From positions 1-61,814 of the forward strand of contig JAAILG010001785.1 in the NCBI GenBank assembly GCA_012026655.1: a DNA stretch of 61,814 nucleotides. The letters are read 5' to 3'. Position numbers and translations under genes: made by a program. The notes under the pieces are model-generated. The model was not told where the DNA came from. It saw only the letters and a list, made by a program, of their open reading frames with translations, and ran no database searches. Shown here piece after piece: positions 1-61,814 of the stretch. How positions within the stretch are numbered: position 1 is the first letter of the stretch; each line of letters starts with the position of its first letter. The DNA is from Hydrolagus affinis. Taxonomy: Eukaryota.

Positions 1-256
1 AGGAGAAATTTTTTCACTCAGCGAGTTGTTCGAATCTGGAATGCATTGCCTGAAAAGGTGGTGGAGGCTGATTCGATAACAACTTTTAAAAGGGAATTAG
101 ATCTTTATTTAGGGAGAACAGGTCTATTAGGCTATGGGGAGCGGGCAGGGCAGTGGGATTGAATCGCTCTTATCAAAGAGCCGGCACAGACTAGATGGGC
201 CGAATGGCCTCCTTTTGTGCCGTAAAATTCTATGATTCTATGATTCTATGATTCTA
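1..256 (+). mobile_element. CR1 LINE 3' end (ORF2 C-terminus, 3' UTR, (ATTCTATG)n tail)
   Basis: Frame 1 reads RRNFFTQRVVRIWNALPEKVVEADSITTFKRELDLYL...GQWD*, typical of a CR1 ORF2 C-terminus; followed by GATGGGCCGAATGGCCT and the octamer tail at ~227-256. Confidence 0.9.
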
Positions 257-471
257 TTATTACAGTATTATTGCTCTACTTTCTCCATGGCATTTAACAT
301 CTCCCTCTATAATGCCTCCAATTGAGAAGAGACCTCTTTTTGAAGCTGAAGTTCCTTAGGTAATCAAACTCATTCCTGTTAATGCTGAGGATAAGCCCTG
401 TTGCTCATTTTTGCTGCCTCTGTGATCTTGGTAACTCATTTCCAGGCCACTATACAATTTGAGCACAACTT

Positions 472-650
472 AATAATAATAACATTAATAATAATCCTTG
501 CACTTGATATAACACCTTATCATGTTATTGAGACGTCTCAAAGTGTTTCACAGTATAGACTCTATGGTGGACGGACTGTTATTTATTTGACGGAACGCGG
601 CAGCCAATTGCGTAGATGAGTTCCCCGCAAACAGTCGTAGATCGAGTGAC
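472..650 (-). mobile_element. tRNA-derived Deu-core SINE, 3' portion
   Basis: (TAA)n tail, ATCCTTGCACTTGATATA and GCAGCCAATTGCG core, matching the many other copies in this window. Confidence 0.8.
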
Positions 651-1834
651 CCAATGGTGCCTGGAAACGGCAGCTGCCTCGGGAAATGGGATTTGCCCGT
701 TGAGAATTGTGCAAAGAGTGGTTTGCGAGCTGGCAGTCAGGTTTGACACAACAGACCCACACTCGGAAGAATATTTATGTCCCAACTTGTGTAAAACACT
801 GCACATTACATCAAAGGAGGTTTCATTCTGGCGTCTCACTGACGCATGGCATTTCTTCAAGGTTACCATAAATGTTGTGTCGGGATCCATTAAACCACAT
901 CCAAACCCAATAAACAGCCTCAGACTTCTGAGGTCAATGTCTCTGTGTGCAGGGTCCAGTCTGTTCTCTGGTGGTTGACTTCCTGGAATCGAATGATCTG
1001 TGTGTTGCACCAACTCTGCGGTTTCTGGTTTACTGACAGTCAGCCACTCTCTCGCCTGCTCACATTTTTTTCCCGCTCCATTCATTCCCCTTGAGACATC
1101 TGTGCCAGCAGAGGTGTGGAGGGCTGCCAGCACTGCTGAGAAAGTATTAATGAGCTTGGGAGATTTTACCACTGTCACCGTGTGTGTGTGTATTTCTTGT
1201 TGTTGGGAGTATGGCGTTTCGCCCACAAATATACAGTCAATTCACTTTACAGTACATTCTGTAGAAACGCTTTGAGACGTCGATAAGCGCTATATCAAAC
1301 GCAAGGATTATTATTAGTATTATTATTATTATTATGGTAGTGTACAGTAATTCTAAATCACTTGTCTTATCGCATGAATGAGCATCAGCACTGCGCTGTA
1401 CTGTGACAGCCTCGAGCAGTTTGCTGTCCTCTGATTAATGCCTTGTGAGCAACAAGGGAAGAGCTGAGCCTCTCCTCTCCTGTCCTCTCCTCACTCACTG
1501 ATCCACACTGGGACCGACTGCAACCGCCCTCCTGCTTTGTAGGCATAATTGTCTGACGCAGTAAATATGCAGCGTCAGTATTTTAACCTGACACTGTACA
1601 ATTGAGAGAGGCAGACAATTGAGTAATCAAGTTTAATTTGTCTATATCACGAAACAGAACTCAACTTTTGCGTTGTGTGGTGGGGGCAGTGCTGGTTGTC
1701 TGACATCAGTGTCAACTGAAAAATATTAACAATAATGAGAATCCTTACGTTTGATGCGGTTCCTTTTGGATTGAGCGTTTCTCAGCGCTTCACATGATTT
1801 CACTGTTGAGTGCTTTGTAGTTTTGTAGGTGTAG

Positions 1835-2032
1835 ACGAGTTTCCTTACTCCACACGCCTAATAATAATTCGGTCACTCAATCCACCACTTGTTTGCACAA
1901 TTGGCTGCCACGTTTTGCCCACAACTATACAGTTAATTCACTTTACAGTACAGTCTGTGAAGCGCTTTGAGACGTCTAGAAGACATGAAAAGCACTATAT
2001 CAAATGCAGGATTATTATTATTATTATTATTA
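1835..2032 (+). mobile_element. SINE, 5'-truncated copy
   Basis: GTTTCCTTACTCCAC...CAATTGGCTGCC...AAGCGCTTTGAGACGTC...(ATT)n. Confidence 0.8.
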
Positions 2033-2964
2033 AGTTCGGCACGTCTGACAATGTAGCACCTCCCCCAGGGCTGTATGGGAGTGAACCTGGACTGTCAAAG
2101 TCCAACGGTCAAAGTCCCGATGTGGGGGTCGAACAAACAGCCTTCTGACTTGGAGGCGGGAGTGTTAGCAACTGCTTTGTTGGATAATTCAATGGATGTC
2201 AGCATTTTAAGATGATTTGAACTACCGATTGTTGACATCCCATAAATTGAGAGTGAGTGAGTCAGTGTATTCAATCCTTGGAAACGAACAAACAAACGGT
2301 CCAAGTAACTTTATCACGCTGCGTTTTAAACAAAAGGGATTCGCAAGTTAATGTCCTACGCTTCTTGAAGTTATTCTGAAGCAGTCACTGTCCAGCGCCT
2401 TGGGACATCCTCTTGACGTGAAAGGCGCTATACAAATGTAATTTTGTTGTTGTATTCATTTCCCTTCGATTTAACAATAATTAAAATGCCATCTTGCAAA
2501 ATGCAGCAGTTTAAAAGTTTCAAGTGGTGGGATTGTTTCAGTTCAATGCTTGAGAGCATGAAATTGAAGTTGAAGTGCAATGTGGCAAGTGGCTAACTGA
2601 GAAGTCCCGTTGGATTCATGTTCTACCAACTGCACTTCCCTGCGTCATAAATTTAGGTGCTCCTGTTTCTCCTGCCTGCCTGAATGTGAATTTGGAAAAC
2701 TGGCTTCCAAATTGAGACTGGATTCACGTCTCCAATATTTAAAAAAATTGTGCGTGATCTTAAATCTTAAGACGATGGTTTTAGGATTCAGACAGCAAAG
2801 AGTTTCAGGTCATTGAATTTTACAGTAGAAGTCAATGGAGTGAGAGTTTGGCTGACTTCATTTCACACTAGGCCAGTGGATTTAAGTCTAGTTACAGGTT
2901 TTGTTTACCAAAGTCAAGAGTGAAATTGGAAACCAACGCTCTCATAAATAAAGTAATCTAGAAT

Positions 2965-3249
2965 CAGCGGTTCTTAACCAGAGGTACATGTAATTACTTC
3001 CAGGGGGTACAGGTAGCGGTACATTGATTTATTTAGCTCTCTTATTTAGCATTTTATAGCCTTCCAATTGTACATTTAATTGTTATTCCCCTCGTTTTGT
3101 ATGTGCTAGTTATTTTGTTATATAAGAAAAACTTATAAAATGCAAGTGGAATGAGGGGGGTGGTGTGTGTGCATATGTGGTTGGTTTTCAACATGATACT
3201 GTTGAAAATTAACAAGGGGTACATTACTGAAAAGGGTTGAGAACCACTG
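2965..3249. mobile_element. Non-autonomous hAT-Charlie-like DNA transposon
   Basis: TIRs CAGCGGTTCTTAACC / GGTTGAGAACCACTG; both flanks carry NTCTAGAN-like target sites (ATCTAGAA, GTCTAGAT). Confidence 0.8.
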
Positions 3250-3369
3250 GTCTAGATGTTGCCTCAAAGAGCTGCACAGAATTCAGTGTAATGGGTAGTG
3301 ACTGTATCTTTGTAGCCAATTTGTACACAGCCACAAACAGCCACAAATTGAACAATCAATTCTCTTCAA

Positions 3370-3540
3370 CACAAACAGAAGTTGCTGGGAGCACTCAGCA
3401 GGTCAGGGCAGCATCTGTGGAGAAAGGAAAAGTGAGTCAACGTTTCGGGTCAACAGTCCTTCATCAGAACTGGTTCAAACTTGTGGACCCGAAACTGGTT
3501 CAAACTTGTGTTTCAGATTTCCAGCATCTGCAGTATTTTG
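3370..3540 (-). mobile_element. Penelope-like pseudo-LTR relic with a degenerate minimal hammerhead core
   Basis: Shark-type repeat text (CTCAGCAGGTCAGGGCAGCATCTGTGGAG...TTTCCAGCATCTGCAG); minus strand reads AGTT-CTGATGA-AGGACTGTTGACCC-GAAA-CGTT-GACT. Confidence 0.6.
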
Positions 3541-3738
3541 AGTCATTAAAAAGAAAATTCTTCTATTTACTCAAGGAAATGCATCTGACTGTTCAGTACA
3601 CCGCAGGCTTTGGGAAAGGAAGAAAGCGGCCAAAATGTTTTTTGATGTTGCTGTTTTTGTATGTAATTATCTTGTGAAGTGGAACAATAACAGGTTGTGT
3701 TCTTCTCTTCCCTTCTTTCCTCTGTTTTCCATCCGCAG

Positions 3739-3885
3739 TTTATGATTAAGAATCCCAACAAACGCTTAGGATGCGTCATAGCGCACGGTGGGGAACAAGC
3801 CATTCAGATCCACCCGTTCTTTGACAGTATTGACTGGGACTTACTTGAACAGAGGAAAATCAAGCCGCCTTTCCAACCCAGGATT
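3739..3885 (+). CDS. PRKCH: Novel PKC (eta by synteny, epsilon-like sequence), penultimate coding exon
   Basis: CAG|...|GTAAG boundaries, 147 nt; [49 protein letters not shown] is the kinase domain end and AGC tail start. Family certain, paralog assignment from adjacency to HIF1A. Confidence 0.85.
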
Positions 3886-3928
3886 GTAAGTTTTGTCTTT
3901 TTTTCTACGTGTCAAAAAGATATATATA

Positions 3929-4149
3929 CAGGAAAAGACCGTTTATCCGGCACCCGATCAACCGCAACTTCCGTTTAACCGGCATCGCCCCCAAAAAAAG
4001 TCCGCATTCGATTAACCGGAATTTATCCGGAAAAACGCCTTGAAATTTTTTTAAAAACATTTTTTTTGCCTTTTCGGATGAATATCCGGCACACGCTTTA
4101 ACCGGCATTGGCCAGGTCCCGAGGGTGCCGGATAAATGGGCTTTTACTG
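3929..4149. mobile_element. Tc1/mariner (pogo/Tigger-like) MITE
   Basis: ~26-bp TIRs CAGGAAAAGACCGTTTATCCGGCACC / GGTGCCGGATAAATGGGCTTTTACTG in TA-rich flanks; further copies at 39291, 40876 and 41108. Confidence 0.85.
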
Positions 4150-4899
4150 TGTATATATATAAATATTTTAAAAATTGAAACAGCGGAATCCTTCACAACT
4201 ACCTTAAAGCAATCTCAGAATTCCGAGCAACAATCAAGTATTGTTCTCTTTCGATCCACCTCTGATTTGTAGACCTCTTACTGCTTCACTCAGAGTGTTT
4301 GCTTTTTTTTCCCCAAGGATAATTTATTAGTTTATTTTGGTGGTTTGAAATCTTATGGCGGATTTTATCTGAATGAGTCGCTGGGATATATTGTGCACTA
4401 AAACCAGCAAATGGAATTTCCCCTTGTAAAGATGTGATGGAAAGATTATTATTGATGGAGAAGAGGCTTACGTTACTAACACTGAGCCTCGGCTCATGGC
4501 TGTCGGGACCTGTTCATAATAAATTTAAGAAACAGTAAATAATAAATGGGTCACTCAATCCGCGACTGTTTGCAGAACACTGCAGTGCGCAATTGGCTGG
4601 CGTGTTTGGCCTACAAAATATACAGTCAATTCACTTTACTCTGAAGGGCTTTGAGGCATCTCAAAGACATGATAAGGCGATATATCAAATGCAAGGATTA
4701 TAGGATTCTTCTTCTGTATGTGTTCAATAAAGCCCGACTTGTTCTGTAATAGGTGTGGGAGGTTAGAAGGATTAACAGAAAGATAATAATATGGGAGGCA
4801 TATGGTTTCATGAGTAAGATAAGTTAGTTTGTTTATTCACACCAAGGTTGGGAGTGAAGAGGTAAAAGTACTTTGAACTTAGGGTTAGTGTTAGGGTGA

Positions 4900-5245
4900 A
4901 TAATAATAATAATAATCATAATACTGTAATAATAATAATAATCGTTGCATTTGATATAGCGCTTTTCAGATCTTCTCGACGTCTCAAAGCGCTTCACAGA
5001 ATATACTGTAAAGTGAATTGACTGTATATTGTGGGCGAAACATGGCAGCCAATTGCGCACAGCAGTGTCCCACAAACAGTCATGGATTGAAATGACCAAT
5101 TTTATTATAGTTTTTTTCGAGGGATTATTCTTAGGCGTGTGGAGTAAGGAAATGTGGCCAAGGTTGCACCCTGACCTTCCTGAAATCAAACACAGGTCTC
5201 TCACTTGCAAGGCGAGTGCTCGAACCACTGAACCACAGACCTCCT
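4900..5245 (-). mobile_element. Full-length tRNA-derived Deu-core SINE
   Basis: tRNA-like head with A/B boxes, GGGACACTGCTGTGCGCAATTGGCTGCC core, L2-like tail and (ATT)n on the minus strand. Confidence 0.88.
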
Positions 5246-5445
5246 CGCTAAGGTTAAATTCCCGTGGAAATGCACATAGTGTAGGTTTCATAGCGAAGCC
5301 TGCTTATCTTCCACTGCCTGACACAGATTGTGAACTCTGTTTGCATGGTTTACAATAAGTTGCTGTGGAAACTAATGTGATAGCAGGCTGACTTCTGACC
5401 AGGAAGGAAGTATTGTCCATCCCATTTCTTATTTGCTGTGGAAAG

Positions 5446-5484
5446 CAATATGGCACCACATACGGGGTATGTGGTGCCATATTG
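5446..5484. repeat. Perfect 18-bp inverted repeat with 3-nt loop
   Basis: CAATATGGCACCACATAC-GGG-GTATGTGGTGCCATATTG. Confidence 0.95.
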
Positions 5485-5698
5485 GAGTCCTGCTGCTCAG
5501 TGTTTAGAGCACTCGGTATACACGAATAAGACCTGTGTTCGAATCCAGCCAGGTCAGGGTGAAACCTTGGGCAAGTTTCCTTACTCCGCACGCCCAATAA
5601 TAGTAAGGACATTTGCTCAATGTCTCGCCCTGCCCGGGATTCAAACCCAGGTCCCTCGCTTGCGAGGAGAGCACTCTAACCACTGAGATACAGGACTG
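5484..5698. mobile_element. Two SINE 5' halves fused in inverted orientation
   Basis: Plus-strand head GGAGTCCTGCTGCTCAGTG...TTCCTTACTCC, then a reverse-complement head ...CTCTAACCACTGAGATACAGGACT. Confidence 0.8.
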
Positions 5699-5854
5699 CA
5701 CGAGGAAGTCAGGCATAAAAGTAGATTTGTAAGTGGAGAGGACCACAGTCTTTCTTTTTGGATCTTTCCACTCGTTTAAAGGCAGCTCCGCTCAGCGCAG
5801 CATGATAACTAAGAACGATGGCGTCTAATCTGTCTTGTATTTCTCTCCTGTCAG

Positions 5855-5989
5855 AAAACGAGCAGAGACGTAAATAACTTTGATCGAGACTTCACCACGG
5901 AGAAGCCAGTACTGACGCCGATTGATGAGTCCCTGGTCCTTATGATAAATCAGGATGAATTTAAAGGATTTTCGTTTGTTGCTGAATGA
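5855..5989 (+). CDS. PRKCH: Novel PKC terminal coding exon (turn motif and hydrophobic motif)
   Basis: Pyrimidine tract and CAG acceptor; [44 protein letters not shown], in frame with the preceding exon. Confidence 0.85.
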
Positions 5990-8412
5990 GTGCTCGGCTG
6001 AGTTACGGACCTCTCTAAATCCTTCAGCGAGTGGGAACAATTCCAAACTGGTTCAAGTCGCAATCCTATTAGAATCCACCTGAAACAAACTGAATGACTC
6101 TGTCTCTCTCTCGCTCTCAGGGTGACGATGTTTTAAGCCACAGTGTAGAAATTGTACGATAGTGTGTAAAGTCGCTGAACTGGGAAACTGGCAAGACATT
6201 TATAGCCTACGTACAGTCACTCTTCCTTGCTTCTTTTGTGCGAGTAAAAAGTAAAGGGGTGTCACCTTTCATGTTGTTCGTTGTGTGTCCGTTGTCTCAT
6301 CACTGGAGTTTTATCTCGGAGTCAGAACTGAAAGCTGTTGTGAGGCTGCCGTTTACAATTAAGTATTGTTTCCTAAGGTCATTATTAAATTATATGTTTG
6401 TTCTGTAGACTATATACTGTACCAGGGTACTTGTCAATTTCTGCATTAGAAACCCGAGTAGGGATTTGTGCATGTCCTAGAATTGACTTATTTTCCTGAC
6501 GATAGGCTGCCTTCAGAAACTTGCAAGTTCATTTCCTCTGTGCGTCTGGTGGAATTCATTAACCTGCTCTCGTCTTGCGTTGTGGTTTGCCGAGTGCTTG
6601 AAGCAAAATTGTAATGCATCACAGAGAAATGTAGCTGTGGCATGTGTTTTTTCGTGTGCATATAAGTTGCAGATGTTGGCAAATTTTGTATTGTATAAAA
6701 AAAACAAAAAAAAACAGACTTTTGTTTTTGTCTCCTGATATCTGTGAGTCACTAGCAAAGCAAGATAATAATAATAGTAATCCTTGCGTTTGATATAGCA
6801 CGTTTCAAATCTTCTGGAATATACTGTGAAGTGAATTGACTATATATTTGTGGGCGAAACGGGCATCCAGCAGTCGTGGATTGAAACGACAATTTTTTGG
6901 GGAGTGAAGTGATTATTATTGTTTGCCGTGCATGTACAGAGGATACAACTTACAACAACAACAACTTGCATTTTTGTAGTGCCCTACATGTAGGATAGCA
7001 TCCCAAAGTGCTTGAATCACTAGGAGTACCTTATTACTACAGTCATTGATACAGGAGCCTGCTCCTGCAAACAGTCATATCTTCATTATGGACATGGTGT
7101 CTTAGATCACTGATGATTTGGGGTAAAAGCTACCTGACATTGAGTGAACAGCTCAAACTGTGGTTTCTCATGCAAACGAACACCACTGAAGAGCGATCAG
7201 ATGATAGATAGCCTTTGATTTGTTTCACACATTTTAGTTTCAAAAGCACAAAAAGCCTGCCTTCAAAACGAGGAGCCATTGGAGCGTTGGCAGCTATCAC
7301 TGGAATGACCTCAATCAACACAAACCTGGTCCTGTAGAATCATCAGTTAGTTGGGAATACAGAGGATTTCTTCTTGCGCCTCGGTCTTGATTTATTTTCT
7401 TTCCATTCCTGCTTAGTCCTGCGGTTCAGTTTCGCTGGGACAACTGGGCAGTCCATTCATCTCTCCCCCATTCTTGATCTGTCTGGGTATTCAAACATGG
7501 GACATTGAGGTCCTCACTGGCTCCATTTCACCCTGAGCAGTGACTTTGCAAACTTAACCAACAGTGGGGATTTCGAACAACGAGTTGATGGTGTGGGCAC
7601 TGTGTATGTTGTGTCCCTGTGTATTTTTGTTTATCCAAGTTCTGTCTGCGCATGCAAGGCAGCAAAAAAAGGCTTTCATTGTTTTTTACAGGAATAAATC
7701 GAGCTAATATTCATTCGGCCAAGAAAACGTAGGGAGTGTCAACGGTGTGTTGATTCCTGTGAGAAAGAAGGTGATGATTACAACATCACAAAGGCTTTTT
7801 TTTATAAAATGGATTTCAAATAGCATGCTTACTGTGTTGGGTTTCCGAGACTGAAAGGGATAAGCATAAAGCGAATTAAGTTACCATCACATTGGTAATT
7901 ATGGAAAAATGTCAAGTCATTGTTTGGAAACACAAAGGCTGAGTGAGGCATGGCTATTTTATGATGAGATTTTTACTGCAGTGAAACGTTTCAATAAGTT
8001 GGGGGTTTCAACCAACAGTGAAACCGCAACTAAAGTAATAGTAGAATTTTTCGCCCACAAATATACAGTCAATTCACTTCACAGTATATTCTACAAGATT
8101 TGAAAAGTGCCTTATCAATAGTATAAGTTTAGAACTGTGTGCTGCATATCACATATTATAGTTTGAATAATGTTCAAAAGATATTTATACAGATTTACTC
8201 TTTGTATATTATAAAATGTCATTTCAACCAAGAAACCTATAATTTGCCCTTTTTTTAATAGACGGCTACTGTTGTTAATTATACAACAGTTGCTTGAACT
8301 GTGGTTAACAATGTGATCAGGAATATGGGCTGGACTTAATTTCATTAAGGTCTTACTGCAAAAGTGGTTACACATGGAGAGGTTGAGTGACGTGAAGTCA
8401 AGGACATTCTAA

Positions 8413-8418
8413 AATAAA
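8413..8418 (+). terminator. Candidate poly(A) signal of the PKC gene (alternative AATAAA at 7693-7698)
   Basis: AATAAA at the end of an AU-rich UTR-like tract; usage unverified. Confidence 0.35.
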
Positions 8419-10126
8419 ACCTCTTAAAGAAAATCAATTCATGGAAAAGCCACTCCAGAATAGTCAGTCATTCCCACATGTCCACAGTTCAAACCTTGGC
8501 TCTTTATGGCTCCTTCCCCCACTCTCTTGGCCCAGCAGCGAAGGAAGCATTTTTTCCTGTGTAGATCTATACATTCGTATCTGTACATCTGCACTTGGTG
8601 CTATATCTTCCAATACATTCCTGCAACAAATAACTTATTGAGTTCATAATTGAAGTCAGTCTGTTGATGGAGCACCAGCTTGTTTTATTTAGAATCCTTT
8701 CGATAAACCTGTTGCTCTGAGAGAAAGAGAGAGAGAAATAAACAGTACTTTCCATCTCTGGTCCAACTTGAGTCTTTTTAAATTTCAGGTTTCCTCACAG
8801 ATTGTTAAATAGTCCGTTAATCCGGTACAGATCAGCACACCAAGCTTTTCTATTTGTCTCGGCTGCATTTGAATATGCTTACTGAGGCCGAAGCGAGCTT
8901 GCCACAGTAAGTGTTAGTTTCCCATTAATAATTTAGCGTATTCAATCCAACTTAATTGTTTTCAAAATGTCATCTCTCCTGAAGGAGTACAGTTTCAATG
9001 GGTTGTGGAAGCCTCCTGGTGTCAATTAGCCAGCCTTCAAAGGTGAGCCAAGTCAATGAACATGTTTATAGTATGTCTACAACACGCTTCCCTCCGTCCG
9101 AAAGTACTTTCTCCTCCTGAAAATACAATTACAGTTCAGTCATTGTGTCAACATATATTTTGAGGGGCGATTGCTTGCCATAAGATACATTCACCACACT
9201 CTTCAGTAAATCCTGTGACGTGGTTTGAGAAGTCCTCAAGGCGCTGAATCAAATGTCGGGATTATTTCAATTGGAAAGCTGTTGAAGAATTCAGGGGAAA
9301 ACGGAATGACTGATAGAATTACTGTATGGTGGATTCCTTTTTTTAATGCCTTTTTTTTGTTGCATTTTTGACTTCACCAATGGACTGCAATGGTCTTTTT
9401 CCTTTTAAACCACAAGAATAGTTGTTGATTTGTTTACAAAAGCGGTAACAGCCTTGCCAGACAACCCTAGACGATTGTTAGGGTACATATTGGCACATTT
9501 TTAAAATAAGCTTGTGGATGTGGTAGTGGAACTCAATCTGCCTGAAAGGGATTAATAGTGTTCAGAAATTCACTGGAGAATATTAGGTAGAAAAAAACCC
9601 TTAGCCTAATTGTAAGGGCTTAGATCAGATGTCGCTAGATTTCAATCACTGAAGGGATAGGATGTCCAATGACTCATAGTAGTCATGTCTGTCCTTAATT
9701 TACTGTGCGATATTGAATAATTTAATATGTAGTGATATGAAATAGCAGGAGTTTGTTGTCCTCTGTTGAACTTTGGCCTTGTTTCGCCGTAGATTTGTGG
9801 TTTCAAATTTCTCCCGTTGCGAGATTTAAAATGTTTTTGTTTGTTTCACAATTTGTACAATTCTCAGTGGGTTAATGAGGGGTTAAATGCGAAATTCTTC
9901 CCAACAATCCACAGATGTGGTAAAAGTGAACTTTCATCCTTGGCGCTGTGCAATCGGACAGATGCACCATTGTTTCTTATGGGAAAAAAATCAAAGAGCT
10001 TCAGTACTGTATTAGATCGCTGCACTTGTTAAAGTTGTGAGATGATAAGCCATTTAGTTGTGTTCAACAAGTAATCTGCATGTTAATGGTGACTTGATAA
10101 TTATGTGAGGGTTGCTGCGCTATTGT

Positions 10127-10178
10127 TAGAATCGAAGAATCATACAATCCTGTAGCATAAAAGAAGGCCATTCGGCAC
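10127..10178 (-). mobile_element. CR1 3' tail fragment
   Basis: TAGAATC repeats plus GAAGGCCATTCGGC (reverse complement of the CR1 3' end). Confidence 0.65.
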
Positions 10179-10181
10179 ATA

Positions 10182-10527
10182 AATAATAATAATAATAATA
10201 ATAATCCTTGCATTTGATATAGCGCTTTCCACATCTTATCAACGTCCCAAAGCGCTTCACAGAATATACTGAAAGTGAATTGACTGTATATATTTGTGGG
10301 CGAATCGCAGCAGCCAATTGCGCACAGCAGCGTCCCACAAACAGTCGTGGATTGAAATGACCAATTTTATTATTGTGGTATTTTTTTGGAGGGATTATTA
10401 GGCGTGTGGAGTACGGAAACTTGCCCAAGGTTTCACCCTGACCTGCCTGGATTCGAACACAGGTCTCCCTAGCTTGGTCTCCCCAACTTGCAAGACAAGT
10501 GCTCTAAACATTGAGCCACAGGAGCTC
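10182..10527 (-). mobile_element. Full-length SINE
   Basis: Complete tail, core and head; B-box on the minus strand (GGATTCGAAC on plus). Confidence 0.88.
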
Positions 10528-12829
10528 TTTTGGAAGAGCTATCCAACTGGTCCCATTCCCCCGCTCCTTCCCCTTGGCCTCACGCAAGACAATGTATTTT
10601 CTGTTATGTCATCTACATGAAGTGTGCAACACTCATGGCAAACGGGGACAGAGACAGTTGATGATTGCGTGACACATTTATTGTATTTCAGTAAATTACA
10701 ACCCTCAAGGCAAGGGAGTGGAGATGAAAATGAGGAAATGCTGCTCGACTGAAAAATCAATATCCCGCTGGTTTTCCCCAACGGCTTAAAAATGATCAAA
10801 CAATAAAGAGAGTGTGTCAACATGTACTGGCTGCTTTGAATGTAGCCTTGTTCTTTCATACATTGGGGACAGCTTGTTCAAATGGAACTCAAACACATGT
10901 ACAAATGTGCATTTCAATGCTTAAGACAAGGAAGTTGGCATTCTTTGCCAAAAATCTGGTTCCCGAAACCATTGGCATGGATCTAATTAGGGAATTTCAT
11001 TCCACCAAATTACAAACACAGAACGTATGAGGAGCTCACGATAGTGTAACATGCACCCCCAGCTGACGTTTGGTTTGAGGACAATGTGGGGAAGGAAGTT
11101 GGCAATATATCACATTTGTCTGGGCAAAAGTAAACTGTGTGGAATAGGAGATCTTTTCAGTAGTATTTCAGTATTTCATTAGTAGTCCAGGTGGATTTTT
11201 CACATCACTTTGCAAGGATCATTATTATTATTATTATTATTACGTGAATTCCCCAATGTGTCTCCTATTCTTATACAGTACACATAAAAAGGGCATTCCA
11301 GTCTTATGGCAATCGAGATTAGGCAGTCTCAATTTAGCACCTTTAGAAATTGGTGCTATTGCTAGTGCTAATGCAGAAGCTAATGCAGTAGGGAAAGTCT
11401 CAAATGGGTTTGAGGCAAGGGAGCTTTGCTTTACACCTGACCTACTCTGCAAGAATACTGTATCTTGAATTTGGATCTGATGTCTCAACAACAAGCAACT
11501 GATGCTTTGTCAATTAACAAAAAAATTAAAATAAATAATAAGCAATTGCTTGAATACAGTATTTAAAAGATGTAATGCATCTTGAGTAAATATACTCAAT
11601 AATTCTGTCCTACCTCCCTCCCACACCCCACCATAAACAAATGGTCATCAGGAGGGGGAAGTGGTGAGGACACAATATGCAAGGTTACTGTGGTAGATAT
11701 TCTTGTTGGGAGATAAAGGTATGAATGAGATTTTTGGTAGTGGTTTTGTGTCGGTTGGAGACTGAACTGGGGAATCACATTTAATGTTAAGAAAAGTGTA
11801 CTTGTCCAATCTATCGGAAGGGAATACTGTAACAACAACAACTGAATGTATATAGTGCCCTCCACGCCAAACGGCATCTCAGAGCGCTTCCCAATATACT
11901 CACTATACTCACAAGGAAATGTCATTATTAGCTTTTAATAATACTTGGAATCTTTTCCTGTAACAAGCAAATAAGATATTAAGTGGGACCATCAGATATG
12001 GTTTGCCTCATCTACAATACACAGCTTGTTATATTGCAGCAATAAAAGGTGAAGAGATTTTGGCTGAATCAACAAGAGGGTTTCAACAGTGTCCTCGTCT
12101 AATTGCTGAGATGATTGCACAGTGGTAACAACTGTTTGGTTCGCAAGTGAGACTGCACTGGACCAGACTAAACTAGTACAGAGTGGTTTTTTTTTAATGA
12201 TCCTCAACAAACCAGTTAGCAGATAAAAAGGTCAGTTCTTTATACTGCGGTGAGTAAAATGCTAGGAACGTTGACAAACTGGTTTGAAATTCTGTTGTCT
12301 CTCCCTCCAGCATCTTCTTGGGAGTAGGGCAGCGGCCCTGCTTGAGAAATTGATGTCAAACAGCAAAGTTTAGACATAACATCACTTTGGCATAACCGTA
12401 ATGCAAAGGCAGGGTGATTGTTGACTCCTGTTGATGTTTGGGGTAGAGCTGAGATTTATATAGAGAAATGAAACGTTCGTTCATGTTAAGCGTACATTGT
12501 TTATTAGGCCATTTTTCTAGCCTTTGCCTGACTTGCAAATCAGGAGATTTGCATCATGTTGATTTAGATGGTACTAAAAATACTTGTCAGTTTAGTTCTT
12601 TTTTGCCTTGTCATTCATGCCTTGACCACTCTTCTCTTCATTTCCTGTAAAGGAGTTTGCGCAAGGGACTTCCTCGCAATCTATTTATAACCAGCCTTAG
12701 CAAACTTGTATGAAGATGGATAGGAGTAGTGTGCCTTTGAGTAATTTCCTACTTGACAGCTAGTCTTACATAAGAACTTCTCAACAACTACTGGTGTAGA
12801 TGACTGCATCAATGCAGAAAGTGCATTGA

Positions 12830-13135
12830 TAATAATTATCCTTGCATTTGATACAGCATTTTTCACATCTTTTAGATGTCTCAAAGCGTTTCACAGAATA
12901 TATTGTAAGGTTAATTGACTATATTTGTGGGCAAAACACGGCAGCCAATTACACACAGCAGCGTCCCACAATGAGTCTGGATTGAAATGACCAATTTATT
13001 ATTGTTCTTTTTTTTGAAAGTTTATTATTAGGCGTGTGGAGTAAGGAAACTTGCCCAAACTTCGCCCTGCCTGGAACCGAACCCGGATCTCTCGCTTGCA
13101 AGGCGAGTGCTCTAACCACTGAGCTACACGATTCC
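12830..13135 (-). mobile_element. Full-length SINE
   Basis: Same family; head ...CTCGCTTGCAAGGCGAGTGCTCTAACCACTGAGCTAC. Confidence 0.88.
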
Positions 13136-14721
13136 ACTTGATGAGTGCTCTCAGCATATAACAGGAACAAGGTGCTCAACTCCTGAAGCAAACAAAAAAA
13201 ATGCATACATTACGGTACTATATAATGGAGAGTTTGCTTATAAATCTTGCACATTTGACTTGAGTATACTGTACAGTAATTGAAAAATAAACCAAAGCGT
13301 ACGTAGTTGATTTTAGTTAGTGAGCTTCCTTTACCCAGAAAGTGTACTCTATATACATTGTTAATGCTTAATCTATATAACAGAATGGAAAGCTCAAAGG
13401 ACAAAAGAGTGCTTGAGTTCCACTGTACGCACATACATACGCACACGCCTATGAATTAGTGGTTTTGCTCAAACTTCAATGACCTCCTATTTTCCCTGCC
13501 CAAGTATTAAAAGTGGTTGTTAAATTATAGAGATATAGGAAGTCTCAGTTATGCATCAAGATTTTCAGCAGCAATGAAAAACAAAATAATTAATCTTTTC
13601 ATTTGATGTATTGCAAAATTCATGTCACAAAGCTCTTTACAGGATTTACTGTCACGAGTAGTGACTACGCATTTTGTCGTGTCAGCCAATTTGTGCACGG
13701 CAATGCTCCGCAAACCAATGGATCAACAATTTTATTTGAAAGAAATCAATCTGTGCCATTGCTTTTATCAGTGTGCGTTCGCTGAGTGTTCTGTTCAGCT
13801 CCAGTATTAGTTGTCTCTTCCACCCTCACCCCCGCCATCGTCTCCCTATCATCCAGATCTCTGTTCACATTACCAGCCTGGCCTTGACAGAGTAGCTTGA
13901 AAAAGCTTCAGAATCTGCCACTTGTCACATGTGATATAATTTTCATTCTAAAACTGCTCTTTGATTATGTACCCGTGATTACAACTGTGACAAATGTGTA
14001 AGTTTTAGAAGGAATATTGATGCTTTAGGGTTACGTAAGTCATTTATTTACCACAGTCTATGGACCAAATCCTTGGCGTCCAATTCACACATCATGTCAT
14101 CAGCATTACTCCATTGTAACTGAGCCCTGAGGTCAAAGTCTCTGACGTGACAGTCAATAACATATCTGGAATTGCTCCAGTAAAGTAAATGATATTTACT
14201 ACTGTGTGTGGGCTCGCCAGCAATGGCAAAGCACCACAACAAAAATCTACTGATTATTGACCCTCGTCCTGCGATGTCTATGTTCCTCTGATTTTTGTGC
14301 CAATTCACAAAACGTTCACGAGTTTACAAAGTCACAGTAAAGGTTCAGGTCAAGAAGGCCCTTTTGTTGGCTCATTTGAACTTGTTTGTCCAGAATCCCC
14401 CTCCTCCCATGGCAGTGTCAAGCTGTTTTATTTTGCTGAGTCCCATGTCCCACCTTCAACCACCCGTCCTGACAACCTGTTCCAGTTGTTAATTATCCTC
14501 TGGGTAAAGAGATAGATGCTTGTTGGTGTATTGCCCTGAAATTGGCCTCTGCTGTCCTAAACCCATGTCCGCTTGTGATGTCTCGGTGAACCCGAAAGTA
14601 TTGTTCTGGATTTATCTTTTCGATCCCACACATTAAGGGATATCACCTTAGAGATGTCTTGTTTCAAAACTTGAAAAGACTGAAGAGGAATAATCTATGA
14701 GCTTGACTAATCATTATTCAT

Positions 14722-15050
14722 GGAGTCCTGTAGCTCAGTGGTGAGAGCACTTGCCTTACAAGCGTGAGACCTGTGTTCGAATCCAGGCAGCTCAGGGTGA
14801 AACCTTGGGCAAGTTTCCTTACTCCACACATCTAATAATATTCCCTCAAAAAAAAACGCAATAATAAAATTAGTCATTTCAATCCACGACTGTTTGTGGG
14901 GACACTGCTGTCCACAATTGGCTGCCGCGTTTCGCCCACAAATATATAGTCAATTCACTTGATAGTACTGTATATTCTGTGAAGTGCTTTGAGACGTCTA
15001 GGAGACGTGAAAAGCATTAAATCAAATGCAAGGCTTATTATTATTATTAT
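14722..15050 (+). mobile_element. Full-length SINE
   Basis: GGAGTCCTGTAGCTCAGTGG (A-box)...GTTCGAATCC (B-box), Deu-like core, (ATT)n tail. Confidence 0.9.
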
Positions 15051-15054
15051 CACT

Positions 15055-15520
15055 CCCACTTCGCCCAGCTGCACTGGCTCCCCATCCCTCAATGGATAGA
15101 ATTCAAGATCATCATCATCACTTCCAAGGCCCTCCACAGCCTTGACCCCTCCTACTTCTCTGATCTGCTAACCCTGCATCAACCTGCCCGCGCTCTCCAT
15201 TCATCAGGCTCCGGCCGTCTCTAGGTTTCCTGCCCGACCCACCCTACCATCAGCGGCCAGGCTTTTAGCTTCTCTGCCCCCACCCTTTGGAACTCCATCC
15301 CACAATCCCTTTGTCTTGCTGCTTCCCTTGCATCTTTTAAGGCACAACTCAAGACCCTCCTTTACGACCAGGCCTTCAGCCGCCCTCCTAACTCGCTGCC
15401 CTCCCTCATCCTGACCCTGCCCCCAATGCTCAGATCCAGATCTGAGACGGTTCAGGGCTTTGTGAGATCCTCCCGATGTGAAAGGCACTTTTAGAAATGC
15501 AATTTTTTCATTGTTGTTGT
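15055..15520 (+). mobile_element. L2-clade LINE 3' fragment
   Basis: Degenerate LHWLP...IEFKI...APTLWNSIP...FKAQLKTLLY coding remnant and a GTGAAAGGCACT...(TTG)n tail. Confidence 0.8.
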
Positions 15521-17199
15521 ACAGAAAATTAGTAATTCCCTGTGGAGGGCTTTGATCTGACAGGACACAATAAAAATTCTCTTTGTAACATCCGTTTTGA
15601 CGTTGCACGGTCAGATGGAAATTAAAGATCCCACAGCACTATAGTTAACCCCTGGTTTAATGGACTCCGGGTGTCTGGATTTTACGCCTGTAAATAATTA
15701 GATTGTGGGGGAAAAAACAATTAAGAAATATAGTATGGACACTTTAAGAAACATCTAATTCATTTGTGAATAAAACATTTTTATTTCACTCTTTTTTTTA
15801 AGGGAAACTTAAACCCACTTAAACTTAATGCTTTAAATCGTATGAAGAAATAACTGTGGCAATATATCTTCCTTGGTCAAGCATGTGATGAAAGTCCACA
15901 CTAGTCTAACCAAAGTGATTAAGTGATAGTATCTCGAAACTCTTCAGAGACTATATGTTTTTGGTTTGACACACACTCTGGTATGTGCTTTCACCACCCA
16001 TTTGTCATTACAGTAATCCCTTGTGACAGATCGACTGCGCTAATCCCATGCCGTGCAGAATGCAGTCAGGGGCTCACTCCAGCGTTCAGCATTACAAAAG
16101 TCAAAATGTATTCCCTGTCACTGTCTCCCTGCGGTACCTTTCTCACGCAGTGATTGAAGGACTCACCACTGATTTGATAGCCTCAGTCGGCCTCGCACAA
16201 GATCAGAATAGTTCAGCTCACCTGGTGGGAAGTCTCTGTAATTCCACAATCCACATTCTGTTATGGACACTCCAGCACACCCAAAACTCGCCGAATGCCT
16301 ACATTATTCAATTTATTGCTTCAGCAAATAATTCCAAAGGGAATGTTTTAACATGACCTTTGTTTGCTGACTTGTGCAGACAATCTTGATATGTGCACGA
16401 ACAACAACAACTTGCCTTGCCAAAACTCAACTCAACTGACAACAAACAAGGTTACCTGAGATTCTACAAGGCTAAATGTAATCCAGGCCTCTTGCTTCAT
16501 TGTAAATCAATGTATTTATCTGAGGGACACTTTGGAGAATTGCTTTGCCCACAAAAATGCACAGTTACTACACTTTACGGTATATTCCGCGAAGCACCCT
16601 GAGACACCTCAACGACATGATAAGGCGTTGGATCGAATTATTATTATACAATGGCAAGGATTATTATTCTACTATTGAAAGTGACTTCAGCATCCTGAGT
16701 TGGAGAGACCGAAATCAGCGCATTCTACAATGATGTAGGTTGGCAGTGCACTTGTGTGAATGTTTGCTAACCACAGGATTGGCTTCAGATGTGCTCACTT
16801 TTCAGGCTCACACATGATTCTCCAAAAGGCTGCTTGCAACGAAACAGTCGATTGGAAACCTATCCAACATATGATGTTGTGTGGCTGATAATAGCTTGGA
16901 AAAATCAAAAACCAAACAGTTGAAAACCTTCCTATCAATACCATATAGAAGCAGGATTAAGCACTCCCAAAGCTGAACTGATTTTATGAGTGCAAGGTGG
17001 CTCCGATGTAGCCAAATGTAGTGTTAGAGCTGTGTCTACTGAGGTACCCTTGGCTCTTATTCATATTTCCATTGGCTGGCTCTAGAAAGAATATCTCAGG
17101 ATACGGTATATAGTTTGTGACATGACATATCCAGCCACTGCAGAGGATGGTGAAAGGCGAACTAGATGAATCCTGTCAAGGGCTTGTAGATTTCCATTC

Positions 17200-17445
17200 T
17201 TCCCCCGCCCTCTGGAACTCCATCCCGCAGCCCCTCTGCCTCGCCCCATCCCTCTGCTTCAAAGCCCACCTCAAGGCCCTCCTCTTTGACCGTATATTCG
17301 ATCAGCTTTCTTACCCCACCCACCATCCTCCAAATCCCTATCCCAGCTTGTGTCCCAAATACTATTTGTCCAGTGCCTTGGGACGTCCACCCAACATGAA
17401 TAAGTGCAAAGTGTAATAATATGCAAGTGTAATTTGGTTGTTGTT
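17200..17445 (+). mobile_element. L2-clade LINE 3' fragment
   Basis: PALWNSIPQPL...FKAHLKALLF remnant and (TTG)n tail. Confidence 0.75.
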
Positions 17446-18041
17446 GATGTGAAACTCGTATTATTAACAAAGTACTGTTACAGTTTGGGGCTGGTTTCTT
17501 TTGATATGCTCTCTGTGTGTTCCTCACATAACAGCAACAATAATCGTAGCATTCAGTTATAATTTCCAAATCAAATAGCATTACAAGTTTCCTGGAAGAG
17601 CGGCAGTTCCTTCTAGAAATGATCTCAGTTTTGAATTCTGTGGCTTATGCTTGGAGTTCATTTATGTTGAAGGTTCAGCTTCTCATTATAACGTGGAATA
17701 TTACCCTTCTGACTGTATAAACCTGCTAACATTTGTGACGAGCATATATTATATGGCTCACGTTTAATTCATAATTCATTCATTGTTCTGCCTACAAAGG
17801 CACTCAGGGCTTCATTTAGATTTCAGCCGTAGAGATACATTAAGATGGACTCACAATCTGATTAATTCCCTGATTTAAGCAATGACTGGCTGGTCGCTGA
17901 GGTAGTACATAGACAATCTAGTTGATTACACATTGGCTGATATTGACTGAAGCCTTATAGAGTACATTTTTTTTAAGACTCCAATCACTACTTTCCAGCA
18001 AGAACCAAACCAAGATCATAAGTATGACGCAGCTAGTTGCA

Positions 18042-18325
18042 ATAGTAATCCTTGCATTTGATATAGTGCTTTTCACATCTTCTAGGTGTGTCAAAGCGCT
18101 TCACAGAATGTACTGTAAAGTGAATTGACTGTATATTTGTGAGCGAAATGCAGCAGCCAATTGCTCACAGCAGTGTCCCACAAACAGTCGTGGATTGAAA
18201 ATAACCAATTCATTATTTTTTTTTTGAGGGTTTATTATCAGGCATGTGGAATAAAGAAACCTGCCCAAGGTTTCGACCTGCCCAGAATTGAACCCAGGTC
18301 TCTAACCCCTGAGCTATAGGACTCC
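18042..18325 (-). mobile_element. SINE, near full length
   Basis: Family tail, core and head on the minus strand. Confidence 0.85.
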
Positions 18326-18334
18326 ACTAGATCA

Positions 18335-18515
18335 AATGGGGATGTTTAGAGGAATGTCTTCATTCATTGGGAGAATGTGGACTCTGTGGCAGAAGCTCTG
18401 GTTGAAGCAAAAACAATCAACGTGTTGCCTACTTGAGGGAGAAGAGGTTAGAGGGGTGTAGCAAGGACGTGGACTTGTGTGGACAAATGGCCTATCTCCA
18501 TTCTATATGATTCTA
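18335..18515 (+). mobile_element. Degraded CR1 3' fragment
   Basis: Resembles the CR1 ORF2 end and ends with AATGGCCT...ATTCTATATGATTCTA. Confidence 0.6.
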
Positions 18516-21500
18516 AAAAGACTTTCGCAACTTGGCAATCAAGTACATGGAGGGTGAGGTATTGCAGAGTATAAAGCCTTGCTTTGTGATGCTGTCTGGA
18601 GCTCCTCCAAATTCATCACAAGGAGCTCAGAACACTAAGTCTGTGTGGCAGGTCAAGTGACTGCTTTCTGATGATGCAACTAATTCATCTTATTACAAGT
18701 AACCACCCATCGGATGGTGTAATTTTCTGCCAGCGATAAGGTGAGAAGCAGAGGGTCAAAGTATTCAGCATTAAGAGCTTGGCGGGAGCCGAATGCAGTC
18801 CTGGAGGACAGGACTTTGAGGTTCGGTAATAATTTGCTCAGATGGTGACCTTGACATTGCATAGGTTTTATTGCTGCACCTTAAAGACACCAATTTGCAT
18901 CCCATGTTGCCTGTATAAGAGGGATTGGTGAATCATCCATTCCCTGAATCACATCCACATGAGCTTTTTCTATTGCATCAGACTTTGCAGTGCCGATGAT
19001 GCCTTTGAGTTGGCGAGATCCAGCACGAAATGGGATTCAGAAAGTAAACCGAGAACAATACTTAACGTAGGTCGAGCCAGCAGAACAAGAGATTCAGGGT
19101 TTCAAAGGGTAATTTCAGGCAGTCTTGCAGAAAGCCTTTCTTTACACAGAGGCTAATTAGAATGGGTGAACAGTGCCAGTCGAGGAAGGGAATCTGGATT
19201 CATTTAAACAACTTGCTGCTGTAACGGGAGGAAGTGATCTTGTGACATGTTTTGTTTAATATGCTGAGGGGAGAATAGCGCTTCACGTGCTTGATAGACG
19301 ATGAAAAAAAAGTCTCTCTTAAAGGATATTCTATACGCATTCACTGCCGTGTTATTTGCAACAAGAAAGCGATATACAAGTAGTTTGATTTGCTTGTGGG
19401 CTGCCACTTTCTTTAATGAACTATGATTCAATGATTCATTAAACAATGACTAATCTCTGTGTCACTGTTTAACGCATTGTAGTGAATCTCTGGATACATC
19501 CCACAGCTTCCTGCAGGTCATTCCATAATTTTACAATAGAACTACAGGAATAATCCACGTCAGTGTGTTTATGTAAAACAAACAAGAGTGAACACACAAC
19601 CTTCAAAGTTGTGATGAGTTTACCATCTACACTACTTACCTGCCTGAACATGAAAGTATGAAAATTGTGAAACGTATTTGGTTGAATAGAAGTTAAGTTA
19701 GTCAAAGGAGCAACTTTCATATGTAGGACTGAATGAAGGAATTATCCGTAAAATAATCTCGCAAACTAAGATTACGTGAATTTTCAGGTTTATTCTCTGC
19801 AGAGAAATATTCTGTTATTTCTTTCTAATAAGGAGGATAAATCCTTTGAATCTGAATGCTTTTACATTGTACTTGGTCAACAATTCTCTAAATAAATTGG
19901 TGGTTCACTTTGAATCTACCTTTGTGACTTGACTGTGTGCAACTTGGCTGCCATATTACCTAGAAAATGCAGTCACTATACAGGTTCTTGACAGCAATTG
20001 CGTGCGAACCACTTTAAGACATTTCTAAGTTATAACGCATCTTATATCAAATGCAAGGATTGTTTTGTTTAATTATGCCAATTATGGAGAGTTATTTTCT
20101 GTTGTTTTAAATGTCTAATTTGCTTCAGATATCTTACTTCTGAGGTGATGGTGTAAATCTTTCAAGAGCAAATTGAAACTGAAACTTTGGTTTAAAGTTT
20201 GCGATGGGTAACTTTGCACTGCTACTGAATAGATTCACATATCCAATTTAGAGTATGGTAGATTTTCATCTGATAACGATATTTTGTATAACTGTCACAT
20301 CACTTTGATTCAGCTCAAAAGGGGTAATTCGAGACGAATAAAAAAAATGAGATCTCGTAGACTAAGGTGGTTCTCATTTAACTCTGTGGTCTCATTTGGT
20401 GACTGGGCTTTTTGTGGGAAGGAGCTAACCGTCGCTTCTCTCTAGAGTGTAAGAAGCTGGAAGGTTTAATGAGAAATGAAGCCTGCAATTACTGCTGATT
20501 GGCTTAAGGTCACATAAATCCCCTAAAGGAGAAATGTTTCAAAGAGGAAAGAGAGATCTTTTGACCTCAGATTTCCTGCTGCTAAATAGCTAACTCCTGT
20601 GTGTGGTGATACAAGTCCTGTTTCAACGTTTTCTTCTGCTTTGGTTCCACATTTCTTCACCCACTTGTATAACAGGTCCATTGTGTGCTTTTATACAGAG
20701 TAGGTATGTGTCCACAGCAATTACTCACAGTCCATAGCATAGCCACAAACTTGCTCTGGAGGTGGATAGATTGTCTGAAAAGCCAGCCACCTGGTCCGGG
20801 TTTGAACTTGGCAAAGTATGACAATCCTATATGGGTTGTCCACGTTACTTTTGATGCTCTGTGTGAGTTCGTTGAGTTACTGGAGATTGGTGGTTGGTTT
20901 GGAAACATTTACTATAACTATTTTGTGCCACTGCTGCCTCGAGTCATCCAGAGCAACATGCAAATGTGATTTCATTGGTTCCTAGAAAACTGCAGGTAAA
21001 CACTTTTTCTAGCCATCAAAGGGCTGAGTATTTTTCTCTCTCGCTTTCTCTTACTCTTTAGGGAGTGTGTGAGTAAATTATGGGGGACTGGTTTGGGTTT
21101 TCGACCGTAGGTAATTAAAAATCACGTCATTTGAACGGTTTACTGAATTAACAGCATATCTCGCAAAGGTCTCGGAGTAATGTTGTAATGTCAACACTTC
21201 TATCCATATAAGGATAGAAATTTGAGCCAGATTGTAGTTGGTCCAAATTGGTCGGCTGAAACAGAATGAACTGGAAAATGAGCCATGTAAAGGCTCAGAG
21301 AATCACAAGGTGGCTATTAGTGGTATAAAGAAAACAGTCGGTTACAAAGCCAATATTTATTTTGTCTTTAGAGCTCATGGGAGACAATAGATTTTAGTGT
21401 TTCAGGTTTAGCCTGAATTTTATCGGAGACTTTTTGCTCATCCCAACTCATGTGACTCCATGCTTGGCATGCAAACTCCCCTGCTAACGTAATCATACCA

Positions 21501-22050
21501 GGACTTGGGACCAAAGTCAACACGGAGACATCCGAGGTTACTGAATATCACTTCTATGGCCGAGACTGCGGAATGTACATTATTTGCACACATGTCCTGA
21601 AGTGAACCATCTCAAACGTGCCTGTGCTAAAATGTGTCTTTTGCCAATCATCGAGATCCATTGAGCAAGCAGCAATTTTAACATGTGGCTTTTAACCTTT
21701 GAAGTACAGTTACCCCATTTCCTTTGCTGGATATAACCAGTGGTACTTGAGGCCACTGCTCTTCTAGCTTTCATACAAATCATGTGCTGTGGATTGGAAA
21801 TGATGACAGAAATGGTCCACAACTTGTATGAAGAACTACACTCACCCCAACTGTTAACTTACTTCTCTCTTTGCAATGTTCTCTCCATTTATTTAACAAG
21901 ACTGTTCAGTTTCCCTTTTCATCTATTAGCTGTGCAGGTTTGTACCGGCAATGCCAGAACTATCTGTGAAAACACACCATGATTGTTTGTCCGCAATTGG
22001 TTGCAGTGTTTTGCCGTTAATTCACTTCACTGCAAATTCCGGGAAGCGCT

Positions 22051-22092
22051 TTGAGACATCTCAATGATGTGATAATCATTGAGATGTCTCAA
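22051..22092. repeat. Perfect 18-bp inverted repeat inside a SINE tail
   Basis: TTGAGACATCTCAATGAT-GTGATA-ATCATTGAGATGTCTCAA. Confidence 0.95.
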
Positions 22093-25000
22093 TTGCATGG
22101 ATTTTCATATTATAGTTAAGTGGAGGTCGGGGTGGTGGGGGTTGTAATATAATCCAAAATTGCATTGGTAGCTTGGAGTAAGGAAACTTGCCCAAGGTTT
22201 CGCCCTGATCTGCCTGGATTCGAAAACAGGTTTCATGCTTGTAAGGCAAGCGGTCTAACCACTGAGCTAAAAGAGCTGCAGTTTAAATGTTACATGTTGA
22301 GCTAGGTTAATGATGCATATCAGCTCTGTGGCCTCAGGAGGCTTGTTGCTCTGCGTGTGTCTGTCTGGGTCTCCATTCATAATCCAGCATTTCAGAGGCA
22401 GAGAATGAGTGGCATTTAATAACATTTGGCAGCAAGATGTACACTGCTGGTGAGAAGTTTGCACTTTACAAGCTGCTGTAAATAATAAACGTTCCGTTTC
22501 TCTTGGTTATTGCTTGAGGTAAACTCTGCAAAGATATTTTTCCACTAGCCTTCAGCATTTGCCCCTTCCAGATCTCCAAGATGCCCAACTTGTGTTTTGG
22601 TTCTGCTCCTGGATAAAAGTTATTGGGTTATTTTTGTTCTTAGGTGAGAGTTATTTTTGCCCACAAAAATATACAGTCAATTCACTACGCGGTGTATTCT
22701 GTGAGGTTTTTTTGAGACATTTCGATGATGTGATAATAATAATAATCCTTGTATTTAATATAGCACTTTTCACGTTTTCTAGACAAGATGCTATATCAAA
22801 TGAAAGGATTATAATATTTCAGGATGTAATATATAGCTTGGGACACAGCATATCATGCGATTGGCCAGGCTGGTGGAAGGCAAACTGGATGGAGGTAGGT
22901 CTTCTTTCGCCACCAAATTCTTATCTTCTTGCCTCATAGTCAACTAATAATATTGAACTAATAATATTGAATCAGAGTAGGCCTAAGTACATTTTTAGCA
23001 CAGGGCTCCATCACTCATGGCCTGAGGAAGGGCTAGCAAATTACCATTGCCCGCTACAAGTGCTCTGTGTATTTATTACCTTAGATTAGCTTGATACTTG
23101 CTGATGGCTTCCAATTTGCTTGTGTGTTGAACTTCAGTTAACTACAAAGGCATGAAACAATTATTACCTAGCCTAGATCTTTTGAACATGCAAAATATTA
23201 GGAAGTCGGCCTCAAGTTAAAACTTTCAATACATGCAAAAGTCTTTTGTTCCAATGACAATAAGGTTTCCTTTCGCTTGTGCACCTAGCTTGCATCAGTG
23301 ACTGGATAGCAGTCTTTCAGAGTGGTTTGTGAGTGGCTATTTTACAAAACGAGAACTACATCAAAACTCACCCCATATGTGGATGGTGATTATATTCCTT
23401 TGTTTCTTCTCTCCCCTCATAAATGCACTGGCACATATTGGCATCCAGTTCTACATCCATCTTCCCGTACCACACATCTAACTGGCAATGATTCATGTGA
23501 CTTGGGTACAAGCAGCTGGTGTAAGTGTGTCACTGGAATGCCAAAGGCTGTTTGGACACAAGACAAAGTTTATTGCTCCTCGACCCCTACATTATCTATT
23601 CAAATAAAATCCTTTTTGATGAATGAATTTGATTATCTTTCTATATGCTGCATCAACGAATAAAATATTTCTGCAGTACTGTATCTTCTTTCTAGTGCGG
23701 TTTAGTGTTTGATTACTCGTTGACATTGACTTTGTCATGACTTTGTGATTTCACTGACCTAGGACTTTTTCTTTCTCGCATCTCACAGAGCAAAGCCCCT
23801 GAACAATGACTGAATCCAATGGTTTGGAAGGAAATTAGGTAAACTGGACTGAAATAAAATGAAACAAAGGAGTGAATGGAGCATATTGTGCCTGACGTGA
23901 CAAATGTGATCTGTTAAATATATTCCAGTCCATTATTGCAATAGATGATCCTATTTATTCAATCTACCAAAGTATAAATTGCATCATTCACATCATTGCT
24001 GTGTGTAAGCAAACTTGGCTGTTACATTCGCCTACAAAATACAGTCACAACACTATAGATCCAGTAAAACATTTTAATATGTCCTACTGATTTTGAAAGG
24101 CTTATTTATAATTTGAAATGGTTTCTTTACATGGTACCATGTTACAGTGGAAATATAAATAAATCTGTATAGCATAATAAGTGCTCTGTCTTTCTGCAAA
24201 GTTGTCTGGATGATGTATCTGCTGCATGGTGAATTAAATACTCTGTCTCACACTTACCTTGTCAAAGTGAAGCAGTGATGATGCTAGGTTAACATTTTAC
24301 AAACGGATCTGTGATAGAAAATTGTACTTTTGAGTGCTTGATGAACTTCACATATGACTATAGAAATGCAGTGTATTAGTGTTAGATGTGAAATGTGGAT
24401 TTATTCATTTGTATGATCATTTCCACAGGTCATAACTATCTTGTTTGAAGGCATCTAACAATGCTCCTTTGTAACCAGCCATTGAAGGTACGTACAGTAT
24501 ATTGAATCAGAGTAGGTTAATCACTCAAATTTCTTCCTTGCCTTTCTTCTCAAGAGAATGACTTTATCTGCTTGGCAAATCTTTCACAGCTCAGTCAGGA
24601 TTCAGATGTGACTGTGAACAGAACTTTCACTCTTATTATTTCTTTACTTTAAAGAAAAGGTTAGATTGAAGGGGACCAGCGATAACCTGCTCCAGTCCTC
24701 TGCGGCACCCAGAGACACAACAACTTGGATTTATATAGCGCTCTTTACGTGGGGCAGCGTCTCGCAGCGCTTGGCTTAAAGATAAAGCCCACCCTTTTTT
24801 GTAGGTGTTGAAGACAAAATATTACCTGTTCTGGAATGTAGTCATGTTTTGACTCTGGCAGCTGTTGCCTTCGGATCAAGAGCGTACGGCAACGTGTTCG
24901 ATCATTGTTGAATAACTGCATCCTCTACTTTAATATTTGATGAATTTATACTTGGAAGCTGGAAAAGCTTTTCTGCTGCAGATGGCCTCTTGAAGCCTGA

Positions 25001-25773
25001 AGATTGAACCTAACCTTACTGATGACGAACAGTTGTGGAATTGTAGCCTCTCGCTCATGTAAACCCTGTGAATACAATTCATTATTCCCAATCCCTAACT
25101 GTTCAGTGCCTTGGGACGTCCTCCCGACGTGGAAGGCGTGTTACAAATGTAATGTTATTTTATTAATACACTGCTGAAAGATATTTATAAAAACAGGGTT
25201 TAATGAGTGTATGTCTAATTTTGTATTGCAAAATCCCCAGGTGAACAATTCTCTACTAAAAGGTTGGCTGAATAGCAGCACTGTAGAATACTGGATGTAG
25301 ATAATGTGGTGAGATCTGTGACCTTTATAACATGACCCTTGTGATAATCATCACAGGTTATGAAACGTTACAAAATTTTCTCCCAGTGTTATACTGTTGC
25401 CGTTCATATCGTCAAGCAAATCATTTTACAGTATTACAGACACAGTTTTGAGTAGAATCAATGGGCTGCTGAACCTCTATTGACTATTTAACACAGCAAT
25501 GGAAATATAATATTATTATAGAGCACAACATATATTGTCCTTTATAATAATAAATAATATCCTTGCATTTGATATAGCGCCTTATCATGTCTTTGCGATG
25601 TCTCAAATGTGAAATTCCATTCACAGGCTACACTCTTATCTTATCCTACATACAGCAGTTTTATAGTGTTAAGATTTAATCCAAGTGAAAAGTTTTTTAA
25701 AAATCAAAAAATTACATTTTGGTTAAATCCTGTGAAGCACTTTGAGAAATCCTCTTCATGTGAAAGGCACTAT

Positions 25774-26030
25774 ACCATAAGAACATACAAATTTGCTGGT
25801 GAAAAAGACCATATAGTTTGCCTTCCACCGTCCTGACAGTTGCTTGACATGTCGTGTCCCGAACGATATCCTGTATCCCCAGATATTATTTTCTAGCAGA
25901 AATCTATCCAATTTCTTCTTGAAACAAGCAACATTTTCTGCTTCCACCATCTTCATTGGGGAGCCTGTTCCATGTTTACTGCTCCACTCATTCAAGTGGT
26001 AATTCCGCAGATTTGTTCTGAATTTACCTA
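25774..26030 (-). mobile_element. CR1 3' fragment
   Basis: Minus-strand ORF contains MVEAENVACFKKKLDRFLLENNIWGY, similar to the CR1 ORF2 C-terminus. Confidence 0.75.
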
Positions 26031-26160
26031 CCCACTTTATAAATGCAGGCCATGGCCTCCATAATAATAAATAATAAACATCCTTGCATTTGATATAGCA
26101 TCTTCGAGACATCTCAATGCACTTCAGTGTATACTCTAAAATGAATTGACAAGATATTGT

Positions 26161-26458
26161 AGAATCCTGCAGCTCAGTGGTTAGAGTACTTGTCTTGCGA
26201 GCAAGAGACTAAGATTCAAATCCAGGTAGGGCGACACCTTGGGCAAGTTTCCTTACTCCACGCGCCTAACAATCATCCTCCAAAAACAACAATAATAAAT
26301 TTCAATCCACCACTGTCTGTGGGACACTGCTGTGCGCGATTGGCTGCTGCGTTTCATCCAAATATAGTCAATTCACTTTACAGGTATATTCTGTGAAGCG
26401 CTTTGAGACGTTTAGAAGATGTGGAAAAGCACTACATCAAATGCGAGGATCATAATAA
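26161..26458 (+). mobile_element. Full-length SINE just upstream of the HIF1A promoter
   Basis: Family head, core and tail. Confidence 0.85.
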
Positions 26459-26639
26459 CAGTACTGTATGGTAGACTATATTCAGTGAGTGAAACAGTTT
26501 CCTGGTACTACTGTTCAGTACACGCTTATCAAATAGAGATTGTAAGTAATCCCGTAGAACAGCACTGTCTTATATAAATACAAGTAGAAATATTATATGA
26601 GGGCAAGCTGTTGTGGAGTGTGCATTGGCACTGACTAGA

Positions 26640-27100
26640 GAAGAGAGTGGGTGGGTGTGTGGGTGTATGGTGGAGGGGGTGAGAGGGAGAGCACGCATGC
26701 GTACTCCTGCTCCTGCGCGGGTTCGCTGTGTGTGCGCATGCGCGGGATGTGGTCGGTGGGTGGGTAGGGGGCTCGGCGGTGTGACGTAAAGGACGTTGAC
26801 GCGCAGTCGCGCGGCTGAACCCGTGCGAAGTACTGTACTGTAAAGCGGCCGAAGGAAGTTCTCAGCGGCGTAACTTTGGCGTGTGGACTGACGGACGAAC
26901 TCCTCCCTCCGTCCCTGGCGCTCCTCCTCCTCCGCCGCCGGTTTACTTGACGTTGGTAGCGTCGCGTCGCGCGATTTATTGTCAAAGCGGGAGATTGGCG
27001 AGTGTGAGGTGGGAAGGAAAGTCACCTCATAGAACTAACTACTGTGGTGGGCAGCCAGCCGGGGAGTGAGTGAAGAGTCGGGGAGTGAGTGAAGCTCTAT
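26640..27100 (+). promoter_or_regulatory. HIF1A: HIF1A CpG-island promoter / TSS region
   Basis: Sharp CpG enrichment; NRF1 palindrome TGCGCATGCGC (26733-26743) and CGCATGCG (26694-26701); CRE-like TGACGTAA (26782-26789); ETS GGAAGT (26854); no obvious TATA box. Confidence 0.8.
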
Positions 27101-27423
27101 TTGACTATTGGACTGGACTGTTGAGTGTTTTTTTTTTGGGGGGGTGAGGAGGATTTATATTTATATATATATAGTATAATATATATTTTTTATTAATAAT
27201 AATTAATAATATTACAAGAAAGAGAACAATTGATGATTTGAGTGGCGGGAGAAAATATATTTTTTTTGGGTGGGAGGAGGGGGTGGGGAAAGAGAGAGAG
27301 AAAAAAAAGATTTAAAACATTCGGAGGTACTTTGGCGTTTGGGGTTTTTGTTCGCCGGACTTGGGAGTGAAACCGAAGAGGAGAGAAAGAGAGAAGAGAG
27401 AGAAGAGAGAGAGAGAAAGGGGA

Positions 27424-27500
27424 ATGGAAATGGAAATGGAAGACTGTGAAATACAGGCGGAGGAGAACACCACCGGGCAGGTCAACCCCGAGAAGAAACG
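27424..27500 (+). CDS. HIF1A: HIF-1alpha exon 1 (coding part)
   Basis: MEMEMEDCEIQAEENTTGQVNPEKK(R), donor CG|GTGAGT, phase 2 as in vertebrate HIF1A. Confidence 0.88.
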
Positions 27501-27544
27501 GTGAGTCCTTTCTTTGAACAAGAGAGAACTTATATATGTTTTTA

Positions 27545-27546
27545 TT

Positions 27547-27580
<34 letters not shown>

Positions 27581-27835
27581 CACAATAAATATATATATAT
27601 TTAATCGGCGGAGACTTTATTTATGTCGCTCGCATGGCCTTGTGTGCGAAGGTGATCCCTGGCCCGGTTAAGAGCTTGTGTATATGTATATATGTGTGTG
27701 TGTGTGTATATATATATGTATGTGTGTGTGTCGCCATTTTGTGGAGCTGAGCCCCCTTCACAGCTGGGTTTGAAGGGAGCGCGCGGCCTGGCCCTCTCTC
27801 TGTGTGTGTGTGTGTGAGAGAGTGAGAGAGAGTGA
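27545..27835. repeat. (TA)n, (TG)n and (GA)n microsatellite cluster at the start of intron 1, with a YY1-like CGCCATTTT at 27732-27740
   Basis: Direct sequence inspection. Confidence 0.8.
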
Positions 27836-29720
27836 GCCCTAGGAGGAGAGATAGAGATGCCAATGGCAAGATAACTACCTGGTTGACCTTGGGCCTCTTT
27901 CTCTCTCTTTCCCCTTCAACACAAAAGGCCTCGCAATTCGCGGCTGTGACTTGTACAGTTTGTGCGGTTTGGGTTTGGTTGGCTTCCTGTTCCTTGGCAG
28001 AGCTGGCATAGGATGAAATGCTGTTGTTGGTGCCCGGGTTTCTATCTCTTTCCTTTCTTTATTCTCTCTTTCCTTTCTTCTCTCTCTCTCCCCCCCCCAC
28101 CCACCCCTCTCTGTCTCTCTCTCCTCCTCTCTTTTCATCCTTTATTTTTGTTTTCCCTGGTTTCAAATGGGGATTAAGTTTCGTTTATTTTTATCTAGAA
28201 AAAAACGCACCAACAAAACATCTGTCCTTCAAACCGAGTTTGGATTTCATTGGATTGTCTACTTAGAACCAGAGTAGTTAGATGAGTGGCATCTTAACAT
28301 CAGGGTGGGTTGGTGCTGTGGGCACATGCTTGTGTGTTGAATAATAAGCACAGTGAAATCCTACCAGTTCTGTGATTATTCATGCCTGCCTAGTTGCATC
28401 TCGGCTTTTCTTTTATTAAAAAAAAGGAAATGTTGTATTGATCACCTTGCTGTTGGTATGGTTGGATGCCCTGCGGAATTGCAATTCATCACAATAATGA
28501 GTTTGGGCATTGAGCTCATATTCCAGACTGACACTCCCAATACAGTCAGGACATTGCCTTCTCTGTCTGATAAAATATTTCGCTTGCCGATCCTTTAGGT
28601 GGAAGTTTTGTTTCAAAATCGGATACTAGTACTTTGCATAATTTACAAAGTACTTAGAAGCATTTAAATGCGACAAATCAGACATGGAAGCGCTATATCA
28701 AATGCAAGAATTATTATTAATAAATAGGCATAAAAATTCAAGTTCTTTCTGGACAATTACTGTTGCTACTGTTTTTGAAAAGAACAGGCGGTTTCCCTTT
28801 GTGTCCTAAACATCAATACTTCAGATTAATTGGTCATGCACTTCATGTCAACTGATAGGACCTTTCTGGTGCAAGTAGCTGCTGTTTGCAAACAATAACC
28901 GTCATAACGCTTGACATTAATTACCTTTTGATCTGAGACGCTACGGTGTGTGGAGAGGGCTGCATAAGTGCAAGCTGTTGACAACCATATCCTTGCAAAG
29001 TTTGTTTCTCCTTTACTGTGGATTGCTCCGAAAATTCTTTTTCTGCTTTTATGATTGGTTACATCTATTGGTTGTATTACTGTGTTTATCTAACTTTGAT
29101 TGTCAGTAATCACGGTGAGGCAGATGAGCGAAGGGAAAAGTGGCATGATTGTTCAACAATTTCTATAGAAAGTGCGTTTGATGATAAGCGTTTGTGAAGA
29201 TTATATAGATAGCCTGGCGATTTGGAAGGTTGCCAAAAACGCACAGTATTGCATTTGTAAGTGAACGGTTTTTTTCAAACTGTTGGACCTACTCCTAAAT
29301 GTGCTATCAATTTATTTATATTAGGAATTGGGCAACAATGACATTGTTGCTTTTGGAAGCCATTGGTTGTTTTTCAACTGCATATGACACCACAGTACTT
29401 CAGTTTAATGTCAAACAGCTTGTCATCAAGCTGTTTGATACTACCCACAAATATACAGTATATTCACTTTACAGTATATTCTTTGAAGCTTTTGACCTGC
29501 GTAAATTGGTTAATTCCAAACATCTCCATGCAGGTTTTGCTGTCGTGTGTCTGTACAGATGTTGAGACATTGGGAATGCCAAAACATTGTAGTCACCAGT
29601 GGCAACTTCATCTGGTTGCTGAGGAAACTGCAATGGCATTGGTATTCAAGAATATTACATCTCCAGGATTTATGTAATACAACGTGTATCGTTGAGACTT
29701 CGTATTTTATTTAATGCAAT

Positions 29721-29793
29721 GTAAACAAATTTTCTGTGGCTTTGGCTGCTTACGTGATGACCGTGTTTTGCTTTGTGTTTACCGTCCACGTAA
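29721..29793. promoter_or_regulatory. Candidate intron-1 enhancer (paired HRE cores and forkhead sites)
   Basis: GTAAACA 29721, TACGTG 29751, TGTTTAC 29776, CACGTA 29787. Confidence 0.35.
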
Positions 29794-30009
29794 TCATGCT
29801 CATTATTTATCCGATTTCCTTTGGGGCAATAAATTTCTGATGAATTGTTGGAAAAATAAGTCACTGTTGTATAAATATTTTCAAATCATGACCAATGAGT
29901 GTTTTAAGTTAGACTCTTGGAGCAATTTTGTCTGTTCTGTACTTCCTCTCAATTTCATTGGGATTCCAGGATTAGAGCACTCCAATGTACACTGTAGTCT
30001 AATCTGCAT

Positions 30010-30352
30010 TCTACAGCACTCGGCTCACTAGAGAAAAGACCTGGGGTTGATTCCCAAAATGGGCGAAACCTTAGGGAAGTTTCCTTACTCAACATGCTTC
30101 TGCGTATTTACCTAGTAGGAACCTGGTTGTTAATTGATTGACTGATCGCTTTCCAGGGGGTAATAATTTTTTAAAAAATGATTTGGTCACTAAACCTCTG
30201 ACTGGTTGTAGGGCACTGTTGTGCACAGTTGGCTGCCGTGTTTCACCCACAACATATAGTCAATTCAGTTTACAGTATGCAGTATTCTGTAAAGCATTGA
30301 GAGATGTCCCAACGACATGATAAGATACTACATCAAATGCAAGGATTATTAA
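30010..30352 (+). mobile_element. Diverged SINE
   Basis: Head remnant, TTTCCTTACTC, core and tail. Confidence 0.75.
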
Positions 30353-30390
30353 TAAACAAATTCTCCTCTTTAGTTTTGCTATCACAACCA

Positions 30391-30578
30391 TTCAGCCTTG
30401 AATATTTTCAAGGCTGAAACTGATAGATTTTGTTTAAAAATAGAGGGATTAGGGAATATGGGGATAGGGCAGGTAATTAGAGTTAGGTCAGAAGATCAGT
30501 CATGATCTTATTAAATGGTGGGGCAGGCTCGAGGGGCCGAATAACCTACTCCTGCTCCTAATTCTTATGTTCTTATGT
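30391..30578 (+). mobile_element. CR1 3' fragment with a hairpin at its 5' junction
   Basis: ...GGCAGGCTCGAGGGGCCGAATAACCTACTCCTGCTCCTAATTCTTATGTTCTTATG tail. Confidence 0.85.
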
Positions 30579-32369
30579 TTGGTTGCTTAGCTCAGGGAGG
30601 GATAATTTGTCTTCATGCCTGGAATGCCTCTTTGAGCAAGTTATTTGGGGGTTGTCATCATCAAATTTCAACTCATGGCATGCTTTCCAAAAGAAATTAT
30701 TGAATAGTATTCAGGAGAAGAAATTCTGGTTGTTTACCCTCTCTGGAAGTCTTTCGTAACTGCAGTTGGAAACAAATCTGTGACCTTCTAATCTTTCATA
30801 CTTTAATACTACTCCATGCTAAGATCAGAGCTCTTTAATGTCACTTTCATGGAGGGTCAACAGATGTTGGGGATTATGGTGGTTATCTTTTACCTGAAAA
30901 AACGTTTTAGTTGACTGGTGCTCGAGTATAAATGAATTTGACTTCATATTACTAAAATGGTACATTGCCTTTAATTATTTGGTCTGAAGCACTTTAAAGC
31001 TCAAAGACATGTATATTGTAAGATTAGTTACTCCGAGGTTTCAATTGACTTGTAATTTCAGCCTATTTTAAGATTATACAAGTTATTTGTTGAAGGATTG
31101 ATGGCTCGACAAGAACAAGCTTGATGTGCTGAATTACCTTTCCTTCAATTCTATCTCAAGTTATTTAGATTTGTATACAAATGCTATGCTTGTCATGAGC
31201 ATAGCTTCTAGGCTAGTAGTGCAGTTAGAAGTTGGTTTTGCAGTGATTGCTATTGAAATTTTATGTTGCACAGTAGTTGCATACCATGCATGTTTTCCGC
31301 TGAGCTTGTGTTTGGAGTGGGAAGTTCTTCTTTACTGTAACTCTTAAATGGTCATATTGTGATGGTATCTAAAATCATGAAGACTTTGTTTATTGTAAAC
31401 AGAGTTTAAGAATGGCAGATTCAATGTTGCTGATTTCTGCTTATTGAAAATAAACTGATACATTACTGTAAAAATATTTATCCTAATGTTTGGATGTGCG
31501 ATTAAAAAAAATCTTTGCCTTTTTATATAGGAGAAACAAGTTGCTTGTTTTCTTAATATTAGTAGGTATACAAGTGTCACAGATCTAGTTGAAGCCTTGC
31601 TCAACTCTAGTCACAATAATTACTGGTATGGTCTCTTGTGTTTATTGCTGCCATGTAAATTATAAATACTGGAAACTGACTAACAGATCAGCAATTTTGT
31701 TTTGATAATACTGAACCCTTATTGATAGTTTAAATTTTTTTTAAAAAATTTAAATTTTACTTCTGATAACATAGAATAGTTGATAGTTTGTGAAACACTG
31801 TATGGGAACAGAAGTCTACCAGAGTGCTGACTACCACAAATCAAAATGTCATCTTTTATTTTGTTACTGGAGGCTGATGGAAAAATATAGTCCAATTGAA
31901 ATGTAGTTGGACTGGTACTGTTGAACAAGTGTTTTGGGAAATTTTTTGCATTCTGTCAAATAGTTGTAACTGAACTACTATTCTTCCTCAAGATCTGTCC
32001 GAAATTCGGATGGTACTGACTTTCTCCGTTAGTAGTGTTGATGATCACCTTGTTTTTTTAAAAAAAAAGTTAACTTTTTAGGTTACTTTTTACATGTAGT
32101 AAGTATAAAATTGAAAAATCAGATCAGCCCCTTGATTCAACTTTTGATAAAGCATTTATTTCAAAATGTAGGATGTGATCCACTCCTTGTTTTATAATAT
32201 GTAGTAGTAATATGTGCTCCATTTCTGTGGTTGTTTTGCTGTTTATAATTCATTTATGTGTTTTTTTTGTGCATACATTTGAATTAGCAAGATGTCATGC
32301 ATACAGTCTAGACCCCTTTAGAACATAAAATGTTTGACCACATGTAGTCTGCTCACTAGAGCCTAATCT

Positions 32370-32618
32370 ATAATAATAATCCATGCTTTTGATATAGCAC
32401 TGTTCACATCTTCTAGATGTCTCAAAGTGCTTCATGGAATATACTGTAAAGTGAATTGACTGTACATTTGTTGGCAAAACGCGGGAGCCAATTGCACACA
32501 GCAGGGTCCCACGAACATTCGTGGATTTGATGACCAGTTTTTTTTTCTTGAGGGATTATTATCAGGTGTGTGGAGCAAATCGAACCCAGGTCTCTCATAC
32601 TGAGCTACAATACTCTGC
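32370..32618 (-). mobile_element. SINE, internally deleted
   Basis: Family tail, core and partial head. Confidence 0.82.
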
Positions 32619-35305
32619 AATAAACTCCTGATTCCTCAACTCTGGTTCAATTTGTCACTATTACTTAAGTCATCATGTTGTCAATATTCCGGACACATTA
32701 ATTTATTTATTTATACATATGCCTAACTCGCATTCGGTTATCTCGTCACTGAACCCTTAATTGATGGTGGATTCTGTAACATGTGAAGTATCCTACCTAA
32801 TTTTAAAACCAACTATCTCTTAATTAAGTTTTAGAAAAACCCTCTTAATCTCCTACCTTGTACGTAATGTCATTCTCCATTCCCGTGGAGGCCTTTTCTG
32901 TACTTCAATGGAGCTATTCATCTGATTTGAGTGGTTGTACATGTTGTTCTCCTGATCAGCAGCCTGTTCTGTTTGGGAGCCAGTAAACTTCAGTTGTAGT
33001 CAAGTGTTAGTGGGCAGTGAAAAAGAAAAACGTAGGGCATGAAATGGAAAAAGACCATTTGGTTCATAAAACTGACTCCTTCAAAGCCCAGTCTGGCTAT
33101 TTTCATATATATTTGTATTGCACTAGCTCTGTTGTGCACTATGCCAATTTATTTTGAGTGCAAAATTATTGATGGCTTAGTACAGATCAATGAGGGAACT
33201 CCGCTTTTTCTCCTCAAGTTCATACCACATGATTTAGAAGATATGGTTTTCAATTTGTATCTTTAAAATTAGGGTGTTAATCCCCCAATCCATCTGATGC
33301 TGTCTCATTCCATCCAGGTCAGGGTCAGATGGATTGTTGTGATAGTGTATATACCATTGCTGGTTGCTATTAAGAGAAACTGGGTCAAGCTGCAGGTGTG
33401 TTGGAATTAAGAATGCGGTCGAAGAATCCTGAGCAACAGTGAAGTTGTTGTTTCAGGAACAAAAGATGATAAAATTTAGCATTGCACGGTGAAACACTCA
33501 TCACTTAGAAAATATCAGAAAGTTTATCAGAAAGTTTCTATTCTAAATAAATTGGCTTTGAAGTGGGTGGATTCACTATAGTGTACTGTCATTTCCTTTA
33601 TTTGGATATACAAGCCACAAATGCACTGTAAAACACTACACAAACAAACATTGTTTTGTAACAATTTATTAATTGATATCTCAACTTTCAATAATAAATG
33701 AATTGGGCTCTTTGTTAATTTCAGATATTGACGCTCCAGTTGAATCCATTCATTTTCCTGTGGTACATTCACAGTTAGAGTAAAACTATTGTATTGGGCA
33801 AAGTATAATTTCTTTGACCTGATGAAAAGCTTTTGATTTTACTGTTTAAAATAAAGCCTCAAAGCCTCTGGATTTTCTCTTCCCTTCAACTGCAGCCTAG
33901 GGACAACACCTCTTGCCCCACCACTTTCAAAAAAACATACTGGATTAGAAAGAATCTTTCCTCTCACCGGCCACATGCAAGTTTAATTAAGTACAGAATA
34001 TTTTTAATGAAACCATGGCACATTATAAGAAGGAAATGGCATGTTTATGGATCTGTTTCTTCTGAAATTGAATCGTCATTAGCTGTCAAGTTGTGGGCAC
34101 TTTTTGCACTTTGGGTTAATGTTCTTAGAATTGATATGAAGGCATCGTAAATTCCTGACAGCCATCACAGGGAGGGAACTAACTTTGTAACTCTGGCATG
34201 TGATTTTGCACTCAGCTCAGATCAACGGATTCAAAATGCTAATCCAATGTGTCACCAAGCTTTAGTTACAATTTACCAAGATTGCCTGTAATTGTTTTGT
34301 TTCTTGAGGGTTTTTTTCCCCCATTTTTCCATTAAAACCTAGTTCATTTCATTATGAAAATTATTTTCTCACTTTTAACTCTGGGTGAGCTGGAGGTGTG
34401 TTTAAACGTATTGAGTTGTCAAATCTATTGAAGTGTCAGAATTATCTTAATATCAGAAGCTGGAGGGCAATGTTGATGTATATTGGTGAAAATCCATTGG
34501 AAAAACAAATTGTGTTAAACTATTGGTGGCTTCAACATCTTGGTGTCCTTGAAAGGGAAAAGACTAGATGATTCTCCATTACTTCTACTCACCGATGTAC
34601 ACAATGTTTGGACCAAAGACTGGTGATTTTTCAAAGGTTAAATTATCTTTTGCAGTTATTTTTTTCCTCCCAAATTTAAATATGGTTCATTTGTATTAAA
34701 TCCAACTAGAGAGACCAATGCCAATTAACTGGTGGTAAATTTCAAATGTGATTTTTGGGGGTCTCAATGTCCCACAGTTTTGCGGTTGGAAACTTTTTAC
34801 TGTATTTCCATTAGTCAGGTTGCAGGTGAACGTAAAGGGTTGGGGTATGGCTACTAAGCCTATAGGTGAAAATAAATCGGCTACTAAATTGAAGTTTCTT
34901 TGCATCATTTACTGAGTTCTATGATTATAAATCAGTCCAGTATAAAAGTTGACAAGGCTGTAAAGAATACAATCTCAGTCCAGTCTATGACATTGAGACT
35001 TCTGAAGGTTAATGGAAATAGATGAGATGGATAGCTTGTTGGAGGAGATGAGATGTCTGTCACCTTTAATCCAAATGGAATAACACTATGTCTGCCTGCA
35101 ACCAGGAGTTTGGAGATTGATTTGAATCATGTAGTGACATATCCACTTCAGAATGAATTGCTTTTATCCTGGCTTCTGATATTTTTCTTTGAAAAATCGC
35201 TTTCATGCCCCTGCAGTTCTTATATCTCTGCTGCTTTGCAATATTGTAGTTTTCCAGAGTTACCTGGGGTTTGACTAAGTCTTGAGTAAGGTGGATATAA
35301 AAAAT

Positions 35306-35628
35306 GGAGTACTGTAAGCTCAGTGGTTAGAGCCACTCACCTTACAAGTGTGAAACCTGTGTTCGATTCCAGGCAGTGCGAAACCTTTGGCAAGTTTCAT
35401 TGTTCCACATGCCTAATAATAATCCCTCAATTTTTTTTTACAAAATTGGTCATTTCAACCCACGACTGTTTATGGGACACTGCTGTGCGCAATTGGCTGC
35501 AAATATACAGTCAATTCACTTTACAGTTTTTTCTGTGAAGCGCTTTGAGACATCTAGAAGATGTGAAAAGCACGATATCAAATATCAAAGGATTATTGTT
35601 ATTATTAAATACATTATTATTATTATTA
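35306..35628 (+). mobile_element. Full-length SINE
   Basis: Family head, core and tail. Confidence 0.87.
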
Positions 35629-37512
35629 AATACAAAGAAACCGCACTAAAAATGAACAAAGCAGCCTGTGCCCAGTTCATATAAAAACTATCAGTGACAT
35701 TATTTGGAAATATATTGTGGCTCTCTGATGACTGCCTTCATGGGTTAAAAATACCGTATTAGTAAATGAATCACAGCAAATCACTTCATCAACTCTGATG
35801 ATGATGATTATTATTATTATCTTGGTACCACTGGTAAAATGTGTAAATGTGTCTATTGGTTGTGATATCCCTTCAGAGTGAATAGCTTACCTACGCTCAC
35901 CAATAAGATGAAAAGCAGCCACTTGATCAGCACATTGGAGGATCGATGTAATGGAGGGCTATTTACCTAGAAAGAGTCAGCAGCTTCAGGAGAGGAGGTG
36001 AAGAGATTTTTGTTAAAAATATGGCTGAGGTCCTAATAATGGATTTTCTGATTCACATAGTGTGCTTCAGTTTACTTCAGCTAATTTCATAGTCCAGTCG
36101 AGGGTTTAGAATTTTGCGTTGTAAAAATAATGGATCTACAATTCTATAAGAAATCCAAATCTATTACCAGATTTAGGTTGCCCCTTTTCTATATTGATCG
36201 ATCAACAACCATCTCAGTGGGCATTAAGTGGTTTTGAGATGATGCTAGAGGCTAGCCTATTCCAGTATTAATGACATTTCCTGCTGGTTGCTTGAGTTTG
36301 ATGCTAAGCACATTGCAACCCATTGTTGCTGAACAATGTTACTACTGTGTTTGTAGAGTCAGCAGCAATTCCTGAAATATTATGTAACTGCCACTAGAAT
36401 GCTTATGATTTGAATTAAAAAAAATTAATTAAGCTGTTTTTCTGATCTCTATTTTTATATCAACATATACAACAACAAAATTGCACTTATATAGTGCTTT
36501 TCACGTCGGGAGGATGTCCGAAAGCGCTCAACAGTCAGGTCGGGACCCGGGGGGAGGGTAGGGGGAAGTGGAAGGAGCGTGGGGAGAGGGGGAAGAGTTA
36601 ATGGGGCAGCCGAAGGCGCGGTAGAACCGCGATATGATAATTACTGAGTTTAAATTCTGATCCAAACTAATCCTTAATCCTTCCCACCCCAATCATCATC
36701 ATTATCAATATTTTTGATTTGTTGGAGTCTGCTTGCTCCTGCGACAGAAACTGGACTAGTCAACCACGATCACTATCATGAGTATTTTTGTTGCTAGAAA
36801 CTGTCAGAAGAATGGCTTTGCTGACCAGAGGAAACTAAGTAGCCTGAAATGACACTAATGGCAACCTGATGTCATCTCTGCTCTTTTTTTTCACAGAAGC
36901 ATGATGATTTGGGGTTTATTTTAATGGACCTAAAACACTGCTTTATTACTAGTATTTGCTTTGGGTTGGTTATAGTTGGTTATAGTCCTAGACATTGTTA
37001 GTTCTACCATATATCTAGGGATAGTTAATATGCTGGCCAGACACTATCGAAAGGATCCAAGGTGATGAAATTGTGGACAGTCTGTCGGTAGAATGAGATA
37101 AGGTTGATTCAGTATTGATGTTCTGTCTCTAGATATAAAAGTGAGTTGAAGACCTCCAGAGGCAGAAAACTTCCCTGCAAAACTGTTAATCCAATCCCTG
37201 AAAGGCTCGCTGGCTTTCAGGAATTGAATTTTGAAATGACTGAGTAGTTTGTATTTATTCTGTATTTAATTACGCAACTGAGTTTCTGTGTAGTTCAGCT
37301 CATTTGCTAGAGTTATTTCCAGAAAAAAAAGGCAATTCGATTTGTTATCAAGCTTGTTCCATTCACAGATAAATCACATTTGATTGTACTTTACCTATCC
37401 TGGTCATCTTTGATATTATTCCCAACCTCATAGGTATCCAGTTTTTATTTGGAAAAGTATAATTCATTTAGTATTAATGTTTCTTTTTAACGAGGATTTG
37501 TTTGCTTCAATG

Positions 37513-37810
37513 TTGGAGGTGCCATCCTTGAGATGAAACGTTAAACTGAGCTCGCTCTGTCTGTTCAAGTGGGCATTAAAGATTCCACTCCACCAATCAT
37601 GAAGAGGAGAGAATTCCTCCTGGCCTCAAGTTCCAACAATCCTCCAAATTGATTATTCACTTCTTGGCTATTTGTAGGACATTGCTGAGTGTGAATTAGC
37701 TGCAGTATTCATTCACAAAACATTTGTTACACTTTACAGTATATTCTGTGAAGTGCTTTGAGATATCCTCCTGACTTGAAAGCCGCTATCAAATATAAGG
37801 ATTATTAACA
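37513..37810 (+). mobile_element. Older DeuSINE-like (SacSINE/AmnSINE-type) relic
   Basis: GGAGGTGCCATCCTTGAGATGAAACGTTAAACTGAG...TTAAAGATTCC resembles the Deu-domain consensus as recalled; L2-like tail. Confidence 0.6.
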
Positions 37811-39290
37811 GTAATAATAAACCTATTCGCTTAATGCTTCCACACACACAAATAATTTTTTCAACATTCTAAATATTGAATTCAATACTTTGGACAAAAA
37901 AAAACTACTTAGAATTTTCTTTTCCCTTAGAATCCCTAGAATGACAATTGCTTCAAAGAATCTCACTTTTAAACTTAAGAAGTTGTACCATAGTCCAATA
38001 ACAAAAAATGTTACCTTGATATCCCTGAATTGACTGTCTCACTCACTGGAGCTTAAGAGATACCCAATGTCGGAAATTAAAAACACCCACTGGTGTGCGA
38101 CATACAACATACTCTTCCTGGGTTGTGCTGAGGAAGGCAGACTGAACTCTGCTACTAATTATCCTATACTTGACCTGGGAGAGCTTGATACTGACATCGG
38201 ATACTTGAATATTAAGTGTTCCATTTCATAGCACAGATATCCCTACCTTGATGAGCATATTCGCCGAGTTATTAAACATTTATGCTTGCCCTGTTTTCCC
38301 CATTTTCCCTCTCAAAGTATAGTACTAGTGGATGGGTGTTACTGCACACTCACCAGTACTGTGCTTTCCCAGAGTCGGATCAGCTTTCAGGCCCATCCAA
38401 AGCACCTGTCCTGTTGAAGTAAACGGAGCCGCCCTCATGTTGCATGTGGCTCCTCCCCGTCGGTCACGTCAGTGGGGTGGCCTACCTGTGGAGGAGGCAG
38501 ATGCCAAGGATTTCTCATCGAAGGTAAACTGTTTTTCTCAGCATATTATTTTCAAATCTACCTGGAAGGAATATTTTAAGAACTTTATTTATCTTTCGAA
38601 ATAAGTTTAATGTTTAACAATCTGGTTTCCCAGTGTCCAATGTGGAAGTGGGATATAGATTGTCCAAAATTGGCTATCAAAACAATTTATTTTCCAATCA
38701 GGGTTTAGAACTTTAAATGTTGGTCACTTTACCTTATGTATGCCACTTTGTATGGATGCAATCGTATGTTTATTGTGATTTGGACTATAATAATCCTTGC
38801 ATTCGATATAGACTTCTCAAAACGCTTCATAGAATCTACTGTAAAGTGAATTGATTATATATTTATGGGTGAAATGCGCAGGCAATTGCACACAGCAGTG
38901 TCCCACAAACAGTCACTCTTGAACTTGTTTGTTTTTACCGAGGGATTAAATAGCCACAATGTTTTGTTGTGTATTTTGAGAATCATTACTTCGACTTTGT
39001 TCAATATTTTAATCTGACTGTACAAGAAATCAGAAAGTACTGATTTCAAGAAATGGTTGGCAATATCTGATGATTACAAATTATGGTTTTTTTTAAAGTT
39101 AGTATGCATCTAACAACTTGAAATAAAAAGTTTTTTTTATATCAGGTGGTATGGAGCATAGGATTAGAAGTGATTATATAAGTTGTGGGGAATGTAGACT
39201 TTACAAATAATGCCAATGTGCCACAGCAACCTGCAGTCTACTAAACCATATTAGTGTCATTTCACATGTATTTGGATTCAAAGTATAATA

Positions 39291-39495
39291 TAGTAATAGC
39301 CTGTTTATCCGGCACCTTCGGGACCTGGCCAATGCAGGTTAAAGCGCGTGCCAGATATTCGGTCGAAAACACACTCACAAAAAAAAGCATTTTTCCGGAT
39401 GAATTCCGGTTGATCAAATGCGGACTTTTTTTTTTGATGTGCCAGTTATACAGAAGTTACGGTTGATTGGGTCACGGATAAACTGTTTTTTACTG
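39291..39495. mobile_element. Tc1/mariner MITE, opposite orientation to the 3929 copy
   Basis: TA-flanked; TIRs TAGTAATAGCCTGTTTATCCGGCACC / CGGATAAACTGTTTTTTACTG. Confidence 0.85.
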
Positions 39496-40258
39496 TATAA
39501 TGTATATGATTCAGCACAATTAATTAAGCTGTTGGTCGAAGATTGGGTTTGGTCAGAATGTGATTTGTCAAGTACATTTTTTTTAAAATATATGAAAATA
39601 GGTTTGTTAATGTGCGGTGTATTTTTAAAATTCAAATACAGTTTTGCAGGAGCACAAGTATATCTGGAGTGATTCCGATAGAGTTGACATCTATGGAAAA
39701 ATGGGTTACTAGCCTTTTTTTAAAAAAAAGTTGCAGATTAATTATAGGGGCTGTCTAATTTGCATCTTGGTAAATGTTTGACAGTATAGTGAATAAAAAG
39801 CTGTTATCTGCTTGCAGCTGTAAAAGCATCCCATTCTTGGTGTAAATTGAATTCTCTGAGCTGAAGATTCTTCATCTGCAAGAAGGAAACATTCTTTCAT
39901 GATCTAATGAAACTGCTTTGGCTCTTAGCCAGCAACTTACTGGCAACTGGAGTCAAGGGTTATCTTTCTTAATTGAATATTAAAATTTCACTGTGTTAGT
40001 CATGGGAGTTTGCGTAATTTCTATTCCTTCAACGACACTATACACTATCAAGTATATGCACATTTCCTGCTGTTTGACTGTATGTAATTAAGTAACAATT
40101 CTGTTTTCAGTGTGCTGTAAATAGCTAGATAATGTGCTGTATTCTCCCCAACAAAAGAAATCTAGGATGTTAAGCTGCTTGTCGCACTGTGATATGTCAA
40201 GTAACTTGTCTGAAGGTGTTTCTGATGAGCATTCCATTTTTAATCTTCCCAATGTTAG

Positions 40259-40443
40259 CTCAGAGCGGAGAAAGGAGAAGTCTCGTGATGCTGCCAGGTG
40301 CCGAAGAAGCAAAGAATCTGAGGTATTCTATGAATTGGCCCACCAGCTGCCATTGCCTCACAGTGTCAGCTCTCACCTGGACAAGGCCTCGATAATGAGA
40401 CTGACCATCAGCTATCTGCGAATGAGAAAATTACTTAGCCCCG
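40259..40443 (+). CDS. HIF1A: HIF-1alpha exon 2 (bHLH)
   Basis: [59 protein letters not shown]; acceptor TTAG|C, donor G|GTGAGT; 185 nt. Confidence 0.93.
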
Positions 40444-40875
40444 GTGAGTAAAACAAAGATTGAGAAAATTGATCATGTATGCACTGAATTCCTTTGTATT
40501 CTTCAGTGTTACAATATAAATACTGTTCAAAAAGAAAAGGCTGAAACTGTTTATTGGGGTTCGGTTGGTTTTGGCAATTGAAATCTAATTCTTTTGGATC
40601 CCTTCAAGTTTTATAGTTGCTAACCCATCTAGTTTTGAACAGTGATATAGAACCTTGATGGACATGATGGATGTGTATTCCTGTAATTAAAATTTAAAAG
40701 CTTGTTAACACTTCAGGCTTTATCTTAAATCCAATACAACTTAAGGTTTACATCTTGTTGGACAATTCTTTTTGTGGGAAGCATATTTGAAAACTATTAA
40801 GTATCAGGTGGTGGGAGAATAAATCCCGTTCCTAATAGGGAGTTAACAGAATACCCTGGTGTGTAGAAATAAGTA

Positions 40876-41064
40876 CAGTAAAAGCCTGTTTATCCGGGAT
40901 CCCCAGGACCTTGCCGATGCCGGTTAAAGCGTGTGCTGGATATTCGACCGAAAACGGGAAAAAAAATAATTTTTCCAGATAAATTCCAGTTAATCGAATG
41001 CGTACTTTTTTTTGTACTGCCGGTTATACGGAAGTTACGGTTGATCGGGTCATGGATTTTACTG
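40876..41064. mobile_element. Tc1/mariner MITE with partly deleted right TIR; a further partial copy starts at 41108
   Basis: TA|CAGTAAAAGCCTGTTTATCCGG...TTTTACTG|TA. Confidence 0.85.
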
Positions 41065-41400
41065 TATATTTCTCCATAGATGGCAGAAATTATCAATTTT
41101 CAATGTACACTAAAAGCCTGTTTATCCGGCACCCTCGGGACCTGGCCAATGTCGGTTAAGCGACATGTCGGACATTCAGTCGAATATCCGACTCCGAAAA
41201 CCCAACATATAAAAAAGAACTTATTTTAACACATACCATATTAATAATACTGAATAATAACAAACAATAACGCAACACCTAACTTGCCATTGTCTCATTA
41301 CATGTTTAATTGCACCAGTTTACAGAAATTGAATTCAATACAAGTAAGCAAAGATTCCTTGATGAATTCATATGACCCAATTTGTTTGCATCTATTACAG

Positions 41401-41546
41401 GGGATGTTGAGGTGGAGCCTGATCAAGAGAAACAGCTTAATAGTTTTTACCTGAAGGCCCTGGAGGGATTTGTCATGGTGGTGATACAGGATGGAGACAT
41501 GATCTACATGTCTGAGAATGTCAACAAATATATGGGACTAACCCAG
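41401..41546 (+). CDS. HIF1A: HIF-1alpha exon 3 (PAS-A)
   Basis: [38 protein letters not shown]; AG/GT boundaries; 146 nt. Confidence 0.95.
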
Positions 41547-41891
41547 GTATAATTTGAGATATCAGTCGTTTCTAAAGGTGGTCAGATAAAATATACTAAA
41601 GATCAGGGTTGTAACTGACAAAACCTGAGAAAAGGAAAACAGCACATAAGCATTGCCCTGTATAAAAATATTCTGCCAATTGCTATGTAATTGCAGACTG
41701 AAATATTCCTAGTCGTCAAATCATTTCCCAATCCTAAGCAGTAAGTGCTCTGGATGTCGATATCCCAAGTTTACAACTTCAATTATTCTTTTGTAAGTTA
41801 TAATTATAAATCTATTAATCGGGATGCCAAAAAAATTCTCTTTGAATTCATACACATTTAATTTTCTTAATGTTTTTTCCTTTATAAATAG

Positions 41892-41976
41892 TTTGAACTG
41901 ATTGGGCACAGCATCTTTGATTTCACGCACCCCTGTGATCATGAGGAGATGCGAGAAATGCTCTCCCACAGACAGG
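41892..41976 (+). CDS. HIF1A: HIF-1alpha exon 4
   Basis: [28 protein letters not shown]; 85 nt. Confidence 0.95.
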
Positions 41977-43119
41977 GTAAGAAAAATATTTTGTTGTGAT
42001 TAATCTTATCTGATGATTTTCCGATTTAACTGTTTTTGACTTCTTCCATCCAATGTTTCAGTATTTCAATGCCTCGTACTGAATGGACCTGCACCCTTGG
42101 TGTCAAAATGTTCAAATTCATTTTGAGTGCTGAGGGAGAGGGGGTGGAGGGGGGGGGGGGGTGAGGTCGTTGAGTGGAGTATGTTCAGAGCCCAATATTC
42201 TCCATAAGACTTTGGACATTGGTGGTGTCAGGAGAGATCTCAAAAGTGGAAGAAGCACAGACTGCTAGATGTCTAGTAATATGTGAAGAATTGGCATTTC
42301 ACAGAGGTGATAAGAGAGTCATGAATTACAAACTTCCTAGTGTGTAATTAACAGGTGTTTGCTTGTTAAGTACTTTTGAACTTAACTCCAAAATACTTTG
42401 GAGTGACTGTTTTGAATATTTCAGATTTTTTTTGATTATGAATTGTTAGATAAACCTCCAGCCTAATCTAATGTTCATTACAGTATCTTGCCTGCGGTTG
42501 GGAATGTCATGTGTTTCCTTTGTAGCCCTGAGGAGGTGTTTTTCCAGATAACCATATCGTGATTGAATGCCTTTGGAAGATTGCAGTTATACAGTCTCAT
42601 TTTGATAAGATGTTTTTCAAATAACTTGTGTTCACTTAAGGCTATTATTGTAATGTTGTTTGTTGACTCAAGTATTATTCCCAAGTTCTTAGTATATTTC
42701 AAGACTCTTAATAGAAATGACGTAACCTGATGCCTTGAACTGGCTACTAGGAGATGAGTAAAACAGTGATTATTTTCCCCATTTTCCTTACTTTTGCACA
42801 GAAATTTGCAAATTTAAGACCTTATTTAGGAACTACTATAGTGGGCCAATGGGATGCAAGGTTTGGTCATTTAATATCCAAAGTAGCTGTTTTTTTTCTT
42901 TATTGGCTGGACATAATTCTTTAAATGCAGTTTTTATTCCTAGATCTGATTTAATTGAAACAGCAATGCTCTCTTGATTGTACCGTTGGTTTAATGTGAA
43001 CAAATTAATTGCTTTCAATTAATGAGTCCCTACCTCAGTTTTTGTAACGAAAATATTTTTGAATGGTTGGACTGAAATTGCAGTTTGTGTCAGTAAATTT
43101 TGTGACTTTTATCCTTTAG

Positions 43120-43232
43120 GACTTCAGAAGAAAGGAAAGGACCAGATCACAGAACGGAGTTTCTTTCTGAGAATGAAGTGTACTCTCACCAGCCGGGGCC
43201 GGACTGTCAACATCAAGTCCTCAACTTGGAAG
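43120..43232 (+). CDS. HIF1A: HIF-1alpha exon 5
   Basis: [35 protein letters not shown]; 113 nt. Confidence 0.95.
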
Positions 43233-44655
43233 GTGTGTAATTTGTGTTAAACTCGTTTTCCAATCCTAGTTTTGTTAATTTGAAGAGCAGGGTAGTATTT
43301 TTTAAAATTGTGTTCAATGAGTACTACTTAAAAGCTTTTGAATAACATGAAGTAAGTTAAATATTCAGAAGTAATTGATTGCTGGGAACGTCACACATTG
43401 AGAAGCAGAAAGTTTACAAAACCTCACTTTTTAAAAAAAAATTCTCGACGAGCTTTTCAAATTGCTTCACTGTCATTTTATATTTATTGCCAAATACTGC
43501 TTTCATTACTAGATCTTTTGAAAGCAACAGAAATTAAGATATCTGTAGATAACTATCCTCACAGGCCACCAGTCTTGAGTTTCATGTAGTTTTTGTCCGC
43601 CTGTTGATTAATGCAGTAGAACGTCTGTAGTAACATTTCAGCTAGGATTGATTATAATGGCTATATAAAGACCCCTGCTGGAAACTGGATGTTATGGCGC
43701 AAGTGAGCTAATTTGTATTGCCACTCATGCATCAAATTGCCCGCTGACTCTTTGTCTTTGGGCATATATGAGTAATGACTGACTGAGCACTGCCTATCAA
43801 CAGAAAATGTAGGTGTCTCAAGCCATTATTCCTTCTATAATGTCTTGTTCATCTTCCTCAGTATGTATGATTTTACACTTCAATATCTGCATTTAAAGGT
43901 GGATATGGTCAATAATCCTGAAATAAGTTTAGGCTTTCTTCTTAATGACATTTTGTGTTACATGGAAGTAAGCCTTATCTGAGGAAATCAATCATCTAAA
44001 AATGAACCACAGTGTCACTACATAAGCATGTCAAGTCCCAGATTTCTCTCTATTTGTATATTTAGCAATGATTCCATATAAAGTATTATACTGCATCATA
44101 ACTCCATTAGATATAGTTATTAATCTTTTACTGAGCTGGTAACCAGCTGTGTAATTCCCACTAAGAATTAAAGCACAAGGTCAGAAGCTATAAGCTTTAT
44201 ACCTATCGACCATTTCAAAATGGTTTTGGCTCTGTTCAAGAGCAGCTATTTTGGGAAGAAATCAAATTTCACTGTATATTAGAAAACACATCTAAATTGG
44301 ACAGTTTTATTTGTAAAGTTGCTGCCAGAGACTGCTTTTTTATACATCAACTGTCCTGATGGGACATTTAAAAAAAAAACCATAGTATTTCCCACGGAGA
44401 GAGATTCTCAATTATGCATGCATTTTTGTTGATTTGCATAGCTGACTGGTTGCAGCTGCTGTTCCAAGTATTTTCTATGGAATTACTGTAGTTAGTTTGC
44501 AATTAATTTCTAAAATTCTAACTTCTGTTAACATTCAGTATCAGCTTGTGAATAAAATGTATATTAAAGCTGCACAATACATTTGCTTATTCCGAATAAA
44601 TATACTTCAAACCTTGACAACCATTCTAATTTCATGTATGTGGGTGGTTTTACAG

Positions 44656-44858
44656 GTGCTTCATTGCACAGGACACATTCAAGTACATGAAGGCAATAGT
44701 GAGCAGACCCCATGTGGCTACAAGGAGCCACCCATGACCTGTCTAGCATTGGTTTGCGAACCTATCCCACACCCATCCAACATTGAGGTACCTCTGGACA
44801 GCAAGACGTTTCTGAGTCGTCACAGCCTCGACATGAAGTTTTCCTACTGTGATGAGAG
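44656..44858 (+). CDS. HIF1A: HIF-1alpha exon 6
   Basis: VLHCTGHI...[35 protein letters not shown]; 203 nt. Confidence 0.95.
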
Positions 44859-45504
44859 GTTAGTCTCATAGCTTTAAAACCTGCATCAATTATTACAGTA
44901 CAGACCATTATAATGGCATCTTTACAGTTTGAATTTGGTCATAATGCTTTTGCATGATTGTTTGCCTCTATTCACTGCACACGTGTGCAGCGAGATCGCT
45001 TGCTTCCTATGCACCTGCTGGCTTTTCGGCTAAAATGTGCTACTTTTGGATAACTAAGTAAGCCGTTGTACAGTGAACAAGTAATGTAATATTGGTGGTG
45101 ACTTGATAACCTGCAAGATGGTCATTTATCTCTCACTGAGAACTGACCCCGTGCATCGCTTGACTGAACTAGCTGCATGCATTCACATTAAGTCGCGCCT
45201 CATTACAGCACAATTTGGGATTTTAATGATGCCAACAATCACATAGAGAAAATTCACTCTAATGTTCAGAGCTGACTGCTTTCAGGTGTGGTTTTATTCA
45301 ATGTCATTTTGTGACAATATTATAACACAGTTTTGTTACGAATAACATAATAACAGGCACAGCCTTTGAACAAAAGGCTTCCTGAGGAATGATTGGGAAG
45401 GCAGAGCTTGCTCCCACATTGTGGAATTGCAGTACTCATCCAGATAGATGTCATGATCCTAGTGAGTTATTTGATAAGCAGGTAACAATGAGCAAGTGGC
45501 ATGT

Positions 45505-45625
45505 TAATAACAACACTAATAATAATTGTTGCATCTGAAAAAGCACCTTATCACGTCTTCTAGATGTCTCAAAGCGCTTCACGGAATATACTGTAAAGTG
45601 AATTGACTGTAAATTTGTGGGCGAA
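45505..45625 (-). mobile_element. SINE 3' fragment in intron 6
   Basis: Family tail on the minus strand. Confidence 0.8.
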
Positions 45626-45864
45626 TGTCTTACACACAAGGCAGAAATGATATTTACTGCACTTTAAACACCAAAGTGTTTGTTCTCGGAAGCATAAAAT
45701 ACTGTGTGCATCTGGCTTTATGTTCAAATCGATTTATGACAAACCGGTTCTATTGTTCCTCCTTGTCTTGTGAGTGCCACCTAGTGGCCATCGACTGTTT
45801 GGAGACGCTGATCTGCAAGCTTCACTGCACTATTTTTCTGGTTCATGCAAACATTGCTGTTTAA

Positions 45865-45984
<120 letters not shown>

Positions 45985-46694
45985 TAATCTATACATTAAT
46001 CAATAAATATTATAATTTACAAAGTGCTGCAGAAAAGTTCATCTCCACTGGGTCCTCCAAAAGCCCGTGCTCTTGAGACTAACCCTATTCACAATAACAA
46101 AGGTACTTAAGCAAAATGGTTATTACTCCCTTTACCCAAGTCCGCCAAAAAGGTTAAACCACTTTATATTTGCTCACTGTTTATTTTTTTCCCCCTTTAA
46201 TCCATCTTTATTTTATCTAATCCACCACATCAACTGTAGCCCTTATACCATCTATTTCTAACTTTAAAGTCTGCTGCTGTCCTGCCGATGTCTTATCTCC
46301 TACAATCAATTTTGGAAAGTGAGAGCAATTTTTTTTCCATGACGTTAGTGGCTCCTAATTTACTCAACCCATCAGTAAAAATTGATTGCCAAGCCTCGCA
46401 ATCTTTGTAGCACATTGACAGTTACTCAGATCTAGCTGTACCTGAATAAGTAGATTAGTTCTCTTACATCTATTTTGTATGATATTGTTTCATTGAAACC
46501 TCTACATTATAATAATTTCCCATTGTATTATACCATTTTAACGACACAAACTAAATATTGTACAAATTTCCGCTAACCTCATGATTTGCAGCAATGCTGC
46601 TATCAAAAACTTGAGATCTATCCATTTACAAAGTCCTCCTATGTTGCAGAATGGCATTTAAACACTTGCTTTCGTTTTCTTTTGCTTCAATCAG

Positions 46695-46842
46695 TGTTTT
46701 CTAAGGGCCAGGCTACCACAGGCCAATACAGGATACTGGCCAAGGAAGGTGGTTATGTTTGGGTCGAGACTCAGGCTACAGTGATCTACAACACAAAGAA
46801 TTCCCAGCCTCAGTGCATTGTCTGTGTGAACTACGTTTTGAG
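46695..46842 (+). CDS. HIF1A: HIF-1alpha exon 8 (PAC)
   Basis: [48 protein letters not shown]; 148 nt. Confidence 0.95.
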
Positions 46843-47101
46843 GTAATGGTTTTGGAAGCTTGGTCTATACTGTTGTGAGGATTGTGTGTGAATATGAAGG
46901 TTATTCTAGACTAGCACCATGATTTTGCCAGGTGACCAAAGTCATTTTTAATTTGACCTTTTAATTCTTGGAAGCCAAAGGCAAAGCTACCTAGGTTCCG
47001 ATTGCTGATTCAATAGAGTCTTCTGTTCTGCAAAACGGTTCATTGTCTTCGCTTTTATTGTGTGGAGTCTTTCAATTAACCAATGTTCGTTATTTTCCCA
47101 G

Positions 47102-47328
47102 TGGCATTGTTGAAAAAGACGTTGTTTTGTCGTTGGATCAAACTGAGAGTGTACCTGTAGCTGATGAGTCACCTGACATACTGGAGACAACTGTCAAGAG
47201 CCATAGTTCAACCACAAATCAAGAAACAAACAATCTCTTCGAAAAACTGAAGGAGGAACCTGAAGCTTTGACTCAACTTGCACCAGCTGCAGGCGACACA
47301 ATTATCTTGTTGGATTTCAGCCCCTCAG
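47102..47328 (+). CDS. HIF1A: HIF-1alpha exon 9 (NODD LxxLAP)
   Basis: LFEKLKEEPEALTQLAPAAGDTIILLDF; LTQLAP at 47268-47285; 227 nt. Confidence 0.93.
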
Positions 47329-48102
47329 GTTGGAGCCTGTTGATGTACACAGTTTCCGTGATGTTCAGACCCTTTTGTCAAAATTATGAATTTCAAAGCT
47401 GTACTGTTCTATGGAAGACAGCCCTGGGAACCAGAATGACTGCTCAATTCTCTTAAGATATGAACTTTTGCTGCCCTCTATCTGGGTTGATTCTAGATGA
47501 AAAATCATAAAAGTTGGAGCCAAATGTTTTAGAGCTTCTGATGATAACAAACAATGGCTCTTTAGGATTCCCATCAGATATTTGAAGGTTTAAGGCATAT
47601 GGCTGGGGTTCCAGAGTTTACCTTGAATACCCTGCCCCTTGAATACCCCACTCTCTCTCAGTCTATTCAAATGGCCTGATATTTACTGTCAAGACTCATG
47701 CATGAAGAATTGCTAATCAGGTGAGGTATCAGAAAGAACAATATAGTTATATTGAGGCATGAGTCATTAACTTAAGTAAAGAGGGTAAAGAAAGATTATT
47801 GGAGGAAACATAAAAATGTCAAAAGAAGATCAATCCATAGATTTTACTTGCATTATGTGTAATTAAACTTTAGGAACTAAATTTCTTTATGAATTGCTTA
47901 TAAAATGATTTTTACAAGCTGGTGGCTCAGTGAGTATCTTAGCTAAAAAGATTGGGAGTCATCAATGTTTATGGATTGGGTAGAGGGAAGCAATCAAGCA
48001 TCTTAAGGAGAGGGCAGACGGAATGTATTTAGGTTTAAGGAAAGCTTTTGTGAAAGTTGTGCATATGAGGCTTACGAACTAAAACAGATTTGTCTCTCAT
48101 AG

Positions 48103-48377
48103 AATCAGAAATGCAGCACTTTGAAGTCCCACTCTACAATGATGTCATGTTACCGTCCTCGACGGAACACAAGCCTGTAGACTTGGCAATGTCACCCCTT
48201 CCTCCCTCTGACCCCACAAAGTCGCTGTGCAGCACCACGGACCCAGCTCTGAATTTGGAAGCAATCACTAAGCTTGAAACAAACCCAGAGTCACTGGAAC
48301 TTTCATTTACCATTCCACAAACGAAGGAGCAGCCTAGTAGCCCTTCCTGTCCCAGCACCAATCAAAGCTCACCACAA
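48103..48377 (+). CDS. HIF1A: HIF-1alpha exon 10 (ODD)
   Basis: [12 protein letters not shown]...DPALNLE...[12 protein letters not shown]...QSSPQ; 275 nt. Confidence 0.92.
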
Positions 48378-48596
48378 GTAAGTTTTTAATAAAAACATTA
48401 AAACAAACATTTGTCACTATATCAGAATTGTGTTTTGACTTGTACCAATTTATAGAAGTTAGTATTGCCATCTAGTGGTTACCTACACTTGCCATTTAGG
48501 GCTCAATTTGTAACCAACTTGAGGATCTTTTGAAACTGTTATACAAATTGTAGCTTTTTAACTCAACATCAAAAATGTTATCATTTGTCTCCACAG

Positions 48597-48719
48597 CCCA
48601 GCAGTCCCTCAGAATACTGCTATAACGTTGACACGGACATCTCCAATGTATTTAAACTGGATATTGTGGAAAAGCTCTTTGCAATTGACCCAGAGGCCAA
48701 AAACCCATTCTCTGTTCAG
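48597..48719 (+). CDS. HIF1A: HIF-1alpha exon 11
   Basis: [41 protein letters not shown]; 123 nt. Confidence 0.93.
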
Positions 48720-49009
48720 GTATGAAATGAAAACTCCTCCATAAAATCAGCAGACTTGGGATGGCACATTCCTCTTTTACAAAAATAGGTGGGATTGAGA
48801 ATTCCGCATACAGTACTTCAATTACTTGAGTCGTCAAAATGCAAAGTAAACCTATTTACAGGAAAAATTCATTTCAGTTTAATCGGTTCAGACCATTGGC
48901 TTTTTATCGGTATGTTTTATGACAATAAAAGCTTGTAGGATTAAGATGTGTATGTTAACTACTTACTGTCTTTGAAATAGGGTGAATTGTTTTAAGTGGA
49001 ATGTTGTGA

Positions 49010-49365
49010 CAACAAATTACGCTTGAATAGTGCTCTTCACGTCAGAAAGACGTCCCAGTACACTGGACAATCGGGGGTTTTGGAACTGAGTTGGGGGTTA
49101 GAAGGGGAGATGGGCAGTGGGATGGGGATGAGAGTGGCCAAAGAGGAAACTCTTTAAGACGGGACTTGAAGGAGGCAAGAGAGTGGGGGAGGCTGAGGGA
49201 TTGTGGGATGGAGTTCCAGCATGTGGGGGCAGAGATGCTGAATGGCTGACTGCCAATTGTGGGTCAGGAAGTGCAGAGGCCCTGAATGGACAGGCTACTA
49301 CGGGGTTTATGAGGTCAGTGAGGTAGGCGGCAAGACCATGGAGGGCCTTGAAGGTGAGAACAAGT
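49010..49365 (-). mobile_element. L2-clade LINE 3' fragment in intron 11
   Basis: Minus-strand LVLTFKALHGLAAYLTDLI remnant plus L2 tail. Confidence 0.78.
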
Positions 49366-49510
49366 CTAATAGAAACTAAGTTGACAGGAGATTGTGTCCT
49401 TGATGCATTAGCCAACTGAAATCTTTTCATCAATTATGCACAATTTCCTAGCTCATGGGTAATTTTGAAATCTGACAACCTGTTAATCTATCAAATGTTC
49501 ATTTCACCAG

Positions 49511-49947
49511 GATGTTGATGACTTGGATTTGGAGATGTTGGCTCCATACATCCCAATGGATGATGATTTTCAGCTTCGATCATTGGACCAACTTTCATCC
49601 CTCACAGATGTACAAGCCAGCCCTCCTCGTTCGCAGGCTATGAGCAGTATGATAAACGTCTTCCAGTCAGCCCCAACATCTGCTAAAAACTCCACTGAGA
49701 AATATATGCCAGCGTTAAAAATTTCTTTGGAAAACACTGAGTCTCTCTCTGTACCCCGGTCTTTCCCTTCTCCCCTGCATATGATGAATGAAGTCAGTTG
49801 TACTCCAGAATCACCATACAACAAAACCAGCAGAACCACTTCACCTGTCCGAACAGGTGGGAAAGGATTGCTGGCTGATCAGTCGGATACTTCGTGTCCA
49901 GGAAGTCCAATGTCTCCAGTGAAGCCAGTGTTGACTTATACCAAAAG
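49511..49947 (+). CDS. HIF1A: HIF-1alpha exon 12 (CODD / N-TAD)
   Basis: DLDLEMLAPYIPMDDDFQLRS; LEMLAP at 49529-49546; 437 nt. Confidence 0.94.
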
Positions 49948-50378
49948 GTAAATCAATCTTGAATCCCATGGTAAATGGCTTTCACAGTCCTTCCTTTCCA
50001 TTGCTAAGCAGCAGAAATATAATACAATTAATCTTAACTACTAATAACTTGTCCTGAGCTGAATTTTTGTTTTAAAAAAAATTTCAACTCATGTTCTTGA
50101 AACAAACAAATGGCAGTAGGTGATGAGCATCATTTTGTAACAGCGTTAGCCCTAGCGAAATCATATAAAATTATGTCCTTTTTGAGTCCATCAAGTTTGA
50201 AGATTATAGTGAGTAAGTCGACCAGTAATATGACCTAGGTGGTCAAGCTGGACAAAATAATCTATTTGAGTTTTGCACTCAAGTTAACAGTGACCTTTAA
50301 ACATTAGGTTTGATAACAACTCACGATTCCACACAATTGATGTCTGACTTTGTATTTGTCTTGTGATTTTTATTGCAG

Positions 50379-50496
50379 AACTGCAGCAGAAGGAATCCTG
50401 CAGGAAGAGGTGGATCCCAAGTTGCTCACTTTGCACAACACGCAACGGAAACGCAAGATAGAAACGGCAGCCTCTCTTTTTCAATCAGCTGGAATT
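50379..50496 (+). CDS. HIF1A: HIF-1alpha exon 13 (NLS)
   Basis: EEVDPKLLTLHNTQRKRKIETAASLFQSAGI; 118 nt; only this acceptor keeps the frame. Confidence 0.9.
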
Positions 50497-51489
50497 GTAA
50501 GTGGTTTATACACTTCTGGCTGGTGTTCTAGGACTTTATGCTGCAATTATCTTCCATTTGCAGGCAGCACTTTAACACTTAGTAAACTTATCAAATTCTG
50601 TCTAAAAGTTCCAATATTCCTATAAGTTAGAAATGGGGGTATTTTTCTGCCGAGTATGAATTGATTTCCATCCTGTGTGCCATATTTGCTTGTAATGATG
50701 TGTGGAGAATAGTATAAAATGTATAGTCTATTGATATACAAAAGAGACCTTCTTCAAATCAGATACTGTACTCATTCCTTTTCCTTTACAAAAAAGCATA
50801 TAATCTTTCATAATGGAAATCTAAATGTTGTTGATTTTGGTGTGGTTTTAGCGATGTTTAATATCTGTCTAACCACCCTCGTCCCTTTGATTACACCATT
50901 GTTGAGGGTTCATTGCAATGGTTTCTGTTGCCCTGAATCAAAATAAATACCAGACAAATTTAATAGCTCCTTTTTTTTTAAGCCAGTGTGAGCCCCATTC
51001 ACTGTACATGTGCGTCAACTAGTTCTCTTACCATAATGGCTGACATCTAGGTTATTAGATCCCCAGCAATGTCGTGCTATGCATGCACAGCACACAGAAA
51101 ATGTTGGCATAAATCAGATGACCGAAGGTCGGCCATTTTAGTTTACTGCGCTCAAAATAAGACCCAACTATTAGTCATCAGATTGTCATTGATATTGGTT
51201 CCTGCTCTGTATATCAAATGGAGAGTGTGGTTGGTGACAACCGTGGCGTATTATTTAGTGCAGGAACTGCTGTGTATGTCAGGAATGAGTTGACTGCACG
51301 TACGCCTCGTAAACATCCATCACACCTTGTTTTAGCACAGAGCTGCTGGAATTCACTATAGTGACACTTCACTTCAGCTAGTTGATCACTGTAATGGTAA
51401 ATAAATATTATGTAGTAACATCACAGTAATAAAGAGCAAACAGCAGCAAAGAATGCAGAGGATGTGAGTTTTTTGGGTGTGTTTCACAG

Positions 51490-51610
51490 GGATTGTTTCA
51501 GAAGGACATTATTCCTCCAGTGACGACACCACGGATTTGGAAGCGTGCAAAAGGATCTGATACCACGAGCACCACAACTAAACAAAAGCCATTGGCTTCG
51601 TTGCCCACAG
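51490..51610 (+). CDS. HIF1A: HIF-1alpha exon 14 (ends at a GC donor)
   Basis: GLFQKDIIPPVTTPRIWKRAKGSD...LASLPT; WKRxKG motif; CAG|GCAAGT donor gives the phase required by exon 15; 121 nt. Confidence 0.85.
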
Positions 51611-52104
51611 GCAAGTTTGGTGGCGCAACGCTTGCCAAATTTATATTTAGTGATACAATGGTAGGTTTGTAAATTATTTTAAAACAGTCCCCTGGTTTCC
51701 TCGGCCTCTGTTTGAGTCAACTTCTGTAGAGTTTCGCTTGCGTCTCTTACTCTTGATTTTGATTGGTTGAAACAGATTGGTTTTAATAACATCTAAGTTA
51801 GTCAGTAAGCTGTGAGTCGTGCTTGATATAATTGGAAGCTCTAAATCTAAATCCCCCTCTCTTAAATTGATTTAAGATTCTTCTGCTCTACATTAAAAAT
51901 GTAGAGCATTAAGTCAGTCAATAAATTGGCCTCTTATTCCCTTATTCGTGAGTTGCCTTCAACAGTGAGTTTAGGATATTGGTGTCCATCAAATTTAAAC
52001 TGTCGTGTGGGGGGAATAGACTTTAAGAAAAACAACTGAATTGTGTGTTCTTCCCAATCACTGAAGTGTCCACATGGTGAGGTATTAGTGTTCAGGCTGT
52101 AACT

Positions 52105-52390
52105 GGAGTCCTGTAGCTCAGTGGTTACAGCCTTACAAGCTAGAGACCTGCGTTTGATTATAGACAGGGTGAAACCTTGGACAAGTTTCCTTACTCCACA
52201 AGCCTGATAATAATCCCTCACCAAAAACAATAATGAATTGGTCATTTCAATCCACGTTTGTTTATGCGACAAAGTTGTGTACAATTGGCTGCCGTGTTTC
52301 ACTCACATTCACTTTACAGTATATTCTATGAAGCGCTTTGATACGTCTAGAAGACTTAAAGCGCTATATCAAATGAAAGGATTATTATTA
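52105..52390 (+). mobile_element. SINE in intron 14
   Basis: GGAGTCCTGTAGCTCAGTGG head, core and tail. Confidence 0.85.
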
Positions 52391-52542
52391 ACTTTTTTTA
52401 AAGTCTAAAAATATATGTTTTTTTAAGGTGGTTTGATTTAAATATGCTACGTTTCTGAAAATACGAAGTGGTGAAACAAAATTAGGTGACAGTAGAGTGC
52501 CAAACATTTGTTTTAGTTTTAACACTTATTTTCATTCAACAG

Positions 52543-52694
52543 ACACAGTGAGCCGACTCCTTATGCACTCGACAGAGACTAGAAAATTACCGACACTTAC
52601 CAGTTACGACTGTGAGGTGAATGCACCTATCCAGAACAACAGAAACTTGCTTCAGGGAGAAGACGTGCTCAGAGCATTGGATCAGGTTAACTGA
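52543..52694 (+). CDS. HIF1A: HIF-1alpha exon 15 (C-TAD with FIH-target Asn)
   Basis: SRLL...[32 protein letters not shown]; 152 nt. Confidence 0.96.
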
Positions 52695-54093
52695 GCCTCA
52701 CATCGCTGAACAAAATATTGAACATTGGTGAAGCCACATCACCCAAAGTAGTCTATTTATATTTTCTAAATCCAGTTGTCTAGAAGCCTGGCTACAGTGC
52801 TGTTAGCAGTGCTCTTTACTGACTCCACCCCTAAACTGCTGTTTGTTTGCAGTGTTCTAGGTCTGTGATTCACAATTCAAAATATCTTTTTTGATGCTTG
52901 ATGCTTAGCGCACAAACAAACCTAGGATGATGTGCAAAGAACATTGTATGGCAATGACATGCCTTATTTGTAAACCTACTTTAATCAAGGATCTGTTTTA
53001 ATGAGTACTGGTGCACCATTTCATATTGATGACTAGATCTTGAATTAATTGACAGAACTTTCCATCCAAATATATTAAGCAGACCTTAATAAAGGGAACA
53101 TTATTCTGGTTTCTCAACAGTTAGCCTTTGACCACGCTCTCTAACTGAGATGGACTTTGGCTGTCTACAATGTCCTGTACAATTCAGTTACTGTACATCA
53201 GGGTTCTTATATTAAATGAGCATCATTGCTTTGCCAGCAGCTAATTGTAGCCACAATTGCACAAAAATATATTTTCTTAAAAAGTACCAGCAGTCCTTTA
53301 TGCAATATGTTTTGCAGTTATAAATCTAGTTTTTAAGAAAGGGGGGTGGGAGGGTGAAGAAAGCTCCAAAATGTTTTTCCTCCGCAGATATTGTTTAGAA
53401 AAAAAATCATGTTAGGCATGGAATGCATATTCACAATAATCACTTTGTACTTTTTTTTCGTGTCAGTTTTTAATATTCTAGAAAGGCTTACGTTAGATGG
53501 CTTACAAGTCAACTTTCTGTTGGATGGACGGTTGTTGGAAACATCGTGAATGTTGGCAGTTTGAATATGGATTTTAATGTCTTTGTTGATGTGCAGTTTA
53601 ACATTTTATTGATAAGTAGTCACTTGTCTGCCAGTACGAGTAAATCCTATTGTAGTTGTGGAAGTTCATGCTATAATATCGTAACAACTTTACGTATAAA
53701 TGTTGCTGCTTATTCTGCATTGTGTAGGTAATATCAGGCATAAATGTAACTGAACCGACATTGTGTTAGAAACTTCCTAGTTTTTTGGGTTGCCCAGCCT
53801 CAATGTCTTGGTTCTAAAGCACTTTGTTGCTTATAACTTCTGATTAAGATATTGGATAGATTATAGGTTCTACTCTCTTCCCGCCTCTATTCCCCCCAAC
53901 ACCACCCACACCCCACAACAAAACAAGTTAGTTTTCAACTAACAGACTCTCAGCAAATTCAATTTTTGTTTTCTTGTGATTGTATCGTACAACCTAGATT
54001 GGTTTTGTTTCATCATCTGTTTGGTCTTTGTGGTTTGATCTAACACTAACTGTATTGTTTTATTACATCAATAAACATTATATGTGGACCAGG
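52695..54093 (+). other. HIF1A: HIF1A 3' UTR with conserved blocks
   Basis: Blocks at ~52750-52796, 53231-53340, 53651-53673 and 54025-54093 resemble the mammalian HIF1A 3' UTR as recalled. Confidence 0.82.
54070..54075 (+). terminator. HIF1A: HIF1A poly(A) signal
   Basis: AATAAA within the conserved terminal block CTAACACTAACTGTATTGTTTTATTACATCAATAAACAT. Confidence 0.85.
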
Positions 54094-54214
54094 TTTCACT
54101 CATTCGAGATTGTCTCCTTTGAATTTATTTCTTAAAAGAAATTTTTTGATTGTTAAGACTGGCTTTCGATTGCATTTTCAATATGATCTCCTGAATACCA
54201 TTTGGGGAAAAAAT

Positions 54215-54600
54215 GTTCTATGCTTCCTTGACCTCTCTGCTGCCTTTGACACAGTCAGCCACACAATCCTCCTATACCACCTCTCCTCCCAGCTCAATCT
54301 TCATGGACCTGCCCTTGCCTGGTTTGTATCTTACCTCTCTCTCCGTTTCCACTTTGTCGCCAACAATGGCTTCTCTTCCAGCTCCTGCACTGTCATCTGT
54401 AGCATCTTCCAGAGCTCTGTCCCTGGCCCCTGCTTTTCCATATCTGCATGCTCCCCTGGGGGTCAACTTCCACAGTTTTGTGGATGACACCCAACTCTTA
54501 TCTATCTGCCTCTGCCCTCGATTCCAGGACCACTGCTGTCCTGACAAGACATCAAGTCCTGGATGAGAGCTAACTTTTTACAGTTGAATGTTTAACAAAA
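54215..54600 (+). mobile_element. L2-clade LINE reverse-transcriptase fragment
   Basis: LDLSAAFDTVSHTILL...ALAWFVSYLS...FVDDTQL with frameshifts. Confidence 0.85.
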
Positions 54601-55464
54601 TGGAACCAATGCTTACACAGACCACTACTTTTCCTGGTAGAACTTAATTAGATGGACACTTCACAGCGATTAAAACAAATAATAAACTTCAATGATCAAC
54701 TATCTGAATGACTGTATTTACTGGAATCAAATTATTAAAATGTTCTTTTGGCTATTTCCGCATCAGTAATTCTAGGCCATTTCCCATTAGGGTTAACAAA
54801 ATTCTTGACCCGTCCGTAATGATCAGTGTAATTTTACCTTGGCAATCTTATCTTTTAATAAAAAATTATGACAATTCTTACTTATAAGCTTCATGTTTTA
54901 TAGAGATACAAAGTAAAGAAGCTTGATAGAGAATAGAGGAAACTATAGCTAAAGAGTCCTTTGGAGGAAAATCAAAGATGCTTAACACCATGTGGAAGGT
55001 GTGCCTGATAACTAAAATAACTAAGAAAGATTAAGGCCACACTTCTGGAAATAGGGTTTTAAAAAAAACCTAGAGGCCATAAGTGATCAACATTTTAAAA
55101 AAATTGGGTTAAGAATTGTAAGACTTAAGCTTTATTGGATAGAGCCTACAGCTTAATGAAATGCAAGAGAAAATGTATGAAACAAGGTTGATAATCCTCA
55201 GAGCTCTCCAATTTAAGCACTTGAATATCAAACGTCCTATTAATCAAAAAGGATGTAATCCTGAAGATAATAGAGTAGGAAGCATGTATGATTATCTAGC
55301 AAATAATTGTATTTCAGAGCAGTTTTGAATCAGATTCCCAATACTGAAGCTCAAATATTCTGATTTTACCATTAATATCACTTTCTATTGAACATTTTTC
55401 CAAACAAGGGTTTCCATCTGTAAACTTGACTTAATGATAATAATAGTTAAGTAAAGTTTAAACA

Positions 55465-55731
55465 ATAATAATCCTTCCATTTCTTCTAGACGCCTCAAAG
55501 CGCTTCACGGAATATAATGTAATGTGAATTGACTATATTTGTGGGCAAAACGCAGCCAGCAGCCAGTCGTGGATTGAAGTGATCAAATTATTTTATTATT
55601 CGTTCCTTGAGGGATTATTATCAGGCATAAGGAGTAAGGAAACTTGCGCAAGGTTTCCCCCTGCTAGGAATGGAATCTAGGTCTCTCGTTTGCAAGGCAA
55701 ATACTCTGAACCACTGAGTTACAGGACTCCA
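55465..55731 (-). mobile_element. SINE, internally deleted
   Basis: Family tail and head on the minus strand. Confidence 0.82.
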
Positions 55732-56920
55732 TAATTTACTCTCCTCTTTAAGGCACTCCCTCTTGCCCTGATAGTTGGGAGCGACTTCCCTGAGATTCTA
55801 CCCACGTGCCGGACACTATATAAATGCAAGTTGTTGTAGTTATTTTGCCTACATAAGGCATCCTTTCTTAAGTGAAAGCAAGCGATTGATGGTTAAAGCT
55901 AATGGAACACTTGGGAGGAATTAGGCTAGATTTTCTGGACAGAGGAAAGAAACTTCATTGCAAACGAGATATAGGTCCTGATGACTCCTGAATTAAAACT
56001 ATGATAAGGTATCCTGAATCCTTTATGTTTCCAGGAATTAGTCAATGTCCTTTTTCAAACGGGTGCAATGGTTAATTCTGACCACACGGTGACAGTGCAG
56101 ACACTAAAGTCTGCAGACAACAAACTAAAGTACAGTCCATGAACCTGGATAGCTTGCAAAACTCGTTTTTATCAACTCCCAGTTTCATCAATTTAAATTT
56201 CATCAACTCCCAGTTCATCATTTTGAAAGCCTGTGTGTGCCAGATGAAAGAGGCAACGTCTCAATATGCAAGGTAAGGAAGGTTATAAACTATTCCTTCC
56301 CCAAATAGGGGAGTGTGTGTTACAAGTGTGTGTAGGTGTGTGAGAGTGTAGGTGTGTGTGTGTGTTAGCCAAGACACCTAGAAAAAAAAACCTCTCTCAA
56401 GATACAAACTGGTGAAATAAAGCAATGAAAACCGATGCAAATGTTTCATCCTTACACAGTACTTGCTTCCTTTTATTTATAATAATAATCCTTGCACATA
56501 TTCCCCTTAACCACGTTTATTTCTATTTAACCCAGCCGCCCCTCTCTAAATAAAACGTGTATTTAGGGCTGAAATGCAGGCTTTTTAAAAATATATATAT
56601 GTATTAAAAAATATTATATATATAAACACATCAGTCACTTCCAATTTAAGCCCATTTTTTGTGTTTAAACCCCTTGGCTTTCAAACTGCAATAACATTAA
56701 TCCATTTCAGCAATGAATTCCCCCCTCCACACACACACACACACACACTCCCAATGTCTGCCTATTTTTGGGGGGGACCTTTGTGGACGTGAAAAGAAAG
56801 GAGCAAATGTATTGTTGTTCAGATTAAATGAAAAGACATTGTAGACAGACAGACAGACAGACACATTATGAATGTGCCTGTGAATGAACTTCACTGCTAC
56901 ACTCAGGCAGCCACACCTCG

Positions 56921-57070
56921 CTGTAGCTTTAGCTACGTGACCCCAGGCACTGACCTACTCTCTGCTATTTGAGAGTATGTACATCAGCAGCAAAAAAACT
57001 AATCGAGGACAGGCTATATCGCTTTCCATTTCAATGGTTCTGTAGCTTGCCTACGTGCAGAGAGGCACAC
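56921..57070. promoter_or_regulatory. Tandem bipartite hypoxia-response element (HBS plus CAC ancillary site, two copies)
   Basis: Two units CTGTAGCTT-N2/3-CTACGTG-N5-AGGCAC at 56921-56950 and 57040-57068. Confidence 0.6.
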
Positions 57071-58599
57071 GCCTCGATTTTCTACAGGAGTTTCTTAACT
57101 AAATAGCTACTGAATCAGTGGTGGGGGGGTGGGGGGGGATTAGCCAGATATGTATATGTTTATCTGTCTATCTGTCTCTCTGTTCTGAAAGCTATGAGTT
57201 GGCAACATCAATTCGCAAAGAAAAACTCACACACACACACACACACACAAGCTAAAAACTGGGAGATGATTTGGCATGTTTCTTTACAGCTATTGACTCG
57301 AGAAAGTGCTCTTTTTTCTGATGAAAGATGTAATATCTTAACGGGTTTGTTCTCAAAAACCTGCTGAGGATTTACAGCCTTTCGCTTCCCATTTTATTAT
57401 TTTGTTTGTTATAATCTCACAGTTGTCTCTACAGTAAAACTTGCATTAATCACACCTATTTGGTTAGAAATGTAAAATTTGTTGTCGCTGTCGTCAGGAA
57501 TAGAGGCAGTGGGGATTCTAAATCTGGACTATTTTACAGACGGGTATCTGTGACAGCTTTTGTACTAATGTATTTCCAATCGAAACGGTGGTCTTTAGTG
57601 CAGAAGCAGAATGGAACTGTAGTTAAAATAGACAAGCAGGATGAGGCTAGAAGATGAGGCTTGAAAACACTGCTGTGCGCAATTGGCTGCCGCATTTCGC
57701 CCACAAATAATTCATTGTACAGTCTATTCTGTGAAGCGCTTTGAGACATCTAGAAAACGTGATAAAGTGCTACATCAAACGCAAGCATTAAACTATTATT
57801 AAATACACAGCAGGTCCCTCAATGGGGAAAAAAAAACACCTCTATAACAACAACAATGCGCATTTGTATGACTAATGTATAACACTTTTCCAGGAGAGAG
57901 AATATCTAAAGCCTGTTAGACGTTAGTTGACCTTAATGTGAGCTGCCGGCATTTTCCAGTTTTATATTTAAGACTGCATCTTCTTTCAGGAGTTAGTTGG
58001 AAGTTTAAGGCTGATTCTCTCCACAAAGGCTGAGGCTGCCAATATGTTGATTCCCCTCGCCTGCTGGGGTCCCAACCTGACTGTTCAGTGCTTTGGGAAA
58101 GGCGCTCTATCTGTTGTTGTGGTTGTCCCACCATAGGTCAGAGCACTGAAACTCAATGAACCTAGGAGCTGGGTATCATCTTTCTGAGGGAGGAGCGTAG
58201 ACAGCCACCGAACTTCGTGGCCTCCACCTATTTCTCTGCCTCATTCATAATCCCATCAATCAATGGTTGTGTTTGCACATAGATTGCAAATATCGAGTCT
58301 CGGTTACAATAAATCCTTGCTTTTCATATATAGCACCTTATCACATCTTCCAAGACACCAAGGCAGTTCACAGAATATACTACACAGTGAAATTGACAGT
58401 ACATTTTGCTGGCGAAATTAAATGAAAGGGCTTCTTTTGCTTTCAACAACAGTCAACACAATGTATTAATAGTTATAATGTTGCTCAACGAGATAACCTA
58501 TTCCAAGAACCATCACATTACTGTATATAAATAGTATAACTGGCGCACTTCCTGTGTCCTAAGCCTTCATTCCAATTTGTTCTTGTTGAGTCACCCATC

Positions 58600-58950
58600 A
58601 AACTAAATCTCATCAGGATCAACTGGCTCCCTGACTCTGAAATGGAATCAACTTCAAGCCCCTCACTCTCGCACACGAATCCCTCCATGCCCTCGCTCCC
58701 CCCTCCCACCCCCATCTCAGACCTGCCTGTCCCACTATCCACTGCCCGGCCGCTTCACTCAGCTAACACAGACCTGCTGCCCATGCCATGACCCCTCCGT
58801 GCCACCAATGATAGCGTACCGTAGGCCATTGTACCCCCATATATCTGGAAATTGCCCTTCCAATTGCTCGACCTCGTTCCCTCTATCTAACTTTAAACCC
58901 CCACTGAAAACCCATCTCTTCACCAGCTCCTCTCTGGGCTGGTCAGGTCA
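58600..58950 (+). mobile_element. Degraded L2 3' fragment
   Basis: CAACTGGCTCCC...TTCAAG...TGGAA...TTTAAACCCCCACTGAAAACCCATCTCTTC (FKPPLKTHLF). Confidence 0.6.
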
Positions 58951-59539
58951 ACTCCTCTTCCCCTTTCTGCCTTGCTCAGCGTTCCAACCCCACCATTCTC
59001 CTGCTCTCCAAGACATTACCTTTTACATGACGTTTGCTGTACAAACGCAAGCCGTATCGTTGAGTCCGTTAACCGGTAGAGAACCATTTGCCCGTCAGGA
59101 TTTACTACAAATATTCCAAATAGTTGTGTTTGTTTTCCAACAGCCACCAAGCTTTTTTGGCCTTGCCTCTCCCCTGCCCCTTTCCCCTCATGTGAGCAGT
59201 TCATTTTAGGGTTCAGTCCCATAGGACTGAACCAAATGGCATTTCCATCCATCTGCGAACTTAGATGGCTAAACTTTTTGGCGTTTTCCAATATATTACA
59301 TAATAATGGGGTACCTATTAATGGCTTCATAAGATTGGCCCAAATATCACAGTTTTAAGTTTGAGAATCCTTTTTTTTTGGGGGGGGTGAGGGGAGAGAC
59401 AACAATAATACAAACTGAATTATCCGATGTTAAGTGGACAACAATACCTATATTGTAGTTGCCAACCATTTTGAAAAATGTGAGAATTTGTTTCACTCAG
59501 CTTTTAAAGACAAGTAAAGCAAAGTCATTGATATGATTC

Positions 59540-59540
<1 letters not shown>

Positions 59541-59588
<48 letters not shown>
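59541..59588. repeat. (TATC)12 microsatellite
   Basis: Direct sequence inspection. Confidence 0.95.
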
Positions 59589-61489
59589 ACAACAAGTTAT
59601 ACATTGAATAACATTATGTATTGAATAACAGTGCAAAACAATTCGTATGCATTTCGATTCTCTCTCTGTGTGTGTGTGTGTTTGTGTGTTTGTGGTTGAG
59701 TTGTGGTTTGAACAGCTCATTATGACTTGACTTCCGAGTGAGAAAAAGAGTTGGGTCAGGAGACGTGCAGAGAGTAGCATCACAGCGAGGAACAGGTCAG
59801 AATGGCCTTCTGTCTCAACACTCATTGTCTTTGTCAGCAATTGACTTAACGGTTTAGTTCAAAGAGGGGGGGGGGGGCAAACAATACAATAGATAAAACT
59901 CCTTTGCTATCTATTTGTTTAAATCTCTGTGATTTGTTTGTGTGTGTGTGGAGTGTGGACAGAGAGAGAGACAGAGAGATACAGATTTGTTGATTTGCCA
60001 ACTCTATAGTAATAAATTCATACAATGAGGGAGGGAGAGAAGACAATTTGACATTCATTCTTTTTTCCCCCCACCGCCTGTTTGGATCTATTGACTGAAC
60101 GAGATACATACGAACTTGCAAACACAGTTATGCTTCAAGAATGACTGTCCCTTGAACATTCAGCATTTGAAAGGAGGGGGGGAGGAGGGGGGGAAAGGAA
60201 ACACACACATACATATCAGTTTTTTTCTCTCGAAAGAGTTTGTAGGAACATTGCAAACCAGAAAGTCACTCGGTTTTTTTGTTGAACCCATCCGACATAA
60301 AAGTTCACATAGAAGTTACCAAAAGGCGCAATCAACCAAGACAGTAGAATAACAAGAATAATAAATCTCCACACAGTAACAACAACATAACTTGGCACTT
60401 TCCAAATCGTTTGGAAGTTTGACACTCCTCTTTCATCTGTGTCAGCATTTTAACATTTTAACATTTTAATTAGACCACTTATCAATCCTCATTCTTCCCA
60501 GATTGATATTCTCTCCCTCATCTGAACGCTTGACCTGGGGTTTGCTAAATAGACCCTCCCTTCCCATTAGCTTTGGTCACCAAAAAAACACCCTTCACCA
60601 ATACAACACAGCACCGGTCTCTTTCCAAATGCTCATAAAAAATGTTTTTATTTTTCGCTTTTAACCCCCTGTGGAAACTTGCAGTGATACATTTTTCATA
60701 AATAACGAATTATTATTTGCATTCATTACACAGACTCCAGCCCAAATGCTCTTTCTGTCTATCCTACCTTGTGTGTGCAAATCACTCCTGTGTTAGCACT
60801 CGTAGGGAAAGATCCATCGTCCTCCTATCTCGCTCAACAGTGGAGATGTGATGTGATGTGATCTGAACTGGACAGAGAGAGAGAGAGACAGACAGAGACA
60901 GATCCTTCGCTCTCGCCCTTTCCTATCACAGACAAGACTTGCAGCCGCTGCTCTTTCGTTTTCCCCTTTGATTGCTCAACACCCCATCCATCCATCCATC
61001 CCTCCCCCCACCTCACACACATCTCCCTCACCCACAAACTCCCAAACCAAAGCAATTCTTCCCCTTCCCATCACCAGCACTAAACACTGGCACCAGACTT
61101 CATTCATAACTACATCCCACCAGCAGCACCACCAACAAAAATATACTGTGTGTTTATATATATATATAAGATTACATATATATTTTAAATCTTGGAAAGA
61201 AAAATAAATGCATCAGATGAAGGAAATAAAATACTGTACCTTGATTGCTGCTGAGGGAGGGATGGAGGGATGGAGGGAAGTAAGTCTTGAACGAATGCAG
61301 AGGTTATCTCCCCACCCCCCATTTCTCTCTGTCTGTCTCTCTCCATCTCCCTGCACCTCCCCCTCCACCCCCATCACAATGACACGCAGTTCTATACATG
61401 ATTCACACTCGCCCACAGATCCTCTCCTCTGCACTTTTGCAAATCAACTCATTCCACTCACCCAGCACATGTAACCACTCTTGGCTCTC

Positions 61490-61720
61490 TGACCAATCAG
61501 GCTCCAGAGAGACCAAAATAGTCCCGCCTCCGAGGGGAGGGGGAATTCCGACACTGACCAATCATCACCCGGCTGCCTGCTGTGACTCCGCCCACCTGCC
61601 GCCCGGCCCACCAATCAGAGCAGGGTGGAGGCGGGTCTCAGTCCCGTTTCTCTTCCGGGTTTGAAGTGAGCCCGCCCCCTTTCACTGAGGCACGTGGGTT
61701 GTGAGGTGTACGTGCTGACT
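61490..61720. promoter_or_regulatory. Promoter-like GC/CpG-rich island of an unidentified transcript
   Basis: CCAATCA at 61493, 61558 and 61611; GC boxes; GGGGAATTCC (61540-61549); ETS CTTCCGG; CACGTG (61691); TACGTG (61709). Confidence 0.7.
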
Positions 61721-61814
61721 GGTATCAATACACTGGTGGTTAATCAGTAATAATACTAGTGATGATAGTAATACTAGTAATAATAGTAATACAATCCTTG
61801 CCGTGTGACATGGC

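What the first reader, a model, noticed from the sequence alone, without database searches (positions are those of the whole stretch)
56921..57079. Duplicated EPO-style HRE module 2.9 kb downstream of HIF1A: candidate HIF autoregulatory element or antisense-lncRNA promoter
Seen: two units whose cores lie 118 bp apart share CTGTAGCTT-N2/3-CTACGTG-N5-AGGCAC, while the sequence around them is unrelated. In both, CAC starts exactly 8 nt after TACGTG. The region is not a recognisable TE. Known: the EPO 3' enhancer is TACGTG + 8 nt + CACAG. As recalled, the hypoxia-induced human antisense RNAs HIF1A-AS2/AS3 start at or within a few kb of the HIF1A 3' end. Inference: a HIF-driven feedback element or antisense unit may date from the jawed-vertebrate ancestor, and CTGTAGCTT may bind an unrecognised co-factor.
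Basis: partly seen in the sequence, partly recalled or inferred. Interest (0 to 1): 0.8.

Follow-up and report, generated by a model that had tools for sequence, protein, structure and literature searches.

The report
Paired HIF-type sites downstream of HIF1A
Two near-identical short DNA motifs of the kind bound by the oxygen-sensing factor HIF lie about 4 kb past the end of the HIF1A gene, and they may form a feedback switch like one known in humans, but this could not be tested here.

Summary
The pattern is real and exact. CTGTAGCTT-N2/3-CTACGTG-N5-AGGCAC occurs at 56921-56950 and 57040-57068 on the + strand, with TACGTG cores 118 bp apart and CAC at +8 in both.

The flanks are unrelated. 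No similarity to the window's tRNA-derived SINE or to any other part of the window was found.

Whether it exceeds chance depends on the test:
- By plain alignment score it is unremarkable.
- By a three-block test it is unique in the window, and 0 of 100 shuffles match it.
- A third TACGTG, in HIF1A intron 1 (29751), carries the same upstream block. Only 2 of 542 control hexamers show such a triple.

The module is not a CpG island. It lies 4.2 kb past the stop codon, and the mRNA 3' end was not located.

In humans, a HIF-bound HRE promoter for antisense HIF1A-AS lies about 2.8 kb past the HIF1A end (PMC10630634, passages). If this module works, it is a new member of a known kind.

My best reading is a HIF-type enhancer-like module (0.4). 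A neutral relic is almost as likely (0.35).

The parts
56921..56950 (+). Unit 1: CTGTAGCTT - TAG - CTACGTG - ACCCC - AGGCAC. GTAGCT..AGCTAC forms a near-palindrome.
   Evidence: Exact pattern match; sequence read.
57040..57068 (+). Unit 2: CTGTAGCTT - GC - CTACGTG - CAGAG - AGGCAC.
   Evidence: Exact pattern match; sequence read.
56934..56939 (+). TACGTG core of unit 1 (HIF-binding-site type). CAC lies at 56948-56950, 8 nt after the core.
57052..57057 (+). TACGTG core of unit 2. CAC lies at 57066-57068, 8 nt after the core.
57068..57072 (-). Inverted RCGTG core (GCGTG on the minus strand), 10 nt downstream of the unit 2 core. It resembles a HIF ancillary sequence.
   Evidence: Motif listing.
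56938..56956 (+). Two YGACCY half-sites (TGACCC and TGACCT) in direct orientation with a 7-nt spacer. Found in unit 1 only.
   Evidence: Read. The EPO 3' enhancer has a DR-2 of YGACCY (PMC7379665, passage); here the spacing is 7, not 2.
56512..56791 (.). Three further ACGTG cores, starting at 56512 (-), 56555 (+) and 56787 (+). With the two units this gives 5 cores within 546 bp.
   Evidence: P=0.044 for any such cluster among 51 random cores.
29734..29756 (+). Third composite site, in HIF1A intron 1: CTGTGGCTTTGGCTGCT followed by TACGTG (29751-29756).
   Evidence: It lies in sequence that is unique within the window.
29787..29792 (-). Inverted TACGTG, starting 36 bp after the start of the intron-1 site core.
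52497..52694 (+). Open frame holding the last coding exon of HIF1A (C-terminal transactivation domain), with the stop at 52692-52694. This is the reference point for distances.
   Evidence: ORF list. Pfam HIF-1a_CTAD, E 2.3e-20.

Best explanation
The two units are a small pair of same-type binding sites in the 3' flank of HIF1A, and they most likely act as a distal enhancer-like element.

Proposed mechanism (inferred):
- Under low oxygen, a HIF-alpha/ARNT heterodimer binds each TACGTG.
- The CAC at +8, and the inverted GCGTG in unit 2, serve as the ancillary half-site.
- The fixed-distance flanking blocks CTGTAGCTT and AGGCAC hold accessory factors.
- The element then feeds back on HIF1A output, either as an enhancer or by driving non-coding or antisense transcription, as the HRE-containing HIF1A-AS/HIFAL promoter does in humans.
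- A related site in intron 1 may belong to the same circuit.

What is shown: the motifs, their spacing, their block-wise identity inside unrelated flanks, and the recurrence of the upstream block at a third TACGTG.

What is inferred: binding, hypoxia response, the target gene and evolutionary age.
For: - Exact duplicated pattern.
- Both cores are TACGTG, the strongest HIF-site variant (PMC2376195, passages).
- CAC at +8 in both units, against 0.22 expected matches in the window.
- Identity sits in three exact blocks (9, 7 and 6 nt) separated by fully different spacers, inside flanks with no residual similarity. That is what constraint on binding sites would leave. It is the only such chain in the window, and 0 of 100 shuffles have one.
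- The CpG inside TACGTG survives in both units, in DNA whose CpG o/e is 0.45.
- Of 10 TACGTG sites in the window, three (29751, 56934, 57052) share the upstream block. All three pairwise scores are 9 and the next best is 6. P(at least 2 pairs reach 9) = 0.009 in 3000 simulations.
- In a control on the real sequence, only 2 of 542 hexamer anchors have at least 3 such pairs, and TACGTG is one of them.
- CTGTRGCTT occurs 5 times against 1.19 expected, and 3 of the 5 are followed by TACGTG within 8 nt.
- There is a local cluster of 5 ACGTG cores in 546 bp, P=0.044.
- Human precedent for position and mechanism (PMC10630634 and PMC7910558, passages).
Against: - No direct evidence of any kind. Conservation, copy number in the genome, transcription, chromatin state and binding were all untested.
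- By generic measures the pair is ordinary. It is 1 of 23 pairs with at least 22 of 30 matches, and 243 clusters reach its gapped score.
- The intron site against the units scores 11, with P 0.21-0.33 in an unanchored search.
- With both flanks scored, 102 of 39,934 random pairs (0.26%) reach the observed 15. Over 45 pairs that gives about 0.11.
- The block statistic was chosen after seeing the pattern, and I ran many tests.
- There is no CpG island or promoter-like composition.
- The module sits among microsatellites and transposon copies, as neutral intergenic DNA does.
- Neither unit has the full CACAG.
- From general knowledge (recalled, no call): only a small fraction of RCGTG motifs are bound by HIF in ChIP studies.
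- It is unusual even for working sites to share 22 nt in fixed register.
Confidence: 0.4

Rival explanations
1. Neutral relic with no function. A short stretch of about 30 nt was copied locally, for example as a templated insertion during break repair or a small duplication. It has since drifted, or the resemblance is partly chance. It holds TACGTG and lies next to HIF1A by coincidence.
For: - Generic similarity is at background level: 1 of 23 pairs, and 243 clusters at its score.
- Two of 10 TACGTG sites falling within 118 bp on one strand has P=0.081.
- CpG content is average.
- The setting is microsatellites, SINE copies and a LINE fragment.
- The intron-site resemblance is not significant in an unanchored search.
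Against: - Exact blocks alternate with fully different spacers, which is unlike even decay. 0 of 100 shuffles show such a chain.
- The fast-decaying CpG survives in both copies.
- The same upstream block stands at a third TACGTG, 27 kb away (P about 0.004-0.009).
Confidence: 0.35
2. Fragments of a repeated element, such as an old tRNA-derived SINE head or a low-copy transposon. The shared blocks would then be family sequence, not binding sites.
For: - The consensus head of the window's SINE contains CTGTAGCT, and AGCACTTGCCT resembles AGGCAC-N3-CCT in the units (consensus).
- The unit 2 region aligns with two SINE heads at score 12, P=0.003 each. These were 2 of 18 comparisons.
- Three copies of the upstream block occur within 62 kb.
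Against: - A profile built from 9 full SINE copies gives 47 hits in the window at E up to 10. None falls on the units or on 29700-29800.
- A profile of the head alone gives no hit at all in either region at a threshold of -30 bits. 15 of 500 and 2 of 500 shuffles gave some hit.
- No tRNA was found by ARAGORN or by Rfam at E up to 10.
- blastn finds no similarity of the region within the window.
- 2 of 18 comparisons at P=0.003 is weak after correction.
- No transposon library was available, and the genome-wide count could not be made.
Confidence: 0.1
3. A real regulatory element read by another factor that recognises an ACGTG or ACGT core. Candidates are other bHLH-PAS/ARNT partners such as SIM or NPAS, or an E-box or bZIP-type factor. 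It would not be part of oxygen sensing.
For: - The constraint-like pattern is the same as for the best explanation.
- TACGTG-type cores are not exclusive to HIF. SIM2/ARNT binding to related cores is discussed in PMC2441813 (seen in a search listing only).
- Unit 1 adds two nuclear-receptor-type TGACCY half-sites.
Against: - The position matches the human HIF-bound element (PMC10630634, passages).
- TACGTG with CAC at +8 is the HIF/EPO-type arrangement (spacing recalled).
- No specific evidence points to any other factor.
Confidence: 0.1

Closest known systems
Human HIF1A-AS / HIFAL (HIF1A-AS3) antisense promoter with its HRE
   Same: It lies a few kb past the 3' end of HIF1A and carries a consensus HIF site. 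In humans it is about 2800 nt downstream of the termination site, is bound by HIF1A in hypoxia, and is reported as conserved in vertebrates with phastCons100 0.49 (PMC10630634, passages). Mutating the HRE abolishes induction (PMC7910558, section 9 passages).
   Different: Sequence orthology was not tested. Comparison with human sequence is barred, and no other vertebrate locus could be fetched. Here there are two cores with shared flanks. There is no promoter-like CpG or GC enrichment. No antisense transcript has been shown.
EPO 3' enhancer (HIF-binding site, ancillary CA-rich sequence and DR-2)
   Same: TACGTG core followed by CAC 8 nt later. Unit 1 also has two YGACCY half-sites. PMC7379665 (passage) describes HBS + CA repeats + DR-2 for EPO.
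   Different: The full CACAG is absent (CACTG and CACAC instead). The half-site spacing is 7, not 2, and is found in one unit only. The upstream CTGTAGCTT block has no EPO counterpart that I know of (recalled). The 8-nt spacing rule itself is recalled (Kimura et al. 2001, not seen).
HRE carried by a retroelement (rat VL30 secondary anoxia response element)
   Same: A TACGTG-type HIF site carried on repeated DNA can be strongly hypoxia-inducible (PMC2376195, abstract and passages). This shows how a repeat-borne copy could still work.
   Different: No evidence that the units belong to a repeat family. No LTR or element structure lies around them.

Membership tests
Hypoxia response element (HIF-binding cis element) | Core RCGTG, with T or G preferred at the 5' position | tested here: met
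   TACGTG at 56934 and 57052. Ranking TACGTG>GACGTG>>CACGTG from PMC2376195.
Hypoxia response element (HIF-binding cis element) | Ancillary sequence (CACAG or CAGGT type, an imperfect inverted core) 8-9 nt downstream | tested here: inconclusive
   CAC is at +8 in both units, but they read CACTG and CACAC. Unit 2 has an inverted GCGTG at +10. The definition of the ancillary sequence is recalled.
Hypoxia response element (HIF-binding cis element) | HIF occupancy in hypoxia, and hypoxia-inducible activity that depends on the core | not testable with these tools
Hypoxia response element (HIF-binding cis element) | Unmethylated core CpG and accessible chromatin | tested here: inconclusive
   Both core CpGs are retained, but local CpG o/e of 0.41-0.49 equals the window mean of 0.446. 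No methylation data.
HIF1A antisense lncRNA promoter (HIF1A-AS/HIFAL type) | Lies a few kb beyond the HIF1A 3' end and holds an HRE | tested here: met
   4.2 kb past the stop codon. The distance to the mRNA end is undetermined. HRE motifs are present.
HIF1A antisense lncRNA promoter (HIF1A-AS/HIFAL type) | Minus-strand transcription starting at the element | not testable with these tools
The only RNA runs on offer were X13 and X14.
HIF1A antisense lncRNA promoter (HIF1A-AS/HIFAL type) | Promoter-like composition (CpG or GC enrichment, core promoter boxes) | tested here: not met
   GC 0.44-0.48 and CpG o/e 0.41-0.49, with 7 CpG per 300 bp against a 95th percentile of 11. Compare the CpG island at 26.5-27.2 kb and the CCAAT/GC-box cluster at 61.48-61.72 kb. 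Promoters without CpG islands exist, so this weakens the reading but does not exclude it.
HIF1A antisense lncRNA promoter (HIF1A-AS/HIFAL type) | Sequence orthology to the mammalian promoter | not tested
tRNA-derived SINE of this window | Similarity to the family profile | tested here: not met
   nhmmer with the full profile gave 47 hits, none on the units. The head-only profile gave no hit. The pairwise P=0.003 in 2 of 18 comparisons does not survive correction.
tRNA-derived SINE of this window | tRNA-like head | tested here: not met
   ARAGORN found none there. Rfam found no tRNA at E up to 10 in 56850-57150.

The most novel reading that the evidence does not exclude
A composite motif, CTGTRGCTT followed 2-8 nt later by TACGTG, marks three sites in the HIF1A locus: one in intron 1 and two in the 3' flank. 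It would be the signature of an ancient HIF autoregulatory circuit in which HIF binds together with a still unidentified partner. The 3' pair would be the counterpart, in this lineage, of the human HIF1A-AS promoter HRE. That would date hypoxia-driven feedback on HIF1A to early jawed vertebrates.
Probability: 0.12. Interest if true: 0.65.

Novelty: new member of a known kind. Interest (0 to 1): 0.32.

Why it matters
If the module works, HIF-driven feedback from the 3' flank of HIF1A, shown so far in human cells, would be much older than mammals. It would also give a compact, mutable element for studying how HIF1A output is tuned in a non-mammalian vertebrate.

The recurring upstream block would be a concrete candidate for a HIF partner site. 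It could be tested genome-wide near known HIF targets.

If the module does not work, it is a useful caution. A striking match to a famous enhancer, next to the matching gene, can arise in neutral DNA.

Tried and rejected
**Reads**
- One sequencing-run run listed 14 runs. 12 hold part of the stretch, and none of those holders is RNA. X13 and X14 are single-cell RNA runs from the same study as X2.
I therefore have no evidence on transcription, strand, copy depth or other species.

**Orthologous loci**
- The exon peptide search of the representative library gave 18 proteins at E up to 0.001. These were mostly fragments, plus one 652-aa fish HIF1A-like protein (P0013).
- The search for homologous proteins with P0013 found 2322 proteins at E up to 1e-20 among 8000 candidates. 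120 were listed; every one that carries a name is a ray-finned fish HIF1A, and there was no cartilaginous fish.

**Other negative results**
- A metagenome scan for the full pattern gave 0 hits. This says little, because that collection is mostly microbial.
- I did not use the second allowed metagenome scan. A protein-based scan with the conserved C-terminal exon would mainly risk pulling in human contamination.
- Tandem duplication of a 118-bp period is rejected: the flanks have no residual similarity.
- A SINE or tRNA relic is not supported.
- A structured RNA or miRNA is not supported. Fold z-scores were -1.76 (8 of 200 shuffles fold as well) and -1.98 (6 of 200). Rfam gave nothing near threshold.
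- A CpG-island promoter is rejected.
- Earlier scan notes held nothing on this place or topic.

**Literature**
- Searches for HIF1A + antisense + shark (47 papers hold the terms; the 10 listed were irrelevant by title and abstract start) and for HRE + HIF-1 + elasmobranch (5 papers, none about such an element by title and abstract start) found no report in cartilaginous fish. I did not read the other 37 papers.
The exact human HRE sequence and its species alignment (PMC10630634 figures or supplements) were not seen and could bear on orthology.

Full report
**What is there**

The window carries HIF1A on the + strand.
- Single exon frames match bHLH_HIF1A (40134-40448, E 4.7e-38), PAS_3 (46586-46843), HIF-1 (49523-49948) and HIF-1a_CTAD (52497-52691, E 2.3e-20).
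- The stop codon is at 52692-52694.

- CTGTAGCTT-N2/3-CTACGTG-N5-AGGCAC occurs at 56921-56950 and 57040-57068, both on the + strand, and nowhere else in the window. 0 of 100 shuffles have 2 matches.
- The TACGTG cores start at 56934 and 57052, 118 bp apart.
- CAC follows 8 nt after each core. TACGTG-N8-CAC has 2 matches against 0.22 expected, and 3 of 100 shuffles reach 2.
- The similarity runs slightly further, as AGGCAC-N3-CCT.
- The module is 4.2 kb past the stop codon.
Poly(A) signals lie at 53088 and 53211, and none follows up to 54024.

**Surroundings**

The units sit in sequence that is unique within the window.
- blastn of 55000-61814 against the window finds nothing for 55842-57665.
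- Copies of a tRNA-derived SINE lie at 55465-55741, 57667-57778 and 58328-58417.
- A reverse-transcriptase-like frame lies at 54110-54484 (weak RVT_1, E 0.0037, below the cut-off).
- Microsatellites flank the module: (CA)n near 56728-56750 and 57225-57250, (AGAC)n at 56843-56866, and its complement at 57154-57177.
- CpG o/e over the module is 0.41-0.49, the same as the whole window (0.446). There are 7 CpG per 300 bp, against a mean of 5.2 and a 95th percentile of 11. It is not a CpG island.
- Promoter-like DNA in the same window looks different. There is a CpG island at 26.5-27.2 kb (GC up to 0.64, o/e 1.0-1.3), ahead of the first HIF1A exon frame I identified (40134). There is also a cluster of three CCAAT boxes and GC boxes at 61.48-61.72 kb.

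**Is it more than chance?**

The answer depends on the test, and I give both sides.

Against:
- With one indel allowed, 23 non-low-complexity pairs in the window reach 22 of 30 matches at 35-300 nt distance. The module is one of them, at exactly 22.
- Its gapped local score of 13 is reached by 243 clusters.
- Two of 10 TACGTG sites falling within 118 bp on one strand has P=0.081.
- With both flanks scored, 102 of 39,934 random pairs reach its score of 15. Over 45 pairs that is about 0.11.

For:
- The identity lies in three exact blocks (9, 7 and 6 nt) separated by wholly different spacers. Such a chain occurs once in the real window and in 0 of 100 Markov shuffles. I designed this statistic after seeing the pattern.
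- The flanks have no residual similarity (P 0.92-1.0). A decayed 118-bp tandem duplication is therefore excluded.

**A third site**

I asked whether other TACGTG sites share the flanks, and found one.
- At 29734-29756, in the intron between the CpG island and the bHLH exon, CTGTGGCTTTGGCTGCT precedes TACGTG.
- Among the 45 pairs of the 10 TACGTG sites, the three pairs formed by 29751, 56934 and 57052 all score 9 on the 20-nt upstream flank. The next best pair scores 6.
- P(at least 1 pair reaches 9) = 0.115 and P(at least 2 pairs) = 0.009 in 3000 simulations.
- In a control on the real sequence, after masking repeats and low complexity, 542 hexamers have 8-12 occurrences. Of these, 98 have at least one such pair, 8 have at least two and 2 have at least three. 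TACGTG is one of those two.
- CTGTRGCTT occurs 5 times against 1.19 expected, and 1 of 100 shuffles reaches 5. Three of the five are followed by TACGTG within 8 nt.
- Against this, an unanchored alignment of the intron region with either unit scores 11, with P 0.21 and 0.33.
- The intron site lacks AGGCAC and the CAC at +8.
- The intron site is unique sequence within the window.

**Repeat origin**

- The consensus head of the SINE contains CTGTAGCT, and its AGCACTTGCCT resembles the AGGCAC-N3-CCT of the units.
- The unit 2 region aligns with two SINE heads at P=0.003 each, in 2 of 18 comparisons.
- A profile of 9 full copies, searched without filters, gives 47 hits at E up to 10. None falls on the units or the intron site.
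- A head-only profile gives no hit at all there.
- ARAGORN and Rfam find no tRNA there.
- I therefore keep this only as a minor rival.
- No transposon library and no whole-genome count were available.

**Other readings checked**

The region is not notably structured as RNA.
- Fold z-scores were -1.76 (8 of 200 shuffles fold as well) and -1.98 (6 of 200).
- There is no Rfam family near threshold.

**What it most likely does**

- TACGTG is the most inducible HIF-site variant (PMC2376195, abstract and discussion passages).
- The EPO 3' enhancer is described as a HIF-binding site followed by a CA-rich ancillary sequence and a DR-2 of YGACCY half-sites (PMC7379665, passage). The 8-nt rule and the CACAG or CAGGT form are recalled, not seen.
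- Here CAC is at +8 in both units, but they read CACTG and CACAC.
- Unit 2 adds an inverted GCGTG at +10.
- Unit 1 has TGACCC and TGACCT as a direct repeat with a 7-nt spacer, not 2.
- Five ACGTG cores fall within 546 bp around the module (P=0.044).

In human cells:
- The HIF1A-AS promoter lies about 2800 nt downstream of the HIF1A termination site.
- It contains a consensus HRE bound by HIF1A in hypoxia.
- It is reported as conserved in vertebrates (PMC10630634, passages).
- The HIFAL promoter loses hypoxic induction when its HRE is mutated (PMC7910558, section 9 passages).
- Antisense HIF1A transcripts are reported as conserved in rodents. I saw this only as a reference title in PMC1779516.

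I commit to a HIF-type, enhancer-like pair of sites that feeds back on the locus, at confidence 0.4. Binding, response and target are all inferred. A neutral relic is nearly as likely (0.35).

**What could not be done**

- The protein searches reached only ray-finned fish HIF1A.
- The metagenome scan was blank.
- That the genome is chondrichthyan was not checked.
- No comparison with human sequence was made.

**Verdict**

This is a real and mildly non-random motif pair with a credible but untested reading. If true, it is a new member of a known kind. Interest 0.32.

Noticed in passing
window 61480-61720: Promoter-like cluster at the window's end. There are three CCAAT boxes about 55-64 bp apart and several GC boxes, then CACGTG and TACGTGC 12 nt apart (61691-61714). 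GC is 0.54-0.59. It may be the promoter of the next gene downstream, and it is itself a candidate HIF or E-box target. The window ends before any exon.
   Followed up: partly
window 29734-29792: HIF1A intron 1 holds TACGTG preceded by CTGTGGCTTTGGC, with a second, inverted TACGTG starting 36 bp further on. There are three ACGTG cores within 300 bp.
   Followed up: yes
window, 47 places (for example 4951-5252, 12848-13145, 14714-15025, 55465-55741): An abundant SINE of about 300 bp with a tRNA-Ala-like head. nhmmer with a profile of 9 copies finds 47 hits at E up to 10, of which 33 are at or below 1e-5. Many lie in HIF1A introns, in both orientations.
   Followed up: partly
window 39254-39672, 40860-41230 and 3700-4300: A CpG-rich repeat (CpG o/e 1.1-1.7 at GC of only 0.37-0.45) lies on both sides of the bHLH exon (40134-40448). 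It includes an internal direct repeat with a period of about 232 bp at 40.86-41.2 kb. No Pfam match for its frames.
   Followed up: no
window 56843-56866 and 57154-57177: (AGAC)n to the left and its complement (GTCT/ATCT)n to the right form 24-nt inverted arms, 83% complementary, enclosing the 287 bp that hold both units. (CA)n runs lie outside them on both sides. This may be a chance arrangement of microsatellites or the ends of a small inserted element. No target-site duplication was seen.
   Followed up: no
window 54110-54566: A reverse-transcriptase-like open frame on the + strand (weak RVT_1, E 0.0037, below Pfam's cut-off). It is probably a LINE fragment just past the HIF1A 3' UTR.
   Followed up: partly
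window 56167-56227: A local 31-bp tandem duplication (TTTYATCAACTCCCAGTT, 94% identical copies) 0.7 kb upstream of the module.
   Followed up: no
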